Source of the DNA: a bacterium
Lineage (GTDB): Bacteria; Patescibacteriota; Minisyncoccia; JBBINA01
Reading direction: 5' to 3'
Length of the DNA stretch: 63,698 bases
Assembly (NCBI GenBank): GCA_037444125.1
Contig: JBBINA010000005.1
Span: 1-63,698 of the forward strand
Shown here: piece by piece, positions 1-63,698 of the stretch
Layout of the letters: each line of letters opens with the position of its first letter
Position numbering within the stretch: position 1 is the first letter of the stretch
Made by a program: the position numbers and the translations under genes
The notes under the pieces: model-generated
Seen by the model: the letters and a program-made list of their open reading frames with translations, nothing else
The model's database searches: none
What the model was told of the DNA's origin: nothing

Positions 1-366
1 CTTGAAAGTGTTTTTGAACTGGCGGAATTTCAGCAAAAGAAAAACGCCCTGACGAGCGAAAAGAAAACTTTGGAAGAAAAATTATCGGATTTTGAGCGAA
101 AAGGCAATCATTGGCTTGAACTCATCAGAAATTGGATTTTGGAAGCCAACCAAGCCAAAAATCTCGCTTTGCAAGAAAATTTTTCAGAAATGAAAAATTT
201 CCTCAAAAAAATCGGCTTGAACCGCCAAATCAGCCAGCAAAAACTTTCAATTGATTTCAAAAAACCCTTTGATTTGATCGCAAAACTGCCCGCCGAAGCG
301 AAGGGCGAAGCCCCGAGCGAGGTGGCTAATTCAATATGGTGGACCCGAGGGGACTTGAACCCCTAA
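1..366 (+). CDS. C-terminal part of a probable large serine (site-specific) recombinase; 5' end outside the window
   Basis: Frame is open from base 1 (LESVFELAEFQQKKNALTSEKKTLEEKL...). It has a coiled-coil followed by a tail ending WWTRGDLNP*, which is the antisense of a tRNA 3' end. This layout is typical of recombinase genes abutting a tRNA att site. The catalytic domain is not visible. Confidence 0.55.
   Translation, partial: LESVFELAEFQQKKNALTSEKKTLEEKLSDFERKGNHWLELIRNWILEANQAKNLALQENFSEMKNFLKKIGLNRQISQQKLSIDFKKPFDLIAKLPAEAKGEAPSEVANSIWWTRGDLNP
1..366. mobile_element. Putative right boundary of an element integrated at the tRNA-Ala 3' end
   Basis: Recombinase-like ORF converges on and overlaps the tRNA 3' end. 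The partner att repeat would lie upstream, outside the window. Confidence 0.4.
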
Positions 367-413
367 CCTCCTGACTGCCAGCCAGGCGTTCTAGCCAGTT
401 GAACTACAGGCCC
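337..413 (-). tRNA. tRNA-Ala(GGC), CCA encoded
   Basis: Cloverleaf GGGCCTG...CCTGG-CTGGCAG-TCAGG...AGGGG-TTCAAGT-CCCCT-CGGGTCC-A-CCA, with the G3:U70 alanine identity pair. Confidence 0.95.
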
Positions 414-454
414 TTAGATTTAAGAAATTTAATTTGGTTTTTGTGCGGTTTAAG

Positions 455-526
455 AGCGGGAGAGGGGATTCGCACCCCCGGCCTCTTCCTTGGCAAGGAA
501 GCGTTCTACTGCTGAACTACTCCCGC
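455..526 (-). tRNA. tRNA-Gly(GCC), CCA not encoded
   Basis: GCGGGAG/CTCCCGC acceptor stem, CTTCC-TTGCCAA-GGAAG anticodon arm, U73 discriminator. Confidence 0.93.
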
Positions 527-563
527 GTTAAATTATTTCCAATTTACGGCTATTGTAATATTA

Positions 564-800
564 CTAAAAATTTTTTGGATTATCAACTCGAACATTCTGC
601 CAAGAGATTATTTGTCGTTCAAGTTCGTCTTTTTGCTTCATTAGATTGTTGATTCTGTCATTGTAATGTTTTAACTCTTTTTGATATCGTTGTTCGATGC
701 GGTCCCTTTCGCGTCTAATGTTTTCAATTTGAATTTGAAGAGCTTCGATTTGTTCTTGTAGTTGTTTTATATTTGTTTCTTTTTGGTGTAGAGTGACCAT
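564..800 (-). CDS. Small coiled-coil hypothetical protein (78 aa, start MVTLHQKE)
   Basis: Continuous heptad-like K/E/Q/L-rich sequence. The ORF-track start at 863 lies inside tRNA-Arg, so ATG at 800 is preferred. Confidence 0.6.
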   Translation of the reverse strand: MVTLHQKETNIKQLQEQIEALQIQIENIRRERDRIEQRYQKELKHYNDRINNLMKQKDELERQIISWQNVRVDNPKNF

Positions 801-804
801 ATTG

Positions 805-878
805 TGCCTCCAGAGGGAGTCGAACCCCCAACCCCCTGGTTCGAAGCCAGGTACTCTATCCAATTGAGCTATGGAGGC
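805..878 (-). tRNA. tRNA-Arg(TCG), CCA not encoded
   Basis: GCCTCCA/TGGAGGC acceptor stem, CCTGG-CTTCGAA-CCAGG anticodon arm, TTCGACT T-loop. Confidence 0.94.
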
Positions 879-1061
879 GTTGGGCTATGATAAATGTATT
901 TGGTAGAGTAAGGTTTTAATTTAATTTTAACCTTAATGTCGTCTTATTGCAAGGTTGATGTATATTGTTTATTTTTTTTACTATTTCCAAAGAATTATGA
1001 TATAATTTATTTTAGTTTTAGTTTATGATTGTTTTAAAATTTCATTTTGAGATTTTGAAAA

Positions 1062-2555
1062 ATGATAAATCCGATTCCAAATGTAATTATTGATATTTTA
1101 AAAAAAATGACTGCCCATAAATTTGAGGCTTATTTAGTAGGAGGTTGCGTTAGGGATCTTTTTTTGAATAAAAATAAAATTATTTCTGACTGGGACATTA
1201 CAACTAGCGCTAAGCCAGAAGAAATCCAAGAGCTATTTTCCAAAAGTCGTTATGAGAATAAATTTTTTACTGTTTTTGTGTATCCGAATGATGATCAAGT
1301 TAAAGAGGTTCATATAACCACTTTTAGGCGTGAAGAAAAATATTTAGACAGAAGACATCCGGAAGTTGTTGTATTTGGTAATTCAATCGAAGAAGATTTA
1401 AGTCGCCGCGATTTTACGATTAATGCTTTAGCTTTGAAGTTATCTGAACCCTCAGAAGCCAAAAAAGGATCGACAATAATCGAGGTTGGTTCTAATTATT
1501 TTGAAGTTGTTGATATATATCAAGGATTGAAAGACTTAAAAAATAAAATTATAAAAACAGTGGGTAATCCTGATAAAAGGTTTAATGAAGATGCTTTAAG
1601 ACTAATGAGAGCGGTTCGCTTGGCGACTCAACTTCATTTCGAGATTGACGGGGATACCTTCTCTTCTTTACAGAAAAATGCCTCGTTGAGTCAAGGTATT
1701 GCAGTGGAAAGAATACGTGATGAGTTTTGTAAGATAATTGATTCATCCGAACCCGATCGTGGTATTGAGCTTTTGCGTAAAGTAGGACTATTGCAATATA
1801 TTATTCCTGAACTTTTAGAAGGTGTTAACTGTCTTCAAAATAAGCATCATATTTATGATGTTTATACTCACAATCTATATTCTTTAAAATTTGCGGCTTA
1901 TTTTGGTTATAATTTTGAGGTGCGTCTTGCCGCTTTACTTCATGATATTGGTAAGCCGCGCGTTAAAAAGGGCGAATATCCCAGCGCCACCTTTTATCAA
2001 CACGAAATTGTTGGCGCTAAAATGACAAAGGAAATTTTGACGCGACTTAAATTTCCTAAAAATACAGTTGATAAAGTTACTCACCTTGTTAGGTACCACT
2101 TGTTTTATTATGATATTGGCAAAGTGACCGAAGCTGGCGTTAGAAGATTTATCAGGCGAGTTGGTTTGGATAATGTAAAATTGCTGATACAACTTAGGAT
2201 GGCCGAAAGAAAGGGCTCGGGTGTACCTAAAGCTAAACCTTATCGCTTGAGACATTTTGAATATATGATTGATAAAGTGAAGAAAGACCCCATTAATGTT
2301 TCAATGTTAAAGGTTGATGGCTATGATGTTATGAAAGTTTTAAATATAGGGCCAGGTCCAAAAGTTGGTTTAATTCTTTCAGCTTTACTTGAGGAAATCT
2401 TAACCGACCCCACGCTTAACGAACGAAGTTATTTAATTGAGAGAATAAAAAAACTGGCAGAGCTGTCTGTAGAAGAGCTAAAAATAAAAATGCAGAAAAT
2501 TAAAGAATTTCAAGATAAAGAAGATTTAGAATTAAGAAAAAAGCACGCTATTTAA
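1062..2555 (+). CDS. cca: CCA-adding tRNA nucleotidyltransferase with HD domain
   Basis: VGGCVRD, DWDITT, RRDFTINA and EDALRLMRAVR motifs; HD motif ALLHDIGK. Confidence 0.92.
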   Translation: MINPIPNVIIDILKKMTAHKFEAYLVGGCVRDLFLNKNKIISDWDITTSAKPEEIQELFSKSRYENKFFTVFVYPNDDQVKEVHITTFRREEKYLDRRHPEVVVFGNSIEEDLSRRDFTINALALKLSEPSEAKKGSTIIEVGSNYFEVVDIYQGLKDLKNKIIKTVGNPDKRFNEDALRLMRAVRLATQLHFEIDGDTFSSLQKNASLSQGIAVERIRDEFCKIIDSSEPDRGIELLRKVGLLQYIIPELLEGVNCLQNKHHIYDVYTHNLYSLKFAAYFGYNFEVRLAALLHDIGKPRVKKGEYPSATFYQHEIVGAKMTKEILTRLKFPKNTVDKVTHLVRYHLFYYDIGKVTEAGVRRFIRRVGLDNVKLLIQLRMAERKGSGVPKAKPYRLRHFEYMIDKVKKDPINVSMLKVDGYDVMKVLNIGPGPKVGLILSALLEEILTDPTLNERSYLIERIKKLAELSVEELKIKMQKIKEFQDKEDLELRKKHAI

Positions 2556-2589
2556 CTTTAATTATATTCTTTTTTTAATACTCAATACA

Positions 2590-3792
2590 ATGAAAAAAAG
2601 ATCAGGTAAATATGTTTATCTTGATTATGCTTCTACCACGCCGTTAGATAATGAAGTTGCAAAAGAAGTTGCTAGGTGTAACCAGCTTATTTTTGGCAAT
2701 CCTTCATCAGCTCATAAATATGGTCAGGATGCTCGTCAAGCTGTTGATATGGCGCGGTTTAAAATTAGCCGCATTCTTAACTGCGATTTTAGGGAAATTA
2801 TTTTTACTTCTTCAGCTACTGAATCAAACAATACTATTCTTAAAGGCGTGGCTTTTTATTATTTGCATAACACAAATCTTATTCCGCATATTATTACTAC
2901 AGAGATCGATCATAAATCAGTTTTAGAGCCATTAAATTATCTTAAAAAGTTTAAAATCGAGATATCATATTTAGAAGTTGGTAGCGATGGGCTTATTAAT
3001 ATTAATCGTTTGAAGTCGTTAATTAAGGATAATACAGTTCTTATCTCGATTCATTATGTTAATTCAGAGATAGGCGTTATCCAACCAATTAAGAAAATAG
3101 CTCAGACGCTTAAAGCTATTAATGAGAAGAGGTTATCCAAAGGCAAAGCTCCTATTGTTTTTCATACGGATGCGGTTCAGGCGGCAAATTATTTAACTCT
3201 AGACACAAAGGAGTTGATGATTGATGCTATGACCTTAAGTTCGCACAAGATTTATGGTCCAAAAGGCATAGCTTTATTATATTTAAAAAAAGCAACTCCT
3301 TTTGAAGCTATGATGATGGGAGGTTCGCAGGAGTTTGGGTTTAGAGCTGGAACTGAAAATGTTTCAGGAATATGTGGTTTTAGCAAGGCACTAGAAATTT
3401 GTCAAAACCTTAAAGAAAAAGAAGGAAAACGTTTGAGCGATTTAAGAAATTATTTGTTAAAATTACTGCGAGCAAAATTGCCGCAGGTCCAAGTTAATGG
3501 TTCTTTAACAGAACGTATTGCTAATAATTTAAATATTTCGCTGCCAGGTATTAAAATGGATAGAGTTATTATTGCTTTAGATGTCGCTGGTTTTGCTGTT
3601 TCTGTAGGGTCGGCTTGTTTAGCCGATTCTTCTTCTTATGTGCTTAAAGCTATTGGCACTAATAAGAATCAAACGCGTGACGGCATAAGGATTACTTTGG
3701 GTAGATTTACTAGCAGGCAGGATATTGAAAAATTCGTTAAAGTATTGTATACTATCGTTTTATCTTTAAGGATGACCAATACTTATGAGTGA
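2590..3792 (+). CDS. iscS: Cysteine desulfurase (IscS/NifS family)
   Basis: YLDYASTTP, HTDAVQ, SSHKIYGPKG (PLP lysine), RAGTEN and GSAC (catalytic Cys). Confidence 0.92.
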   Translation: MKKRSGKYVYLDYASTTPLDNEVAKEVARCNQLIFGNPSSAHKYGQDARQAVDMARFKISRILNCDFREIIFTSSATESNNTILKGVAFYYLHNTNLIPHIITTEIDHKSVLEPLNYLKKFKIEISYLEVGSDGLININRLKSLIKDNTVLISIHYVNSEIGVIQPIKKIAQTLKAINEKRLSKGKAPIVFHTDAVQAANYLTLDTKELMIDAMTLSSHKIYGPKGIALLYLKKATPFEAMMMGGSQEFGFRAGTENVSGICGFSKALEICQNLKEKEGKRLSDLRNYLLKLLRAKLPQVQVNGSLTERIANNLNISLPGIKMDRVIIALDVAGFAVSVGSACLADSSSYVLKAIGTNKNQTRDGIRITLGRFTSRQDIEKFVKVLYTIVLSLRMTNTYE

Positions 3793-5137
3793 GAACACCA
3801 GAATTAAATTAGTGCTTTATACTTTTTTTATAGTCTTTTTAATTTTGTTGCTTTTTACATTTAGAAACTTGTGGAACGATTTTGCTAATTTAATAGAGTC
3901 GAAAAAAATTTTTTTTCTTCCGCGACTCGCGACAAAAGAATTTTTACTAGGGTTGGATTTAAAAGGCGGTGTTTCGCTTTTGTATGAAACAGATTTGAGT
4001 CTTATTCCTACTCAAGATCAGGTTAAAGCTTCTGAAGGCGCCCGCGAAGTTATAGAGCGAAGAGTTAATTTTTTCGGCTTTACTGAGTCTCAAGTTGCTT
4101 TGACCAAAAGCGGCGCTTCCTATAGAATTTTAGTTGAGATCCCTGGAAAAATTACCTTGGATCAAGCTAAGGCTTTAGTAGGCGAGACGCCAGTATTGGA
4201 TTTTAGGGAAGAAGCGGCTACCTCGACTAGCGCGACTACCACAAGTGAAGAGCCTTTTAAGTTAACTCCTCTTAATGGTAGAATGCTTAAACGAGCTCAA
4301 GTTGTTTTTAATCCGACTACCTATGCTCCAGAAGTTGAAATAGAATTTAACGATGAAGGCAGGAAAATTTTTGCCGATCTTACCCAAAAGAATTTAAACA
4401 AGAGATTGGCTATATATCTTGACGGCGCGCCCATTACTATTCCAGTAGTGCGTGATGTTATTACTGACGGTCGAGCTGTTATTTCAGGAAATTTTAGTCT
4501 TGAGGAAGCGAAAAAATTAGCCACGCGACTTAATGCAGGTGCTTTACCGGTACCCGTAAAATTAATTTCATCTCAGCAAATTGGTTCAATTTTAGGAGAA
4601 GCTGATTTTCAAAAGACTCTTAAAGCCGGGGCTATTGGAGTTTTAATTTTGATAATTTACTTGATTGTCTACTATCGGCTCTTGGGTGTAGTTTCGGTGT
4701 TGAGTTTAGGGGTTTATGCCATAATTATACTTTTTATTTATAAAAATTTGCCAATTACCTTAACTTTATCAGGTTTGGCTGGTTTTATTGTCAGTATAGG
4801 TATGGCAGTGGATGCAAATGTTTTAATTTTTGAGCGCATTAAAGAAGAGTTACTCTTTGGCAAAGATTTATATCTTGCCTCTGATGATGCTACCAAAAGG
4901 GCTTGGACAGCTATTCGTGATTCAAACCTTACAACTCTTCTTATTATGTTGATTTTGTATATGTTGGGCACAAGTTTTGTTAAAGGTTTTTCCTTGACTC
5001 TTTCTCTTGGTATTATAGTGAGCATTATGACAAATTTTTTCTTAACGCGTTATATTCTGTTGGCATTGTCCCAAACGAAATTAAGCCAGTATAATCTTCT
5101 TTATCTGCCGTTTTATATTTTAAAAAATAATAAGTAA
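3785..5137 (+). CDS. secD: Protein translocase subunit SecD
   Basis: LGLDLKGGV, LNAGALPVP and GMAVDANVLIFERIKEE motifs; C-terminal TM bundle. Confidence 0.95.
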   Translation: MSENTRIKLVLYTFFIVFLILLLFTFRNLWNDFANLIESKKIFFLPRLATKEFLLGLDLKGGVSLLYETDLSLIPTQDQVKASEGAREVIERRVNFFGFTESQVALTKSGASYRILVEIPGKITLDQAKALVGETPVLDFREEAATSTSATTTSEEPFKLTPLNGRMLKRAQVVFNPTTYAPEVEIEFNDEGRKIFADLTQKNLNKRLAIYLDGAPITIPVVRDVITDGRAVISGNFSLEEAKKLATRLNAGALPVPVKLISSQQIGSILGEADFQKTLKAGAIGVLILIIYLIVYYRLLGVVSVLSLGVYAIIILFIYKNLPITLTLSGLAGFIVSIGMAVDANVLIFERIKEELLFGKDLYLASDDATKRAWTAIRDSNLTTLLIMLILYMLGTSFVKGFSLTLSLGIIVSIMTNFFLTRYILLALSQTKLSQYNLLYLPFYILKNNK

Positions 5138-5144
5138 AAGTTAT

Positions 5145-6047
5145 ATGTTTGTTAAAAAAAGATTTTTGTGGTATTTAGTTTCATTTATTTTATTGGTTAT
5201 TGGCTTTTTACCGGTTTTTAAATATGGCATCTCTTTTGATGTTGATTTTAGCGGAGGTTCGATTATTCAAATTCAGTTTGATAAAGATGTCGATAGAGGA
5301 TCTGTGGAAAAACAACTCAAGGAGGCCAAATATAAACTTTCCAGCGTTATTACAGTATCAAAAAATGAATATAGGATAAAGCTCAAAGAAACAGAAAAGG
5401 ACAAAGAAGACATAAAGAACAAAATTTTTGAGGAATTAAAAAAACTATCTTCATTTAAAGAAGACGATGTCTTATTTTTGTCGATTGAGCCGATTGTTGG
5501 AAAAGAATTAACGAATAAGACAATTACTGCTTTGATAATCGGATTAGCGGTTATACTAATTTATATAGGATTTGCTTTTCGTCAGGGTTCGTATATTTTA
5601 CCCTCTTATTTTTTCGGCCTTTCTGGGATTATTGGTGTCGTACATGATGGTTTGATAACTTTGGGGCTTTTCAGCTTATTGTCTCATTATTACGGTTATG
5701 ATTTTTCAATTCCTGTGGCGGCGGCGTTACTTACTATTTTGGGTTATTCAATAAATGACACTATCATTATTTTTGATCGTATCCGCGAAAACATTATGCG
5801 TGAAAGTGTTAATGATTTTGCTCTATTGGTTAATAAATCTATTTTTCAGACACTGCCACGTTCTATTAACACTTCGCTTACTACTATAATAGTTATTGCT
5901 TTAATGTTGTTTATGGGTTCCGATGCCCTGATACCGTTTGCTTTTACTCTTGGTGTTGGTATTTTGATTGGTACTTTTTCTTCAATGTTTATCGCTGCGC
6001 CTCTGTTGTATGATTTTTACTCCTTGCGCCAGAAAAGGCAAAAATAA
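5145..6047 (+). CDS. secF: Protein translocase subunit SecF
   Basis: DFSGGS, GYSINDTIIIFDRIREN and RSINTSLTT motifs; follows secD. Confidence 0.95.
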   Translation: MFVKKRFLWYLVSFILLVIGFLPVFKYGISFDVDFSGGSIIQIQFDKDVDRGSVEKQLKEAKYKLSSVITVSKNEYRIKLKETEKDKEDIKNKIFEELKKLSSFKEDDVLFLSIEPIVGKELTNKTITALIIGLAVILIYIGFAFRQGSYILPSYFFGLSGIIGVVHDGLITLGLFSLLSHYYGYDFSIPVAAALLTILGYSINDTIIIFDRIRENIMRESVNDFALLVNKSIFQTLPRSINTSLTTIIVIALMLFMGSDALIPFAFTLGVGILIGTFSSMFIAAPLLYDFYSLRQKRQK

Positions 6048-6049
6048 AA

Positions 6050-6226
6050 TTATTTCTTTTTATAACGGAAACCAAATTTATTGAACTTATCGGCAAATTT
6101 GCGTTGCAGTAGGTATATTCTCTCCTTTGCCTTTAGAGTTTCAAAAAATCTTCTAAAAAATAATAATTGAGGCATACGAAAAGCAGTTTTGCCCCGTGGC
6201 GGTTTTTTTGAAGCGTAATCTTTCAC
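6050..6226 (-). CDS. Possible small basic protein (58 aa, GTG start), below the ORF-track cutoff
   Basis: Frame VKDYASKKPPRGK...KFGFRYKKK* fills the gap between xseB and the converging secF. No recognisable motif. Confidence 0.3.
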   Translation of the reverse strand: MKDYASKKPPRGKTAFRMPQLLFFRRFFETLKAKERIYLLQRKFADKFNKFGFRYKKK

Positions 6227-6234
6227 GAAATTTT

Positions 6235-6465
6235 TTAATTATTATTTTCGCTATTTTTTTCGATGCCCTTGAACTTAATTTTAATTTCTTCAATATAATT
6301 TTCAACCTCTTTTAATCTGTTTTTTAAATTTCTGGCTAAAAATAACCCTCGTTCAAATTTCTTTATGGCGTCTTCAAGGTCTAAATCTTCTTTTTCGAAA
6401 CTTTCGTTGATTGCTTGTAGTTCTTTGAAATATTCATTGAATTTAAATTTTTCTTTTGGAGCCAT
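6235..6465 (-). CDS. xseB: Exodeoxyribonuclease VII small subunit
   Basis: LDLEDAIKKFERG motif, 76 aa, adjacent to xseA. Confidence 0.9.
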   Translation of the reverse strand: MAPKEKFKFNEYFKELQAINESFEKEDLDLEDAIKKFERGLFLARNLKNRLKEVENYIEEIKIKFKGIEKNSENNN

Positions 6466-6481
6466 AATTATTATTTACAAA

Positions 6482-7678
6482 TCAGAAAAGTGTTTGTTTA
6501 TCTTGAAATAATCTTTTTATTTTTGATTCGATTTTGCCATCGTGCAATAAAGTTTTTATAATTTGATTGGTTTTTAATTGGTTTATGCTTTTTATAGGTT
6601 TTTGATTACAATCATAAACAATTGAATAGCCTTTTTTTAATATAGCATATGGATTGAAATTCTTCAAAAAACTAATTTGAGACCTAAGATTTATTTTTAT
6701 GCTAGTTATGAGGTAATTTATTTTTTCCTCAAGTGACCGTATAAGATTATTTATTCTTAAATTTTGGTCTTTGATAAAATGATTGGCTAGATTTTGAAAT
6801 ATATTAATTTCCTCTGAAAAGGTTCGGATAGCTTTTTCTAGTTTAAAATTTATATTTTTTTCATAATATTCTATTTCGCGCAAGACATTATTTCTATCGC
6901 GGATAATTAACTGGGCAGCGTTAGAAGGCGTAGAGGCCCTTAAATCAGCCACTAAATCGGCAATTGTTGTGTCTTTTTCGTGGCCTATACCTGTTATTAC
7001 TGGTATTTTTGAGGCGAAAATTGCTCTGGCAAGGGCTTCGTTATTAAAAATAGCTAATTCTTCCAGAGAGCCTCCACCTCTAAGTAAAACAACCGCGTCT
7101 AAATTATAAATATGGTTTTTATCGGAAAAGTGTTTTAGCGCTTCAATAATTTGAAAAGGAGCCTCATCTCCTTGTATTTGAACATTGATTAAATATAATT
7201 TCAAACCGCCTATTCTTTCACTGACGATTTTGAGAAAGTCCTTATAGCCAGCGGAGTCGCGTGAGGTTATTAATCCAAGCCTTTCAGGAAAGTCTACAAT
7301 TCTTCTTTTGCGGCTTACATCAAAAAGACCTTCTTTTTCCAGTTTTTCTTTAAGCAGTAAAAACGATTTAAGTATTGATCCTTCACCATGCGGTTTTATT
7401 GTATAGATTTTTAGTCTAAAGCGTCCTGTTTTAGCATAAATATTAGGTAAGCCAGTTACTTCTACCATCATACCATCAGCAATGGCAATTGTTAAGTAGT
7501 AAATAGGAATGAAACACTCAATAACAGAGGTATCGTCTTTAAGAGAAAAAAAGACCCATTTATTGTGACTTATATTGAATCCTGAGACTTCACCAATAAC
7601 CCTTATTTCTTCAAAATCAGTAAGCGCGGTATTTATAAGTTCAATAAATTCAGATACCGTAAGAGGTTTATCTAGCAT
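6482..7678 (-). CDS. xseA: Exodeoxyribonuclease VII large subunit
   Basis: N-terminal OB fold (VIGEVSGF), RGGGSLEEL, GIGHEKD and RASTPSNAA motifs. Confidence 0.95.
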   Translation of the reverse strand: MLDKPLTVSEFIELINTALTDFEEIRVIGEVSGFNISHNKWVFFSLKDDTSVIECFIPIYYLTIAIADGMMVEVTGLPNIYAKTGRFRLKIYTIKPHGEGSILKSFLLLKEKLEKEGLFDVSRKRRIVDFPERLGLITSRDSAGYKDFLKIVSERIGGLKLYLINVQIQGDEAPFQIIEALKHFSDKNHIYNLDAVVLLRGGGSLEELAIFNNEALARAIFASKIPVITGIGHEKDTTIADLVADLRASTPSNAAQLIIRDRNNVLREIEYYEKNINFKLEKAIRTFSEEINIFQNLANHFIKDQNLRINNLIRSLEEKINYLITSIKINLRSQISFLKNFNPYAILKKGYSIVYDCNQKPIKSINQLKTNQIIKTLLHDGKIESKIKRLFQDKQTLF

Positions 7679-8837
7679 TATGATTTAACAAGTTATTATA
7701 TATTTCTTCAAGTTTTTTAGAGATTGTTTCAATTGAATAGTTAGCTTGTTGCTTTTTTTGATTTATTGAAATTCTTCGCCTTAGGTTCTCATTATTAAGC
7801 ATCTTAATAATATAAGAGATAAAATTATTTTTATTACTAGTTAAAAAACCAGTTTCGTTATTTTTGACAAAGTGTTGAGCTGAGCCAAATTTATCTAAAA
7901 CGACTAAGGGTAATCCTGAAACTATAGCTTCTGTTATGGTTAAACCTTGAGATTCAAAGGAGCCAGCATAGACGAAAACATCCGCTCCTGAGTAGTAATG
8001 AGGTAAACTGGTATAATTAACTTGTCCGGTAAAGATTACCCAGCGATCAATTTTTAATTTTTTTGCTTTTATAACTAGCAAGGATTTAAGATATCCACCG
8101 CCCACAATGACCAAATAGACATTTTTGCTTAATCGTTTAAGGACATTGGCAAATGCTTCTAACAAAAAAAAGAGATTTTTTTCATAAGATAGTCGAGAGA
8201 CTGTAAGCAAGATTAAATCACTTGGTTTTAGTTGGTATTTTCTGCGTATAAAGTCTTTACGTGGATATAAAAAGACATTTAAATCAATGGGAGATGGAAG
8301 TACTTTAATTTGACTCCTGTTTTTAATACTTATATTTTGCTTCATAATTGGACTGGGCACAATGACGGTATCACAATGTTTTATATAATTACGAATAAGA
8401 GATTTGACTCCATTTTGCAGAAACAAACTGAACGTTGACAGCCGTTTTGTTTTAAAATATTCAAAGTATGGAGTGTGATAGGTATAAATTAAGGATTTTC
8501 TGTATTTGTGCGCAAATTTTAAAGCAATTTTGCCCAGAAAAAAGGGGTGATGGCTGTGAATTATATCCGGTTTAAATTCTAGGCAAATTGTTTCAATTTT
8601 TTTAAAAAAATAAATTGGCAGTGGATAATTAAGCGATTCGAAAAGACCACTCAGTCGAATTGAGTCAACTCTTACTATGCCTTTTTTAATATTAGTATTA
8701 GTTTTTCTTGTATATTTTGGCGCTATAATTAAGACTTTATGACCTAGTTTTTCCAAGCCGATTTTATAGTTATAAACTGCCCTAGCGACGCCAGAAACTC
8801 TTGGGAGGTAGTTGTTGGTAAAATGGATTATTCTCAT
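7668..8837 (-). CDS. GT4 family glycosyltransferase (possible glycolipid glucosyltransferase)
   Basis: MRIIHFTNNYLPRVSGV N-terminus, HSHHPF, VSRLSYEKN and ESQGLTITEA (EX7E). Start moved from 8888 to the ATG at 8837. Confidence 0.88.
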   Translation of the reverse strand: MRIIHFTNNYLPRVSGVARAVYNYKIGLEKLGHKVLIIAPKYTRKTNTNIKKGIVRVDSIRLSGLFESLNYPLPIYFFKKIETICLEFKPDIIHSHHPFFLGKIALKFAHKYRKSLIYTYHTPYFEYFKTKRLSTFSLFLQNGVKSLIRNYIKHCDTVIVPSPIMKQNISIKNRSQIKVLPSPIDLNVFLYPRKDFIRRKYQLKPSDLILLTVSRLSYEKNLFFLLEAFANVLKRLSKNVYLVIVGGGYLKSLLVIKAKKLKIDRWVIFTGQVNYTSLPHYYSGADVFVYAGSFESQGLTITEAIVSGLPLVVLDKFGSAQHFVKNNETGFLTSNKNNFISYIIKMLNNENLRRRISINQKKQQANYSIETISKKLEEIYNNLLNHNAR

Positions 8838-8913
8838 TGTAGCGAAATAGTTATTTATTTGACAACATTTGACAACATAATATAACATAATATATTATAT
8901 TATATATTTAAAT

Positions 8914-9537
8914 ATGATTTTAATATATTTAAATATGATATATAAGATAATTAAAACCTATAATATCAACGAAATCAATGTATTTATGGTTTTGGGTTTT
9001 ATTTTAGCCAGTTTGTACTTAAATTTTTTTCTATCGCGTTTTTACGCATCAGAATTTGTAATTATTATTGATCCGCCTAATCCAAAAAACGCCAGCTTTA
9101 CTCTTTCTGAGCGTAAAATCAACGCCCTTTTTTTGGCAGAAATAGCAAGTTCGCCTTATTTTTATGAGAAAGATATTTTAAATCGTGAAACTAAACTTAA
9201 AACTTCAATTAATGAACGCACCGGGTCTATAAAATTCCGTTTTAATAGTTATAATCGCGACGATTTAATAAGGGATACTTATAGGCTTTTTTCGTTATTG
9301 AGTTCTGGAGTTTCCTCTATTTTAAGAGGTTCTAAACCTGATGATGTAATGATACTTGAAAAACCATATGTAGAAAGCTATATACCCGCAAGCCGGATAG
9401 TCATAAGTTTAATAAGTGGCTTAGTGCTTGGAAATGTTTTTCTGTTTGTGATTAGGACTTTCTTTAAAATTAAAACAAAAAAAGGCGAAATTAAAGTTAT
9501 GCCTTCTCCGCCTCCGAACTTACCGATAGTAACTTGA
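8914..9537 (+). CDS. Membrane protein with Wzz/YveK-like topology (chain-length determinant-like)
   Basis: One N-terminal and one C-terminal TM helix flanking a ~120-aa extracytoplasmic region; divergent from the GT4 gene. Family assignment is by topology only. Confidence 0.45.
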   Translation: MILIYLNMIYKIIKTYNINEINVFMVLGFILASLYLNFFLSRFYASEFVIIIDPPNPKNASFTLSERKINALFLAEIASSPYFYEKDILNRETKLKTSINERTGSIKFRFNSYNRDDLIRDTYRLFSLLSSGVSSILRGSKPDDVMILEKPYVESYIPASRIVISLISGLVLGNVFLFVIRTFFKIKTKKGEIKVMPSPPPNLPIVT

Positions 9538-9551
9538 TTAAATATTAAATA

Positions 9552-9989
9552 TCATTTTAATATTTCATAACTGAGCGTTACAATGACTTTTATTTTGTTG
9601 GACGTTTCAGTTGCCTCTATTATTTCAGAGTAATCAATTATTTTGCCAAGTTTTAAGCCTAACCAGCCGGCGATTTTTCGAGCTTTTTGTTGAGTTTTTT
9701 GGATTGCCATAAGACGGGCTTTATCTTCGATATCGGAAATATTATTTTCTTCTGCATTCATCTCATAAGATATTTCAGCCCAGTCTGTAAAGTTAACTTT
9801 ATGATCTATAGAGCTTTCAGTGTTTAAAGAAGGCTTTATTTTTTTTATTTTATTTAGTCCATCGACAAATTGGTTGAAGGCGGCAAAGATAAAAAAAACC
9901 GCTACTGCCACTAGGATAATTATCAATAATATTGCTAAAATAAGCCGTTTTTTGTAGAGATTTATAAATTCAGTTAATAGTGTAAGCAT
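9552..9989 (-). CDS. Membrane-anchored protein with a partial SIMPL (DUF541)-like domain
   Basis: N-terminal TM helix, then AIQKTQQKARKIAGWLGLKLGKIIDYSE...VIVTLSYEI, which resembles the SIMPL C-terminal half. Confidence 0.6.
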   Translation of the reverse strand: MLTLLTEFINLYKKRLILAILLIIILVAVAVFFIFAAFNQFVDGLNKIKKIKPSLNTESSIDHKVNFTDWAEISYEMNAEENNISDIEDKARLMAIQKTQQKARKIAGWLGLKLGKIIDYSEIIEATETSNKIKVIVTLSYEILK

Positions 9990-10082
9990 TGAAGTAATAT
10001 TTTAATTTTAATTAATTAAAATGCAAGGGTTTATTGGTTATACGACATTGTGTATAAAATGTGGATAAGTTTACATTCCTAG

Positions 10083-10111
10083 TTGCATTTTTTGATGGAA
10101 TGTGATAGAGT
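10083..10111 (+). promoter_or_regulatory. Sigma70-type promoter for the LysM/M23 gene
   Basis: TTGCAT-17 bp-TAGAGT with an extended -10 TG. Confidence 0.5.
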
Positions 10112-10250
10112 AGATTTGTGGCTTTAATAAGCCACAGTTTATTTACTAACCTAGTGGTATTGATTAAAAGCAGATTTAAGCGGAGGTAAATAGATTTTTA
10201 ATTTCTAAGAGAGGCTTATTAGTATCAATGTTAAAACTGATATTTTCCGG

Positions 10251-11240
10251 ATGCTGATAGGGCTTTTTATAGTTACGAGTCTTGTTTTTGTCAAGGCTAA
10301 TTTAATTTTGGCGGCTTTTACCAACAACGAGGTTATGAAAATTAATAAGAAGCTCAGTAGAATTTCCGAATTTATTAAAGGCGGCATCGATAGTGAGAAT
10401 ATTGATTACAATTTGTTATTAAGCTCATCCGGCATAATGAATCCTCTTTTAATCAATGATATTAATCAGTTTGGATTATTGCAGGAGCCAGTTAACAACG
10501 AAATTATTACTTATAAAGTTGTAAAAGGGGATACCATAGAACAAATCGCCAAGAAATTCAATATTAATCAAGACACTATCATTTATGCCAATAATTTAGC
10601 TAATCCAAATACCTTAAGAATTGGTCAGGAACTGCTTATTTTGCCGATTAGCGGCGTTATACATAAGGTCAAAGCAGGCGAGACAGTGTCTCAAATTGCT
10701 TTTTTATATAATGTGACTATTGATAAAATCATTGAATTTAACCTTTTAACAGAAGATGCCTTTATAAGAGCTGGTGATATTCTTGTAATTCCGGGCGCTA
10801 AACCTTTAAGAAGTAAAATAGCAGAATCAGCTACAACGACTAAGTTTGGTATATCATCTCTTTATTCTGATTTGCCTTCTTTTGATAGTTATTATCTATA
10901 TCCAACAGTCAAGAACTCAACTAATTGGGGACGTTTGCATAGAAACAATGCGGTTGATATTGCTACTGGTTGTGGTAATGAAATCTATGCCTCTGCTGCA
11001 GGTACGATTCGTATTGCAGATTCCATCGGTTATAATGGGGGTTATGGCAAGTATGTAGTTATTGATCATGACAATCAAACATCGACGCTTTATGCACATA
11101 TGTCGAAGATTTATGTGGGAAAAGGTCAATATGTTAATCAAGGCGATGTTATTGGTTTAATTGGCTCAACGGGTCGTTCGACTGGTTGCCATATACATTT
11201 TGAGGTTCGGGGCGCTAGAAATCCTTTTGTCAAATACTAA
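10251..11240 (+). CDS. LysM x2 + M23 metallopeptidase (peptidoglycan hydrolase)
   Basis: Two LysM repeats (YKVVKGDTIEQIA, HKVKAGETVSQIA); M23 motifs H..AVD, YAHMS and GRSTGCHIHFEV. Confidence 0.92.
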   Translation: MLIGLFIVTSLVFVKANLILAAFTNNEVMKINKKLSRISEFIKGGIDSENIDYNLLLSSSGIMNPLLINDINQFGLLQEPVNNEIITYKVVKGDTIEQIAKKFNINQDTIIYANNLANPNTLRIGQELLILPISGVIHKVKAGETVSQIAFLYNVTIDKIIEFNLLTEDAFIRAGDILVIPGAKPLRSKIAESATTTKFGISSLYSDLPSFDSYYLYPTVKNSTNWGRLHRNNAVDIATGCGNEIYASAAGTIRIADSIGYNGGYGKYVVIDHDNQTSTLYAHMSKIYVGKGQYVNQGDVIGLIGSTGRSTGCHIHFEVRGARNPFVKY

Positions 11241-12181
11241 TTAAAAAACCTTGTTAAATATGGTTTATAGCCGTTAATAAATGCCGGTGCCAGCATTATT
11301 TTTTTGCCTTCAGGTTTGACTTTAAGTATTTTTAATAAAGTGTTGTTAGCGCAGTTCACTAATATTTCCTTTTTTGAAGTGAGGTAAATTTCGCCTGGAG
11401 ATAGGTTTTTTAATTTCTGTTCGACTACATTTTTAGCTTCAATCACTTGGATTCTAAACAGGCGATTTTTTTTATTTATGAAAGTAAAGACAGTAGGATA
11501 AGGATAGTAGGCTCTAGTCATTCGGTTAATTCTTGCAGCGTCATATTTGTGCCATATGATATGTCCGTCGTTTTTTGTCAGTTTATAGCAGGTGGTTATG
11601 CCGCTTTTAGGTTGGGGTTTTGTTTTGATTTCTTCATTTACCCATTGTGGCAAGATTTCAAGTAGCAACTTTGAACCTAATTGAGCAAGTTTTTCTTGTA
11701 ATGTTATGTAAGTATCTTTAGCTGTAATATAAATTGGTTGGCTCTGAGTTATAATGTCGCCTTCGTCTATTTTTTCATTCATTAATATAATTGTCACGCC
11801 TGTATAAGTGTCACCTTCGATTATAGCCGATTGGATTGGCGTTGCGCCTCGCCACCGTGGTAAAAGTGAAGGATGAATATTTAAAAATCCATATTTAGGA
11901 TAAGTTAAAATTTCTTTTGGGATTATTAAGCCGAAATCAGAAAGAATTGCTGTCTTAATTTTAAACTTATTAAAAGATTTTTTAATATTATTTAAAACAT
12001 TTGGGTTTTTAAGCGCGCTTACCTCTATAAACGGTATCTTATCATTATTAATTTTAAGGCGTTTTAGGTTAGAGGTGATTATTAATGCAGGTTTAATCGG
12101 CGATTGCAAGAGATTATTTATGATAATTCCGCCGAATTCTCCTGTAGTAAAAAAAGCATATGGCGGGAGGCCTTTTTTCAT
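11237..12181 (-). CDS. fmt: Methionyl-tRNA formyltransferase
   Basis: LNIHPSLLPRWRGATPIQ, TGVTIILM..D.GDII and RAYYPYP motifs. Confidence 0.93.
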   Translation of the reverse strand: MKKGLPPYAFFTTGEFGGIIINNLLQSPIKPALIITSNLKRLKINNDKIPFIEVSALKNPNVLNNIKKSFNKFKIKTAILSDFGLIIPKEILTYPKYGFLNIHPSLLPRWRGATPIQSAIIEGDTYTGVTIILMNEKIDEGDIITQSQPIYITAKDTYITLQEKLAQLGSKLLLEILPQWVNEEIKTKPQPKSGITTCYKLTKNDGHIIWHKYDAARINRMTRAYYPYPTVFTFINKKNRLFRIQVIEAKNVVEQKLKNLSPGEIYLTSKKEILVNCANNTLLKILKVKPEGKKIMLAPAFINGYKPYLTRFFN

Positions 12182-13158
12182 ATAAGCCCCATTATTTGTT
12201 TAATTTGTCCAATTTTATGTTTAGCTATGATTTTAGCTTTTCGATTATTATTCTCTATTATTTTTTTTATGGTTTGCTCTTTTTTTGAAAGTTCAAAAAA
12301 TTTTGACCGTATGGGTTTTAAATAACTAGCTAAACTTTTTGCTGTTTCTTTTTTAAATTGACTATAATTTTTTAGTTTTCTGAACTTTTTTGCCGTTTCA
12401 GTTAAAGAAATATCAGTTATAGCGCTATAAATAACCATTAAATTTGAAATACCCGGTTTAGTTAGCGGATTATACTCAATTTTATTTTCAGAATCAGTTA
12501 CTGCAGACATTATTTTGTTTGTTATGGTTGGTTCATCATCATCTAAGAAAACGCAACCTTCTGGTTCTGATTTTGACATCTTTTTAGTTGGGTCGTGTAG
12601 ATTCATTATTTTAGCTTCAGTTTTGGGAATTAGCGGTTTTGGGATTTTAAGAAGGTCAGTTTTGAATCTTGAGTTGAATCGTTTGGCTATAGAGCGCGCT
12701 AATTCTATATGTTGGGCTTGGTCTTTTCCAACAGGTACACAGTCCGTGTCATAAAGTAGTATATCAGCTGCCTGCAGTATTGGATAGTTGAGAAGACCGG
12801 CGTTGGCATTTTTTTTAAATTTTTTTACTTTGTCTTTATACTGGTGCATTCTCTGGAGGTCCCCAATTGCCGTACAAGTGCTTAAAAGCCAAGTCAGTTC
12901 AGTATGTTCGACGACCGCTGATTGCACAAAAAGTATTGCTTTTTGGGGATCTATACCCGAGGCTATTAGATAGATAATAGATTTAAAAATTTTTTGCTGC
13001 ATTTTCTGTGGTTCATAGGGAATGGTAATGGCATGAAGATCGACAATGCAAAATAAACACTGATTGCCATCTTGCAATTTAACCCATTGTTTTATAGCGC
13101 CCAAGTAATTACCTATATGAAATTTTCCTGTTGGCTGGATTCCTGAAAAAATTGTCAT
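12178..13158 (-). CDS. trpS: Tryptophanyl-tRNA synthetase
   Basis: SGIQPTG, HIGN (HIGH motif), YPILQAADIL, VPVGKDQ and KMSKS. Confidence 0.96.
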   Translation of the reverse strand: MTIFSGIQPTGKFHIGNYLGAIKQWVKLQDGNQCLFCIVDLHAITIPYEPQKMQQKIFKSIIYLIASGIDPQKAILFVQSAVVEHTELTWLLSTCTAIGDLQRMHQYKDKVKKFKKNANAGLLNYPILQAADILLYDTDCVPVGKDQAQHIELARSIAKRFNSRFKTDLLKIPKPLIPKTEAKIMNLHDPTKKMSKSEPEGCVFLDDDEPTITNKIMSAVTDSENKIEYNPLTKPGISNLMVIYSAITDISLTETAKKFRKLKNYSQFKKETAKSLASYLKPIRSKFFELSKKEQTIKKIIENNNRKAKIIAKHKIGQIKQIMGLI

Positions 13159-13170
13159 ACTTTATAGATA

Positions 13171-13533
13171 TTACGAAGCAGTTTTTTTAATATTTGTTTC
13201 AGCTATTATTTGGCTAAAGATTTCAGGTTTGTTTTCAGCCAGATAAGCCAAAATTTTGCGATCAAGCTGAATATTTTCTTTTTTTAAGGCATGTATCAAT
13301 TTTGAATAAGTAGTACCATTAATGCGAGAGGCGGCGTTGATTTTGACCTGCCACAAAGCGCGAATATCTCGTTTTTTCGTGCGTCTGTCGCGGTAGGAAT
13401 AACGCATAGCTCGTTGCAACCTTTCTTTAGCCCTTTTATAAACATTTTTGCCAAAAGAATAAAAACCTTTTGTTTGTTTAAAAAGTTTACGTCTTGTTTT
13501 TTTTGTCATTACGCCGCCCTTAACACGGACCAT
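13171..13533 (-). CDS. rplT: 50S ribosomal protein L20
   Basis: MVRVKGG, YSYRDRRTKKRDIRALWQVKINAA and LDRKILAYLA. Confidence 0.97.
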   Translation of the reverse strand: MVRVKGGVMTKKTRRKLFKQTKGFYSFGKNVYKRAKERLQRAMRYSYRDRRTKKRDIRALWQVKINAASRINGTTYSKLIHALKKENIQLDRKILAYLAENKPEIFSQIIAETNIKKTAS

Positions 13534-13549
13534 TAAAATGATTTAAGGA

Positions 13550-13738
13550 TTAAAAGTAATTAATTGCCATATAATGTTTGATACTTTTGGCTATACTGCT
13601 AGATAGGTTTGCGATTTTTCTTTTATTGCGAATAATTTTGCCGCTTTTTTTAGCTCTAAAATGATTTTGTCCAGCAATACGTTTTAAAAATTTATTTTTT
13701 CGAGTTATTTTGAGACGTTTCAATATGGATTTGCGCAT
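13550..13738 (-). CDS. rpmI: 50S ribosomal protein L35
   Basis: KSILKRLKIT...AGQNHFRAKK; lies between infC and rplT. Alternative TTG start at 13765. Confidence 0.9.
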   Translation of the reverse strand: MRKSILKRLKITRKNKFLKRIAGQNHFRAKKSGKIIRNKRKIANLSSSIAKSIKHYMAINYF

Positions 13739-13751
13739 GTTGGTTGAAAAA

Positions 13752-14243
13752 TTATTTTTTGACAATAATTAATGTTATGCCGTGAGGCATCGTCTTAAAA
13801 GGCGATTCAATTTTATAGTCAACTTCAATTAGTTTAAGTATTTCTTCAATTTTTTGCTTGGCTAATTCTTTTAAGCCTTTTTGGCGGCCTTTTAAGATTA
13901 ATTCAATTTTAACCGGATTGTTTTTATTTAAAAATTCTGTAGCCTTTTTTGCCTTAATAGATAAATCGTGTGAACTTGTAGTAAAGCCTATTTTAATGGT
14001 TTTGAGTTTCGACTTTTTCGTTTTTTTTATTTTCTTTTGTTGCTGATAGAGAAATTTGCCAAAATTAATTATTTTACAGATTGGAGGATTTGAGTTAGGA
14101 TTAATTTCGACTAAATCGAGATTTTTATAATTGGCAATTTCTTGAGCTTTTGCTATGGGCATCACTCCTAGATTTTCTCCATTTTCATCAATTATGCGTG
14201 CGCTTTGGATTTTAATCGAGTTATTAATTCGGTAATATTTCAT
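13752..14243 (-). CDS. infC: Translation initiation factor IF-3
   Basis: RINNSI, LDLVEINPNSNPPICKIINFGKFLYQQQKK and KGRQ motifs; infC-rpmI-rplT order. Confidence 0.95.
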   Translation of the reverse strand: MKYYRINNSIKIQSARIIDENGENLGVMPIAKAQEIANYKNLDLVEINPNSNPPICKIINFGKFLYQQQKKIKKTKKSKLKTIKIGFTTSSHDLSIKAKKATEFLNKNNPVKIELILKGRQKGLKELAKQKIEEILKLIEVDYKIESPFKTMPHGITLIIVKK

Positions 14244-15048
14244 TATTTAGCAGTTTATAGAGGTTTAGCCAGTCTTCTTTTTCTAAATTTTCAGCTCTAA
14301 CTGATAATTTGAGCTGTAAAAGTTTAAGACTATTCTCTATCGTTATTTTATGATAATATTTAGAAAGGTTATTATAAAGAGTTTTTCTTTTTGAGGAGAA
14401 ACTTTGTTTAATCAAACGCATTATAGATTCAAAATTTGCAATTTGTTCTATGTTTTTAATTTTTATTAAGGTTGAATTGACTTTTGGTATTGGTCGAAAG
14501 TTCCCTTTTTTTATTGAAAGAAGTTTTTCAACTTGCGAGCGTAAGTTTACCGCTAAGCCAAAAACGTTCTTTTTTTCTGGGTCTATAATTTTATCCGCAA
14601 CTTCTTTCTGGATTAAAAAAATAATTTCTCTAGGTGGTTGTTTTAAGCTAAGCGTTTTATTGATAAGAGGTTTTGTTAGATAGTATGGAATATTGCCAAC
14701 TATCTTATACTGGTCGTTTTTAAAGGCGATATGGTCTAAAAACTTTAGAATATCTTCGTTTATAGGTTTAAAATTTAAAAAACGGCTAAACTTCTTTTTC
14801 AAATAATTACATAAAATATCATCTTTTTCAACTCCTATAACTTTAATATCTAATTTATTCTGTCTTATTCTGAATAAAAGTTCTTCTGTTAGAGCTCCAA
14901 AACCGGGACCGACCTCAATAATTTGATTTATGCCATTAATGTTATCTAGAACTTTTTTTGCAATTTCTTTAATGTGCTTTTTAGAAACTAAAAAATTTTG
15001 CCCCAAATATTTTTTTGCTTTAAATTTATTTTCATTTAGATTCTGCAT
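14224..15048 (-). CDS. rsmA: 16S rRNA adenine dimethyltransferase
   Basis: KKYLGQNFL, EVGPGFGALT, VGNIPYYLT, IQKEVA and F.PIPKVNS motifs. Confidence 0.94.
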   Translation of the reverse strand: MQNLNENKFKAKKYLGQNFLVSKKHIKEIAKKVLDNINGINQIIEVGPGFGALTEELLFRIRQNKLDIKVIGVEKDDILCNYLKKKFSRFLNFKPINEDILKFLDHIAFKNDQYKIVGNIPYYLTKPLINKTLSLKQPPREIIFLIQKEVADKIIDPEKKNVFGLAVNLRSQVEKLLSIKKGNFRPIPKVNSTLIKIKNIEQIANFESIMRLIKQSFSSKRKTLYNNLSKYYHKITIENSLKLLQLKLSVRAENLEKEDWLNLYKLLNNEILPN

Positions 15049-15086
15049 CGCATTACTAACATAGGAATAGAGAGGGGCAATTATTG

Positions 15087-15157
15087 TGGCGGGGGGCGGA
15101 TTTGAACCGCCGTCTGGGGCTTATGAGACCCCCGAGATACCACTTCTCTACCCCGCG
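15087..15157 (-). tRNA. tRNA-Met(CAT), initiator-like (C1.C72 mismatch, A11-U24), CCA not encoded
   Basis: CGCGGGG-TA-GAGA-AGTGGTA-TCTC-G-GGGGT-CTCATAA-GCCCC-AGAC-GGCGG-TTCAAAT-CCGCC-CCCCGCC-A. Confidence 0.9.
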
Positions 15158-15202
15158 TCTATTTAATCTTTAATTATAAACTAATAATATAAATTTTGCA
15201 AT

Positions 15203-15889
15203 TCATTTTTTGAGTTTTTGTTTCCATTCATTTATTTTTTGATGATTGCCTGATTTAAGAATTTTGGGTATCGCCCATTCAATATTTTTGGCCGGTTTAA
15301 ATATGGCTGGGCGGGTATATTGTGGGTATTCAACTAAATTTTTACAATTATAGCTTTCCTCTTGAAGTGATTTTATGTTTCCAAGTACCCCAGGAATTAA
15401 TCGCGAAATTGTTTCAATGATTGCTAGGGCGGCTATTTCGCCGCCAGATAAAATAAATTTGCCAATAGAAATTTCTTCATGGATAAGATATTTTTTTACT
15501 CTTTCGTCAGTACCTTCATAACGTCCGCATATAATAGCTATTTCTTTGAAATTTCCTAGAGAAACTGCCATTTTTTGGTTAAATAGTTTTCCTTTTGCCG
15601 AAGTCAGTATAATTAATTTTCCGTCATCTCTTAGTTTATCTAACCTTTTGTAAAAACATTTTTTGAATATGTGCTCAAGACAGTTAAAGATAGGTTCTAT
15701 CTTCATTAGCATTCCTGGCCCTCCTCCGTATGGTTTGTCATCAACTGAATGGTGCTTGTCCTTTGTGAAATCGCGAATATTCCAGATTTTAATTTTTATT
15801 ATTCGTCTTTTTAGAGCTTTCTTTAAAAGTGAATCCTTGAAATAGAATTCAACAAGATTAGGGAAAATTGTCAATATATGAAATATCAT
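15203..15889 (-). CDS. trmD: tRNA (guanine-37-N1)-methyltransferase
   Basis: LTIFP, VDDKPYGGGPGMLM, CGRYEG.DERV, SIGKFILSGGE and EYPQYTRP. Confidence 0.96.
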   Translation of the reverse strand: MIFHILTIFPNLVEFYFKDSLLKKALKRRIIKIKIWNIRDFTKDKHHSVDDKPYGGGPGMLMKIEPIFNCLEHIFKKCFYKRLDKLRDDGKLIILTSAKGKLFNQKMAVSLGNFKEIAIICGRYEGTDERVKKYLIHEEISIGKFILSGGEIAALAIIETISRLIPGVLGNIKSLQEESYNCKNLVEYPQYTRPAIFKPAKNIEWAIPKILKSGNHQKINEWKQKLKK

Positions 15890-15917
15890 AATAAAAAATT
15901 GGGACTTCTTTTATTAT

Positions 15918-15954
15918 AAAACAGCCCGTGTCTTTGCGCAACACGAGCTGTTTT
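15918..15954 (-). terminator. Hairpin / intrinsic terminator after khpA
   Basis: AAAACAGCCCGTGT...ACACGAGCTGTTTT inverted repeat with A/T tracts on both sides. Confidence 0.55.
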
Positions 15955-15977
15955 GTTTCAAGGTTTATTTTCTGGTT

Positions 15978-16286
15978 TTAGAGGTCGATATCAACATCGC
16001 CTGTTTTACCTTTTTTTTCATTTTTCTTTTCGTTCTCAGGGCTTACGAGTCGTAGGTTAACTCTGGCATTGTTTTTGGCGCCGACGGTGCGAGCCAAAAC
16101 TCGGATTGCCTGAATGGTTTTACCTTGTTTGCCAATGACGATGCCAAGATCTTCTTGATTAACCTGGAGAGTTAGCAATACTCCCATCTCGTCAACCTTG
16201 CGGTCAACTTTGACATCGTCTGGTTTATTAACAAGGTGTTTAACCACGTACTCAACAAACTCCTGATCGATATTTGCTTTTGCCAT
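15978..16286 (-). CDS. khpA: KH-domain RNA-binding protein (KhpA/YlqC family)
   Basis: DLGIVIGKQGKTIQAIR (GxxG KH motif), next to trmD. ATG at 16286 preferred over 16298. Confidence 0.88.
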   Translation of the reverse strand: MAKANIDQEFVEYVVKHLVNKPDDVKVDRKVDEMGVLLTLQVNQEDLGIVIGKQGKTIQAIRVLARTVGAKNNARVNLRLVSPENEKKNEKKGKTGDVDIDL

Positions 16287-16394
16287 TGAAGTATACAATA
16301 TTACAACTTAGACAGTTTACAACTAAAATCATCAATTTTGAGTTCGACCTTGACTCAAAATTAATGCTGAGACTGTTAGAAACAAACTAATTTT

Positions 16395-16422
16395 ATTATA
16401 TCAAAATATTCTAAAAAGTCAA
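16395..16422 (-). promoter_or_regulatory. Sigma70-type promoter for khpA
   Basis: TTGACT-16 bp-TATAAT with an extended -10 TG on the minus strand. Confidence 0.6.
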
Positions 16423-16496
16423 GAGGTATTGTAATTTAATGAACTGGATTTAATTATAATACAGAAAATTATAAAATCAAGGGCTTTTAACTATAA

Positions 16497-17369
16497 TCAG
16501 ATTGATTTTGTTTTTATTTTTTCATTGTTAATTGTTTCAAGATTATATTTTTTTTGGCATTGCGGGCAATAATAAGTAGAACGTCCACTAATTTTTATAA
16601 CTTTTATTTTTGTATTACAGCGAAAGCATGGTAAGTCATAACGCGCATAAACTTTTCTAATTCTTTGGTAATTACCTGATTGACCATCTGGTTGTCGATA
16701 GGTTTGGATGGTTGAACCTTTGTTTTTAAGCGCTGTTGTTAAAACCATTTTAATAGCGTTAAGAAGATTACTTATTTGAGTCAAACTCAAATTTTCAAGG
16801 CTTTGCAACGGATGTATTTTTGTGTGCCATAGGATTTCATCAGCGTAGATATTGCCAATTCCGGAAACAATTTTTGATTGGTTGAGTAGAGATTGTTTTA
16901 TTTTACCTCGTTTTGATTTTATGCGACTTAAAAATTTATCAAATTTTATTTTGAGAGCGTCAGGCGCAAGAGTAAGAAAAGGCAAAGATTTTAGTAATTC
17001 TTTCTTTGGTCCAGCGTATAATCTGCCGAATTTACGTATGTCTGAGAAAACTAGTTGATGTTTATTATTTAAATAAAAGATTATATGTGAATGAGGTTGT
17101 TTAGTTTTTGAATTTGTATATAGTAAATTGCCAGTCATTTTTAGATGCACCGCTAAAAGATATTTGTGATTTAATTCCATCAATATATATTTGCCCAAGC
17201 GGTTAATGTGAGTTATTTTCTTGCCTCTTACTATTTCTTTAAATTGCTTAATATTGTCCGGTTCTTTAATAATTTTTGGATATCCTATCCAAACTTTGTT
17301 TATTTTTTTATTTAGCAAATATTTTTTGAGGTATTTTTTCGTTGTTTCCACCTCTGGCAGTTCAGGCAT
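16497..17369 (-). CDS. mutM: Formamidopyrimidine-DNA glycosylase
   Basis: N-terminal PELPEVE, HLKMTG, GIGNIYADE and a C-terminal CxxC...CPQCQ zinc finger. Confidence 0.96.
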   Translation of the reverse strand: MPELPEVETTKKYLKKYLLNKKINKVWIGYPKIIKEPDNIKQFKEIVRGKKITHINRLGKYILMELNHKYLLAVHLKMTGNLLYTNSKTKQPHSHIIFYLNNKHQLVFSDIRKFGRLYAGPKKELLKSLPFLTLAPDALKIKFDKFLSRIKSKRGKIKQSLLNQSKIVSGIGNIYADEILWHTKIHPLQSLENLSLTQISNLLNAIKMVLTTALKNKGSTIQTYRQPDGQSGNYQRIRKVYARYDLPCFRCNTKIKVIKISGRSTYYCPQCQKKYNLETINNEKIKTKSI

Positions 17370-17370
17370 A

Positions 17371-17398
17371 TTGACATAATATAATTAATATATATAAT
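17371..17398 (+). promoter_or_regulatory. Sigma70-type promoter for the DUF2156/histidine-kinase module
   Basis: TTGACA-16 bp-TATAAT, starting immediately upstream of the divergent mutM start codon. Confidence 0.55.
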
Positions 17399-17453
17399 AA
17401 AACTTATTTTGGCAGTTCTTTATAAACATTTATCGTAACAGAAAGGAGTCAAA

Positions 17454-18032
17454 ATGCAACTTCTTAAGGAGGTTGCTGGATTGATTGGCGGCATATTCGT
17501 ATTTTTTGCCTTTATTCCTTATATCGTTTCAATTATTAGAGGTGAAACGAAACCCAACCGGGTTTCGTGGATCTTGTGGGCGATAATTGGGTTTTTAGAT
17601 GTTATAGCATATTTTTCACTTGGTGCAGTCTATACAATGTGGATTCCAGTTCTCTATTTTCTATTTCCTTTAGTAGTGGCAATTCTTTCGTTTAAGTATA
17701 ATGGTAAAGCTGGTGCGACGCCTGCGGATGGCTGGTGTATGTTTGGCGCTAGTGTTGGATTAATATTATGGTGGTATTTTCAATCGGCTTTAGTTGGTTT
17801 AATCTCGTTTATGGTTGTTGATTTGTTTGCGATGTTGCCCACAGTAATCAAGAGCTATTTGCGGCCGTGGGAAGAAAGTAAGCTTGCTTGGACCCTTGCT
17901 TCAGTTGGTAACTTAATTAACTTATTTCCTGTTACAGAATGGAACTTAGATATCGTCTTGTTGCCTCTGTATTATGTCTTTCAGACAGTTACGATTTCTT
18001 TTCTATTATGGTTTTCGCCTAAGTCCCGCTAG
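17454..18032 (+). CDS. Multi-pass membrane protein (about 6-7 TM), unknown function
   Basis: Hydrophobic throughout; PYIVSIIRGETKPNRVSW and LPTVIKSY..P motifs are PQ-loop-like; GGAG RBS. Confidence 0.75.
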   Translation: MQLLKEVAGLIGGIFVFFAFIPYIVSIIRGETKPNRVSWILWAIIGFLDVIAYFSLGAVYTMWIPVLYFLFPLVVAILSFKYNGKAGATPADGWCMFGASVGLILWWYFQSALVGLISFMVVDLFAMLPTVIKSYLRPWEESKLAWTLASVGNLINLFPVTEWNLDIVLLPLYYVFQTVTISFLLWFSPKSR

Positions 18033-18068
18033 CACTGGTTTTTGAGAAGCTAGCGGGATTTTTGTTAA

Positions 18069-19019
18069 TTGTTTATAATTAAAATTATGATCCCTCAATT
18101 TCCTAAGTTTAAAAAACTTGAATTAGAAGATAAATCCGAAATAGAACAATTTACAAGCCAATTTCAACCATATTCTGATTTTAATTTCATAAATTTGTGG
18201 TGTTGGGATGTTGATAATAAAACAGAGATATCAAAGACTGCTAGTGCGCTTATAGTTAAGTTCATTGATTATGTAACAGGTGATTTAACTTATTCTTTTT
18301 TAAGTAGTTCGAATTGCGATGAACTTGCTAAGGATTTACTTGAATCGCTGAGTAAGCAAAATTTGAAACCCGAGCTAAAGTTGATACCTCAAATATCAGC
18401 AAAACATCTTAATAGTTCGACTTTCGAGGTTGTTGAGGACCTAGATAATTTTGATTACATATATGATTTAGAAAAGCTGGTTAGTTATAAGGGTAAATTT
18501 TTTGAGACTAAAAGAAATCTTTTAAATAGATTCGTGAGTAAGTATAAAAAAAATAATATTCAAACCCAAGTTCTTGATTTGAATAATTCTGATATTCGAA
18601 AACAAATTATATTTTTGAGTAATGTTTGGGAAAAGAATAAAAATGTCGTACTTAAAAATGAAACCACGGCCATGCACGAACTTTTTGAGATTCATGATCA
18701 GTGTAAACTAATTGTTGTAGGAATATTTATTGATGCTGATCTTGTTGCCTTCTGTTTTAATGAGCTTCTTAAACATAATTATGCGATTTCGCATTTTACT
18801 AAAGCAAATATCAAATATTCTAGTGGAATATATGCCTATTTAATGCAAGAAAATGCCAGGATATTAATTATGCACGATAAAACCTTGCTTAATTATCAAC
18901 AGGATTTAGGTATTTCGAGTCTTCGTTATGCCAAAAAATCCTTTAGACCAGCATTTTTTCTAAAAAAATATCGAGTATGCCTAAAAAATAGATTGCAATT
19001 TAAAAATGTTTGGCTATAA
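18069..19019 (+). CDS. DUF2156-family protein (aminoacyl-tRNA-dependent transferase-like fold)
   Basis: YSDFNFINLWCW, NFDYIYDLEKL, KRNLLNRF, HFTKAN and NYQQDLGISSLRYAKKSFRP. Confidence 0.8.
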   Translation: MFIIKIMIPQFPKFKKLELEDKSEIEQFTSQFQPYSDFNFINLWCWDVDNKTEISKTASALIVKFIDYVTGDLTYSFLSSSNCDELAKDLLESLSKQNLKPELKLIPQISAKHLNSSTFEVVEDLDNFDYIYDLEKLVSYKGKFFETKRNLLNRFVSKYKKNNIQTQVLDLNNSDIRKQIIFLSNVWEKNKNVVLKNETTAMHELFEIHDQCKLIVVGIFIDADLVAFCFNELLKHNYAISHFTKANIKYSSGIYAYLMQENARILIMHDKTLLNYQQDLGISSLRYAKKSFRPAFFLKKYRVCLKNRLQFKNVWL

Positions 19020-19888
19020 TAAAACAAAAACATAAAATTATGAATATGAGAACTATATCGATATTGTGGATTTTCAAAAAAAACAAAATTATATTTTTTG
19101 GTTTTATCTACTTCTTTCTTATGAGTTTATGGTGGTTCACTATTTTTATACGCGTATTAAAAGATGGGCTAGAAAATAATATTTTTACAAATATTTATGG
19201 ACTGATGGCTTTATATGGAAGTATCTTCGGTTTTTTAATCTCGTTTCGTTGGGGTGGATCGAAAAGCCTGATGGGAAGAATGTTTTTGGCTTTCTCATCA
19301 GGCCTCTTTTCTCAGTTTTTAGGCCAAATATTTTATATTTATTATATTTATGTTCTACACATTGAGGTGCCATATCCTTCAATTGGAGACTTGTTTTTTA
19401 CTCTTAGTGTAATTTTCTATATAGTTGGAGCTATATATCTTGGAAGAATTGTTGGAGCGCATTTTAATATGCAATCATTAAAAGGTAAACTGCGGGCGTT
19501 GCTAATACCTCTTATGGTTTTAGCCTTATCTTATTGGATATTTTTAAAAGATATAGATTATGACTGGTCGAAACCGTTAAGTGTATTTTTTGACTTTATT
19601 TATCCTTTTGGTCAAGCGTTATATATCTCAATAGCTTTAGTTGCCTATTTATTTTCAAGAAACATGCTGGGTGGCATTATGAAGACTCCTATACTATTAC
19701 TTATTGCTTCTCTTTTTACGCAGTATTTGGGTGATTTCTTTTTTACCTATCTGACCTATAAAGAAGCGTGGTATGTAGGAGGTATTGATGACTACCTATT
19801 TTTCCTATCATACTCTTTTATGACCTTTAGCATACTTTTGAGCGGCGAAGTTTTGAATAGAGAAAAGAATGCAGTTGTTAAAGAATAA
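19010..19888 (+). CDS. Stand-alone multi-TM sensor-like membrane protein
   Basis: About 8 TM helices; the PYPSIGDLFF motif resembles TM input modules usually fused to kinases or GGDEF domains. Confidence 0.65.
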   Translation: MAIIKQKHKIMNMRTISILWIFKKNKIIFFGFIYFFLMSLWWFTIFIRVLKDGLENNIFTNIYGLMALYGSIFGFLISFRWGGSKSLMGRMFLAFSSGLFSQFLGQIFYIYYIYVLHIEVPYPSIGDLFFTLSVIFYIVGAIYLGRIVGAHFNMQSLKGKLRALLIPLMVLALSYWIFLKDIDYDWSKPLSVFFDFIYPFGQALYISIALVAYLFSRNMLGGIMKTPILLLIASLFTQYLGDFFFTYLTYKEAWYVGGIDDYLFFLSYSFMTFSILLSGEVLNREKNAVVKE

Positions 19889-19889
19889 T

Positions 19890-20174
19890 ATGGACACCAT
19901 TTTTCAACAAATTGCCTTGAAGATGATAAAAGAACAGGAGTTTATTATTGGTCCATTGGCATGGGAAGAGGCAAAAAGAGTAAAAGGATTAAAAATTATT
20001 GACGCTGTCAATCAAGATTTGGTTTTTGAGGAAGAGCCAAAGCAAGTTTTAGATAGACTAGTGGCGCAATATGAAAGATTGTTTGGTCGGACATCTCGGG
20101 AAATATGTCGGGCTGCTGTATTAAGTTTGACCGCAAGTTTGCCCAAAGAAAGTATTCCCGCGACCTTACAGTAA
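19890..20174 (+). CDS. Small cytoplasmic helical protein, putative signalling adaptor
   Basis: IKEQEFIIGPLAWEEAK...LVAQYERLFG. ATG at 19890 follows the upstream stop by 1 bp. Confidence 0.7.
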   Translation: MDTIFQQIALKMIKEQEFIIGPLAWEEAKRVKGLKIIDAVNQDLVFEEEPKQVLDRLVAQYERLFGRTSREICRAAVLSLTASLPKESIPATLQ

Positions 20175-20220
20175 TTCCTCGTTTAATTTGGTCGTTTTTT
20201 CAATAATTTAAAAACTTATA

Positions 20221-21657
20221 ATGTTTTCGGATTTTCAACGGCAAGATGACAAAAGGGAGGTGAGTAAAACCGACTTTGATTATGAGGCTCATCTTAAAAC
20301 TATAAATGAAGAGCTTTATAAGCGAAATGTTGAGCTAGCTATAAAAAACAAGACACTTTCTTTATTACAGAAATTATATGAGGTTAGCGTTTTAGTACTT
20401 GAACCAAAACTTTTGGCAGCCAAGATAGTTAAATTAATTCAAGCAGAACTTGACTTTGAATTGGTTCAGATGTTGTTGTGCAACAGAGATAAAGATAGAT
20501 TAGAATCTATGAAACTAGCAGTTTCGAGTAGGTTTAAAAATGTTTTGGCAGAAAATAATTGTTCCCTAGATGAGATAAAAATAGAAGGCGCATCCACTCA
20601 TTATTTTTTTGCTCCAGTGGTGATAGATAAACGGATGAATTTTTCCGAAGGCATTACTGCGCCTTTTTCCGGCTGTTTTGATAAAAATATTTTAGAAAAA
20701 CTTAATTTTGATACTCCTATAAAAGCATTACTTGCCCATCCTTTAATGATTGAAAACGAGGTTATAGCTATCCTTCTATTAGCTATAAACAGACCCTATA
20801 AAGATTTAATTGAATTTGAAAGACAATCCATTTCTAGTTTTATTAATGTTATTTCTGTAGCGCTTGATAGGTCTTTTATCTACCAAAAATTAAAAATAGC
20901 CAATCATAAGTTGATTATAGCTAATGACAGGTTAAGGGAACTTGATAAACTAAAGTCAGAGTTCATTAGTATTTCTTCTCATCAATTAAGGGGTCCCCTT
21001 ACGGTTATTAAGGGTTATATTTCAATGATTTTAGAAGAATCGTTTGGAAAAGTTAATAGAGATATTAAAAAAGTTCTTCAGGATGTATATTATTCAAATG
21101 AAAAAATGATTGGTTTAGTCAATGAACTTTTGAATGCTTCACGAGTTGAGCGCGGTGCGGTGACATTGGTATTTGAAGAGGGTGATTTGAATAAATTTAC
21201 AGCCGCCATTATTAAAGAGCTTGACTGGAAAGCCAAACAGAAAAAAATTGATTTAAGCTTTAAACCTGCAAAGATACCACCTGTTTTTTTTGATGTTGAC
21301 AAAATGCGTCATGCTATTTACAATGTTATTGATAATGCTATTAAATATACTGATAAAGGAGGGGTTGAAGTTGTAACTAAGTCAATTAAGGGCAAAATTC
21401 AAATTCGAGTGAAAGATACCGGTATTGGTGTGACTCAAGATGAAAAACAGAAGCTATTTAAACGCTTCACTCGTGGCGATGAGGCATTAAGATTGCATCC
21501 AGAGGGAACTGGTCTTGGATTGTTTTTGGTTAAACAAATAGTCGAGGGTCATAAGGGAAAAGTTTGGGTAGAATCTAAGGGGCGCTATCAAGGTTCAACT
21601 TTTTATATTGAGATTCCGGTTAATTTAAAACTAAAGAAAGTTTTAACTAAGATTTAG
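20221..21657 (+). CDS. Cytoplasmic GAF-domain sensor histidine kinase
   Basis: H-box SHQLRGPLT, N-box NVIDNAIKYT, G1 DTGIGV and G2 GTGLGLF; GAF-like N-terminal region; no TM helix. Confidence 0.92.
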   Translation: MFSDFQRQDDKREVSKTDFDYEAHLKTINEELYKRNVELAIKNKTLSLLQKLYEVSVLVLEPKLLAAKIVKLIQAELDFELVQMLLCNRDKDRLESMKLAVSSRFKNVLAENNCSLDEIKIEGASTHYFFAPVVIDKRMNFSEGITAPFSGCFDKNILEKLNFDTPIKALLAHPLMIENEVIAILLLAINRPYKDLIEFERQSISSFINVISVALDRSFIYQKLKIANHKLIIANDRLRELDKLKSEFISISSHQLRGPLTVIKGYISMILEESFGKVNRDIKKVLQDVYYSNEKMIGLVNELLNASRVERGAVTLVFEEGDLNKFTAAIIKELDWKAKQKKIDLSFKPAKIPPVFFDVDKMRHAIYNVIDNAIKYTDKGGVEVVTKSIKGKIQIRVKDTGIGVTQDEKQKLFKRFTRGDEALRLHPEGTGLGLFLVKQIVEGHKGKVWVESKGRYQGSTFYIEIPVNLKLKKVLTKI

Positions 21658-22183
21658 GTTTAATTTTAAATAGTTTTAGGATTTTAACAAGGTTTTGGTA
21701 AACGGGCAATTTATCTGGGACTATTCTTATATAGTCAGTTTCATCGTATTTGTGAGAAGCAAATTCGAATAAAACTGGGTTTTGTTTTGAGACAGAATAA
21801 ATTAAATGATAAACGCCCGGCGGGATAGTAATTGCGGCAATTTTATTTTTGTTATCAATAGTGAGATTTTTAACTATAGAGTTGGTGATTGGTGGAGAGT
21901 TTTTTCCTACGAGAATATATTCTTCATTGTTTTTAGTAGGAGATTCTTTACGCATATCATAAAAAAACCATAAAGCAGTTCCATAAGGCACATAAGCAAT
22001 ATCAATGTTTTTTAAGTGATAATGTCCGCCTCTCCAAATGCCTTTTTCATTTAAAACAACCGCTAAGGCGCGGTTTTTTGTTGTTTGAGTAAGTTCGCAT
22101 AAATAACCCCGATTGTCAGCAACGACTTTATAAAATCTTATGGTTAATCCCTTAATATTAGTTTTCATAACGAATGAATTCAT
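21647..22183 (-). CDS. Cupin-fold dTDP-sugar epimerase/isomerase (RmlC/FdtA-like)
   Basis: DNRGYLCE, WRGGHYH, YDMRKESPT and IPPGVYH; overlaps the end of rfbB. Confidence 0.78.
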   Translation of the reverse strand: MNSFVMKTNIKGLTIRFYKVVADNRGYLCELTQTTKNRALAVVLNEKGIWRGGHYHLKNIDIAYVPYGTALWFFYDMRKESPTKNNEEYILVGKNSPPITNSIVKNLTIDNKNKIAAITIPPGVYHLIYSVSKQNPVLFEFASHKYDETDYIRIVPDKLPVYQNLVKILKLFKIKPKS

Positions 22184-23400
22184 AATTCACCTACAAAGGC
22201 GTTGAATTCTTTTTGTTTTTTTAAGACTCTTTGTATCCACCACTTATTTGAAGTATACCAAGAGATAACTTCCGTTAATTTTTCTTCAAAATTTACTTTT
22301 GGTTCGAAGCCTAATTCTTTTTTAATTTTAGTAATGTCAAGAGAATAACGGATGTCATTACCGGGTCTATCTTGTATGAATTTGATTAAAGTTTTGGGTC
22401 GTTCTAAAATCTTTAGAATTTTGTACGCAATTTCAATTACAGGAATTTCTTGTTTTGCAGCTATATTGTAGACTTCTCCAGGAGTACCTTTATGTAAAAC
22501 CATATCAAGCGCTTGGCAATGTTCTTCAACATAAATCCAGTCGCGGATATGAGATCCATTACCATGTACAGGAAGCGGCTCTTTTCTTAATGCTCTAAGC
22601 GTCCAAAAGGGAATAACTTTTTCTGGATACTGGTACGGTCCATAGTTGTTAGTGCAGTGGGTAACAATTACCGGCGTTTTAAAAGTTTGAAAATAGGCTC
22701 GGCACATTAGATCGCCGCCAGCTTTTGAGGCAGAATATGGCACATTAGGTCTAAATGGCGAGTCTTCTGTAAAGCTGCGGAAATCGTTTATTTCAAGCTC
22801 GCCATAGGTTTCGTCAGTTGAGATATGGACGAAACGTTTTATTTTATATTCTTTAACCAATTCAAGAAGATTGGTAACGCCCAAAACATTAGTATTGACA
22901 AAATCTCTAACATTTGAAAAAACAGATCTACCCACATGAGTTTCCGCGGCAAAGTTAATAACATAGTCAATTTTATATTTTTTCGCCGTATCTGATAATT
23001 TTTGATAGTCGCAGATATCGCCTTTAATAAATTTATAACGAGATGAATTTTTTAAATCCAATAAATTATCCAAATTGCCCGCATAAGTCAGTTTATCGTA
23101 ATTAATAATAGTATAATTCTGATATTTTTTATGAACGAATCTGATGAAATTGCTACCTATAAAACCAGCGCCACCGCAGACCAAAATGTTTTTGGCTAGA
23201 TTTGTATTTTGCGCCTTTTCCTTAAAATATTTTTTTAATTTTTTATAATTTATTTCAGTTAAGACTGAAATTTCTTCTAAAGATAATTTGCCTTCTTCGT
23301 AAAGATTTTCGAGAATCTTGAATTTTTTGACAAAATCTGAAGAAATATTACCGAGCTGTAAAGTTTTTTGCAGTATTTTTTTAGATTCGTCTTTTTTCAT
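22180..23400 (-). CDS. rfbB: dTDP-glucose 4,6-dehydratase with a ~70-aa N-terminal extension
   Basis: GGAGFIGSNF, DKLTYAG, NFAAETHV, HISTDE.YG, YSASK, NNYGPYQYPEK and DRPGNDIRY. Confidence 0.93.
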   Translation of the reverse strand: MKKDESKKILQKTLQLGNISSDFVKKFKILENLYEEGKLSLEEISVLTEINYKKLKKYFKEKAQNTNLAKNILVCGGAGFIGSNFIRFVHKKYQNYTIINYDKLTYAGNLDNLLDLKNSSRYKFIKGDICDYQKLSDTAKKYKIDYVINFAAETHVGRSVFSNVRDFVNTNVLGVTNLLELVKEYKIKRFVHISTDETYGELEINDFRSFTEDSPFRPNVPYSASKAGGDLMCRAYFQTFKTPVIVTHCTNNYGPYQYPEKVIPFWTLRALRKEPLPVHGNGSHIRDWIYVEEHCQALDMVLHKGTPGEVYNIAAKQEIPVIEIAYKILKILERPKTLIKFIQDRPGNDIRYSLDITKIKKELGFEPKVNFEEKLTEVISWYTSNKWWIQRVLKKQKEFNAFVGEL

Positions 23401-23478
23401 AAAATAAAGTAAGCTTATATTTTACTTATATAGATTGGAAAATCAATATTGGCAACAAGACTTTAATTTTTTATAATA

Positions 23479-23943
23479 AATGCCAGTTCGCAAAAATTAA
23501 CTCAAAAGGGATAATTGCGGTGAGCGAAGTTTTTCATCCGAACGCTTAAAACAACTTCACTTGAAACTATTGAGGAAATAGGTTTTAATCCGTTTCAAAG
23601 ATTGAAAGAGATTACCGGAAATCCCGGAAATTGCAATCGTTTATTTTTTTGAGACGCATGATAAAAAAGAAGGAATCAAATTTTTTCGGCTTTAAATTTC
23701 ATCATAGCGAGGTCAGCCTTTGATTTTGTTTTGCTGATATGTTTGAGGGTTTAAGATTTAACTACTATGAGATTAATGAGATTAATAAGGATATTTTGCG
23801 TCCGCTTTCGGCGATAGCCGAAAAAATAATTAAAAGTATCCTGGTGCCGTGGCATGTGGCATGAGGTAGTAAAATTTTCAGATATGATGATCCAGGCAGG
23901 AGTAGCTAGGCTCAAAGCTCAACTTTTAGAAGAAAGATATTAA
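23479..23943 (+). pseudogene. Probable decayed gene (three short protein-like frames)
   Basis: Frames IRTLKTTSLETIEEIGFNPFQRLKE... (ends 23652), MFEGLRFNYYE...PWHVA* (23739-23864) and MMIQAGVARLKAQLLEERY* (23884-23943). A hairpin with a T-run follows near 23982-24009. Confidence 0.4.
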
Positions 23944-24024
23944 AAGATTTTGCTAATAATCACGGAGGTTAATTTTACGGTAGACTAGCTTTAGTAGGCG
24001 AGTCTTTTTATATGTGTTCTTTTA

Positions 24025-24834
24025 CTATATTAATCTTATATTTTTCCATTTCCACATATACTTTAAAAAGCTCATAATATGGACACGGGTATATTTGTTT
24101 AAGAAAATATCCGTTAAGCCTCGTTTAAGCGAAGCTCGGATATGATAGTGGGTGAAGACTGAATGTGGGTAGTATATAATCTTAAAGCCAGCTTGCTTAA
24201 ACCGTTTTGCCCAATCAACATCTTCAAAATACATAAAAAATCTTTCATCTAATAAGCCAACTTTTTTGATATAGCTTTGTTTTGTCATTAAAGCTGAACC
24301 CATCAGCCAGTCAACTTCAAAGGGCTTTTTTAAGTTTTTGTTTTTATAGCTATAATAAGATAAAACTTTTTGGCCAAATTTAGTTTTAGCAAAGGCAGTG
24401 CGTCTAGCTAATATTGATAGTATTCCTGGTTCATGAAAAAAAGATTGTTGAAGCGTGTTGTCTACGTTTAGGAGTTTTGGCCCGATTAATCCTACTTGTT
24501 CGTGTTTTTCCAAATAATTAATTAGTTCAATAATTGATTTTTCATTTCTTGTTACGATATCAGCGTTTAAAATAAAAATATACTTACCTTTTGATTTTTT
24601 AATGCCGGCGTTTACTGACTTGCCAAAACCAACATTTTTTTTAGAACCAATATAACGAAAGTTGTGGAGATTTCCGTATTTTTCATTAAGAAGTTGTTTT
24701 GTTCCTTCTTGAGCTTCGGAATCAACAACAATAATTTCATAATCAATTGATTTTAAATTTTTTATTATTGAATCAATACAATTAATAAGGAGATTTGGAA
24801 CTTTATAATGATTTATAACGACAGAAAGCAACAT
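24025..24834 (-). CDS. GT2 family glycosyltransferase (rhamnosyltransferase-like)
   Basis: LSVVINHY, NVGFGKSVNAG, LNAD, VDWLMGSAL and DERFFMYFEDVDW. Confidence 0.9.
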   Translation of the reverse strand: MLLSVVINHYKVPNLLINCIDSIIKNLKSIDYEIIVVDSEAQEGTKQLLNEKYGNLHNFRYIGSKKNVGFGKSVNAGIKKSKGKYIFILNADIVTRNEKSIIELINYLEKHEQVGLIGPKLLNVDNTLQQSFFHEPGILSILARRTAFAKTKFGQKVLSYYSYKNKNLKKPFEVDWLMGSALMTKQSYIKKVGLLDERFFMYFEDVDWAKRFKQAGFKIIYYPHSVFTHYHIRASLKRGLTDIFLNKYTRVHIMSFLKYMWKWKNIRLI

Positions 24835-24871
24835 AAGAAAAACTTAAATATTACTTGAAGGTTTTTAATTC

Positions 24872-25819
24872 TTAACTTATTTTACCCATTTTGCCTTTAT
24901 AGAAATCTTTTATACCTTTAATAATAGCTTTAGCTGATTCTTTTTTTGAAGGAATAATTAATTTTATAACTTGCTTTATGAATTTATAGGTTGCCCATAG
25001 ATGAATGGCGAGTTTGCTAAGTAAGAATGGGGCATTTTTGTGAGCAAGGTAAAGAGCATTTCTAAAATGGTAATACCAAATAGTTGGGTTGCCTAAGGTT
25101 TTTGTAACGCTTGAAACTTTGTGATAAATGATTGCCTTAGGAACATAAAGACACTGAAAACCAACTTTGCGCGCTTGAAGATTATAATCCGTATCCTCAT
25201 AATATAAAAAATATTCTTCTCGCATAAAACCGATTTTTTCAATTACTTCTTTTTTAAGCAACATACAGCATCCCGTAATCCAGTCAACAATTTTTGGAGA
25301 TTGAGCCTCCAAAAATTCAGATTTTGTTTCAACCCTGTTGTAGTCTAGGTGGTTACCGCCTCCAAACCAAGAAAATTTGCCGCCGCCGAACCAAATTTTA
25401 TTTGGTTCAGAATGATACATAATTTTTGGACCGAGTATGCCCACTTGCGGATTTTTTTCGGCTGCTTCAATTAATTTATCTAGAAAATCTGGCTTAACAT
25501 TAGTATCGTTATTTAAAAGCAAAAAATAGCCAAAGCCATCACGAAAAGCTTTTTTGAGCCCAAGATTGTTGCCGCCAGCAAAGCCTAGATTATTATTAGA
25601 AATTATTAGTTCTAGCGGATATTTGAATTTTTGTTTTTTGATAAATTCTTTGATTTTTACGAGACTGTCGTCTAATGAGCCATTTTCGATCAGATACACT
25701 TTGAAATTAGGATAAGTGGCTTTATTTAAAGATGAAAGACAGGATTTTGTATCCTTAAAGCCATTATAATTAATGATTATTACAGCAACATTTGGCTTTG
25801 GTTCAAGCGTTGTATGCAT
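24872..25819 (-). CDS. GT2 family glycosyltransferase
   Basis: IIINYNG, NLGFAGGNN, LLNNDT, DWITGCCML, YFLYYEDTD and RN motifs. Confidence 0.9.
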   Translation of the reverse strand: MHTTLEPKPNVAVIIINYNGFKDTKSCLSSLNKATYPNFKVYLIENGSLDDSLVKIKEFIKKQKFKYPLELIISNNNLGFAGGNNLGLKKAFRDGFGYFLLLNNDTNVKPDFLDKLIEAAEKNPQVGILGPKIMYHSEPNKIWFGGGKFSWFGGGNHLDYNRVETKSEFLEAQSPKIVDWITGCCMLLKKEVIEKIGFMREEYFLYYEDTDYNLQARKVGFQCLYVPKAIIYHKVSSVTKTLGNPTIWYYHFRNALYLAHKNAPFLLSKLAIHLWATYKFIKQVIKLIIPSKKESAKAIIKGIKDFYKGKMGKIS

Positions 25820-25844
25820 TTATTATTTATAAACTTTTAGTGTT

Positions 25845-26606
25845 CTAGTGTTCGACAATTAATCTTAACAAATATATTATGATTACACCGACTAGAATTA
25901 AAACAAAAGGAGTAATTATATTTTTTGAAGGTAAATCTTTTTTTATTTCAGGAATTAAATCAGAAGCCGCTATAAACAGAAAGCCACCGCCGGCTATAGC
26001 TAGCATATAATTGGGCAAAAACTCCACATTTTTTAAAACAAAGTATCCGCTAATACAACCAAGCAAGCTAAAAAGAGCGGTTATAAAATTATAAAATATA
26101 GCTTTTGTCCAGCTTAATCCTGTAGTTCTTAAAATTGAAAAATCGCTTATTTCCTGTGGTATTTCGTGAAAGATAACCGAAATGCTTAAGAGAATGCCTA
26201 TTTTTATATTAACTAAGAAAGCGATGGCTATTACAATGCCATCAATAAAATTGTGTAAAGAATCTGCCAAGAGAATTATTTTAGCTCTAGGTAATATACA
26301 ATCCTTACATTTAATATCGTGATGATGGTGATGCCAAGTAAATCCGCGTTCAAGAGCAAAGAATAGCAAGAATCCTAGTAGAATTATTTTGCTATATATG
26401 TTTATTTGTTCACTATTTTCAATAAATAACTCAGGTAATATATCAAGAAAAAAAACGCCTAGCAATGTACCGGTGGCAAAAGAAATCAGAAACCTCCCAT
26501 ATTTTTTAAGATTTTCACTGGTAGTATTTTTGAAAATAAGACCAGCGATTAGAGAAGGCAAAGAAATTAATAAACTAAAAAAAATAATTAGGGATAATGT
26601 TGGCAT
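25845..26606 (-). CDS. ZIP-family divalent metal (Zn) transporter
   Basis: His-rich loop HHHHHD, ADSLHNFIDG, HEIPQEISDF and ASDLIPE. Confidence 0.9.
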   Translation of the reverse strand: MPTLSLIIFFSLLISLPSLIAGLIFKNTTSENLKKYGRFLISFATGTLLGVFFLDILPELFIENSEQINIYSKIILLGFLLFFALERGFTWHHHHHDIKCKDCILPRAKIILLADSLHNFIDGIVIAIAFLVNIKIGILLSISVIFHEIPQEISDFSILRTTGLSWTKAIFYNFITALFSLLGCISGYFVLKNVEFLPNYMLAIAGGGFLFIAASDLIPEIKKDLPSKNIITPFVLILVGVIIIYLLRLIVEH

Positions 26607-26805
26607 TATATATAAAGATTAGTTAAAGGTAGTAAAAGTTAATTGTATAAGCTTGAAATTGATAAATCAATACTTTGGTAAAAAATTTTTCTGTATAGGC
26701 CTATATATAACATATCGTATTTATTGTGAATTATAAACGGAGGAGTTTCCTAGCTCCCACTTTTGATTGTCTTTATACTGCACGGACGATCAAGAGTCTG
26801 TATGG

Positions 26806-27276
26806 TTATGTCTCGAACACAGTTGCTTTAACTTTATATTTATTAGGCATCCTTCTGGAACGCTGTATATCTAAAACTTTTTCAAGATGATTCATCAAAC
26901 GGGGTAAGTTTGGTAATGCGACTCCTAAAATCTTTGACTATTCGTGATAGGTAGCCTCAACGCCAATTTCATCATGATTGTTGGTGAGTTGTACCTTGTA
27001 ATGTATCTGCAGTATGGCGATTTTCTGTCGGGCATCAAAGCGCGGCTCATTTAAAATTTTCTTAACGACAGGAGATAGTTTATCGTTGTTTACTATTGTC
27101 CCTTCCTTAGAGAAAGTGTCGTCGCTAGGGAATGCCGTACCACCTCCTCCCTACAGGGCAAGGTTATTAGGGCCTGCAGTATCCCCATTGACGGGGTAAA
27201 AAATCCAGACTAGAATGGAGAAAATAGCTAAGGGTAGGGTTAGCCAGGGACAACGGTTACGATATTCTTTGTACAT
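26806..27276 (-). pseudogene. 156-codon membrane-anchored protein gene interrupted by two in-frame TAG codons
   Basis: ATG at 27276, hydrophobic segment WLTLPLAIFSILVWIFYP, TAG at 27153-27151 and 26940-26938, final TAA at 26808-26806. No frameshift is needed. Confidence 0.6.
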
Positions 27277-27567
27277 AACTCTGTGAGTATAAATAGTCCA
27301 AGATACCTTTGCAAATACCTTCTGTCAGGTCTGCCAAAATGTCAGAAGTCAGCCACCTTGTTATCATTTTCCACGGCGAGCCGGTGATCGGCGCGCCCAG
27401 TTTTTCGTGGCGGCATTATGTCCGCTTTTTTTCTTTGATTATATTATGTGTATTGAAAGAATAAAAGTATATGAGAGAATACTTTATGGCATAAATACAT
27501 ATTAATACATATTTTAATTAACCTCTTAATTTTTTTAGAAAAAAATTTAGTGGTTTTAAACACTTTC

Positions 27568-27596
27568 TTGATTTTTGCTTCAGTATTTATTATACT
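27568..27596 (+). promoter_or_regulatory. Sigma70-type promoter for rpsB-tsf
   Basis: TTGATT-17 bp-TATACT. Confidence 0.55.
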
Positions 27597-27645
27597 TCTT
27601 AAAATCTTTTTTTAAAATATTCCTTTTAATTTTAATCTTTAATAA

Positions 27646-28377
27646 TTGTTTAACAATCCAATAATAATGCCAATAATAATGAATGAAGATAATAAATCCC
27701 AACTTCTTTTTGCCAAAGAAGAAGAAATAAAATTAATGTTAAAAAACGGTCTTCATTATGGGCACAAAAGGACTTATTTACACCCTTCAATGAGACCGTA
27801 TGTTTTTGGAATAAAAGACGGTATTTATATAATTGATCTTGAAAAAACATATGACAAGTTACAGGAAGTGTTGCTTCGATTAAAAGAGTTAAAGGAACAG
27901 AATAAGATTATTTTATTCGTTGGCACTCTGCCACATTTTAAAGAAATTATTGGCTCTTTTGCCGAAAAAATCAAAATGCCTTATGTAGTTGAGAGGTGGA
28001 TTGGCGGTTTAATTAGTAATTATGATGTCGTTGGTAAGCGTTTGAAGCATTATCTCAATCTTAAAGAAAGCAAAGATAAAGGCGAATGGGATAATATGAT
28101 TAAAAAAGAAAGGGTTAAGCTTGAAAAAAAATTTGCTAAACTTTCTAAACAATTTGAATCCTTGCGATTTATGACTAGACTTCCTGATGCAATTTTTGTT
28201 TTTAATATACGAAACAATATGGCAGCTATTCGCGAAGGCAAGGAAAAAAATATAAAGGTTTTTGCTATCGCCGACACTGATTCAAATATTAGTGATGTTG
28301 ATTACTTTATTCCTGCCAATGATAATGCTTTAAACTGCTTAAAATATTTAATTTCTAAGTTAGAGTTAATTTTTTGA
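27646..28377 (+). CDS. rpsB: 30S ribosomal protein S2 (true start may be the ATG at 27667 or 27679)
   Basis: GLHYGHK...HPSMRPYVFG, ILFVGT, RWIGG, LPDAIFV and DTDS...PANDN. Confidence 0.96.
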   Translation: MFNNPIIMPIIMNEDNKSQLLFAKEEEIKLMLKNGLHYGHKRTYLHPSMRPYVFGIKDGIYIIDLEKTYDKLQEVLLRLKELKEQNKIILFVGTLPHFKEIIGSFAEKIKMPYVVERWIGGLISNYDVVGKRLKHYLNLKESKDKGEWDNMIKKERVKLEKKFAKLSKQFESLRFMTRLPDAIFVFNIRNNMAAIREGKEKNIKVFAIADTDSNISDVDYFIPANDNALNCLKYLISKLELIF

Positions 28378-28964
28378 TGTTAAAAATTGATTTAAAAAAA
28401 ATAAAAGAATTGAGGGAGATGACTGAGGTGAGCATAGGAGAATGCCGGAAGGCGCTTGAAGAAGCAAATGGCGATCTTAACAAGGCTATCGCAATCCTCA
28501 AAACACGAAGCGCCCAAATATCTGAAAAAAAGTCTTCACGTACAACCAAAAGCGGTTATATTGGTTCTTATGTCCATACAAATGGTAGAGTTGCTTCTTT
28601 GGTAGTTTTAAACTGTGAAACTGATTTTGTCGCTAAAAATGAAGATTTCAGAAAGTTAGCCTATGAATTGGCTGTACAGGTTGCTGGTTATAACCCGCTT
28701 TTTATTGACAGCGAATCTTTAGATGCAAAACAAATAAAAGAACTAGAGAAAAAGTTTGCTAGTGATATTGATTCTAAAAAGCCAGCCGCTATTAGGCAAA
28801 AAATTATTGAAGGAAAACTTAAGAAATATTTCGAGGAGAATTCCTTAATGGAAGAACCTTATTTTCGAGACGAATCAATCAGGATAAAAGACCTTATTAA
28901 TCAGTACATTCAGAAGTTAGGAGAGAATATAAAAATATCAAAATTCGTGCGAATTGAAATCTAA
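28377..28964 (+). CDS. tsf: Elongation factor Ts (short form)
   Basis: IKELREMT....ECRKAL, LNCETDFVAK and IGENI-like KLGENIKISKFVRIEI; TGATG overlap with rpsB. Confidence 0.95.
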   Translation: MLKIDLKKIKELREMTEVSIGECRKALEEANGDLNKAIAILKTRSAQISEKKSSRTTKSGYIGSYVHTNGRVASLVVLNCETDFVAKNEDFRKLAYELAVQVAGYNPLFIDSESLDAKQIKELEKKFASDIDSKKPAAIRQKIIEGKLKKYFEENSLMEEPYFRDESIRIKDLINQYIQKLGENIKISKFVRIEI

Positions 28965-28970
28965 CGGGTT

Positions 28971-29705
28971 TTGATGATTGAGATTTATATTACATTAGCG
29001 CTTTTGGCAGCTTCATTAATAGCGATTTTTTATTTTCATTATATTTCCTCCGACAAAAAAATTAGCTTTAAATTGCTGAAGTTTTCATCTTTGGCAGCCA
29101 TTCGTAAATTTAAGTTAGGATTGGTATTAGTTTTACAGAGAACCTTTGAGGGTTCAAAATTTTTTATTCAGAAAGTAATGATAAAGCTTCCACTGATGCT
29201 TAATAAAGTTAAAAATTTTTTTAGTGGCGTCAAATTAATCAAAGTATACATATCTAAAATGAAGTTGCCAAAAATTAGCCTACCTACGATTCGTTTGCCT
29301 AAAATTACCTTGCCGAAACTGAATTTATCTTTTCCCAAACCAAAAAGGCGCGAAACAAGCGATTTTTTAAAAAGACTGCTGGATTTTAAAGAGAAAAGCA
29401 GCCTTGAGGTTAGTTCTGGCGAGACAGAAGGGAAACTATCTGAATTAAAGACAGAAAAAAAGGCAAGTAAAGAACCGGAAGAAATGTCTGAAGAAAGTTT
29501 TAGGCAGGTTGAGAAACAATGGATTGAGGCTATCATTAAAGATTCAAAAGATATTGTAGCCTATAAGAAACTAGCCAAACTTTATTATCTGCATAAAGAT
29601 TATAGTTATTGCCAGGAGATATTAGATACCTTAAGAAAAATGGGATCAAAAGATCCTTTTATTGATAAGTATCAGAAAAAATTAGCGACAAAGTTGAAAT
29701 CCTAA
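28971..29705 (+). CDS. Membrane-anchored hypothetical protein with a C-terminal TPR-like helix pair
   Basis: N-terminal TM helix, then EKQWIEAIIKDSKDIVAYKKLAKLY. Confidence 0.65.
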   Translation: MMIEIYITLALLAASLIAIFYFHYISSDKKISFKLLKFSSLAAIRKFKLGLVLVLQRTFEGSKFFIQKVMIKLPLMLNKVKNFFSGVKLIKVYISKMKLPKISLPTIRLPKITLPKLNLSFPKPKRRETSDFLKRLLDFKEKSSLEVSSGETEGKLSELKTEKKASKEPEEMSEESFRQVEKQWIEAIIKDSKDIVAYKKLAKLYYLHKDYSYCQEILDTLRKMGSKDPFIDKYQKKLATKLKS

Positions 29706-29720
29706 AACTCTTTTTGTTTT

Positions 29721-29793
29721 GCCTGGATAGCTCAATTGGTAGAGCAGCGGTTTTGTAAACCGCAGGTCGTGGGTTCGAGCCCCACTCCAGGCT
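29721..29793 (+). tRNA. tRNA-Thr(TGT), CCA not encoded
   Basis: GCCTGGA/TCCAGGC acceptor stem, GCGGT-TTTGTAA-ACCGC anticodon arm. Confidence 0.95.
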
Positions 29794-29843
29794 CATTATA
29801 ATTAGGAGCTGAATTTTTTTTACCTTTTGCTTTATAAAATTTT

Positions 29844-29866
29844 AAAAGACCCGAGTCATCGGGTCT
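29844..29866 (-). terminator. Intrinsic terminator-like hairpin
   Basis: AGACCCGA-gtca-TCGGGTCT perfect stem with a U-tract on the minus strand. Confidence 0.55.
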
Positions 29867-29935
29867 CAGCTGTATTAGCTCTATTAGTAGTTTCTGGAAA
29901 GGCTAATCATTATTTATTATTTGAGCGATGCAGGT

Positions 29936-30397
29936 TTATATATAGATATAGAGCATTAATGAACGGTTTAACATTTGTAGGTTTTCTTTATTTTTAATTT
30001 CGGTTTTTTTTTCGACGCACCTGATGATATACTTTAACATCACGGCCAAAATTTCGAAAATTTCCTTTACACTTGAAACCCTTTTTATCAGATGTTGAAT
30101 TTTTGGCATAATTTCTTTTATCGTGGCAATAAAAAGATTTATATATGCAAAGTTTTCTTCTGTAGGAATATTTTTGGGAAATGGAAACAAACAAGAAAAA
30201 GAATTCCAAGTTTCTTTAGAGGTATTAATACTTCTTCTAATTGCGACTTTTGAGTAGAGTCTAGAATACCCTTTTCACTAATTCGAGAACTTTAATTATA
30301 CTTTTTAAAGTTTTGTCTAATTTTTGCCATTTTAGATTTCTCGTTAGCCTGACATCCGGTGTGAAACACACTTTTGATATTATAGAGACCTCCTTTT
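29936..30397 (-). pseudogene. Fragmented gene remnant between tRNA-Thr and tRNA-Gln
   Basis: Strong RBS AAAGGAGGT (30388-30397) followed by ATA rather than ATG, then several staggered short frames including 29936-30190. Confidence 0.35.
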
Positions 30398-30597
30398 GAT
30401 TTGATTAGATTACATTTATAACAAACTATTTTATAAAGTGCAAAAAAAATGTTTTTTTTGATAAACTCGCTAAATTTATAAGGCTAAGGTTAATAAATTT
30501 ATAATATCGTAATTTTGCCAAGCTTGAATTTAAATATAATTTTGAGAGGTTTAGTTTTCTTGATAAAGTAATTAAATTCCGTTAGAATATATTTGTT

Positions 30598-30671
30598 TGC
30601 GGGGTCGTCTAATGGCAGGACAGCAGCCTTTGGAGCTGCATATGAAGGTTCGAATCCTTCCCCCGCAGCCA
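30598..30671 (+). tRNA. tRNA-Gln(TTG), CCA encoded
   Basis: TGCGGGG/CCCCGCA acceptor stem, GCAGC-CTTTGGA-GCTGC anticodon arm, G73-CCA end. Confidence 0.95.
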
Positions 30672-30723
30672 GTTTGTAAAGTTTAGGTTTCTGTTAAAGA
30701 GATAATGGACCTTTTGTTATATT

Positions 30724-33462
30724 TTACGAAGACATTTTTTTGAGCATATCTAGAAAAGTTTTGTTTTGTTTGTAAGTGTTTTTTAATAATTTTAGTTTTT
30801 CTTTTTCTGATTTGACTAATTGTTTTGGAGCTTTTTTTATAAATTCTTTGTTTGAAATTAATGCTTTTTTTGTTTTGATTTGATTTTCTAAGTTTAATAG
30901 TTCATTTTTTAGTCTTGTCTTTTCTTTTTGAAAATCAATTGCGCCTTCAAGGTTATAGTAAAGAGTTATATTATCTATTTTTTTTGTGATAGTTTTGTAT
31001 TTTGAAGACGGTTTTTTGAAAATAATCTTGTCATTTATAAAAGATTTGATTATATGTTTGTTTATTTTCAAAATATTATTTTTTTCTACAATAAAAAGCT
31101 TGACTGGTGTGCGGATTGAATAGATGTTGTGTATATTTCTGGTAAATTGGACTACTTTTTGTATTTTTTGAAAATTTTTTGTCCAGTCATCTTTAATTAA
31201 TTTTTTTCTTACTGGCGGCGGATTTTTAATTAATAATAAATCATTTTCATCTTTTATGCCGGCAATGTTTTTCATTTCGCTGTATAAAGCTTCGGTTAAA
31301 AAAGGCATAAAGGGATGCGTCCAAATTAAAAATTCATAAAATATTTGAGTTCCAATTTGGATTCTTAATGGTTTTAAGTCATCGTCTATTTTCATTATTT
31401 CCACATACCAGTCGGCAAAATTAGACCAAATAAAATTGTTAATTTTGTCAAAAGCGACGCCAAAGGAAAAATTAGCTAAATGTTTTTGAAGATCTAATTT
31501 TAATTTTTCAAATTCGGATAAAATCCAATGGCTGGCTAAATCAAAATTATTATTTTGCTGTTTTAAGTAATCTGTTTTATTGAAAACTATATTTTTTATA
31601 ATTTGGTTTGCATAGGGATTACTTAATATAAAACGGCCTATATTCCAAATTTTGTTGATCAGGTTTCTTGTGCCGATAATTTTTTGTTCAGAAATATGTG
31701 AGTCGCCGCCTGGAGCGGTTTTTGAAATCAAACCAATCCGTAGGGCATCAGCGCCATATTTTTTTACCATTGACAAAGGGTCAACCACATTGCCTTTTGA
31801 TTTGGACATTTTTTCGCCTTTTTCATCTCTAATCAAGCCGTGTAGATATACATATTTAAAAGGTACTTTAGAAGTAGCATAAATTCCGAGCATCATCATT
31901 CGGGCGACCCAAAAAAACAAAATATCATAGCCTGTTTCCATTACTGTTGTCGGGTAAAAACTTTGAAAGTCAGGAGCGTTATCTATCCAACCTAAAGTGT
32001 TGAATGGCCATTGCCCGGACGAGAACCATGTATCGAGTGTGTCGGGATCTTGAATTATATTATTTTTGTCGCCGCAAAAAGGACAAATTTTTGGTTTATC
32101 AATACTGACAAATAATTTTCCGCAGCCTCGAGTTTCTTTTATTTTGTTCATTAATTTTTGAAGCTTTGATAGTTGTGCGCTGCCGCAGTAATAAACGGGG
32201 ATTTGCTGTCCCCACCAAAGTTGCCTGGAAATACACCAGTCTTGAATATTTTTTAACCATTGAAACATTATTTTATTGAATCTTTTGGGAATAATTTTAG
32301 TTTGTTTATTTTTTAAAGCTTGAATTGCTTTTTTGGCAAGTGGTTGCATTTTAATAAACCATTGCTTTGAAATCATTGGTTCTATAATTTCATTACAGCG
32401 TTCACAGTGGGCAATGTTGTTATTGTATTCTTCTGTTTTAATAAGTAAATTTTGGTTACGTAATGTTTCGATAATTTTTTGACGCGCTTCGTCTTTTTTT
32501 AATCGGGCAAATTGTTTGCCTTTAGCAGAAATAACTCCTTCGAAATTTATAATTTGGACTAATGGTAGGTTGTGTTTTTTAGCGATTTGGTAGTCAACTG
32601 GATCATGGCTTGGTGTTACTTTAACTGCGCCCGTTCCAAAATCTTTTTTGACCAACTCGTCGGTGATGATTGGAATTTCACGATTCACGAGAGGTAAAAT
32701 AACGGTTTTGCCAATCATTTTTTTGTATCTTCTATCTTTTGGATTTACAGCTATGGCAGTATCACCTAACATTGTTTCTGGTCTGGTGGTGGCAACAGAA
32801 ATAAAAGATTTTAAGTCGTCTTTTAAAGGATACCTAATGTAATAGAGTTTGCTTTTTTCTTTTTTATATTTTATTTCGAGGTCTGACAGTACTGTCTGGC
32901 AGCGTGAGCACCAGTTGACCATTCGATTTTCACGGTAAATTAAACCGTCGTCATAAAGTTTTTTAAAAATCGTGTAAACAGGTTTTAAAAATTTAGGGTC
33001 AAGTGTGAAGGAGTTTCTTGACCAGTCGCAGCTGGCGCCTAAAATTTTTAATTGCTGTTCGATGTTTTTTTTGTTTTCAAGAGTAAAAATCATACATTGT
33101 TTCAAAAATTCATCTCGTCCTAAATCAAATCGCGTTAACCCTTGTTGAGCTAGCTTTTTCTCGAAAGCGACTTGCGTGGCGATGCCAGCATGGTCTGTGC
33201 CGGGAAGCCATAAAGTTATAAAACCTTTTAGTCTTGCCCACCTAGTCATTATGTCCTCCAAAAAAACAAAAATAGCATGCCCCATATGCAAAGATGCGTT
33301 AGCATTGGGCGGTGGCATAATAATACTGAAATGTTTTAAATTTTTAATTTTCAATTTTAAATTGGAAATACAATCCGGATTGAAGTAACCGGCTTTTTCC
33401 CAGAGCGAATATATATATTGTTCATATTTTTCTTGCTGATAATTTTTTTCTAGCAAGACCAT
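30724..33462 (-). CDS. valS: Valyl-tRNA synthetase
   Basis: PPPNANASLHMGH, GTDHAGIATQ, DWCISRQLWWG, DTWFSS and KMSKSKGN; C-terminal coiled coil. Confidence 0.97.
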   Translation of the reverse strand: MVLLEKNYQQEKYEQYIYSLWEKAGYFNPDCISNLKLKIKNLKHFSIIMPPPNANASLHMGHAIFVFLEDIMTRWARLKGFITLWLPGTDHAGIATQVAFEKKLAQQGLTRFDLGRDEFLKQCMIFTLENKKNIEQQLKILGASCDWSRNSFTLDPKFLKPVYTIFKKLYDDGLIYRENRMVNWCSRCQTVLSDLEIKYKKEKSKLYYIRYPLKDDLKSFISVATTRPETMLGDTAIAVNPKDRRYKKMIGKTVILPLVNREIPIITDELVKKDFGTGAVKVTPSHDPVDYQIAKKHNLPLVQIINFEGVISAKGKQFARLKKDEARQKIIETLRNQNLLIKTEEYNNNIAHCERCNEIIEPMISKQWFIKMQPLAKKAIQALKNKQTKIIPKRFNKIMFQWLKNIQDWCISRQLWWGQQIPVYYCGSAQLSKLQKLMNKIKETRGCGKLFVSIDKPKICPFCGDKNNIIQDPDTLDTWFSSGQWPFNTLGWIDNAPDFQSFYPTTVMETGYDILFFWVARMMMLGIYATSKVPFKYVYLHGLIRDEKGEKMSKSKGNVVDPLSMVKKYGADALRIGLISKTAPGGDSHISEQKIIGTRNLINKIWNIGRFILSNPYANQIIKNIVFNKTDYLKQQNNNFDLASHWILSEFEKLKLDLQKHLANFSFGVAFDKINNFIWSNFADWYVEIMKIDDDLKPLRIQIGTQIFYEFLIWTHPFMPFLTEALYSEMKNIAGIKDENDLLLIKNPPPVRKKLIKDDWTKNFQKIQKVVQFTRNIHNIYSIRTPVKLFIVEKNNILKINKHIIKSFINDKIIFKKPSSKYKTITKKIDNITLYYNLEGAIDFQKEKTRLKNELLNLENQIKTKKALISNKEFIKKAPKQLVKSEKEKLKLLKNTYKQNKTFLDMLKKMSS

Positions 33463-33589
33463 AGATAAAATTTTTAAATATCTCTTAAGATAAGTTATTT
33501 ACGCTAGCCTATATTATATGAATGGTTCAGATTAAATACAAGACACTAGTTGAATTTTGATAATTTTAAATAAAACAAAGCAAAAAAAA

Positions 33590-34201
33590 TTAAGCAAAAT
33601 AGTTTAGGTCTTTTAATTTTAAGATTAAATTGTTAACCGCTTGGTGTCGATGGTTACATTTTAGATGTTCATTTTTGTTTAAATCCTGATATAGTTTGTT
33701 AAATTTGTCCACTATGAATAAGCAGCGGAAGGGGTAGCCGGGAGTTTTTAAAGGAGAGGCATTTAGGGCTATATGTCCTTGAATAGAAGCTTCAGAAAAT
33801 ATTTTTATGTTTTTATCTTTGTCTAAAAAGCAAATTACTACTCGTAACTTGCAAGTGCGTTTTTCAAAAGGCACGTTTTTTAATTTTGTTAAAGTGTAAT
33901 TAATAAGTTCTTCATCGTTTACCTCATAACCTGGCCATCGTCTTGATTTTGCCCCGGGCTCGCCATTTAAAAAATCAATTTCTATGCCGCCATCATCAGC
34001 CAAAACCGGCATATCAACTTTATCAATATAAAAACTTGCTTTAACAAAAGCATTGTCAAAAAAATTTTGACCATTTTCTTTTGGTTCTGTTTTGAAATCG
34101 AAATCTTTGGGAGACAAGATTTTGTCAAAAAAATTTTTGAGCAAAGTTTGATATTCGGCTAATTTACCTTGATTATTGGTGGCAATAAAAAGATATTTCA
34201 T
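33590..34201 (-). CDS. rdgB: Non-canonical purine NTP pyrophosphatase (Ham1/RdgB)
   Basis: ATNNQGK, E.G..F.DNA..KA, ADDGG, GEPG..S.RW and NHR motifs. Confidence 0.88.
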   Translation of the reverse strand: MKYLFIATNNQGKLAEYQTLLKNFFDKILSPKDFDFKTEPKENGQNFFDNAFVKASFYIDKVDMPVLADDGGIEIDFLNGEPGAKSRRWPGYEVNDEELINYTLTKLKNVPFEKRTCKLRVVICFLDKDKNIKIFSEASIQGHIALNASPLKTPGYPFRCLFIVDKFNKLYQDLNKNEHLKCNHRHQAVNNLILKLKDLNYFA

Positions 34202-35097
34202 TAAAAAAAATTACGTCGTTTAAAAATGTAAAACATAAATATAGCCACGATTAGCATTATATTAATAACAATCAAAAAATCGCCCGGCGCGCCGATAAAA
34301 GGCATTGATTTTGTTCGCATTGAAAAAATAGCCGCAATAAGCGTTAGTGGGAAAGTAAAAACAGCTATAATGGTCAAAATTTTTATTATCTCATTTGTTT
34401 TAATAGTTAAAATATTTTGCGCCGACATTTCTGCCGAATCAATTATTTCTTTATAATTTTTGATGTAAATAACCACTTCGTCAAATAGGGTTTTTAAGTG
34501 GTCGAAAAACGGCGCTTTAGTTGAATCATAAAAAACCTTTACTTTATTAATAAATTTCTCAAAAGTTATTTTTTGCGGTTCAATGATTTTTATAAAATCT
34601 AGAACATCGCGTTTGATAAGCGATATGTATTTAATTGTTTGAGTAGTTGGATTAGTTAGTTGATCGTTTATATTATCTATGTCAGCCTTAATATGAGTTA
34701 ATTCTCGTTGTAAAAACTCCAGATTAATTTTGATTAAATTATATAAAAATTCAGGTAAATTTATTTCAGAAAAATATTGCTCAAAACTCTTATTCAAAAA
34801 TTCTTCAATTGGTTCAAGTTTATCGTAAGATATTGTAAGCAGTCTGTTTTTATTAATAATAAAATCTATTTCTTGCGGGTAAACTGTTTTTTTTATTTCG
34901 CTATATATAGGTATTTCTAATACTATATATAGGTAGTCATTGTATTCTTCAAATTTTGCACGTGAGGACGGGGATTCAAGTTCGCGCAAATGAGCTTGAT
35001 GGATGTCAAAATGTTTTTTAATAAACTGAAAGTCTTCTAAATGAGGCTTAACAATATAAAACCATGTAAAAGTTTTGAATCCGAAGACTTGGCGCAT
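34201..35097 (-). CDS. corA: CorA-family Mg2+ transporter
   Basis: RAKFEEYNDYLY, NEIIKILTI, then two C-terminal TM helices. The GMN signature appears as SMR. Confidence 0.8.
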   Translation of the reverse strand: MRQVFGFKTFTWFYIVKPHLEDFQFIKKHFDIHQAHLRELESPSSRAKFEEYNDYLYIVLEIPIYSEIKKTVYPQEIDFIINKNRLLTISYDKLEPIEEFLNKSFEQYFSEINLPEFLYNLIKINLEFLQRELTHIKADIDNINDQLTNPTTQTIKYISLIKRDVLDFIKIIEPQKITFEKFINKVKVFYDSTKAPFFDHLKTLFDEVVIYIKNYKEIIDSAEMSAQNILTIKTNEIIKILTIIAVFTFPLTLIAAIFSMRTKSMPFIGAPGDFLIVINIMLIVAIFMFYIFKRRNFF

Positions 35098-35170
35098 AGA
35101 TTTTTATTATTAAAGCAATAATCTCTCGTTGAAATAAATAAAAATTTTGGTTTCTGAAAATCTAAAAACT

Positions 35171-35214
35171 GACTAACAAACTGACTGACATTGACTAACA
35201 AACTGACTGACATT
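35171..35214. repeat. Perfect tandem duplication of 22 bp
   Basis: GACTAACAAACTGACTGACATT at 35171-35192 and again at 35193-35214. Confidence 0.9.
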
Positions 35215-35247
35215 AAGTGAAGTTTATGTTTTATTTTCAAAAAATTA

Positions 35248-35276
35248 TTGACAATATTTTAGTAGTTTGCTATGAT
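35248..35276 (+). promoter_or_regulatory. Near-consensus sigma70 promoter upstream of the S8 protease cluster
   Basis: TTGACA-17 bp-TATGAT with an extended -10 TG. Confidence 0.75.
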
Positions 35277-35293
35277 GGTAAAGATCAAAAACG

Positions 35294-35462
35294 CTCTCTT
35301 AAGCTCCTTGAAGAGTTTTCTCAAATTTAAAGCCTAAATTTGAAAACTGGGCACAGGAAACTTAGAGAGTATTTTAAATTTCTTTGAATCTGCTCGTGGA
35401 GCAACCTGCGAATTTTAGGGAGACCCTCCTACCTGGAATTTTGTAGAGTGGCTCGCGGGCAG
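35294..35462 (+). ncRNA. Candidate structured RNA or leader (two long hairpins)
   Basis: Hairpin 1 at 35294-35369 and hairpin 2 at 35390-35462 begin just after the predicted transcription start. No match by eye to riboswitch consensus sequences I know. Confidence 0.4.
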
Positions 35463-35529
35463 TTTCGAGGGAGTATAATAATTAATGATTATACTCAGCC
35501 AATTTTAAAAAACTAGATATCTGATAATA

Positions 35530-37359
35530 ATGAAAAAAATATTGAAAATTATTTTAGTTGCCGTTTTAGTTTTAGGGATTTCGAGAATTTTAAAAGCCAG
35601 CACTATTTTTAATTTTGATATTGAACAAATATCAGAGTTTGAAAATAGAGATTTGGTTAATGAAATAAAAAATAATGTTAACAACTTTCAGATTTATCGA
35701 GATGACAGGTTAATTGTCAAACTAAAAAACGAACATAATTTTCGTACTTTATCACTTTCACAAGGCATAAAAGTTTCAGAGGCTATTAATTCCTTGAGGC
35801 AAAATCCGGAGATTGAGTATGTTGAGCCGGATTATTATGCTTATGCTCAGTTCATACCTAACGATCCATATTATAAATATCAGTGGAACTTTAATAATAA
35901 TGTTTATGGCGGAATAAATCTTGAGTCAGCTTGGGATTTGGCTCAGGGACAAAGCGTTGTTATCGCTGTAATTGACACGGGTGTAGCTTATGAAAATTAC
36001 AATAGTTTTCGGCAGGCTCCTGATTTGGTTAATACCCAATTTGTTGCCGGTTACGATTTTATTGAAAACGATTTTCATCCAAATGATGACAATGGCCATG
36101 GCACTCATGTCGTTGGAACTATTGCCCAGTCAACTAATAATAAACTTGGCGTAGCCGGAGTTGCTTATATGGCTAAAATAATGCCTATAAAAGCTTTAGA
36201 CAGAAAAGGTATTGGTTCTTATTCAGCCATTGCTAACGCCATACGTTATGCCGCTGATAATGGTGCACATATTATTAATTTGTCTTTAGGTGGACCAAGC
36301 CATTCGCAGGCATTATTGGATGCTGTCAGGTATGCTTATAGTAAAGGAGTATTTATAGTGGCAGCCGCAGGAAATGATGGCAAGGAAGTTATGTCATATC
36401 CTGCCGCTTATGATGAGTATGTAATGTCTGTTGGAGCAACCCGTTTTGACGAAAGACTTTCTTATTATTCAAATTACGGTTCATCTTTAGATATAGTTGC
36501 GCCGGGAGGCGATCTTAAGGTGGACCAAAATAATGATGGTTATGGCGACGGAATTTTACAGCAGACAATAGCGTCAAATAATCCCAGAAAATTTGGTTAT
36601 TATTTTTATCAGGGGACCTCAATGGCTACGCCGCATGTCGCTGGTGTGGCAGGGTTAATCAGGTCATTAGGGATTTCATCGCCTCAGCAAATTAGGGATA
36701 TTCTAATAGGTAAAGCTAAAGATTTGGGCGAGCCTGGGTTTGACAAATATTATGGTTATGGCAGATTAGACGCTGCTGCCAGTATAAATGAAGTTTTAAG
36801 ATTAGTTAATATAACTACGCAAAATTCTCAGCCGAATTTACAGCTTGAAACAACTAACCAAACGAATTTCTTAGATTCTAATACTTCCGAGAATAGTGGT
36901 AAAAATTTTATCTCAAAGATTTCAATTACTGACATATATGTGTCAAATTTTGATGCAGGCCGTCGCGTTCGAGTAGGTTTTCGGCTAGAAAATGGCAATA
37001 GAGAAGCTGTAACTTTATTAGCCAAGGGGCAGATTTTAGATGAGGATAATAACTTAGTTTCTTGGGGAAATTTTGAGGATATGACCTTAATAATTTCAGG
37101 TAATCGTTCAAAAATAGCATGGTTTGAGAGACTATTTATACCAGAAAATATTGATACGCGTAATTATATTCTTGAAATAATTTTAGTTGATGAATCAGGA
37201 AATAGTGTCAAAACCTCTAAAGATCTTGCTTATCAGGGGACTCGTTTCAAAATTAAAAATTTTATTTCTGATTCCATTTTGACAAAATTTAATAAGCAAG
37301 TAAAAAATATATTGACAAATTCTGAAAGTGTAATAGAATTACTAAACAAAAAAATTTGA
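35530..37359 (+). CDS. Secreted S8 (subtilisin-family) serine protease with prodomain and C-terminal Ig-like domain
   Basis: Signal peptide; catalytic triad motifs VIDTG, HGTHV and GTSMATPHVAG; oxyanion AAAGN. Confidence 0.95.
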   Translation: MKKILKIILVAVLVLGISRILKASTIFNFDIEQISEFENRDLVNEIKNNVNNFQIYRDDRLIVKLKNEHNFRTLSLSQGIKVSEAINSLRQNPEIEYVEPDYYAYAQFIPNDPYYKYQWNFNNNVYGGINLESAWDLAQGQSVVIAVIDTGVAYENYNSFRQAPDLVNTQFVAGYDFIENDFHPNDDNGHGTHVVGTIAQSTNNKLGVAGVAYMAKIMPIKALDRKGIGSYSAIANAIRYAADNGAHIINLSLGGPSHSQALLDAVRYAYSKGVFIVAAAGNDGKEVMSYPAAYDEYVMSVGATRFDERLSYYSNYGSSLDIVAPGGDLKVDQNNDGYGDGILQQTIASNNPRKFGYYFYQGTSMATPHVAGVAGLIRSLGISSPQQIRDILIGKAKDLGEPGFDKYYGYGRLDAAASINEVLRLVNITTQNSQPNLQLETTNQTNFLDSNTSENSGKNFISKISITDIYVSNFDAGRRVRVGFRLENGNREAVTLLAKGQILDEDNNLVSWGNFEDMTLIISGNRSKIAWFERLFIPENIDTRNYILEIILVDESGNSVKTSKDLAYQGTRFKIKNFISDSILTKFNKQVKNILTNSESVIELLNKKI

Positions 37360-37516
37360 CAAAATTAACTCGCCTATACCTATATTGATAAGTTGATAAC
37401 GGAGGGTGGAGGGAACGGAGGGATAAAAAAGATGATAAAGTTAAGAAAGCTAACACAGTTCAACAATTTGCCAAATGTAAATAATGTAGCGAGGGGGCGA
37501 GTTTTAAATTTGGTTC

Positions 37517-37550
37517 AAACCTGCATTTTTTTAAAAAATGCAGGTTTTTA
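37517..37550 (+). terminator. Palindromic hairpin after the S8 gene
   Basis: AAACCTGCATTTTT...AAAAATGCAGGTTT followed by T residues. Confidence 0.6.
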
Positions 37551-37689
37551 AATTTTTAAAGTGTTTTTTAACATAATTAATATTAATATCTAAATATTAA
37601 GAAGGTCGGTCTGTCAGCGGCAGACATAAGAATGTGCAAAGTTCATATTTTATTCAGACGCACATTCAAATGAAAGGAGGTGAAAAAAA

Positions 37690-38628
37690 ATGAAAAAATT
37701 AATAGCAGTATTCGTCGCAGTTGCCACTTTGGGTGTTTACGGCTTTGCCGCTGCTCACCCAGATGTGACTTTTGTGGTTTCCAACAGTAACAATGCTAAC
37801 GTTATAAATACTTTAGGATCTCTTTCTACTACTGGCAACAACTTAATTACCGCTGATCAAGATGTAGAGGATGGCGAAATTACTACTGGCAATGCCGAGA
37901 CTGAAGGCACAGTTTCAAATGATATTAACCAAAACTCGGCTGGCATGGACGTTTATGCTGGTTCCGATGTATCTGTAGCTATTAGCAATGAAAATAATGC
38001 CACTGTAAATAATACTGAACTATTGGCAGCTGAAACAGGTGAAAACGAAATTTCAGCTGACCAAGATGTTGGTAGTGGCAGAATCACTACAGGCAATGCC
38101 AAGGCTACAGGTAAAATTGGTAGCGTAAGTGGTATTAATCTTAATGTGGCGGAGTTGCAGATTGGTGATCCTGCTTCTTCTTGCGATGACTGCACTGGCG
38201 TTGATGATGTAAGTGTCTCAATTGAAAATAACAACGAAGCAAATTTAGAGAATATCGTTGTTCCTGTCGGTGATACAGGCGAAAACTTGATTACCGCTGA
38301 ACAAGATGTCGGTTCTTGCGATAGTTGTGGTTCAGGCGAAGCTACTATTGATACTGGCGATGCTGAAGCTAATGGTGAAATTGAGAATGATGTTAATCAA
38401 AATCAAGCTCAAGGTGGCATTTACGGCTCCAGTGATGTCATGGCCGTCGTAACTAACGGTAATGACGACCTTCAGTCGAATACCGTCACGCCAGTAGCTA
38501 ATTCCGGCACTAATGAAATTTCAGCTACACAGGATGTCTCTGGTTCAACCATTACGACTGGTTTAGCCAAAACCACATTGAAAATCATTAACCGCAAGAA
38601 TATCAGCATAACAGATTTCGACTTCTAA
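37690..38628 (+). CDS. Secreted four-repeat N/T/G/D-rich protein, paralog A1 (predicted beta-solenoid)
   Basis: Sec signal MKKLIAV...GFAAA; four ~65-80-aa repeats; CDDC and CDSC loops; RBS GAAAGGAGGTG. Confidence 0.85.
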   Translation: MKKLIAVFVAVATLGVYGFAAAHPDVTFVVSNSNNANVINTLGSLSTTGNNLITADQDVEDGEITTGNAETEGTVSNDINQNSAGMDVYAGSDVSVAISNENNATVNNTELLAAETGENEISADQDVGSGRITTGNAKATGKIGSVSGINLNVAELQIGDPASSCDDCTGVDDVSVSIENNNEANLENIVVPVGDTGENLITAEQDVGSCDSCGSGEATIDTGDAEANGEIENDVNQNQAQGGIYGSSDVMAVVTNGNDDLQSNTVTPVANSGTNEISATQDVSGSTITTGLAKTTLKIINRKNISITDFDF

Positions 38629-38649
38629 AAAGATTTGAAAGCTATTTCC

Positions 38650-38696
38650 CGGGATCCTGCACCTTCATTACAAATAAGAAGGTGCAGGGAATCCCG
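38650..38696 (+). promoter_or_regulatory. Intercistronic stem-loop between A1 and A2
   Basis: GGGAT-CCTGCACCTTC-(11 nt)-GAAGGTGCAGG-ga-ATCCC; no U-tract. Confidence 0.65.
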
Positions 38697-38751
38697 AAGG
38701 GACAAAATTCATAGGCATTAAAAATAATTTTTTCGAAAGGAGGTGAAAAAA

Positions 38752-39690
38752 ATGAAAAAATTAATAGCAGTATTCGTCGCAGTTGCCACTTTGGGTGTTT
38801 ACGGCTTTGCCGCTGCTCACCCAGATGTGACTTTTGTGGTTACAAACAATAACAACGCGCTGGTGACTAATTCGTTAACAAGCTTAGCAACTACTGGCGA
38901 CAACACTATTTCAGCTGATCAGGATGTGGAAGACGGCGAAATAAGCACTGGCAATGCCGAGACTGAAGGCACAGTTGAAAATGATATTAACCAAAACGCG
39001 GCTCAAATGGAGGTTAATGCCGGCTCAGATGTAACGGCATTGGTTAGCAACACAAATGACGCTTTAGTTACTAACGACGAAACTTTAGCGGCAGATTCAG
39101 GCGAAAATGAAATTACAGCCGAGCAGGATGTAGCCGGAGGTATCATAACTACAGGCAATGCCAAAGCTACAGGTAAAATTGGTAGTTTAACTGGCATAAA
39201 TATTAATGTAGCTAGTTTCATTATTGGTGATCCTACTTCTTCTTGCGATGACTGCACTGGCGTTGATGATGTAACTATAGAGGTTGATAATAGAAACGGC
39301 GCTTCTGTTGAAAATGGAATATTAAGCGATGCTGAAACAGGCGAGAACGAAATTGCGGCTGAGCAAGATGTTGATGGATGTAGTTCCTGCGGTGGCGGCG
39401 GCGCTTTGATTGATACGGGTGACGCCACAGCTGAAGGTGAAATAAAAAATGATGAAAATCAAAATGAAACTACGGGTAGTGTCTTTGCTTCAGGCGATGT
39501 AGATGTTGCGGTAGGTAATAATAATCTAGTTTTTGATTTTAATTCAGTTATTCCAGTAGCCGACACGGGTGCCAACGAAATCAGCGCCAGCGAAGATGTT
39601 AGTGATTCAACAATATCTACTGGTTTTGCAAAAACATTGCTTAAGGTGTTCAACCGCAAGAACATTAGCATAACTGAGTTTGAGTTTTAA
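38752..39690 (+). CDS. Secreted four-repeat protein, paralog A2
   Basis: Same signal peptide, repeat register and CxxC loops (CDDC, CSSC) as A1. The track start at 38743 lies inside the RBS, so ATG at 38752 is used. Confidence 0.85.
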   Translation: MKKLIAVFVAVATLGVYGFAAAHPDVTFVVTNNNNALVTNSLTSLATTGDNTISADQDVEDGEISTGNAETEGTVENDINQNAAQMEVNAGSDVTALVSNTNDALVTNDETLAADSGENEITAEQDVAGGIITTGNAKATGKIGSLTGININVASFIIGDPTSSCDDCTGVDDVTIEVDNRNGASVENGILSDAETGENEIAAEQDVDGCSSCGGGGALIDTGDATAEGEIKNDENQNETTGSVFASGDVDVAVGNNNLVFDFNSVIPVADTGANEISASEDVSDSTISTGFAKTLLKVFNRKNISITEFEF

Positions 39691-39706
39691 GCCAGATTAA
39701 TTTTTA

Positions 39707-39754
39707 TAGGAAGAGGTGCAAGCCTGAATTAAAAGGTTATGTTGCCTCTTCCTA
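39707..39754 (+). promoter_or_regulatory. Intercistronic stem-loop after A2
   Basis: TAGGAAGAGG(T)GCAA...TTGCCTCTTCCTA inverted repeat. Confidence 0.65.
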
Positions 39755-39821
39755 AAGGAGGGGAAAAAAATAAAAAAATATTTTAAAGGTATATTAAAGT
39801 ATAAACGTTAAAAATTATAAA

Positions 39822-40316
39822 ATGCGTTTGTCATCAAAAATTAGAAGGGTAAGTTTGTTTACGATGTTTTTTCTGTTCTTGAGTAGTATTGTCGCGGCAA
39901 AAAGCGTTGTTAATAATGATGTTTTTGTTTCTAGCAATAGTGGCGGCAATACTCTTAAAAACGGCAGAGTCATCGAAGGAAAAGAATTAAACAAAGTTGA
40001 GATTAATACGACTATAGACGGCAAAAAATTAGAGCCAATATCATTTACTCAAACGCAAGATAATAAAAAAATTATTGAAAAAAAGATTGATTATGTTTCG
40101 GAAGATGGTTCTGTTCAAGTGAAAAATTCTGTTAAAAGCGAAATTGGTCAAACAGAGTTTTTTCAGGGCAATAATTTTTTTGAGAGGAAAAACCTGCAAA
40201 TTACAGAAATTGAAGTTAAAAAGAGTCTTATAGAACAATTAAAAAATTCAGTTGCTAATTATTTCGGGTCAATAAGATTAGTTTTAAATGTTTTATTTAA
40301 TAATCTTGTTAGATAA
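39822..40316 (+). CDS. Secreted hypothetical protein
   Basis: Signal peptide ending IVAA; VFVSSNSGGN echoes the A/N-x-T/S-G-x-N repeat motif. Confidence 0.7.
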   Translation: MRLSSKIRRVSLFTMFFLFLSSIVAAKSVVNNDVFVSSNSGGNTLKNGRVIEGKELNKVEINTTIDGKKLEPISFTQTQDNKKIIEKKIDYVSEDGSVQVKNSVKSEIGQTEFFQGNNFFERKNLQITEIEVKKSLIEQLKNSVANYFGSIRLVLNVLFNNLVR

Positions 40317-43300
40317 GGTGAGAAAATTTGTTATTTTGTTTTATGCTTTATGGATAGCATTTAATCCGGTAGTTTTGGTTTTTGCTCAAACTGCTAGCAC
40401 TACTGACATCACCGCCCAGTTGCAACAACAAATTATTTCACAAGTTCAAACACAGACTGCTTCTTTGCCAACTTCAAATTCTATCGTTACTAATCAAAAA
40501 AGTTCAAATGTTAATAGTCAAATTAATAATCAGATAAGTGATGAGTTGGCTAAAATTGAACAAACTCAGCAAGAAGTTCCGATTGAAACTCAACAAAAAG
40601 TAGATGAAGCCTCAAAAGAGGCCGCTAGCAAATTAAACGATAAAAACGCCACAGGTAATAACACTAGCGATAATGAAGCGAATAATAATAACCAATTGCC
40701 GTCTTATGCCTATGATGGACCGATAAATCAAAGTTCAGAAAGTGCTAATTCCAATACCCAAGTTCAAAATTCCAATAATGAAAATGTTAGCACCGTACCT
40801 TCGCCAATGGATAGCGATAACGCTCAAATCTTAACTAACGCCAATATTGATCCAGTGCAGACTTCAGTTGGCGATGTACAGATTTCTGGATCAGTTCAAA
40901 CTGGCAATAATGATGGATCAGTTAAAGTTCAAACCGGTAATGTCAAGATTCAAGGCGAGGTCTTCAATCAAGCCAATACCAATACTGTCAGCGTAAACCA
41001 AACTCATCACAGCAATACTTTGGTAGAAAATAAAAACAAAAATCTTGTGGTTAATCTTTTTGATTATTTTGGCAGTTCAGGGCAAAACACAATTGAAAAA
41101 AATGACGGCCGAGCTGAAATTGATACCGGTAATGTTGATATTAGGCTTAATCTTTTGAATTTAACTAATACTAATATTACTAATTCAACCTGGGGTCAAT
41201 ATTTCTATAATTCCGAAGTTCCTTTAAATCAGGATATTAATATTGAAGAAGCTTGGCATAAAGCCGCGCATGATGATTGCAAATTTGGCGAGTGTGCCGG
41301 TGAATTCAAGGTGGTTAATATGAATGAGTCAACGGTGCAAAATAAGGTTAAGGTGCTGGGGATTTCAGGACAAAATAAAATTAAGGATGCTGACGGTGAT
41401 GGCATAATTAGAACAGGCGATGTCAGAGTGGCTACAAATTTAATTAACTTTTTGAATACTAATCTTACAGGTTCAGAGTGGGATTTAAGCGTTATTAATT
41501 TATTTGATGATTGGAAGGGGGATCTTATTTTGCCCGGCAAGCAAAAATACGATAGCAACAAAAAGAACTACAAGCTTTTCCCCAATACAGTTATTGATAA
41601 TAAAAACGATGTTTTGGTGTCTAATGAAATAGTTCTTGACGCTAATACCGGCAATAACCTAATTGATAATAATGACGGTGTTTCGAAAATAAAGACCGGC
41701 GATGCCCTGACTAAATCCAATATTCAAAATGTCATTAACGCTAATTTTCAAGGCGGAGATTGGTTTCTGGTGATTATTAATCGCTTTAATAACTGGGAAG
41801 GCAAAATTTTTAATAAGCCAACTGAAATTGGGGAACTAGTTCAAGACAAAAGTTTGATTTTTTCGTCATTTTTATCCGACGAAATGCTAAAAAATTTGTA
41901 TCATAATGACGATGAAGCTATTTTGTCAGTTACTAATAATAATCTCGGTGAACTTCGTAATGAAATTCTTATACAAGCTATGACAGGTGGCAATGAAATC
42001 CAGGGAAATGATGGGGATGCTGTTATAGAGACAGGCAAGGCGTTAATTCTGGCAAATGTTTTAAATATAGCTAATGTTTCAATTGCTGGCGGCGATTGGC
42101 ACTTGGCGGTTATTAATGTATTTGGCGATTGGCATGGTAATATTTTCTTTGGTAAACCCGACCTTAAAGTAACAGTTGAGAGTAATAAAACAGAGCTGTA
42201 TCAGCCCGGAGAAATGGTTGAATTAACAGCGATTTATTCCAACACCGGTTCAGCTGACGGCGATAACGCTAATCTCACTATGAGTTATGATTCTGATAAT
42301 TTAAAGCCGCTTTCTTCCACAGATTTAACTCAAAATAAAGGAAAAATCACTTGGGACCTAGGTAAGGTGCCTCAAGGAACAACTAAAAAAATAACTCAAC
42401 GCTTTGAGTATATTGGCAAAAATCCAACAGAAACAACAGCCGAAGTTAATGTGGCAATTGCAAGTCCGGTGCCTGATCTTAATATTGCAGATAATACAAA
42501 AAGCTTAGTTTTGGTTTATAAAAATAATAAGCCAGTTCAAAATCCAAAAGAAAATTCGAATAATAATGGGCAATCGACAAATAATGATAATAACTCAAGC
42601 CAAATGAGCAATAATTCAAGCAATAATCAGCAAAGCAATTTAAACAACAATAACCAGCCAAACTCATCAAATAGTTCGTCGGGTAGTAATAATGGCTCAG
42701 TGTCCGCCACTACTAGTAATTCAATATCCAACTCAAACGCTAATAACATCAGCGGTAGTTTTGGCGGTACCTCAAGTTCCGTTTTACAAGGACCAGTTGA
42801 AATTAGTAAATCCAACTCAACTAAAGGTTCAGTTAAACCAGGAGAGACGGTTAGTTATGTCATCAGAGTTAAAAACATTTCTGTAAGTAATATATATGGT
42901 TTAGTTATTACTGATACGATGAAAAATAGCGCTGGTACTATTATTACTTCTGACCGTTGGGAATTTGAAGAAGTAAAGTCAAACAAAGGTTTTGAAATTA
43001 AATACGATGTCACTATTTCTAATGAAACTCCTTCAGGCATATATACTAACTATGCCAAAATTGAAGGTTTTGATTCTCGTGGTGTAAAATTCACGGCTGC
43101 GGCCCAAAGCGTTATAACAGTGGCAAACGAAACATTATTAATGACTACTCTTCAAAACCAAAATCAAACAAATCTTCAACAAGCTATGATGACAACGCCA
43201 GTTATTAAATCAGATATTCCTGCGGAAAGTTTAATCATTAACAATCAAAAACCTTCAAAAATCCAATATCATCAAAACCTTGCCTATGAAAATACTAACC

Positions 43301-43620
43301 TTTTGCCTAGCAACATAAACAGCGTAGTTAGGAGGGTTAAAGAAACTCTTGGCAAGGTGGCTAATTTTGATTCTCCCAAACCGACGAAATTAGCGAATGG
43401 GACAAATGCTACTTTTACTCCACGGTTTATTAAGAAGGATAGTTTTTATGAAGAAAATGCAAGTGAAGGTATGTTGTTAGCTTCTGGTTTATTAGATAAA
43501 TTGACTAATAATTACCCAAAAATTTTAATCTTATTTGTCGTTATAGTTTATATATCAACATTCCTAAATTTTGGAGTAATATATGAAGGACGAGCTACCA
43601 AAAATCGAAAACGGAAATAA
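40288..43620 (+). CDS. Large membrane-anchored surface protein: Q/N-rich N-terminus, five A1-like repeats, two DUF11-like Ig domains, N/S-rich linker, C-terminal TM helix
   Basis: Repeats of the form G-x-N...I-x-TG[ND]...N-x-x-N-T-N; PDLKVT...PGEMVELTAIYSNTG and VEISKS...PGETVSYVIRVKN; hydrophobic ILILFVVIVYISTFL then RATKNRKRK. Alternative GTG start at 40318. Confidence 0.8.
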   Translation: MFYLIILLDKVRKFVILFYALWIAFNPVVLVFAQTASTTDITAQLQQQIISQVQTQTASLPTSNSIVTNQKSSNVNSQINNQISDELAKIEQTQQEVPIETQQKVDEASKEAASKLNDKNATGNNTSDNEANNNNQLPSYAYDGPINQSSESANSNTQVQNSNNENVSTVPSPMDSDNAQILTNANIDPVQTSVGDVQISGSVQTGNNDGSVKVQTGNVKIQGEVFNQANTNTVSVNQTHHSNTLVENKNKNLVVNLFDYFGSSGQNTIEKNDGRAEIDTGNVDIRLNLLNLTNTNITNSTWGQYFYNSEVPLNQDINIEEAWHKAAHDDCKFGECAGEFKVVNMNESTVQNKVKVLGISGQNKIKDADGDGIIRTGDVRVATNLINFLNTNLTGSEWDLSVINLFDDWKGDLILPGKQKYDSNKKNYKLFPNTVIDNKNDVLVSNEIVLDANTGNNLIDNNDGVSKIKTGDALTKSNIQNVINANFQGGDWFLVIINRFNNWEGKIFNKPTEIGELVQDKSLIFSSFLSDEMLKNLYHNDDEAILSVTNNNLGELRNEILIQAMTGGNEIQGNDGDAVIETGKALILANVLNIANVSIAGGDWHLAVINVFGDWHGNIFFGKPDLKVTVESNKTELYQPGEMVELTAIYSNTGSADGDNANLTMSYDSDNLKPLSSTDLTQNKGKITWDLGKVPQGTTKKITQRFEYIGKNPTETTAEVNVAIASPVPDLNIADNTKSLVLVYKNNKPVQNPKENSNNNGQSTNNDNNSSQMSNNSSNNQQSNLNNNNQPNSSNSSSGSNNGSVSATTSNSISNSNANNISGSFGGTSSSVLQGPVEISKSNSTKGSVKPGETVSYVIRVKNISVSNIYGLVITDTMKNSAGTIITSDRWEFEEVKSNKGFEIKYDVTISNETPSGIYTNYAKIEGFDSRGVKFTAAAQSVITVANETLLMTTLQNQNQTNLQQAMMTTPVIKSDIPAESLIINNQKPSKIQYHQNLAYENTNLLPSNINSVVRRVKETLGKVANFDSPKPTKLANGTNATFTPRFIKKDSFYEENASEGMLLASGLLDKLTNNYPKILILFVVIVYISTFLNFGVIYEGRATKNRKRK

Positions 43621-44470
43621 ATTAACAGTTTTATTTAACAGGCTTACATCTTTTGCTATTATTGTTTTAGTTTTTTTTATAATTGGCGGGTCAATTTTGG
43701 CTATATCTAATAGTCGAGATTTAAAAATAAAAGCTAATATAAATCCAGCTATACAAGTTTCGTCCGGAGAAATTAATTTTAATGACTTAACTTCGGGTCA
43801 AACCAGCACTCAGGAAATTGAGATTAAATTAAGCGACATTTTTAATGAAACCCAGCCGGTAAAATCAGTACATTATGTTATTCATAAATTTAACCAACCC
43901 AAAAATTCGCAAGACCTTACTTATTGCCAGAAAACGACTAATTTTCCTGATATTAGAAATTGGAGCAATTATTCAGCTGAAGATTGGCAGGATTTTATTG
44001 ATTCAGCCTATTTTGAAAAATGCAACTTATCGCTTTGCCCCTTTATTTCTATTAAAAAGTCAACTAATGAGATGTCAGAAAACGGAGCTTTATTTGCGGC
44101 TCGTCCTCAGGTAGTCCAAAATGATTCTGGTTTTTTAGATGTTTTTGTTGAAAACAATGTTCAGAATAGAGACCCCAGTTCTATATTGACAGATACTAGA
44201 AAAAGTGATAAATTTGACTATGGAGTTGATGCCTTTAATTATCCAAAAATAATAGATAATACTTTTGAGTTTACAAAAGCCAAAGGATATTTGGAGAAAA
44301 ATACGGATTCTAGCGATAAATGGCTTGTAACTTTAGAAGCGCCCTGTTTTAAAAATGACTCAAACTGCAATGCAAGGTACAAGGAACTTTTTGACAAGAT
44401 ACCCAACGAACTGGCTAATCAGAATTGGGGTTGCTCGATTTGGTACGAAATAATCAATATTGAAAGATAA
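43583..44470 (+). CDS. Exported Cys-containing protein, TasA-like/Ig-like subunit candidate
   Basis: N-terminal hydrophobic helix; KIKANI strand, EINFNDLTSG, LCPF, DKWLVTLEAPC and WGCSIWYEI. Confidence 0.65.
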   Translation: MKDELPKIENGNKLTVLFNRLTSFAIIVLVFFIIGGSILAISNSRDLKIKANINPAIQVSSGEINFNDLTSGQTSTQEIEIKLSDIFNETQPVKSVHYVIHKFNQPKNSQDLTYCQKTTNFPDIRNWSNYSAEDWQDFIDSAYFEKCNLSLCPFISIKKSTNEMSENGALFAARPQVVQNDSGFLDVFVENNVQNRDPSSILTDTRKSDKFDYGVDAFNYPKIIDNTFEFTKAKGYLEKNTDSSDKWLVTLEAPCFKNDSNCNARYKELFDKIPNELANQNWGCSIWYEIINIER

Positions 44471-44895
44471 TGAATTTTTTTAAAGGCAAAACAGAAAAGA
44501 AACTGTTTTGGACAGGAATTATTGTTTTTATAATTGTTTTTATTGTTATTGTCATTTCAAGACAAGTGAGTTTTGATATTTATGTAACAGTAATACCCTC
44601 AAAAAATGTTTTAGAAGTTAATTTTGATTCTCATCACATTAATTTCGGAGTTGTTAGCCCTGGATTTGTTGCGCATAAATATATTGATCTTAAGAACGAT
44701 TCTAAATTGACTAATGTTTTTTACATAAAAATTAAAGGCGAGATTGCCAGTTGGCTAAAAACTGATAATAGTCTTTTTGCCGTGAAACCTGAATCATCAA
44801 GACAAATACAACTTACCTTATCAGTTCCTAAAATAGTAAAATTTGGGACTTATAAAGGCGTGATAAGGCTTTATAATTTTTATACTATTTTTTAA
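44470..44895 (+). CDS. Small exported Ig-like protein
   Basis: TM/signal segment, then HINFGVVSPG...IDLKN...VKPESSRQIQLTLSVP...GTYKGVIRL; TAATG coupling on both sides. Confidence 0.7.
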   Translation: MNFFKGKTEKKLFWTGIIVFIIVFIVIVISRQVSFDIYVTVIPSKNVLEVNFDSHHINFGVVSPGFVAHKYIDLKNDSKLTNVFYIKIKGEIASWLKTDNSLFAVKPESSRQIQLTLSVPKIVKFGTYKGVIRLYNFYTIF

Positions 44896-46154
44896 TGCGC
44901 GGTTTTTTTACACGCAAAATAAGCTTATGTTTAGTTATGGCAGTAATAGCTGTTTTGATATGGCCTAGTAAAATTTTGGGTTTTGAAGCTTATCAGGTTA
45001 GAATAAACGCGGTACTTCGGCCTCAAGACCAGATATCTCCTCCGCCCCAACAGCAATGCGAAACAGTTGTTTTAGAAGGCAATATGAATATTGCTAGTAT
45101 GACTTTTAGAAATAAAAGTGTTATTTTAAAAACTGGCAGCGTTTTAGTTCCTAAGCTGTCAAATATTAATCTTTATGTGGGATGCGATTTTATAATTGAA
45201 AGAGGCGCTTCAATTGATGTCAACAATGCCCAAGATGGTTTTATCCGTTTGATAATAGGACAGAATTTAATTTTAAATGGTAAAATTTTAGCTAAATCCA
45301 ACGGTACACCTTCGTCTGTTCGAATTTCAACTGGAGCAGACGCTCTTATTAACGGCGAAATTGATAGCTCAGGTTCTGCTTCTGCCGGTATGATAAGAAT
45401 TGATAGCAACAGAAAACTTGTAATAAATTCTCAAAGCATTAGAGCTAATTCATTAGACGGCACAGCCGGAGAAATTAGACTTAATGTACTTGATGATTTA
45501 GAAATTAATGGGAAATTGGAAGCTAAAGGTATTAATATTAATGCTTCAGGTGGTTCTATAAGAGCTGTTGTTGAGGGCAAAGTAGCTATTGCTGGCGTTA
45601 TAGATGTATCAGGCAATCAAAAAGGCGGCAGTATTAGAATTTCTGCTGAAAAAAACATTAATTTAGAAAACAGTGGTCAAATTAATTTTTCTTCTCAAAA
45701 TGGTAATGGCGGTATAGTTATAATCAATACGGGTAAAGATTTAGAAATTAAAGGTTCTTTGATTGGCGATGGTTTAAGGTCTGGAGGGTCGTTTATAGCT
45801 ACAATTGATAAAGACTCTTTAATCACGGGTATTATAACGGCAAACGCTTTTGATCCTAGTTCAGGAGAAGGCGGTGTTATTGGTTTAAATGCTAGTAATG
45901 GAAATCTAATAATTTCAGGCAAGCTTGAGGCTAAAGGCAAAACAAAAAACGGATCAATTAATTTAACTTACTGTTCTAAAAATTTTTCGGGCGCTCAATT
46001 TAATCCTTTACCCTCAGAAGTTGATAATTGTCCTAATATTCAAAGTTTAACAACTGAAAATTCGCTTTATACTCCAATTCAAACTAATACATTTTTTATG
46101 AGCCAAATTGACAGCCCTTTGCTGAATTATTTTAATATTTTTATAAAAAAATAA
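44895..46154 (+). CDS. Secreted Gly-rich beta-helix (adhesin-like) protein
   Basis: Signal peptide, then FEAYQVRINAV, then about 8 repeats of the form GG-x-I-x-I-x-A-x-x-D/N-L-x-I-x-G-x-I-x-A. Confidence 0.7.
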   Translation: MRGFFTRKISLCLVMAVIAVLIWPSKILGFEAYQVRINAVLRPQDQISPPPQQQCETVVLEGNMNIASMTFRNKSVILKTGSVLVPKLSNINLYVGCDFIIERGASIDVNNAQDGFIRLIIGQNLILNGKILAKSNGTPSSVRISTGADALINGEIDSSGSASAGMIRIDSNRKLVINSQSIRANSLDGTAGEIRLNVLDDLEINGKLEAKGININASGGSIRAVVEGKVAIAGVIDVSGNQKGGSIRISAEKNINLENSGQINFSSQNGNGGIVIINTGKDLEIKGSLIGDGLRSGGSFIATIDKDSLITGIITANAFDPSSGEGGVIGLNASNGNLIISGKLEAKGKTKNGSINLTYCSKNFSGAQFNPLPSEVDNCPNIQSLTTENSLYTPIQTNTFFMSQIDSPLLNYFNIFIKK

Positions 46155-46156
46155 TT

Positions 46157-47470
46157 ATGCCAAAATTTGCTATGGTAATAAAATTAATCTTGTTTTTTAT
46201 GCTTATTTCGGTAAGCAGAATTTTTGCTCAAGATATTTCAATTTTTACGATTTCCACAGACCTTATTGATTTGAGCAATATTTTTGCTGGAGAAAAATTT
46301 ACAAGGACTTTTAGGGTTAGTCTTGACCCTGCAGTTACAAATAAAATTCTAAATTATAAAATAATCCGTCCAACAAATAGCCCCTTCTGCAATAGCATTT
46401 TATTTAAACCGGAAGAGCAAAATGATGCCATTAATTCCAGTTTTTTAAGTGCGTCTAGCGACAGAGAAGATATTTGGGAATTAGTTATAGAAGTTCCGGA
46501 ACTTGAAAATAGTACTTTGGCCAGTAATAAGACAATGATTTCTGCCGGTAATTATGAGTGTAATATTCAGGTTGAAGCAATTTCAGTGCAAGATGAGACT
46601 AGCCAACCATCGCCGCCAAGTAATGGTAGTGGAGGTGGTAGTGCGCCAGGCAATGATGTTAACGTTCCCTCGCAGCCACAAGGTCAAAGCGGTTCTGGAG
46701 GAGGCGGTTTCTTAATAGTTTCTCAACAAACGCAACAAAAAGGCGAAGACTTTCAAACTAATGCGTTTGGTCTAGTCGTAGATAATGTTCCTCCTAAAAT
46801 CACACCCCCAACTGAAGATTTATTTCTTATTAATGAATCTTTTAAGATTAAAGAGATTGGCAGCGATTATATCATTATTATGTTTAACACATCGCTGCCT
46901 TTGTATGTAAAGGTTGTTTATGATGTGAAAAGCCATGACCCAATTGAATCCGATAAAAAAAATTATGGTTATGCCTCCTCGACGGAAGAAACAACTAGCA
47001 GTGGTTCATTTTTTGAAATAAAGTTAGTTGGTTTAAATCCCGACACTGCTTATTATTTTAGAATTGTGATGAGAAATCTTAACTTGATAAAGCCAAGCAA
47101 AGAGTTTTATGTGAAGACTTTAACCGCGAGAAAGACTCCCGAAGTAGCTAAACAAACGGTTACCGCAACAACGACGCAGCCAAGAGGTGATAAAGAAGAA
47201 GGACAAGAGCAAGAAGCTAACGGGCTAACACCAAAATTTTTCAGCTTAGCCAATCTGAAAAGTTTTTTAAGCAACTTGCCAGTGGAAATGTGGTTAATAA
47301 TAATTTTGGCTTTAATTTTGATAATAGATTATATAAGACGAAAAGTTATCCAACGGATTAAAAAATTGAAAAAGCATTCACTATTTACAAGATTAAAAAA
47401 ATACTTTATAGTGTTAATATTTCTGTTGTTAGGTAAAAAAAAGAAAAAGGGTAACAGATTTAATTCTTAA
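46157..47470 (+). CDS. Surface protein: TasA-like N-domain, G/S/P linker, Fn3-like domain, C-terminal TM anchor
   Basis: IDLSNIFAGEKFTRTFRVSL...DIWELVIEVP...YECNIQVE resembles the 43583 protein; GLNPDTAYYFRIV (Fn3); WLIIILALILIIDY then a basic tail. Confidence 0.7.
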   Translation: MPKFAMVIKLILFFMLISVSRIFAQDISIFTISTDLIDLSNIFAGEKFTRTFRVSLDPAVTNKILNYKIIRPTNSPFCNSILFKPEEQNDAINSSFLSASSDREDIWELVIEVPELENSTLASNKTMISAGNYECNIQVEAISVQDETSQPSPPSNGSGGGSAPGNDVNVPSQPQGQSGSGGGGFLIVSQQTQQKGEDFQTNAFGLVVDNVPPKITPPTEDLFLINESFKIKEIGSDYIIIMFNTSLPLYVKVVYDVKSHDPIESDKKNYGYASSTEETTSSGSFFEIKLVGLNPDTAYYFRIVMRNLNLIKPSKEFYVKTLTARKTPEVAKQTVTATTTQPRGDKEEGQEQEANGLTPKFFSLANLKSFLSNLPVEMWLIIILALILIIDYIRRKVIQRIKKLKKHSLFTRLKKYFIVLIFLLLGKKKKKGNRFNS

Positions 47471-47478
47471 AAATTATT

Positions 47479-48525
47479 ATGTTAAATAAAGCCAAAAAAC
47501 TTTCTATTTTATTAAGTTTTTTAGCTATTTCTGTTGGGATAGGGTTATCTTTTAAAAGTTTAGTCGGGGCGCAAGATAAGCTAACTATCGAGCAATTTCT
47601 TGTGCGCGAAACTGAAGCAGGTGCTTTGAGTGGGATTTCTCTTGAATTTATTGTTAAAGCTTGCGATAAACGCGATTCTTCGATTGCAGCAACATTAAAT
47701 TATGGCGATGGCTCAATCGATACATTTAGTATTCGTTGTGGTGAAAGTATATCTAAAATTCATACCTATAACTCTAGCGGTCGTAATATTATTACTCTTA
47801 AGGTTAAGAATGCCTTTGGAGAGGAGTTGAGGCGACAACTTGAGGTTGATGTTAGAAACTTTCCGCCGGTTATTCGCGAATTTGGATTAAATCCATTGAG
47901 CAATTTGGCGGCTAATCAAATGGTGTTGTTTGATATTTCTGTTTGCGATTCGGCTAAAGACGTTATAAAAGCGCGGTTGTTGCCGGGTGACGGTCGGGAA
48001 ATAGTTATTGATCCTAGCTGTGGTTTAAGCACTTACTCGGTTATTTATACTGCCAATGGCACTTATACAGCTAAAATTATAGCTGAAGACTCTAATAACC
48101 AAAGAAGCGAAAAATCGTTGAATGTGACTATTGGCGGAGTGGCTACAACCATTCCTATTATTCCGCCAGCGCCATCTGATTTAAGGAGAAAATTAGTGCG
48201 CACCAATGAAAATGGCCCAATTTATTATATAACTGAAATATTAAGAAAAAGAAAAATACCTAATATGGATGTTTTTCATTCTTATGGTAATAAACTTTCT
48301 GATGTTATCTTAATTTCGGAGTCAACTTTGCAATTATTTCCTGATGTTAAATTAATTCATTTAGATAATGAAATGCCTTTTCGCGTTTTTTTGTTAGAAA
48401 ACAATGTTAAACGGTGGATTACCACTTTTGAAGCCTTAAAGCGTTTAGGTATGGAAAATGAACCAGTAGCGCCGGTAAACTTAACTGAGTTTATTACCTA
48501 TCCAACCGGACAACCTATTTTTTGA
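47479..48525 (+). CDS. Secreted protein with two PKD-like domains and a C-terminal surface repeat domain
   Basis: LNYGDGS...HTYNSSG and LLPGDGR...YTANGTYTA (PKD); IYYIT...KRKIPNMDVFHSYG and VFLLENNVKRWITT..YPTG repeats. Confidence 0.75.
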   Translation: MLNKAKKLSILLSFLAISVGIGLSFKSLVGAQDKLTIEQFLVRETEAGALSGISLEFIVKACDKRDSSIAATLNYGDGSIDTFSIRCGESISKIHTYNSSGRNIITLKVKNAFGEELRRQLEVDVRNFPPVIREFGLNPLSNLAANQMVLFDISVCDSAKDVIKARLLPGDGREIVIDPSCGLSTYSVIYTANGTYTAKIIAEDSNNQRSEKSLNVTIGGVATTIPIIPPAPSDLRRKLVRTNENGPIYYITEILRKRKIPNMDVFHSYGNKLSDVILISESTLQLFPDVKLIHLDNEMPFRVFLLENNVKRWITTFEALKRLGMENEPVAPVNLTEFITYPTGQPIF

Positions 48526-48606
48526 GGTTTTAAATTGAGATTGAATTAGTGCTGTCTTTTTGATAAAATAAGTTTAATAACTTTTATAATTATTAATTTT
48601 AGGTCA

Positions 48607-51291
48607 ATGGATCTAAATCGTTTTACTACAAAATCCCGTGAAGCCATAGAGGAAGCACAAAGACTTTTGCAACAAAAGAACCAGCAGCAGCTTGATGTGT
48701 TGCATTTATTTTATGTACTGCTTAAGGATGAGACCTCAATTGTCGTTACTATTTTGGAAAGATTTGGGTTTGATATTCCGTCTTTACGCGATAAACTTTA
48801 TCAAGAATTGGAAAGGGTGCCGGTTTTTTATGGCGAGTATTCATTTGGTCAAGTTTATATTACCCCTGAACTCAATCGAGTGTTAAATCGTGCGATGGAG
48901 GAATCTAGAAAAATGCAAGATGAGTTTATATCAGTTGAACATATACTTTTAGCTATTATAGATACACCTTCTCGCGCTCGCGAAATAATGTATGAAGTTT
49001 GGCAATTACAAATGTCTTACACTTCCCAAGCCGACGAACGCCTTATGCCTAATTATGAAAATATTCTTAAAATTTTAAAGGAAATTAGAGGCTCTCATCG
49101 CGTAACAGATCCTGAACCTGAAACTAGCTATCAGGCTTTGCAAACCTACGGCAAGAATCTTACGCAAATGGCGCGAAATGGCCAGCTTGATCCAGTTATT
49201 GGTCGCGAGAACGAGATAAGACGGATTATGGAAGTTTTAGTAAGGAGGAAAAAAAACAATCCGGTTTTAATTGGCGAAGCTGGTGTTGGTAAAACCGCCA
49301 TTGTCGAGGGACTTGCTCAAAGAATAGCAATGAAAGAGTGTCCAGAAATTTTAAGAGAAAAAGAGATAGTTCAACTTGATCTGCCTTTGCTTATTGCTGG
49401 CACTAAATATCGTGGAGAGTTTGAAAAAAGGCTTAAGGCTGTAATCAAAGAAATAGAGGAGTCGAAGGGAAGAGTGATATTATTTATTGACGAATTGCAT
49501 ACAATTGTTGGAGCAGGTGCTGCTGAAGGAGCGGTTGATGCTTCTAATATTTTAAAACCGCCATTAGCTCGCGGAGATATTCATGCTATTGGAGCAACCA
49601 CCTTGAAAGAATATCAAAAATACATTGAAAAAGACCCGGCTTTTGAAAGGCGCTTTCAACCTATTTATGTTAAACAACCTTCTATTGAGGATACCGTTTC
49701 GATTTTAAGAGGCATTAAAGAAAAATACGAACTTCACCATGGCGTTAGAATTCAAGATAAAGCGCTAATTGCCGCAGCGGAACTAGCTTCTCGTTATATT
49801 CAAGATAGATTTCTACCGGATAAAGCAATTGATTTAATTGATGAGGCGTCTTCTTCGTTGCGACTTGATATTGATAGCTCGCCTGAAGATATAGAAAATT
49901 TGAGGCGCGAGTTACTTAAATACGAAATTGAAAAAAGAGCTTTAGAAAAGGAAACCGATAAAGAATCAAAAGAAAGAATGAAGAAAATTATCGCTAAACT
50001 TAACGAATTAAAAGAGGAATATAATAAACGTTATGCTATTTGGGATCAGGAAAAAAAGACTATTATGCGCATGCGTGATTTAAAAAAAGAAATGGAAAAA
50101 CTTAATCTTGAGGCTGATATTAACCAAAGAATTGGTAATTTTGAAAAAGTTGCTGAAATAAGATATTTAAAGATTCCGAGATTAGAAAAGGAATTTGCTG
50201 CCGTCACAAAAGAACTAAAAAAGTCAGAAAAAAAGAATCCAATATTAAAACAAGAAATTACTGAAGAAGATGTGGCTAAAGTTGTTAGTCGTATTACGGG
50301 CATACCAGTGGCAAAAATGCTTGAGGATGAAAAAAACAAATTATTAACAATGGAAGACGAAATAGGGAAAAGAATAGTTGATCAGAAGGAAGCCATAAAA
50401 ACAATTTCCAACGCTATCAGACGAAACCGAGCTGGCTTGACGCCGCCAAATAGACCATTAGGCACTTTTTTGTTTATTGGACCAACTGGAGTAGGAAAAA
50501 CAGAGTTGGTTAAGGCATTGGCAGAATTTATGTTTAATGATGAAAATGCCTTGATTCGTATTGATATGTCTGAATATATGGAAAGGCATTCCGTTTCAAA
50601 ATTGGTGGGGGCGCCTCCTGGTTATGTTGGTTTTGAAGAAGGAGGTTATTTAACCGAACAAGTGAGGCGTCGCCCTTATTCCATTATTTTATTTGATGAG
50701 ATTGAAAAAGGTGCGCCTGATGTGTTTAATCTATTTCTTCAGATTTTTGATGAAGGTCGTTTGACCGATTCCAAAGGACGCACAGTTAATTTTAAAAACA
50801 CAATTATTATTATGACTTCAAATTTAGGCAACGATGTTATTAAGGAGTTCAAGCCAATAGGTTTTGACCCTGAACATCAAGAAATAGATGACAAAGAACG
50901 TTATGTTTTGATGAAAGAAAATATTCAAGCTAAAATAAAAGAATTCTTTAAGCCAGAATTTATTAACCGTATTGACGAGATAGTTGTGTTTAATTATCTA
51001 TCTAAAGACGATTTAAAACAAATAGTGGAGCTTGAAATTAAAAAAATTGAAAAAGATCTAAACAAAAAAGGTATAACTATAAATGTTTCTGATACTCTTA
51101 AAGAGCATTTAGCTCGGGAGGGATTTTCGCCTGAATATGGAGCTAGGCCATTAAAGCGGCTTATACAAAAAGAAATTTTGGATAAATTAGCAATAAAACT
51201 TATCGAAGAAAAAATTAAAAAAGGCGAGAAAATACTTCTGGATTTTTCTAAAGACAAAAAAGAAGTGCTTATAGGTGCTAAAAAAAGTTAA
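48607..51291 (+). CDS. clpB: ATP-dependent chaperone ClpB
   Basis: Two AAA+ modules ([16 protein letters not shown]), M-domain coiled coil, GAPPGYVG and YGARPLKR. Confidence 0.96.
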
Positions 51292-51897
51292 TTACAAATG
51301 TTCAGGATGATTTGGTTGATGTTCTGACTGCGTCTGTTGACGATGTAGTTTGATATATTCATCGTAAATAGCCAAAATGTCGGTTTTGGCTTTATATGGA
51401 TTAGGAATGTTTCTGAAAACAAAAGTTTCATTGGTACCGGCTGTTTGAACTGATAAGTTGCCGTAATTTAACATAGTTGGAATAAATCCAGCTACTATTA
51501 CATTTATATTTTGAATTTTTGATATTTTAAATTCAGAGAAATCTCTAACGAATAAACCTTTTTGCTCAATATCGATTATACGATCATTTGTCACTAGCCA
51601 GGTGTCAAGCCAATAATCGACAAAACCTATGCAAAATGAAATGAATAAAATAAGGATAATAACTGAGGAAAAAAACAAAGCAAGCATTTTATATTCATAA
51701 TTAGGCGACTTAAAAAAAAATACTAACGCGCTAGCTATAGTTATAATAATTGCTGTGCCGAAAGAAATAATCTCCAGAAATAATATAAACCAATGCCGTC
51801 TATATGTATTTATTATTTTTTCTCCTGGATTTAGGGCAATCATTTTTGATGATAAGTTATTAAAGAAGTTTAATGGCAATTGATTCCCAGGGGACAA
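51292..51897 (-). CDS. Membrane protein with a bacterial PH (bPH_2-like) domain
   Basis: Two TM helices, then VTNDRIIDIEQKGLF...ISKIQNI...NYGNLSVQTAG. Confidence 0.8.
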   Translation of the reverse strand: MSPGNQLPLNFFNNLSSKMIALNPGEKIINTYRRHWFILFLEIISFGTAIIITIASALVFFFKSPNYEYKMLALFFSSVIILILFISFCIGFVDYWLDTWLVTNDRIIDIEQKGLFVRDFSEFKISKIQNINVIVAGFIPTMLNYGNLSVQTAGTNETFVFRNIPNPYKAKTDILAIYDEYIKLHRQQTQSEHQPNHPEHL

Positions 51898-52081
51898 GAA
51901 TAAACAATACGAAACTAATGATTATTAATACAATAGCAGTAATATTAATAGATTTGGTAATTTTATTATCAAGTTTAGGGTTAATGCCAAATTTATTAAT
52001 ATGATAATTAATAAAATAAAGACTAATTCCCGTAAAAAGACAAATAAAGAAGTAAATTGAAACGGCTATAATTCTAAACAT
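51860..52081 (-). CDS. Small two-TM membrane protein
   Basis: Two hydrophobic helices; overlaps the start of the PH-domain gene. Confidence 0.6.
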   Translation of the reverse strand: MFRIIAVSIYFFICLFTGISLYFINYHINKFGINPKLDNKITKSINITAIVLIIISFVLFILVPWESIAIKLL

Positions 52082-52210
52082 ATATTTTATAATATTATAA
52101 TTATCTGCATTATTTTAATCTGTAAAAATAAATATACAAGTATTATTGACAAAAATGCTATAAATATTTTAAAATAATAACAGTACGTTATATCACTTTA
52201 GGAGGTAATT

Positions 52211-53662
52211 ATGCGACATAAAGCTATTTTATGTCTTTTTATATTGTTGTTAACTTTTGTTTCTGATGGTTTTCTCCTTGGTATTGAAAAAGGGACGTCT
52301 ACCTTAATACTAGTCAACGGCGATATTGGTTTGCAAGAACCTTTCGTTTCGCGGTTAGTTTTTCTGTTGGCTTCAAGATTTAACGAAACATCAGTTATTG
52401 TTCATCTGGATAAATTTTCCCAAAGTGTTTTAGATTTAATGGCATATAATCGAATTATTTATTATGGATTGGATTATAGAGTCAGTAGCTTGTCAATGGA
52501 TTTAGTCAATAAAATTAACGCTTGGCTAAAAGGCGGTAGTAGCAAGATATTTTTATGGATAGGTTACAATGGCCATAGGTTTGATTTTGAACAGTGGGGT
52601 TTTACTGTTGAAGAAGAAAATAAAATGCATACCGGAAGACTTTATTATTATGGAAGAGATGATAGGTTGATTGTTTTTAAGATTGGGAATCCGGATGTGT
52701 TTTTTGTCAATATTTTAAATCCCGAACAAGTAAAAGTGGAAGCATTAATTGAGACAAATGACGGCATTAAGCCGATAATTGTCAGGGGAAGAGCCTTAAA
52801 TGATTCTTGGGGTCGGGTTATATATATAGGATATCACCCAACTGCCTATGTTGATAAATTATCTGGCCTTATTCCATTCACCGATTTACTTCATGAAGTT
52901 TATGTTTACCCTCATAATAAGAAACTGCTTTTCCTTAGATTGGAAGATTGGCATCCTTTAAGTGATAACAGCAAATTTAAGTCAGTTGTTGATTATTTAG
53001 TAAATCAAAAATTTTACTATACGCTTTCGCTTATTCCTGCGTATGCGCAGGGGGATAAAATATTGGAAACTATCAGGACTGAAAATATAAAAGAAAATCT
53101 TTATCATCTTTTAAAAGCGCCTTATGCTTCGGTAGTTATTCACGGTTATACTCACCAATTAAACGGCACAACCGCCATTGATTATGAATTTTATGATGAA
53201 AAAAAAGATGTTTATTTAAGCGTTGAACAGACAAGAAAAAGGGTTGAAAAAGCGATTGAGCTTGTTTTTGGGGCTAATCTAGCTGGATTTATCGCTGGTT
53301 GGGAAACACCGCATTACAAAGCAAGTCCTGAAGCGTATCAAAAAGTATTTGAGAAAGAGTTTACGTTTATTTTTGAAGATTGTCATCAAGATAGCCTTTG
53401 CTGGTACTTGCCATATTATTTAAAAATAAACAAAACAGGATATCTTAATACTATACTAGGATATGTTAGGCAGCCCTTAGAAGAGATTATAAATGAAATT
53501 ATCGTCTATGCCGAAATACTTTCAAATTTGAGATATGCAGTTGAAATTGGCTTATTTTATCATCCGGATGTGTTTGGCTTGGATTATTTACCGCAACTTA
53601 TAGAAGCACTAAAGACTCAAGGATGGGAGTCAATTAGCCTTTTTACGCTCCTAAATTATTGA
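52211..53662 (+). CDS. Secreted DUF2334-family polysaccharide deacetylase-like protein
   Basis: LRLEDWHP, IHGYTHQ, YEF, WETPHY and FYHP motifs; signal peptide; GGAGG RBS. Confidence 0.82.
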   Translation: MRHKAILCLFILLLTFVSDGFLLGIEKGTSTLILVNGDIGLQEPFVSRLVFLLASRFNETSVIVHLDKFSQSVLDLMAYNRIIYYGLDYRVSSLSMDLVNKINAWLKGGSSKIFLWIGYNGHRFDFEQWGFTVEEENKMHTGRLYYYGRDDRLIVFKIGNPDVFFVNILNPEQVKVEALIETNDGIKPIIVRGRALNDSWGRVIYIGYHPTAYVDKLSGLIPFTDLLHEVYVYPHNKKLLFLRLEDWHPLSDNSKFKSVVDYLVNQKFYYTLSLIPAYAQGDKILETIRTENIKENLYHLLKAPYASVVIHGYTHQLNGTTAIDYEFYDEKKDVYLSVEQTRKRVEKAIELVFGANLAGFIAGWETPHYKASPEAYQKVFEKEFTFIFEDCHQDSLCWYLPYYLKINKTGYLNTILGYVRQPLEEIINEIIVYAEILSNLRYAVEIGLFYHPDVFGLDYLPQLIEALKTQGWESISLFTLLNY

Positions 53663-53689
53663 AAATGGCGAGAGTAACTCTCGCCATTT
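53663..53689. terminator. Bidirectional terminator between convergent genes
   Basis: AAATGGCGAGAG-taa-CTCTCGCCATTT perfect 12-bp stem. Confidence 0.75.
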
Positions 53690-53692
53690 GAA

Positions 53693-54787
53693 TTATTGAC
53701 ACAAAAGCATTCTGGCTTCATTTTCTGCTTTCTTGTTAAGAGGGCTATATCGGGTAAAACCTGTTTCAACCGGCACTTGATTATACTGAGCCACAAAAAT
53801 ACTGTATCCTTTGATAAAGTCTCTTACGTTCCATACTAAACGTAATGCTTGATAGGCCCGGTATTGTTCTTCTTCGTCTTCTTCGGTGGCTAAAAGAAAA
53901 TTCCAAGGATATATGGCTGTTTCGTCTTTACTTTGATAGCCGGTTTCCCAAAATATAATTGGTTTATTGTATTTATGATAGAACTTGGTTATATCATTGA
54001 CAATATTTTGATTATGCCGGTCCTTAAACCAACCGTTAATCAATTGATATGTTAGGGCTTCAGAATTGTCTGTGATTTCAAAATATGAATTAAGGCCAAT
54101 GTAATCTACGCTGTCCCACGGAAAATTATCACGTGCGCGCTTATAATTCTTTTCATTCCACCACCAGTTGGTTTGATAGCTAATTTTGCCACTAAAGACT
54201 TGTTTCACTGATGAGATTAAGTTATTCCATAAATCTTTGTATTCCGGTTTTTCCATTGAAATAAGTTCGGCTCCAACTAAAAATACATTGACTATACCTG
54301 ACTCTTGTGCTATTTGAGCAAAGTACAATAAGGAATTTTTGTAGTTATCAAACCATAAAGCCGGGTTTGACGGTTGTATTTCTCCTGCCCAAGGCGCCAT
54401 TTTCTCATAATTTTCTGGATCTACCAAAAGCGTCGGCAAAATATCAATTTTAAGATTGTATTTGCGCGCTACTTTGAATATTGTTTGAAGAACCTCTTTT
54501 GAGACGGTGCGTTTGTCAATATGTGGTTCGTTTGAAGCAAGATTTTCCTGGTAAATATTAACTGGGATTAAAAGCCGATTTAAACACTGTAATTTTGTAA
54601 CCAAAATTCTGATTTCCTTATTGATTTGCTCTTCGTTGCCACTGCCATAGTTCCAAAATTCATAATCAGCATAGCGGATGCTCCTTGCTTCTAGAGTAGC
54701 TAATGTCGCGGCGGTAAATTTAAAACTAAAAACTGACAAAGTCAGGACGACGAGCGCAACTGCATAGAATTTCCGCTTAAGTTTCAT
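53693..54787 (-). CDS. Secreted GH113-like (clan A TIM-barrel) glycoside hydrolase
   Basis: Signal peptide; WFDNYK, VGAELISME (acid/base Glu), DSVDYIGLNSYF and IIFWETGY (nucleophile Glu); AAGGAGG RBS. Confidence 0.75.
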   Translation of the reverse strand: MKLKRKFYAVALVVLTLSVFSFKFTAATLATLEARSIRYADYEFWNYGSGNEEQINKEIRILVTKLQCLNRLLIPVNIYQENLASNEPHIDKRTVSKEVLQTIFKVARKYNLKIDILPTLLVDPENYEKMAPWAGEIQPSNPALWFDNYKNSLLYFAQIAQESGIVNVFLVGAELISMEKPEYKDLWNNLISSVKQVFSGKISYQTNWWWNEKNYKRARDNFPWDSVDYIGLNSYFEITDNSEALTYQLINGWFKDRHNQNIVNDITKFYHKYNKPIIFWETGYQSKDETAIYPWNFLLATEEDEEEQYRAYQALRLVWNVRDFIKGYSIFVAQYNQVPVETGFTRYSPLNKKAENEARMLLCQ

Positions 54788-54793
54788 TTTTTT

Positions 54794-56146
54794 TCAACCT
54801 CCTTGGTAAGTTGATGGGGCAGGAATAGCGCTATAACGTTCAGTTTTAGCCCAGACAACGTTTTCATTTCTTAATTCCGAAAGACAACCTTTTAAAACCG
54901 GCCAAAACCAATGGTAGCTGTAGAAAGGAGTTAATAAGCCTACCAATATTGTTTCTTTTAATGTATAACCGCCAGTTTTCATACCTACAAAGACTAAGGG
55001 TAAAAAACTAAAAGAATTTAACAACATTAGCCAGTAAGGAAAACTATTTTGAATATATACATCAAAATATTTTCCTAAGAAAATAAGCGGTAAACCAATA
55101 ATAATGGTTGCGCCTACTATAATTGGTATTGTCCAGAAAGTCAAGTAATAAAAGATTGTCACTTTTTTGGAAAAGGACATTGGACTAGAGTAGAATTCAG
55201 GATTTAAGATAAACTGTCTAAATGCTTGAATTGTTCCGCGCGCCCATCTTTTGCGCTGTCTAAAAAGTGCCTTTATTGTTTCTACACCTTCTTGAAAAAC
55301 TGCATAATTGGAAAAGCCGATTTTTGCTCCAAGCATATGGAGTCTAATTGAAATATCCAGATCTTCTGTTAGTGCGTTTTTATGCCAGAAATAACCGTTT
55401 TTTTTATAAAGTTCTAATAATTTTTTGAAGGTTATAAACTGGGCATTGCCTCCAAGAAACACAGTGCCGTCTAAATATTCTCTTACCCTTTGAACTAGTT
55501 TGGAAAATGCCAGAAATTCAGTGTCTTGAAATTTGGTTAACATAAGATGGTTATTTTTTATTCGGACAGCGCATTGTACAGCGTCGCAATTTTCTTCATT
55601 GAACTTACGCAATACATCAACGAATAATTCTGAACTGTATTCAGCGTCTGCGTCAGAAACACCTATAACCCAGTTTTTTGGTTGTCGCCATAGCAAGAAA
55701 TTTCTTAAAAATTTCGCCCCTTCATTTAGCGTTTCAGCTTTGCCTTTGCGCGAATTACTACCCTTTCTTTCGACTAAATGTATTTTTTGCGGAAATTCAG
55801 ACATTAAAGCTTTGATTATTCTATCAGTGCCATCAGTGCTATTGTCATTGATAATCAATATATCGCATTCAATATTTAATTTTTTATCGCTAGTTGATTT
55901 CAAGATTGACCTTACAGTGTTTTTTAAAACTTTTTGTTCATTGTAAGCCGGTATCATCATTGTAAGATGAGTAATTTTTCTTTCTTTAGTGCTGAATTCA
56001 ATTTTTTTATCTACTTTTCCTTTAATTAACTGTTTTAGTCTTATGAAGTTGTAAACAGCTATGATAAATAAATTTGGAATCGTACAATAAACAATAAAAA
56101 ACCAAGTCAACCAATCAGTTGAAATAATCATAAAATAGTCCTCCAT
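54794..56146 (-). CDS. Processive GT2 glycosyltransferase (cellulose-synthase-like); alternative start 56131
   Basis: PAYNE, NDNSTD, GKA, DAD, TED and QRKRW (D,D,D,QxxRW); one N-terminal and several C-terminal TM helices. Confidence 0.88.
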   Translation of the reverse strand: MEDYFMIISTDWLTWFFIVYCTIPNLFIIAVYNFIRLKQLIKGKVDKKIEFSTKERKITHLTMMIPAYNEQKVLKNTVRSILKSTSDKKLNIECDILIINDNSTDGTDRIIKALMSEFPQKIHLVERKGSNSRKGKAETLNEGAKFLRNFLLWRQPKNWVIGVSDADAEYSSELFVDVLRKFNEENCDAVQCAVRIKNNHLMLTKFQDTEFLAFSKLVQRVREYLDGTVFLGGNAQFITFKKLLELYKKNGYFWHKNALTEDLDISIRLHMLGAKIGFSNYAVFQEGVETIKALFRQRKRWARGTIQAFRQFILNPEFYSSPMSFSKKVTIFYYLTFWTIPIIVGATIIIGLPLIFLGKYFDVYIQNSFPYWLMLLNSFSFLPLVFVGMKTGGYTLKETILVGLLTPFYSYHWFWPVLKGCLSELRNENVVWAKTERYSAIPAPSTYQGG

Positions 56147-56169
56147 TAGATTGTTAGGGTACTTGCAAT

Positions 56170-56198
56170 ATTCTAAGATAAAAATATTCTTATGTCAA
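56170..56198 (-). promoter_or_regulatory. Sigma70-type promoter for GT2-GH113
   Basis: TTGACA-17 bp-TAGAAT on the minus strand. Confidence 0.7.
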
Positions 56199-56250
56199 TA
56201 ATTTATAAATTAAAAAAAGTTTGAAGTTTACAATATAGAAATTGAAATAA

Positions 56251-56279
56251 TTGCAAAATAAGAAACTTGTCGTTATAAT
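56251..56279 (+). promoter_or_regulatory. Sigma70-type promoter for tRNA-His
   Basis: TTGCAA-17 bp-TATAAT. Confidence 0.65.
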
Positions 56280-56307
56280 GAATATTAAAGTTCAAATATT
56301 AAAAAAT

Positions 56308-56379
56308 GGTGGCTGTGGTGTAACGGCAGCACTAGGGCCTGTGGAGCCTTCAGAGCGGGTTCGAGTCCCGTCAGCCACC
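56308..56379 (+). tRNA. tRNA-His(GTG) with encoded G-1 and C73; CCA not fully encoded
   Basis: G-GTGGCTG/CAGCCAC-C acceptor stem, AGGGC-CTGTGGA-GCCTT anticodon arm. Confidence 0.95.
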
Positions 56380-56388
56380 CAAAATAGA

Positions 56389-56413
56389 AAGCTCCGGTTT
56401 AAAGCCGGAGCTT
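56389..56413. terminator. Bidirectional terminator between tRNA-His and the PKD gene
   Basis: AAGCTCCGGTTT / AAAGCCGGAGCTT inverted repeat. Confidence 0.7.
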
Positions 56414-56421
56414 GATTGAAC

Positions 56422-56862
56422 TTATCGTACATAACCATAAATCATCGCTACAATTAAAACCGCGGCGATACTAAGAATTAACACTATTTGAACTGAAGGA
56501 TCGATTTTGGAAAAATCAATTGTATGAACGACTACTGTTGACGGCACCATAATCCATCTTTCAACGATTAGATATTCAATACCTGAATATGTAACCGCCT
56601 TTACCATCACATAATATTGACCAGGCGCGGGATAAACATGCGGTAAGCGAAGTTCGCGAGTTCTTTTAATAGTTCCATCTCCAAAATGCCATATGTATTC
56701 TTTGACTTCATAAAAAACTTGGGTTTGTCGAATTTCAAACCAAATTGTATTTGAACCTGATGCGTGCCAAAACAAACTAGTTTGTGTTTGCGAAAAGCCT
56801 TCTTTGTTGGGTGTAATAAGTATACTCGCTACAGCTATGACTAGCCATAACAAATTTTTCAT
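56422..56862 (-). CDS. Single-PKD-domain surface protein with a C-terminal TM helix
   Basis: YIWHFGDG...HVYPAPGQYYV; signal peptide; C-terminal hydrophobic helix; AAGGAG RBS. Confidence 0.85.
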   Translation of the reverse strand: MKNLLWLVIAVASILITPNKEGFSQTQTSLFWHASGSNTIWFEIRQTQVFYEVKEYIWHFGDGTIKRTRELRLPHVYPAPGQYYVMVKAVTYSGIEYLIVERWIMVPSTVVVHTIDFSKIDPSVQIVLILSIAAVLIVAMIYGYVR

Positions 56863-56876
56863 CTGAAATCATCTCC

Positions 56877-57623
56877 TTAAAAACATAAAGGTCCATATGG
56901 CGCGATATTACAGCTAAACGCTACCATAAATTTTATGATAGCAATTATTAGAACTATTCCAGAATGTTGCTCAATTTGCCACTTTACATTAATAACTTTT
57001 GCTGTTTCGTGACAGCGGTTATCTATTGTGCAAGAGCGTAAAAAAACTCGATAAATTCCGCTTTCTTTATAGCGATGATTTACTTGTTCGCCCGCACGTA
57101 TGTAAGATTGAATGCCGTCACCAAAATCCCAAATATAATAGGCTGGTTGCGATGCGATAATTTGGGGTTTAAAAATAATATTGTAACTCCTTGATTCTTG
57201 CTGGGCTGAAAAATTTACCAATGGACCTGGTCTTTGCGTTTCGTCATAAACCATTAAAGCATAAATTGCTTCAGCTGTTCGATTTTCTTTATCAACAACA
57301 CGTAGTCTTACTTTAACAAGTCCTATCGATTTAAAAACCCATGTGCCAAATGGAAAATCTGTTATTTGGTCGGTGCTGCCGTTATTGTCGTAATCCCAGT
57401 AATAATATCGTATTTCTCCCTTTGAACTGCGGGCGTCAAAAACAATCTGTTCGCCTTTTATAATTTTGAAAGGACTATGAGTAAAATAAGCGATAGGAGC
57501 TTTTGTAGGTCGGCTTCTTTGCGTTTGGGCAAAAATTATCGTACTATTGTCAATTAACAAAATCGTTAAGACAAATAGAAAAAGCGAAACCCATATCTTC
57601 CCAAATTGGTTTTTTTTTAACAT
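56877..57623 (-). CDS. Two-PKD-domain surface protein
   Basis: FDARSSKG..YYWDYDNNG and YIWDFGDG...HRYKESGIYRV. Confidence 0.85.
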   Translation of the reverse strand: MLKKNQFGKIWVSLFLFVLTILLIDNSTIIFAQTQRSRPTKAPIAYFTHSPFKIIKGEQIVFDARSSKGEIRYYYWDYDNNGSTDQITDFPFGTWVFKSIGLVKVRLRVVDKENRTAEAIYALMVYDETQRPGPLVNFSAQQESRSYNIIFKPQIIASQPAYYIWDFGDGIQSYIRAGEQVNHRYKESGIYRVFLRSCTIDNRCHETAKVINVKWQIEQHSGIVLIIAIIKFMVAFSCNIAPYGPLCF

Positions 57624-57691
57624 CGTGTATCCCCCCTTGGATACAAAGGTTCATTTATATCTTAACACACTAAAGTTATAAAGTCAAATTT

Positions 57692-59023
57692 TTATTGGGC
57701 CTGAGTGGTTGTGTTCGTGATGTTTGAGTTTTCTAATGTTGGTTGTGAAGTAGTTGGGGCTTTAAGGGTTTCATTAACGATCGCTTCATTAAGGGTTTCC
57801 GTTGATGTTGCTTGTTCCGGCATTGATTCTTCAGGAGAGCTGGTGATATTATTTAATTCGGTTTCTGATTTATTTGGTTCAATATAGCGGGTAGGCAGAT
57901 TATGATTAATAATCCAGTAATCAAAATTAAGCACCTTAACGCCATCATGGCTAAAACTGATTTCAAAGCCTTCTCCTTCTACTCTTTTTGATATCCACCA
58001 ATTTGACATTGGGTCATTTAAAAAAGTAATAAAAATAATTGAATTTTCCTTTACAAAGGGTTCGCGTATAAATAGAGCGTTTGAGTCAAGTAATGTTTCT
58101 ATGTGTCCTGTTATTTGATTTTTTAATTGCGTATTGGAAGTTTCAATAGAATTGGTTGCTGTGCTAACGGCCTCATTATTAAAAAAAGTTGAAGTTGCAA
58201 GTTGGTTTTCAACAAGTTTCTCATTTAACTTATCAATTTTTTCATTAAGTTTAATAAGTTCAGCTAGGATAGTTTTAATTTCGGTAAAAATGGCACTTAT
58301 TTTGTTTATTAAATAAACAAATAAGTTTTTTATACTTGACCAAAAACCTTCATTTTGCTCTGGGGTGCTGGTGGCTTGGAGGCTTGAGTTTAATAAATTC
58401 ATTTTCATTTCCTCGGCCGCAGCTTTTAAAGAGTCATTTTGTAAAGGTTCGGTTTTTAATTCTTGGAGCACTTTTTTTAAATCATCAGTATCAAAAACGA
58501 GAATAGCATTAGTGGCATTACTTAAAAAATTATGCTTGAGAAGTTCGGTAATTAAATTATCTTCTTCTTTAATTTTTTGCTCCTGCATAAATTTTTCCAA
58601 AGTAATAATCCTACGGCGAGGAATCATTTCTTGGTCCCAGTTTAGTTCATCAGTCAAACCGCCTACTGAAAGTGTGAGATAATAGTCTTTTGCATTAAAA
58701 TCAAAGTTTATTTTATTGTATCGTCCCAAAATAACTTGAAAATAGCCATCGGTTCCAACTTTGACTTTATGGAGGCCAACAAACATCTCTTGCCAAACCA
58801 AATTGCCGCCAAGTTCTTCATCATATATGAGAAATTTAAAATTATATTTTCCGGCTGGCAGTAAATTTCCCTTGTTATCAGTCAAAGTTCCTTTAAATAA
58901 AATTCTTAAAGACTGGCTTTCTTTTTTAAAATCAACTTGCGCCTTGGTTATAGATATTGTCAAAAATAATAAAAATAAGAATAAGAAAACAAAGACTATT
59001 AACTTTTTATTTAATTTCGCCAT
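57692..59023 (-). CDS. Secreted protein with the terminal domains typical of CPR giant surface proteins but no large passenger region
   Basis: FKGTLTDNKG...YNFKFLIYD...GG..VWQE...GYFQVILG at the N-terminus; coiled coil; IFITF...WWISKR...FEISF...FDYWII near the C-terminus. Confidence 0.6.
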   Translation of the reverse strand: MAKLNKKLIVFVFLFLFLLFLTISITKAQVDFKKESQSLRILFKGTLTDNKGNLLPAGKYNFKFLIYDEELGGNLVWQEMFVGLHKVKVGTDGYFQVILGRYNKINFDFNAKDYYLTLSVGGLTDELNWDQEMIPRRRIITLEKFMQEQKIKEEDNLITELLKHNFLSNATNAILVFDTDDLKKVLQELKTEPLQNDSLKAAAEEMKMNLLNSSLQATSTPEQNEGFWSSIKNLFVYLINKISAIFTEIKTILAELIKLNEKIDKLNEKLVENQLATSTFFNNEAVSTATNSIETSNTQLKNQITGHIETLLDSNALFIREPFVKENSIIFITFLNDPMSNWWISKRVEGEGFEISFSHDGVKVLNFDYWIINHNLPTRYIEPNKSETELNNITSSPEESMPEQATSTETLNEAIVNETLKAPTTSQPTLENSNITNTTTQAQ

Positions 59024-60719
59024 CTGTCAATTTTGATTTATAGCTTCTTTTGTAAATTAAATATAAAAGCGTTATTAAGAGAGAAATTAACAGAATTAAA
59101 TTTATAACCACCAAAATATTATCTGGATCCTGATACCAATAAATATAGGTAATGCCGATTTCAATATTTTTATTAATAACCCGGTCTACTACTTCAAATG
59201 GTTCAGTTTCGTATTTTTCATTTGTAGGCTGATTAACTGCTTCAAGATAGTAAATTCCAGCAGGAACCATAAAGCCATATTCGCCTCTTTCGTTGGTAAA
59301 TTGAGGATTTTTTTGGTCATAATTATAGCCAGGCCACATTTCAAAAATATTTTTATTTTTGTTTTTATGATAAAGAGTTATTTTGGCGCTTGAAACCTTT
59401 TCTTCTTCAAATTTTTCTTGAAGCGATATAATAGTTAATTTTTTAAATAAGGCTATTTTCTGACGAATTATCCGGCGATAAACATAACCATAAGGATCAA
59501 TAAGAATTTCACCCACTTCAACTAGATCAACGGAGCCATCTTTATAGATAATCATTAATTTTATGTTATATTTTCCTCCGGCAAATAGAGGCGTTTTAAA
59601 ATCTACTATGTAATTTCGGTTAGAATTTTCATATCTAAATAAATGTTCTTCAAGGTTAGCAAATGAAAAGATAATTTGAGTCGGTTGTTTCTTAAAATTC
59701 TGCTTGTTTAAGGTTATCTTAACTTGTTGGTTGGGAAAATAATGGATTCTCAATTTCTTTAATTTCTGCACTTTTGGCGCTTCGCCAAGTTCAAGCCTTA
59801 ATTCACCGTTTTTTATGTCAACTTGAGCATTGTTAAGTAATAACTTTTCTGTTTCTTTGACCGACACTTTTAGTTCTTCACCCATTCGTTTAATTGGTTT
59901 TAAATTATCAATGATATCATAGGAAGGAAAAATTATTTTTAAAATTGTGCCGCTTGAAACATTACCACTTGTATCAACACTGAATAATGTGTAATAAAAA
60001 GTTTCGCCTTGAATAATATCTTCGTCAATAAAACTTTCGTTGGTGCCTTCGTAAATTTTTCTGCCGGAAAAAGGACTTGTTGGAGGCTCTCTTGTGTCTT
60101 TTAGCAAAATAACATTACTAAAATCGCTATCTATTGGGTTTGACCAAAATAAATAAATACCTAAACCTTTTATTTCAGCGGTAAAATTTGAAGGATTGGC
60201 TGGAGGTTCGTTGTCTTGCTTAGAGAGTGTGCGAAAATTAAAAACTTGCGAAGTTATTCTATTGCCTTGATTGTCTTTTGCGACTATTTGATAGTAATAG
60301 AGAGTATCTTCTTTTAAGTTTTGAAGGCTAAAGATATGTTCATTTTGGAACGAATTATCCCATATAGTTTTATCGAAGTCATATGAAAAGCCGTAATTTA
60401 ACTCGCCAAAACTATTCTTATTAGTCGTAAATTTTATTTTTAAAAAATTTGCTCCAATTTCAAGCACTTCAATATTAATAATCACAAAGGGTTGTTGTTG
60501 ATTAATCATTATTCCTTGTCCGCCATTTCCTTGTATTAAAGGCGTTGTTGTTGATTCAGGAGGCGTGCTGGTTGTGGTTGTGCTGATAACTTGCGCAGTA
60601 ATAACCAACTCCTGAGTTGAAGTTGCGGCTACTGCATTTATTTTTTTAGTGAACAGAAGGACACCTACAGTTATTATCCAAAAGAGTAAAAAAAAAATTA
60701 CTAAAGAAAAGTTTTTCAT
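59007..60719 (-). CDS. Surface protein: two Fn3-like domains, carboxypeptidase-regulatory-like domain, C-terminal TM helix
   Basis: NLKEDTLYYYQIVAKD, PPANPSNFTA...YYTLFSVD and NPQFTNERGEYGFMVPAGIYYLE; TM LVVINLILLISLLITLLYL. Confidence 0.78.
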   Translation of the reverse strand: MKNFSLVIFFLLFWIITVGVLLFTKKINAVAATSTQELVITAQVISTTTTSTPPESTTTPLIQGNGGQGIMINQQQPFVIINIEVLEIGANFLKIKFTTNKNSFGELNYGFSYDFDKTIWDNSFQNEHIFSLQNLKEDTLYYYQIVAKDNQGNRITSQVFNFRTLSKQDNEPPANPSNFTAEIKGLGIYLFWSNPIDSDFSNVILLKDTREPPTSPFSGRKIYEGTNESFIDEDIIQGETFYYTLFSVDTSGNVSSGTILKIIFPSYDIIDNLKPIKRMGEELKVSVKETEKLLLNNAQVDIKNGELRLELGEAPKVQKLKKLRIHYFPNQQVKITLNKQNFKKQPTQIIFSFANLEEHLFRYENSNRNYIVDFKTPLFAGGKYNIKLMIIYKDGSVDLVEVGEILIDPYGYVYRRIIRQKIALFKKLTIISLQEKFEEEKVSSAKITLYHKNKNKNIFEMWPGYNYDQKNPQFTNERGEYGFMVPAGIYYLEAVNQPTNEKYETEPFEVVDRVINKNIEIGITYIYWYQDPDNILVVINLILLISLLITLLYLIYKRSYKSKLTDGEIK

Positions 60720-61723
60720 TGCACATTATTTATTTTATTTAAGTGCCGATTTATTATCCATTGATTGTATCGCTTGATGCCAATAAATCCTAATATAATC
60801 AGCAAAATAATTATTATTGCGCTTGTTAGTAAAAGCTCCCAGGGTAATACCCAAAATGTTAGCATATCGTTAGCCTGTTTGCCGTTTGAGCCGTATTCAA
60901 GGGTTAAGTAAGCTGAATATCTACCTAAAGCAAAATTGTGTCTTTCATATTCAAGCCATTCAAAAAAGTTTTTTGGTTGTTGATTTTGAATTTTTGAATT
61001 TTGATTTGCCTGCCAAGCGACATTATATTTTCTAATTGAACCTCGTAAAATATTACCTTTAAGGGGATTAGCTTGAAATAATATAGTTGTCCGTCCAAGT
61101 AAGTTTTTTATTTCAATACTTCCTTGAGGTTTTAAATGAACATTACCAGAATTTTCAAACCTCCAGTAAAAATTAATAGGTCGCGCTTTATATAATTTTT
61201 TATTCTGAAACAAACCAAATTCAAGAAGCCTACCCTCTTCTTTTATATCGCCAGCAACTTTTATTAAAACTAGTGCGCCAATTTTGCCGCTAATAGAAAC
61301 ACCGCTTCCGCCAACATCACTTGGTGGTTGTGTGCCTAAAAATATGCCGCCGTAATGTCCTCCGGCTGAAGCAGTTTCAGGAATTTTTATTTCAATGGGT
61401 ATTTCTTTGCGTTCGCCCGGTTGAAACTCAATTGGTTGATTATTTAAAATAAACCATGAAGCCATTTCGCCTTCTTCAGTTGTCTCATAAAAAAAAGGTT
61501 CGCCTCGCTCTTCTTCTTTAGCCTTAAAATTCATTGTTGATAAATAATAAGAGCCAAGTGAACTTGATTCATTAAAAACTTTGAGCGTGATTATTAATTT
61601 ATCGCCGGGATTGCCTTGAAGTTCAAAAACAGGCGGTGAAATAGTAAGAGCATAACTTCTAAGAGGCAGCGTAAAAATAAATAAAAGTGCCCAGAATGCA
61701 AATTTTCTAAACATAACAATCAA
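60716..61723 (-). CDS. DUF916/DUF3324-like (WxL-interacting, CscA-like) membrane-anchored protein
   Basis: ISPPVFEL...PG...VFN, PETASAGGHYGGI, FENSGNVHLKPQGSIEIKN and GRYSAYLTLEYG; C-terminal TM helix. Confidence 0.75.
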   Translation of the reverse strand: MIVMFRKFAFWALLFIFTLPLRSYALTISPPVFELQGNPGDKLIITLKVFNESSSLGSYYLSTMNFKAKEEERGEPFFYETTEEGEMASWFILNNQPIEFQPGERKEIPIEIKIPETASAGGHYGGIFLGTQPPSDVGGSGVSISGKIGALVLIKVAGDIKEEGRLLEFGLFQNKKLYKARPINFYWRFENSGNVHLKPQGSIEIKNLLGRTTILFQANPLKGNILRGSIRKYNVAWQANQNSKIQNQQPKNFFEWLEYERHNFALGRYSAYLTLEYGSNGKQANDMLTFWVLPWELLLTSAIIIILLIILGFIGIKRYNQWIINRHLNKINNVQ

Positions 61724-61777
61724 GTTTTTAAATATTCAAAAATTCAAATTAGTTTTTCGCTATTGCTATTACTTTTA

Positions 61778-62815
61778 TTAGAATGTTCCTGTTGATATTA
61801 AGGTAACAGTATGGCTATAGCTTCCTGAAGGCGTTGTGCCGTTAATTGAAGCCGCAAAGCACAAAGTAACTGCATCTGTAATTGGCCCAGTTGCTCCGGC
61901 AAAGGTTTGTGCTGTTCCGGTAATTGCTGTGGCTGGGTTGCCATCGCATACACCTGTTTCTTGAGCTATTGTCTGGCCTGAGTCACTTGTTGATACTCCA
62001 TATTCTTCTGAGCCAGCAGTAACTATGCCGTCGCTAACATCATTTATATCGTTTCCGTCGAACCTTAAATTGCCGTCTTCAAGTATAGTTGCCGAATATC
62101 CGCCGGCCGCGTTAGTTGTTGTAGTAGCGACAATTGTAGTTGTTGCTACTGCTGAGACAGATAAGGTGCCAAGGTTAGCGCTACTTGCCGAAACAGTAAA
62201 AGTGATGGTTGGATCAACGGTTGCCGAAATGGTTACTTGATCTGGGCTAGTAATAGCCACAGCTAATTGGCCTGAATCTCTTACAGTTGAACAAGTCGCC
62301 GGATCGTCAGTGCAGGTTTTAACTGTAATAATCTTTGAACCGCTACTGCTAGGATTAGTTATCTTGTCGTTGATGATAGTTACAGTGCTAGTCGCATTAG
62401 CTAATGAGGCGCCTGTGCATAATTTTAAAGAAATATAAGAGGTTGTTGTGGCTAAATAAAATTGGTTAGATGCAGAACAGGCCGATGTGCTTGTGCCGGT
62501 GAAGGAAGTTGTTCCATCGGTCATAGTAACATCGTCGAAAGTAAGATTTGCATAGGTAAACCCAGAGTCTAGCTCAAGTCTTACTCCTCCGCCAGCCGGA
62601 GTGGTTTGCGTGGGCACAAATTGTATTGTATGGTTAGAGGTTGCGCTTGTTTGTAATCTAGTCATTGTGTCTTTAAGATTGCTTAAATTTCCTGCATCTA
62701 TCTCGAAAATCGGGGGTAGATATATAGATAATAAAGAAATTGTTAAAATTATAGTTGTCAATTTTCGGCTAAATGAACTAAATGATTTTAATTTATTATA
62801 AATTCTCATCCTCAT
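61778..62815 (-). CDS. Secreted T/S-rich protein with a C-terminal WxL-like domain
   Basis: DQVTISATVDPTITF, NLGTL, TNAAGGY, EEYG and AASINGTTPSGSYSHTVTLISTGTF. Confidence 0.7.
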   Translation of the reverse strand: MRMRIYNKLKSFSSFSRKLTTIILTISLLSIYLPPIFEIDAGNLSNLKDTMTRLQTSATSNHTIQFVPTQTTPAGGGVRLELDSGFTYANLTFDDVTMTDGTTSFTGTSTSACSASNQFYLATTTSYISLKLCTGASLANATSTVTIINDKITNPSSSGSKIITVKTCTDDPATCSTVRDSGQLAVAITSPDQVTISATVDPTITFTVSASSANLGTLSVSAVATTTIVATTTTNAAGGYSATILEDGNLRFDGNDINDVSDGIVTAGSEEYGVSTSDSGQTIAQETGVCDGNPATAITGTAQTFAGATGPITDAVTLCFAASINGTTPSGSYSHTVTLISTGTF

Positions 62816-62955
62816 ATTTATTTTTTAATATTTAATAATTAATTTATATTTTATATTATATCGAAATATTTTATTTTAAAATTTTACTTATCTATAATAA
62901 AATTGCAATATAATAAATTGTGGATAACTTTTAGAGGCCGCACCTGCAAAAAATT

Positions 62956-63698
62956 TCAATAGGTGCTGGTGATAATAAATGTTAGGGTGGTAGAATAAAC
63001 GCCAATTTCAGTTGAATTAGAGATATTGGCCATATAACAAATAGTAAAGGTAGTCGCGGCAGAGGGTTCTAAAGCTGAGGCAATAGTATTGCCAGAAACA
63101 AACTTAAATTGATTGGCGGTTCCGTATTCAGAGGCAGCCGTGCCTGAACCGCCTGAAGGATTGGCGCCGCAGGCAGGCGAAGTATTAGCCACAAGGTTAA
63201 TGCCGAATTGCTCGGTTCCGGGGTTAGACCCTGTTGGAGTTGAAAGTGCGTTTATAGTATAAGAAGGGTTTACGGTATGAGTAAGAGTATTGCCTGAAAT
63301 GGTAATAATATAACCTGAAGCTCCGTTTGTGGAAGCTGACATTGTCATTGTAGAAGTTGAGACTGAAAGTGTCGATAAGGTCCCAAGGTTAATAGCGTTT
63401 GTACTTAAGGAAAAAGAAATCGAAGGCGTAATGGTAAAACCGTCAGAGCTTACATAATTAGACGCGGTATTTGCGTTGTTATATGCTCGTACTTGAAAAT
63501 AATAAACCAAATTTGGAACTAAAGTCAAACCACTTAAAGTTGTGGAAGTAGAAGTAGTAAAAAAAGTGAAGCTTGAAGCTTGCCAAGAAGCGCCATTCCA
63601 GAAATAATTATCAGACTGCCTCCTGAAAGAATATTCATAAGTATTAGTTTGGCGAAGGCTAGATTCTGCATCAGAAAATCCTGACCAATTAGCCGAAG
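62956..63698 (-). CDS. 3' part of a surface protein: Fn3-like domain plus C-terminal WxL-like domain; starts outside the window
   Basis: Frame open to the window edge (SANWSGFSDAESS...YYFQVRAYN); NLGTL, TNGASGY, EQFGINL and YMANISNSTEIGVYSTTLTFIITSTY. Confidence 0.72.
   Translation of the reverse strand, partial: SANWSGFSDAESSLRQTNTYEYSFRRQSDNYFWNGASWQASSFTFFTTSTSTTLSGLTLVPNLVYYFQVRAYNNANTASNYVSSDGFTITPSISFSLSTNAINLGTLSTLSVSTSTMTMSASTNGASGYIITISGNTLTHTVNPSYTINALSTPTGSNPGTEQFGINLVANTSPACGANPSGGSGTAASEYGTANQFKFVSGNTIASALEPSAATTFTICYMANISNSTEIGVYSTTLTFIITSTY

Follow-up and report, generated by a model that had tools for sequence, protein, structure and literature searches.

Patescibacteria (CPR) are believed to spend their lives attached to host cells; to our knowledge, the only structures implicated in this attachment are type IV pili and, since very recently, Pam pili. 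Four neighbouring genes in a patescibacterial contig (43583, 44470, 44895 and 46157, named here by their first nucleotide) raise the question of whether a further surface fibre is encoded there. An earlier note on this DNA had read them as four coupled genes for a donor-strand-exchange pilus, with 43583 and 44470 as shaft, 44895 as adhesive tip and 46157 as membrane base. The window, meaning the whole stretch of DNA that was analysed, is 63,698 nt long.

Organization of the gene run

All genes of the run are on the + strand. Two paralogous repeat proteins of 312 and 315 aa and a 164-aa protein of the same repeat type (37690..40316) are probably encoded at the operon start; a strong, terminator-like hairpin lies just upstream (37517-37547), and these genes are syntenic in loci L004 and L005. 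They are followed by the gene for a 1110-aa surface protein (40288..43620), with TGxNxI..DGxAxIxTGxA..N..N repeats, Ig-like (MG2/CLIPPER-type) domains and a C-terminal TM segment. This gene overlaps the start of 43583, which lies 38 nt inside the 1110-aa ORF; the starts of 44470 and 44895 are in ATGA overlaps, and gaps of 2 nt and 8 nt precede 46157 and 47479. The last gene, 47479..48525, encodes a secreted protein of 348 aa that contains two PKD domains (PKD_4, E 1e-8) and a conserved C-terminal domain, and is kept in the orthologous loci. Two orthologous loci show the same gene order, and both carry the 1110-aa gene upstream. In the more distant locus L095 identity of the core gene drops to 36%, yet the 1110-aa protein, likewise encoded upstream, matches at E 5.5e-183. 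The 1110-aa gene thus accompanies the core gene upstream as a conserved partner, and the coupling claimed earlier is borne out by the overlaps and short gaps, although its limit at four genes is not. An LPxTG-like motif, the sorting signal of sortase pili, is absent from 43583, 44470, 44895 and 46157.

The FEAH family and its cassette

Pairwise BLASTP similarities among the four proteins are weak (43583 against 46157, E 0.003; 43583 against 44470, E 0.14), and a naive PSSM of the N-terminal tag described below did not rank the window sites significantly. Hidden Markov models (HMMs) built solely from unrelated metagenome homologues were searched against the 269 ORFs of the window. The canonical family HMM, built without 43583, placed 43583 first (E 5e-34, over both halves of the domain), 44470 second (E 0.0027) and 46157 third (E 0.23). 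Judged by these profiles, the motif similarities noticed at first reading are real and beyond chance.

An exhaustive profile search returned 73 relatives of 43583, and the family comprises at least 547 protein clusters, with all organism labels seen being Patescibacteria or unclassified bacterium. By its core-domain match, 43583 is a member of this Patescibacteria-only family. The signature of the core domain is IxFGxVFPxE … YxI … LCPYLSK … DxWxIDLxVPCF … FGCDLWxEV, for which no match was found in Pfam, NCBIfam or PDB. A canonical member consists of a signal peptide, an almost invariant 16-mer, FEAHVINVTAxIENAL, and a Cys-rich, beta-rich core. Among 171 cluster representatives the 16-mer is conserved at 91-100% at 13 of its 16 positions, with Ala always at -1, and the domain outside it is ∼25% identical; the literature searched held no mention of the motif. 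The -3 residue is non-canonical (F/M) in tagged proteins, in contrast to the AxA of untagged cores. Domains at the C-terminus of family members (VWA, LTD, SpaA, RTX, DUF11, SdrC-like) are typical adhesin modules.

We call the canonical arrangement the FEAH cassette, defined from metagenome relatives on six contigs from different samples and in 80 metagenome loci. It contains two or three strand+core genes, which are small and have no adhesin domain, a small TM-Ig gene, a SipW/archaeal-type signal peptidase gene, a strand-only gene (the FEAH tag on an unrelated, adhesin-like domain) and a core-only gene (the core without the tag, behind an AxA cleavage site), with the peptidase placed between the small Ig and strand-only genes. 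The peptidase follows the small Ig gene directly in 66 of 67 loci (the exception is a parsing artefact), and it scores 84-90 bits with TIGR02228 (cut-off 51.85) and E 1e-11 to 1e-13 with the SipW model. One or more core genes are found upstream in 51 of 53 loci, and a strand-only gene comes after the peptidase in 41 of 52. The FEAH tag is present on core genes upstream of the peptidase (81/84) and nearly always missing from those downstream (1/12), which carry AxA sites instead and begin with the second strand.

The order in the window, core, small Ig, strand-only and core-only, is colinear with this cassette. As had been noted before, no SipW-type peptidase is found in the window, and none is found in the orthologous L001, L002, L004 and L005 (best E 0.58 with an HMM of six cassette peptidases). 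On profile and gene-order evidence, the four genes represent a divergent version of a widespread and apparently undescribed patescibacterial cassette, a lineage-specific derivative without the peptidase.

The four proteins

43583 (43583..44470) encodes 295 aa, with a hydrophobic signal or anchor segment (aa 21-44), a degenerate strand and a Cys-rich, beta-rich core that contains six Cys and a lineage-specific insert. The N-terminal strand, RDLKIKANINPAIQVS (aa 45-60, nt 43715-43762), follows an S at -1, and the motifs quoted in the earlier note, DLKIKANINP and EINFNDLTSG, occupy aa 46-55 and 63-72. The canonical tag, FEAH[VI][IV]NVTAxIENAL behind A, is absent from 43583, where only an I/V-x-A-x-I-x-x-A-[IL]-x-V pattern is left, and its nearest relatives (P0007-P0009) have degenerated in the same way. 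In two orthologues (71% and 65% identity) the strand region is invariant. These features make 43583 a candidate polymerising (shaft) unit. AlphaFold2 models of 43583 and 46157 had pLDDT values of 36.5 and 44.5, too poor to read the folds.

At the opposite end of the set, 46157 (46157..47470) encodes 437 aa, with a signal peptide, a cleavage site between IFA and QD, and a core at aa 25-146 (nt 46229-46594) that has no FEAH strand. IDLSNIFAG was located at aa 37-45, and the pattern described as shared with 43583 farther on, as DIWELVIEVPEL...C. An HMM of core-only proteins matches 46157 at E 4e-5, and hhalign aligns its N-terminal domain with the core-only alignment at 93% probability (E 3e-7, 135 columns) and with the whole family at 89.5%. 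By these alignments, 46157 is a core-only protein with an AxA-type site at the distal cassette end. Beyond the core lies an isolated, invariant strand, GGGGFLIVSQQxQQKG (aa 181-196, nt 46697-46744), flanked by G/S/P linkers. The Fn3 domain proposed earlier (aa ∼222-322) does find matches in Pfam (E 4e-4) and PDB (DCC Fn3, E 0.006), but both are below threshold. The proposed TM anchor is a clear hydrophobic segment (aa ∼378-393, nt 47288-47335) followed by a basic tail. We consider 46157 a candidate membrane-anchored base; a C-terminal TM is not a feature of canonical core-only proteins, so this role may be lineage-specific.

44895 (44895..46154) encodes 419 aa, comprising a signal peptide, a strand tag, a Pro/Gln linker and a beta-helix-like domain, with no core. 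The tag is FEAYQVRINAVL (aa 30-41, nt 44982-45017), preceded by G, and the strand picked out at first reading, FEAYQVRINAV (aa 30-40), is directly behind the hydrophobic signal segment. Compared with the near-invariant FEAH[VI][IV]NVTAxI, it agrees at F, E, A, the aromatic position, V/I, I/V, A and L, and both orthologues keep it. The match of the family HMM is confined to positions 3-39, with E 1.1-7.3, which is evidence at the level of the motif, and at that level 44895 is a strand-only protein. It sits in the slot of the strand-only genes of canonical cassettes, and the L095 gene downstream of the core shares its layout of signal peptide, strand, Pro-rich linker and domain. The beta-helix reported for 44895 retains as support a ∼25-residue periodicity and a sub-threshold match to DUF7305. 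We take 44895 to be a candidate distal (tip or cap) subunit.

For 44470 (44470..44895, 141 aa) the first reading has to be changed. FDIYVTVIP (aa 35-43) and HINFGVVSPG (aa 56-65) are present as quoted; however, rather than a second shaft pilin the protein is a conserved, small Ig-like accessory with an N-terminal TM tether, matching an HMM of six canonical small-Ig homologues at E 6e-17 and individual proteins in phmmer at E 1e-8 to 3e-13. It is directly downstream of the core gene, as in the 80 loci, and its canonical homologue is the gene immediately upstream of the SipW-type peptidase. Weak matches to the PapD-like clan (ASH and Cep192_D4 in 44470), choice-of-anchor-D and WxLIP_PGBD occur in 44470 or its homologues. 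An anchor, a chaperone and a peptidase helper are its candidate roles. In both 43583 and 44470 the long hydrophobic segment might stay uncleaved and act as an anchor, a possibility that counts against the fibre model below.

A fibre model and its alternatives

We hold with moderate confidence that the four genes, as a peptidase-less FEAH-cassette derivative, specify a linear surface fibre built by strand complementation. In canonical cassettes, cleavage by the SipW/archaeal-type peptidase would probably expose the N-terminal tag, and the free strand of one subunit would fill the core groove of the next, with the strand-only protein first and the core-only protein last in the fibre; assembly of this kind has been put forward for TasA, archaeal bundling pili and Tafi. 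In the window, 43583 would be the repeating subunit, 44895 the distal cap or adhesin and 46157 the membrane-anchored acceptor at the base, and 44470 may serve as a membrane-tethered anchor or chaperone. Signal-peptide removal would presumably fall to the general signal peptidase or to an enzyme encoded elsewhere, and since the peptidase is missing and FEAH has been lost from the core gene, processing in the window is uncertain. The modularity of strand and core, together with the peptidase link in the relatives, favours a fibre of the TasA/Tafi kind. The donor-strand reading of the earlier note thus survives in outline, through family cassettes that have a peptidase and strand+acceptor, strand-only and acceptor-only classes, and its placing of tip and base fits 44895 and 46157, with the reservation about the TM of 46157 given above.

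The near identity of the tag across all paralogues is also compatible with a pure peptidase or sorting signal instead of an ordered donor-strand code. The 16-mer might then be a peptidase recognition element or an envelope attachment tag, no polymerisation would occur, and the products would be individual adhesins or at most 1:1 strand-only/core-only complexes, the window encoding four separate surface proteins. We regard this as rather unlikely, though it has points in its favour: like enzyme-recognised signals, the tag is far better conserved than the domains; F/M at -3 in place of AxA suggests two peptidase specificities; and the C-terminal modules are those of typical adhesins. A pure cleavage signal, however, would have no need to be retained after maturation as an amphipathic strand of 16 residues, and such a signal leaves unexplained why dedicated cores without exactly this strand stand at a fixed cassette position. 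The two or three adhesin-less strand+core proteins per cassette, moreover, resemble structural repeat units.

Very improbable, in our judgement, is a divergent pilus of the Pam type, with 43583 as a Pam-like pilin in chaperone-assisted donor-strand exchange and 44470 and 46157 as membrane-anchored chaperones of the PapD-like kind or as a terminator resembling PamR. The Pam pili known from Candidatus Mycosynbacter amalyticus are CPR filaments of Ig-like subunits joined by strand exchange with no outer-membrane usher; their pilins have two domains and an internal linker as donor strand, and their two-domain PapD-like chaperones carry a C-terminal TM (Troman et al. 2026 preprint, bioRxiv 10.64898/2026.03.03.709456). 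The CPR-like organism, the faint PapD-like-clan matches of 44470, the partial PamR match of 47479 given below and the Ig, Fn3 and C-terminal TM of 46157, as described for PamR, PamC or PamD, are compatible with such a pilus, and the fibre proposed here would likewise be a CPR surface filament of strand-exchanging Ig-like subunits with membrane-anchored accessory proteins. Yet FEAH proteins have their conserved strand at the N-terminus, 44470 is a single-domain protein whose TM is likewise N-terminal, and no SipW-type peptidase is described for Pam. NCBIfam Pam models matched none of 74 family members and, among nine operon proteins, gave only a partial PamR match on 47479 (E 0.005, 15.8 bits against a 300-bit cut-off). 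That the four genes are functionally unrelated neighbours with generic secreted Ig-like features, as the marginal BLASTP values and unranked tag sites might suggest, is scarcely credible and is contradicted by independent HMMs that single out exactly these neighbours, by the same gene order in two orthologous loci and by colinearity with 80 canonical cassettes.

Returning to the strand-complementation fibre, we propose, more tentatively than for the window itself, that Patescibacteria have a widespread, apparently undescribed third type of surface fibre beside type IV and Pam pili, in which a SipW-type peptidase would expose the FEAH strand, Cys-rich cores would polymerise and adhesin modules would be plugged in, the window being a derivative without the peptidase and with a membrane-anchored acceptor. 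If true, a third and very common cassette would combine a simple logic of strand tag and acceptor core with swappable adhesin domains (VWA, LTD, RTX, beta-helix), giving a model, open to direct testing, of how these bacteria contact hosts and diversify their adhesins. It would also add a new family, unrelated in sequence, to the strand-complementation fibres that are coupled to SipW (TasA, Tafi, archaeal bundling pili), and the peptidase-less variant would be a natural experiment on the need for a dedicated peptidase.

Comparison with known fibre systems

The loci compared here that are linked to SipW or TafD encode fibre systems, namely TasA (PMC9674648), Tafi (PMC11821415, PMC12337348) and BsaA (PMC11580942). 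The likeness to the TasA/TapA/SipW system of Bacillus subtilis and its CalY and BsaA relatives is one of organization. Canonical FEAH genes likewise adjoin a SipW/archaeal-type signal peptidase I and encode secreted, beta-rich proteins with a conserved N-terminal segment right behind the cleavage site; an accessory protein is encoded in the operon, and N-terminal strand donation is proposed with no ATPase and no usher. The FEAH tag and the Cys-rich core are nevertheless unrelated in sequence to TasA, strand-only and core-only proteins form explicit classes in the cassette, and the window copy has a TM-anchored acceptor and no peptidase. Profile searches detected no sequence homology to TasA, CalY or the archaeal bundling pilins, which the earlier note had suggested as comparisons, nor to Tafi or Pam. 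PF12389/Peptidase_M73 did not match the four proteins (E up to 1), 74 relatives or 26 relatives (E up to 10), and no solved TasA, CalY or AbpA sequence was matched, PDB profile searches coming back empty.

In the Tafi system of haloarchaea, TafC is the tip, TafE the adapter, TafA the major subunit, TafF an anchor with a C-terminal TM and TafD the peptidase (PMC11821415, PMC12337348). Here the likeness is in predicted architecture, with a strand-donating adhesin tip, Ig-like repeat subunits, a C-terminal-TM base and a dedicated peptidase in the locus. By analogy, 46157, with its C-terminal TM, corresponds to the Tafi-type anchor and 44895, with strand and beta-helix, to the tip. None of the Taf family models matched the operon proteins. 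The TafC model NF052521 had two matches among relatives; these coincide with two Laminin_G_3 matches, and TafC itself carries a laminin G-like domain, so they are probably not matches to the core. Tafi subunits use Tat signals, whereas the N-termini in the window have no RR motif, and the FEAH host is bacterial (CPR), with no peptidase in the window.

In chaperone-usher pili (Fim/Pap), subunits combine an N-terminal donor strand with an Ig acceptor that is incomplete, except for a single terminal subunit, which has no donor strand. The FEAH system differs from them in having no usher and no periplasmic two-domain chaperone, in the monoderm-like envelope of its host, and in donor strands that are nearly identical rather than subunit-specific. 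The fibre proposed here would nonetheless follow the same logic of strand, acceptor and terminal subunit.

Extent of the probable operon and gene order in related loci

The four genes considered here, each named by its first nucleotide, lie on the + strand and encode a protein with a Cys-rich beta core domain (43583-44470, 295 aa), a small Ig-like protein (44470-44895, 141 aa), a strand-only protein carrying an N-terminal tag without the core (44895-46154, 419 aa), and a core-only protein lacking the tag (46157-47470, 437 aa). All of the peptides quoted from them in the earlier note were found in place in the window. Neighbouring genes overlap at ATGA or lie a few bases apart, and close packing continues on both sides, upstream into an 1110-aa gene (40288-43620) that runs 38 nt into 43583 and is preceded by a 164-aa gene and two genes for repeat proteins of 312 and 315 aa, and downstream of 46157 into a gene for a PKD protein (47479-48525). 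Because the tight packing extends both ways, and the only strong terminator-like hairpin (37517-37547, 14-bp stem) separates the gene of the first repeat protein from that of an S8 subtilase, the operon likely spans ~37690-48525, more than the four genes.

Gene order on the contigs of the orthologues was identical to that of the window (S8 protease, repeat protein, ~174 aa, ~1100 aa, 295 aa, 141 aa, ~430-aa beta-helix, ~420-430 aa, ~350-aa PKD, ClpB). Even in L095, a more distant locus, the ~1100-aa gene directly adjoins the core gene upstream (E 5.5e-183), and the gene after the core gene again encodes a signal peptide, a strand and a Pro-rich linker, in that order. The window has a G+C content of ~33%; its sequence was present in a single subsurface metagenome (DNA) run only, and a search for RNA data found none. 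An S8 subtilase with a fervidolysin-like prodomain (35530-37359) is encoded just upstream of the operon, here as in the orthologous loci L004 and L005, and might stand in for the missing SipW-type peptidase in processing the operon's proteins. PamR is the RbmA-like terminator of the Pam pili of CPR bacteria; its NCBIfam model matched the PKD protein in part and far below threshold (E 0.005, 15.8 bits), which probably reflects generic Ig/Fn3 similarity.

The protein family behind 43583

In Pfam and NCBIfam, the four proteins had no match above threshold, the faint sub-threshold matches being to a PapD-like clan (44470), DUF7305 (44895) and Fn3 (46157), and sequence and profile searches of the PDB returned no match. 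A word-indexed homology search found only two orthologues per protein, at 57-71% identity, and AlphaFold2 models from these three-sequence alignments had pLDDT values of 36.5 (43583) and 44.5 (46157), too low for either fold to be read. There was also no match when genome contigs were scanned with the 43583 family, or metagenome contigs with a four-sequence subset of its divergent subfamily.

An exhaustive profile search using the three orthologues as the query retrieved 73 relatives of 43583, each aligning in two stretches, N- and C-terminal, that flank a variable middle. Their consensus opens with a signal peptide and A↓FEAHVINVTAxIENALxV..xIxFGTVFPQE, continues through a variable insert rich in Cys, and closes with DxWxIDLxVPCFxGxCAQD...FGCDLWxEVTGIS; many members have C-terminal extensions with VWA, SpaA-like, LTD, MopE-repeat, LamG or beta-helix domains. 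When the alignment was trimmed and the search repeated, it yielded 547 protein clusters, annotated, bar a few, as unnamed or hypothetical; the organism labels seen were all Patescibacteria (Parcubacteria, Giovannonibacteria, Sungbacteria, Minisyncoccia) or unclassified bacterium. The core had no match in Pfam, NCBIfam or the PDB, lenient thresholds included, and a literature search for the FEAH motif and for SipW in CPR found nothing relevant. Among 171 cluster representatives, 13 of the 16 positions of the N-terminal 16-mer (the FEAH tag) were 91-100% conserved, and the preceding residue was always Ala, while identity in the core domain outside the 16-mer was ~25%. A divergent branch, made up of 43583 and its closest relatives (P0007-P0009), has lost FEAH but retains the alternating strand (RDLKIKANINPAIQVS).

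A canonical cassette with a dedicated peptidase

The neighbourhoods of six family members, on long contigs of different samples, shared one gene order. Two or three strand-plus-core genes come first, the foremost of which often includes VWA; next are a small protein (141-174 aa) that has an Ig-like domain and a TM segment at its N-terminus, a 137-187-aa signal peptidase, and a larger protein. The peptidase passes NCBIfam TIGR02228, archaeal-type signal peptidase I (84-90 bits, cut-off 51.85), matches the SipW model at E 1e-11 to 1e-13, and has intact SGSMxP, HR and GDAN boxes. The larger protein is composed of a long N-region, a TM segment, the FEAH tag and a non-core domain, and is matched by the family HMM at positions ~3-40 only; post-peptidase proteins of this kind were labelled strand-only.

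A metagenome scan seeded with the small Ig protein yielded 80 loci, in which all ORFs were classed by HMMs built in this study. Of the 67 loci with enough sequence, 66 had the peptidase gene immediately after the small Ig gene (the single exception is an artefact of parsing); one or more core genes lay upstream in 51/53, and a strand-only gene followed the peptidase in 41/52. Upstream of the peptidase, FEAH was present in 81 of 84 core genes; downstream of it, FEAH was absent from 11 of 12. These FEAH-less downstream cores, labelled core-only, have ordinary AxA cleavage sites that make the second strand the mature N-terminus.

Small GIY-YIG or 23S_rRNA_IVP/bAvd-type genes are often found among the structural genes of canonical cassettes (L087 7517-7777, L089 11301-11561, L093 9170-9535, L094 10294-10662), a possible sign that mobile or diversity-generating elements act on the surface proteins. 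A recurrent helical module, TRTQGFWxTHT...ALDxAR..LLxQL..AKLNC, without a match in NCBIfam, follows the core in core-only proteins (genes of L107, L133 and L164), and also occurs after the tag in strand-only proteins and C-terminally in other neighbours (L087 11696-12670; L089 15664-16863, 8769-9722 and 17474-20146). Within the window, the repeat TGxNxI..(D/N)GxAxIxTGxA..N..N is common to the four consecutive genes of 37690-43620 (312, 315, 164 and 1110 aa); a similar motif closes the L087 strand-only protein, and the N-terminus of the repeat proteins, GFAAAHPDVTFVVSN, vaguely resembles the FEAH tag.

Placement of the window genes

A naive PSSM of the FEAH tag gave only negative scores and non-significant ranks against all window ORFs, since the motif varies too little for its PSSM to score copies that have diverged. 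The window genes were placed with HMMs built from canonical relatives alone and run on the 269 window ORFs. The three best ORFs for the family HMM were 43583 (E 5e-34), 44470 (E 0.0027) and 46157 (E 0.23); the small-Ig HMM matched 44470 at E 6e-17, and the core-only HMM matched 46157 at E 4e-5. With hhalign, the N-domain of 46157 aligned to the core-only alignment over 135 columns, starting at the cleavage site and ending with the final strand (probability 93%, E 3e-7). The 44470 family aligned weakly to the core family (probability 7-40%), and we do not claim a core fold for it. The tag is the only part that 44895 has in common with the family: G↓FEAYQVRINAVL, starting exactly where the signal peptide ends and kept in both orthologues, agrees with the consensus at F, E, A, aromatic, V/I, I/V, A and L, and is followed by a Pro/Gln linker, then by a domain whose sequence has a period of 25 residues. 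Given these HMM and hhalign placements and the tag of 44895, the window order of core (43583), small Ig (44470), strand-only (44895) and core-only (46157) is colinear with the canonical cassette minus its peptidase.

That the window has no SipW-like peptidase, as noted earlier, was borne out by an HMM of the six cassette peptidases, which had no match in the window or the orthologous contigs (best E 0.58). The missing peptidase, the loss of FEAH from 43583 and a possible SNS↓RD cleavage site there together suggest that the window cassette has switched to the general signal peptidase; a change of this kind has been proposed for archaeal bundling pili (PMC9245690).

46157 has a C-terminal TM segment. 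Residues 181-196 (46697-46744) form an isolated strand-like segment, GGGGFL[IA]VSQQxQQKG, that is invariant in all three orthologues, flanked by poorly conserved Gly/Ser/Pro-rich linkers. The segment may serve as a donor or complementing strand within the chain, like the one of Pam pilins.

A second surface-protein cluster (56422-63528, -) encodes two small PKD-like proteins with C-terminal TM segments, a 443-aa coiled-coil-like protein, a 570-aa Fn3 protein with a TM segment, a 335-aa DUF916/WxLIP_PGBD-like protein with a C-terminal TM segment (second-best window match of the small-Ig HMM, E 0.008), and Ser/Thr-rich beta proteins of 345 and 190 aa. The cluster resembles a fibre locus, of WxL/Csc type or another.

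Discussion

The cassettes follow a modular grammar, in which an invariant N-terminal strand precedes either the core or unrelated domains, other cores lack exactly that strand, and a dedicated SipW-type peptidase and a fixed gene order complete the set. A linear polymer built by strand complementation needs repeats that are both donor and acceptor, one donor-only end and one acceptor-only end, which are precisely these classes. We give a TasA/Tafi-like fibre, for which cleavage, strand insertion and polymerisation are all inferred, about an even chance. In such a fibre, 43583 would form the shaft, the beta-helix protein 44895 the distal tip, and 46157 the base at the cell, the polarity being set this way because the acceptor-only 46157 has the C-terminal TM segment.

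The observation in the earlier note is confirmed and its interpretation partly supported: the shaft, tip and base roles fit 43583, 44895 and 46157, and 44470, cast there as a second shaft pilin, is a conserved accessory protein. Since its homologues have faint choice-of-anchor-D and WxLIP peptidoglycan-binding-domain matches, 44470 may be an anchor, chaperone or peptidase helper.

The main rival, that FEAH is a mere peptidase or sorting tag on adhesins displayed individually, fits the near-identity of the tag among paralogues and its unusual -3 residue; retention of a 16-residue strand and the existence of strand-less cores as a positional class fit it less well, and we consider it rather unlikely. 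Pam, sortase and chaperone-usher pili were rejected as readings: no Pam model was matched above threshold by the operon proteins or their relatives, the four proteins contain no LPxTG, and the annotated genes include no usher or two-domain chaperone. Chance resemblance is ruled out by the HMM placement and cassette colinearity.

The system would best be described as a strand-complementation surface fibre of TasA/Tafi type, from a family for which we found no description and which is very common in Patescibacteria; the window copy is an unusual derivative, peptidase-less and membrane-anchored. Among SipW- or TafD-linked loci, those of TasA (PMC9674648, PMC9245690), Tafi (PMC11821415, PMC12337348) and, reportedly, BsaA (PMC11580942) form fibres. 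For Tafi the predicted parts are a TafC tip, a TafA/E shaft and a C-terminal-TM anchor, TafF, and a C-terminal TM segment is likewise seen in the acceptor-only 46157.

Follow-up and report, generated by a model that had tools for sequence, protein, structure and literature searches.

A probable Pam-type pilus operon from a CPR bacterium and its chaperone homologous to the WxLIP proteins of Firmicutes

Gene content and organization of the locus

The window analyzed here, a stretch of DNA of 63,698 nucleotides from a CPR bacterium of a subsurface metagenome, ends in a cluster of minus-strand genes coding for secreted and membrane-anchored proteins. The first of these, ORF-A (62956..>63698), is open at the window end, with 246 aa visible and its N-terminus lying beyond. 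It is followed by ORF-B (61778..62815; 345 aa), ORF-C (60716..61723), ORF-D (59007..60719; 570 aa) and ORF-E (57692..59023; 443 aa), the last being a secreted protein with a coiled-coil middle. A sequence-only reading of this DNA had outlined ORF-A to ORF-D, and all four were recovered on the minus strand with identical coordinates. The start of ORF-D overlaps the stop of ORF-C by 4 nt, and ORF-E overlaps the end of ORF-D by 17 nt; these overlaps suggest that ORF-C, ORF-D and ORF-E are co-translated. ORF-E probably belongs to the same operon as ORF-D, and it has a counterpart at the same position in two related loci (L001 and L002). Beyond it lie genes for two proteins with matches to the PKD domain (56877..57623 and 56422..56862), after both of which a terminator-like hairpin on the minus strand (56389..56413; 9-bp stem with six GC pairs and a T-rich tail) likely marks the end of the transcription unit. 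The AT-rich spacer of 140 nt between ORF-A and ORF-B contains promoter-like hexamers on the minus strand (62881..62908; TTGCAA and TAAAAT separated by 16 nt, with 9 of 12 consensus positions matched); this pair is a consensus match only, and the spacer region as a whole shows no enrichment relative to shuffled sequences.

Domain architectures of the subunits, chaperone and anchor

BLASTP aligns ORF-A and ORF-B over 167 residues (34% identity, E=1e-12) and reproduces, at the C-terminus of both secreted proteins, the signatures P[ST]I[ST]F, NLGTL, TN[AG]..GY, E[EQ][YF]G, YSxT[VL]T and T[FY], on the basis of which a common C-terminal domain had already been proposed. A Pfam search found no family covering this domain. 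The NCBIfam model NF058581 (CPR_Pam_pilin_C) recovers ORF-A with 149.9 bits (cut-off 55) and ORF-B with 29 bits (E=9.7e-7), which is under that cut-off, while NF058579 (PamT) gives ORF-A 138.8 bits, under its equivalog cut-off of 240. Since NCBIfam assigns the domain to the Pam pilus system, we identify it as the Pam acceptor domain; that the score of ORF-B and the PamT-level score fall under the NCBIfam cut-offs indicates that the cluster in the window is a distant Pam branch. Pam pili are known from cryo-EM of filaments of Ca. Mycosynbacter amalyticus, and are built from pilins that undergo donor-strand exchange, anchored PapD-like chaperones (PamC/D), a tip protein (PamT) and PamR, with no usher (bioRxiv 10.64898/2026.03.03.709456). 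The pilin comprises a beta-sandwich N-terminal domain, a linker strand and a truncated Ig C-terminal domain; PamT consists of the C-terminal domain only, and PamR of an N-terminal strand, FnIII and a TM helix (bioRxiv 10.64898/2026.03.03.709456).

ORF-B, the shaft pilin of the cluster, has the same build according to its AF2 model and family alignment. Its signal peptide (62693..62815, minus strand) is followed by an N-terminal beta-sandwich in the AF2 model (62249..62692), a single conserved linker or donor strand (62207..62248; SPDQVTISATVDPT) and an acceptor C-terminal domain (61781..62206) corresponding to the truncated Ig-like domain of Pam pilins. In the AF2 monomer (pLDDT 92.4), residues 45-189 form ten strands, residues 190-203 a coil and residues 204-345 a beta domain, with the linker left unpaired. 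Across 44 homologs the linker strand is the most conserved block (DQVTVSATVDP), with D192, A198, T199, V200 and P202 invariant or nearly so, and the top conservation of the family alignment falls on DQVTVSATVDPTITF together with the C-terminal strands. The linker and C-terminal strands are likewise the most conserved parts of the pilins in the preprint, where the cryo-EM structures of PamA/PamB show the linker filling the groove of the neighboring pilin (bioRxiv 10.64898/2026.03.03.709456). The six cysteines of ORF-B, placed as 113/133, 168/175 and 290/319, would allow three disulfides, the number reported for PamB (bioRxiv 10.64898/2026.03.03.709456). Foldseek searches with the whole two-domain model are unspecific; the fold matches include the two-domain tip adhesins FimH, FocH, CfaE and CsuE.

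In ORF-A the acceptor domain (about 62959..63435, minus strand) follows an Fn3-like stretch, for which the evidence is weak (best match a contactin Fn3, E 0.17). There is no donor-strand motif ahead of this acceptor domain, the best score of a donor-strand PSSM being only -4.1. At the junction ORF-A reads SNYVSSDGF-TITPSISF, which lines up with S.NY....GF at the corresponding position of small PamT-like proteins. This is a junction of the PamT type, but the Fn3-like extension takes the place of the PamT N-terminus, and the N-terminus of ORF-A itself is outside the window. ORF-A is a probable tip subunit or adhesin of the PamT type with a large N-terminal extension.

ORF-C is a two-domain membrane-anchored protein with a signal peptide (residues 1-25), a DUF916-like domain (61244..61648), a DUF3324-like domain (60845..61243) and a TM helix (60776..60835), all on the minus strand; the database gene call begins at the ATG at 61714 (332 aa). 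AF2 models it with high confidence (pLDDT 92, pTM 0.82) as two beta domains and a C-terminal helix, and, like that of ORF-B, this model matches the Pam architectures. In profile-profile comparisons hhalign aligns ORF-C with Firmicute WxLIP over 264 columns spanning both domains and the helix (Prob 98.2%, E 4.3e-14), and the top three Foldseek matches of the model are WxLIP structures, among them 9i1y_A (E 1.6e-11) and 9i25_C (E 2.2e-11) from E. faecium; a profile run against the PDB also has EfmWxLIP1 as its best match. Pfam PF06030 (DUF916/WxLIP_PGBD) is matched by 42 of 58 family members, with ORF-C itself under the threshold (19.8 versus a cut-off of 27.3), and CPR homologs are already labeled as DUF916 proteins at NCBI; HMMER found no match to PF11797 (DUF3324). 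The DUF916/DUF3324-like assignment made from the sequence alone is thereby strongly supported, and ORF-C is a true homolog of the Firmicute DUF916+DUF3324+TM protein, WxLIP. Foldseek further relates it to the chaperone-usher (CU) chaperones CfaA and CsuC (TM 0.48-0.52), while the Pfam PapD models (PF00345/PF02753) give no match. The sole stretch of low confidence within the first domain (pLDDT about 70) is a flexible hairpin of residues 131-150 (61274..61333, minus strand), which hhalign places opposite the WxLIP segment by which, according to AF2 predictions, the WxL sandwich is completed (PMC10599100). From this correspondence we regard the hairpin as the candidate strand that ORF-C may lend to the groove of a subunit.

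ORF-D is an anchored protein comprising a signal peptide, a lone strand QELVITAQV (60588..60614, minus strand; residues 36-44), an S/T/P spacer, a region of weak Fn3 matches (59925..60497), further beta domains and a hydrophobic TM helix (59052..59117; residues 535-556); it lacks an acceptor domain. When the 570-aa protein is scanned with a PSSM of the pilin strand, QELVITAQV is the best 9-mer. The similarity of this strand to DQVTISATV of ORF-B, pointed out in the sequence-only reading, is marginal when taken alone, scoring at the 91.5th percentile of background, and becomes convincing only through related loci. The counterparts in L001 and L002 retain it as EQLIITAEV and EQLTISAQV, a 227-aa counterpart from Woykebacteria starts with QDVDVGATVD, and full-length relatives with 30-35% identity have VETIQVEAEV, SDIVNVSALV and DDQINVTASVP, all with a C-terminal TM helix. 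An anchored Fn3 protein with an N-terminal strand conserved in its relatives fits the concept of PamR, and the gene order in the window, namely tip, shaft, chaperone and anchor, is that of the parts in the Pam description.

Conserved neighborhoods, the proposed assembly and its alternatives

Relatives of ORF-C occur at 414 places in species-representative genomes, of which the best 80 loci were analyzed. In 76 of these 80 the ORF-C relative adjoins a gene with the Pam acceptor domain. The donor strand is present in the chaperone-adjacent gene in 48 of 76 cases, as against 9 of 56 genes further upstream, which indicates that the order of tip, shaft and chaperone is conserved. Among signal-peptide proteins encoded downstream, 12 of 63 have a donor-like N-terminal strand scoring above the 99th percentile, versus about 0.6 expected. 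ORF-C homologs are also present at L087 and L090, two loci that score above the NCBIfam Pam thresholds (162 bits; PamT 274 bits). The best 80 of the 414 loci come from CPR MAGs, a few with implausible labels, and span Paceibacteria/Parcubacteria, ABY1 groups (Uhr-, Falkow-, Kerfeld- and Kuenenbacteria), Peregrinibacteria, Microgenomatia and Saccharimonadia. All named homologs belong to Patescibacteria/CPR, the best being from Woykebacteria, Minisyncoccales and Saccharibacteria (40-46% identity). Given that the chaperone family is found at 414 places, Pam-type pili are probably much more widely distributed among CPR bacteria than was found in the preprint, which surveyed them by their pilins, and the chaperone appears to be a better search handle for them than the pilins.

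Taken together, it is likely that the cluster is a Pam-type pilus operon, i.e. one encoding an usher-free, chaperone-assisted CPR surface filament held together by donor-strand exchange. The earlier suggestion of a strand-exchanged filament was essentially right, the acceptor domain being that of the Pam pilins, for which strand exchange has been seen by cryo-EM; the assembly, which had been viewed as a CPR version of a Firmicute complex, is already described and named. We infer the roles of ORF-A, ORF-C and ORF-D and the order of assembly in the host organism as follows. All subunits would be exported by Sec, with ORF-C retained in the membrane through its C-terminal helix. Its first, DUF916-like domain would lend a strand to the open C-terminal groove of ORF-A or ORF-B and so keep them folded. 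ORF-A, with an acceptor domain and no donor strand, would start the fiber as the tip, its Fn3-containing N-terminal part being a probable adhesin. Copies of ORF-B would then join sequentially, the incoming DQVTISATV linker taking the place of the chaperone strand in the subunit before it. Finally, ORF-D, having a donor-like strand and no acceptor domain, would plug the last ORF-B and end growth, while its C-terminal helix would hold the fiber on the membrane.

The relationship of ORF-C to WxLIP would also accord with a non-filamentous surface complex of the WxL/Csc type, in which ORF-C permanently holds ORF-A and ORF-B by strand complementation and no polymer forms. AF2 predicts a stable WxLIP-WxL complex in which a WxLIP strand completes the WxL sandwich (PMC10599100), the complex has been crystallized (PDB 9i25), and the layout of a small and a large subunit with an anchored partner is identical. 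We nevertheless consider such a static complex unlikely: ORF-B has both a conserved donor strand and an acceptor domain, and it is this pairing that polymerizes in PamA/PamB, and the donor-like strand of ORF-D would be purposeless in a 1:1 complex.

It is far less probable still that these are unrelated secreted adhesins or envelope proteins lying side by side, with the shared domain as a common CPR surface module. The abundance of Fn3 and PKD surface proteins in CPR genomes and the lack of a Pfam family for the domain would suit such an arrangement, but the genes overlap, the acceptor-domain gene stands beside the DUF916-like gene on the same strand and in fixed order in those 76 of the best 80 loci, and a curated Pam model of the domain exists in NCBIfam. 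Sortase-assembled and type IV pili both belong to kinds that occur in monoderm or CPR bacteria, with type IV pili of Saccharibacteria cited in the preprint (bioRxiv 10.64898/2026.03.03.709456). Either is the least credible explanation here, as the region of 53.7-63.7 kb contains no sortase, LPXTG motif, class III (prepilin) signal peptide, ATPase or platform genes, and the subunits are all-beta proteins with ordinary Sec signal peptides.

Relationship to known surface filaments and complexes

On the favored reading as a Pam-type operon, the locus would add a further, distant pam operon, from a CPR lineage of the subsurface without a close genome representative, and would represent a minimal four-part version with a tip, one shaft pilin, one chaperone and one anchor. 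It shares with the Pam system the C-terminal acceptor domain recognized by the NCBIfam model, a pilin in which a conserved linker strand joins a beta-sandwich to a truncated Ig domain, the three Cys pairs known from PamB, the absence of an usher and a CPR host. The two-domain membrane-anchored chaperone, and the anchor with an N-terminal strand, Fn3 and a TM helix, resemble PamC/D and PamR, respectively, when compared by description. M. amalyticus, in contrast, has three pilins (PamA/B/E) and two chaperones; its PamR has two FnIII domains, whereas the 570-aa anchor in the window has extra domains, and PamT is a single domain unlike the tip with its large N-terminal extension. Downstream of the cluster lie ORF-E, the PKD proteins and GT2/GH113, whereas ATP-synthase genes occupy this position in M. 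amalyticus.

Donor-strand complementation and exchange between incomplete Ig-like subunits also unite the cluster with chaperone-usher pili (Fim/Pap, the archaic Csu and class 5 CFA/I), and the ORF-C model superposes on CfaA/CsuC with a TM of about 0.5. However, no ORF in the visible part of the cluster codes for an outer-membrane usher, the host lacks an outer membrane, and the chaperone is anchored in the cytoplasmic membrane rather than being soluble and periplasmic; moreover, the donor strand is internal to a two-domain pilin, whereas in chaperone-usher pili it is an N-terminal extension. No Pfam PapD or fimbrial family matches any protein of the cluster. TasA/TapA fibers, archaeal threads and bundling pili are likewise strand-complemented polymers, formed without an usher by cells that lack an outer membrane (monoderms and archaea); they are not known to have a WxLIP-type chaperone, and no sequence or family match to them was found for the cluster.

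WxL surface-protein clusters are poorly understood and have been implicated in adhesion and virulence. The cluster resembles the WxL/Csc systems in the homology of ORF-C to WxLIP across both domains and the helix, in a small and a large subunit ending in one common domain beside an anchored partner, and in a partner predicted to lend a strand completing the subunit sandwich. The shared domain itself had been called WxL-like, which the sequences do not bear out: no cluster protein matches PF13731 (WxL) in Pfam at E<=1, hhalign returns Prob 1.5% (26 versus 11 sequences) and 0.2% (123 versus 130 sequences), and W-x-L motifs are absent, the positions corresponding to W.L reading GY.T and T.IS. Furthermore, the donor strand is an inter-domain linker rather than an N-terminal segment, the anchor is a TM protein rather than an LPXTG/sortase substrate, and the host is a CPR bacterium rather than a Firmicute. 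Each WxL protein begins with the conserved strand EYxSNGxIxF, carried on a Pro-rich linker, and the small LPXTG protein of the cluster begins with the same strand; this common donor-like strand, together with the WxLIP link, which the Pam preprint does not mention (bioRxiv 10.64898/2026.03.03.709456), suggests that the two systems may be related. We tentatively raise the possibility, one that is rather less than even in our estimation, that Pam pili and Firmicute WxL/Csc systems are two branches of one ancient monoderm, usher-free donor-strand-exchange system with an anchored WxLIP-type chaperone, in which case WxL clusters would build short strand-exchanged fibers. The small LPXTG protein would then be a sortase-anchored terminator, the counterpart of ORF-D and PamR with their TM helix. 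Because ORF-C is homologous to WxLIP, a CPR filament of solved structure is linked to the WxL clusters of enterococci, listeriae and lactobacilli; this would offer a concrete model of how these clusters assemble, a point unclear since 2006.

The pilus locus and its pilin subunits

The co-directional minus-strand gene string spanning 53.7-63.7 kb of the window, which comes from a subsurface metagenome, is a distant and compact member of the Pam pilus system already described from CPR bacteria; the Pam-type system itself is known and not new, and the named homologues are all from Patescibacteria. Cryo-EM of filaments from Ca. Mycosynbacter amalyticus identified the pilins PamA and PamB, and in Pam pilins the C-terminal domain accepts the linker of the neighboring subunit, i.e. 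donor-strand exchange. The same study describes further products of the operon, which lacks an usher (10.64898/2026.03.03.709456). PamT consists of the C-terminal domain only and is proposed as the tip, PamC (WP_260763277.1) and PamD (WP_260763284.1) are chaperones of the FimC/PapD kind that end in a TM helix, and PamR (WP_260763282.1), an RbmA-like FnIII protein proposed as terminator and anchor, has an additional strand at its N-terminus and a TM helix at its C-terminus.

The two secreted subunits are encoded by ORF-A (62956..63696, minus strand), whose N-terminus is missing since the frame is open at the window end, and ORF-B (61778..62815, minus strand; 345 aa). Their C-terminal domains, which the sequence-only reading had proposed to be shared, align with 34% identity over 167 residues (E = 1e-12), and all the motifs it had listed are recovered in this alignment. 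The shared domain is matched by the NCBIfam model NF058581 ("CPR_Pam_pilin_C, Pam pilus system pilin subunit"), with 149.9 bits for ORF-A (cut-off 55) and, under that cut-off, 29 bits for ORF-B (E 9.7e-7); against the PamT equivalog ORF-A scores 138.8 bits, under its cut-off of 240. Neither pilin has a match in Pfam. PDB sequence matches of ORF-A, ORF-B and the acceptor-domain profile, namely picornavirus VP2, ubiquitin and phage gp11, are attributable to chance, the PDB set evidently being without the PamA/B entries 25PZ/25QA.

In the AF2 model of ORF-B (pLDDT 92.4) ten strands in residues 45-189 are followed by a beta domain (204-345), with the intervening residues 190-203 (SPDQVTISATVDPT) being unpaired. 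The most conserved positions in an alignment of 44 homologues are the block DQVTVSATVDPTITF and the C-terminal strands, and in the M. amalyticus pilins conservation is likewise highest in the linker and C-terminal strands (10.64898/2026.03.03.709456). ORF-B also contains six cysteines, whose three plausible pairs match those reported for PamB in the same preprint, while ORF-A retains the pair within the C-terminal domain. No donor-strand motif was detected in the visible part of ORF-A (best PSSM score -4.1), and S-N-Y-V-S-S-D-G-F, the junction preceding its C-terminal domain, aligns with its counterpart S.NY....GF in PamT-like proteins of about 230 aa from other CPR genomes. Based on these two features ORF-A is predicted to be a tip subunit whose N-terminal extension is large and partly Fn3-like, a reading that is less certain due to the missing N-terminus.

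The window (at 63572-63698) and the closely related loci L001 (1-853) and L002 (1-848) all break off inside the ORF-A gene at approximately the same place. A Logan unitig of 222 nt, with a word depth of about 50x, covers the last 127 bases of the window and extends 95 bases beyond it. This suggests that a repeat or strain-variable region in the tip-adhesin gene breaks the assemblies.

The probable membrane-anchored chaperone, the probable anchor and their gene neighborhood

For ORF-C (60716..61723, minus strand; 335 aa) the database gene call begins three codons later. The protein starts with a signal peptide, and its two beta domains precede a helix at the C-terminus (AF2 model, pLDDT 92, pTM 0.82). 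By itself it scores 19.8 bits against PF06030, below the threshold of 27.3, while 42 of the 58 members of its family show a match to this model and some CPR members already carry the NCBI label "DUF916 domain-containing protein". The top sequence match of the family profile in the PDB is E. faecium EfmWxLIP1, a Firmicute WxL-interacting protein (WxLIP), and comparison by hhalign with eight WxLIPs from Firmicute plasmids gave an alignment of 264 columns covering both domains and the TM helix (Prob 98.2%, E 4.3e-14). Consistent with this, the three top Foldseek matches of the ORF-C model are all WxLIPs (9i1y_A, 1.6e-11; 9i25_C, 2.2e-11; 9i1y_B, 1.6e-10), followed by RbmA and, lower down, the CU chaperones CfaA and CsuC with TM of about 0.5. 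Taken together, these profile and fold matches show that ORF-C, and by extension the Pam chaperone family, is a homolog of WxLIP, bearing out the earlier suggestion of a DUF916/DUF3324-like partner. The Pam preprint (10.64898/2026.03.03.709456) mentions neither WxL nor DUF916 nor DUF3324, and our literature search found no paper tying Pam chaperones to WxLIP. A disordered hairpin of WxLIP has been predicted to become a strand completing the WxL sandwich (Hassan et al. 2023, PMC10599100), and the crystal structure 9i25 contains a complex of WxLIP with a long WxL protein. The sole low-confidence stretch in the first domain of ORF-C, residues 131-150, aligns with this hairpin segment.

The stop of ORF-C is overlapped by 4 nt by ORF-D (59007..60719, minus strand; 570 aa), in which a signal peptide and the strand QELVITAQV (residues 36-44) precede an S/T/P spacer, a region weakly matching Fn3 and a hydrophobic helix at the C-terminus. 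Scored with the PSSM of the pilin strand, its N-terminal strand reaches only a marginal 91.5th background percentile, and hence its likeness to the pilin strand proves nothing alone. Searches for its family were dominated by the Fn3 repeats of giant proteins, leaving about ten usable full-length relatives; in these (30-35% identity) both the strand directly after the signal peptide and the C-terminal helix are kept. No NCBIfam model matches ORF-C or ORF-D, and no RNA structure was detected between ORF-B and ORF-C (z = 0.58).

Translationally coupled to ORF-D through a 17-nt overlap is ORF-E (57692..59023, minus strand; 443 aa), a secreted protein with a coiled-coil center and an S/T-rich tail, which is kept in L001 and L002. 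Its N-terminal and its C-terminal module show weak similarity (E 0.047 and 0.004) to the ends of a protein of 1645 aa that neighbors the Pam cluster in L006, and ORF-E may correspond to the 'tail fibre-like' neighbor of the preprint (10.64898/2026.03.03.709456); a PHROGs search returned no match for ORF-E or ORF-A. On its 3' side two small proteins, each with a PKD domain and a hydrophobic tail at the C-terminus (56422-57623, minus strand), probably close the transcription unit, and a strong terminator-like hairpin (56413-56389, minus strand) comes after them. Next come a tRNA and genes for a GT2 glycosyltransferase and a GH113 hydrolase (GT2/GH113 at 53693-56146). A link between these neighbors and glycosylation of the pilus is possible, a modified serine having been seen on PamA.

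Distribution of the cluster across CPR bacteria

The gene order from ORF-A to GH113 is fully kept in L001 and L002 (71-80% identity), and the more distant L004 (Woykebacteria) and L006 keep a core of three genes, one for a small protein of the PamT-like kind, one for a pilin (about 350 aa) and one for an anchored DUF916-like protein (about 330 aa). The next gene in L004 encodes an anchored Ig-domain protein of 227 aa, and the pilin strand is copied in its mature N-terminus (AQDVDVGATVD). When species-representative genomes were scanned with an alignment of 17 ORF-C relatives, 414 places were recovered, and the best 80 of these all belong to CPR MAGs. Among these best 80, Pam acceptor-domain genes are present in 76, nearly always directly upstream and on the same strand. 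With a donor strand scored as present above the 99th background percentile, 48 of the 76 acceptor-domain genes adjoining the chaperone possess one, as against 9 of the 56 lying further upstream, the latter encoding PamT-like proteins of about 230 aa or giants of 1350-1815 aa. In the same 80 loci, 12 of 63 downstream signal-peptide proteins have a donor-like mature N-terminal strand above this percentile, where about 0.6 would be expected (e.g. DQVIVTATV, QQVTVTATV). The presence of acceptor genes and the distribution of donor strands across these loci argue that the order of tip, shaft, chaperone and anchor is a conserved design. In light of this order, the Pam-family acceptor domain and the linker strand of ORF-B, the guess of a strand-exchanged filament made in the sequence-only reading probably holds, as does that of an anchored protein with a lone N-terminal strand, given the conservation of the strand in ORF-D relatives and the enrichment of donor-like N-termini downstream.

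Two loci found via ORF-C pass the NCBI Pam thresholds (L087, pilin domain, 162 bits; L090, PamT, 274 bits, cut-off 240), which connects the ORF-C family with genuine pam operons. Hosts of the chaperone family include Parcubacteria/Paceibacteria, Uhr-, Falkow-, Kerfeld- and Kuenenbacteria, Peregrinibacteria, Kaiserbacteria, Woykebacteria and Saccharibacteria, whereas the reported range of Pam pilins, Saccharimonadia/Microgenomatia, is narrower; many of the loci L016-L095 have two or three chaperone paralogs. What the analysis adds is the demonstrated homology of the Pam chaperone to WxLIP, together with the far broader distribution in CPR bacteria that it reveals.

Several further architectures were observed in these loci. 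Giants of 1350-1815 aa that end in a Pam acceptor domain and lack a donor strand (L029, L032, L035, L037, L042, L043, L045, L049, L058) occupy the PamT position, immediately upstream of the shaft pilin, and are probably large tip adhesins comparable to the 'large WxL proteins'. Other large proteins, 3' of the chaperone, open with the motif of the pilin N-terminal domain, L..VSDT.SR....A.NH...F (L028:8101-10380, L031:8078-10354, L054:5618-8056, L062:4031-6268, L041:7964-13276); the acceptor-domain HMM has no match in them, and they are possible pilin-domain fusions. The cluster is also held by records titled 'uncultured Gammaproteobacteria bacterium' or 'Pirellulales bacterium' (L026, L031, L032, L038, L041, L044, L047, L048, L053, L057 and others), one being an 886-kb chromosome; these titles are probably wrong and the records CPR.

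Parallels with the Firmicute WxL clusters

The sequence-only reading had labeled the shared C-terminal domain as WxL-like, and here it was not borne out. Profile-profile comparison by hhalign of the acceptor and WxL domains gave a Prob of 1.5% with small alignments and 0.2% with 123 versus 130 trimmed sequences; the sole aligned piece, TN..GY.TTI / D.RG..GW.L.V, is suggestive by eye and not significant. Foldseek with the full-length two-domain model of ORF-B retrieved only generic two-Ig-domain proteins (integrins, MSCRAMMs, FimH, FocH, CfaE, CsuE, RbmA) with TM of 0.2-0.27, and the WxL chain 9i25_A is absent from its top 50 matches. Given the lack of Pfam matches, these hhalign values and the unspecific Foldseek result, membership of the domain in the WxL family is not supported on the available evidence. 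The WxL clusters of Firmicutes and the Pam cluster are nonetheless visibly parallel in their working.

This parallel may extend to the strands. In 114 of 120 WxL proteins the motif EYxSNGxIxF occurs right after the signal peptide (median position 34) and is separated from the WxL domain by a Pro-rich linker. In five clusters the gene immediately upstream encodes a small LPXTG protein that opens with the same strand, e.g. QYKSNGEVSFYGEY, EYKSSGQVGFFGEY and AYDSNGVTSFFGVY (L008:2179-2547, L014:3456-3806, L096:4598-4921, L097:5600-6004, L098:4880-5224), and in both kinds of protein the strand, EYxSNGxIxF / YKSNGEVSF, is succeeded by a Pro- or acid-rich spacer. The LPXTG protein copies the N-terminal strand of the WxL proteins just as ORF-D and PamR copy the donor strand of the pilin; the shared strand looks like an N-terminal donor strand, and the analogy suggests that assembly in the WxL clusters may likewise proceed by strand exchange and end with a terminator anchored by sortase.
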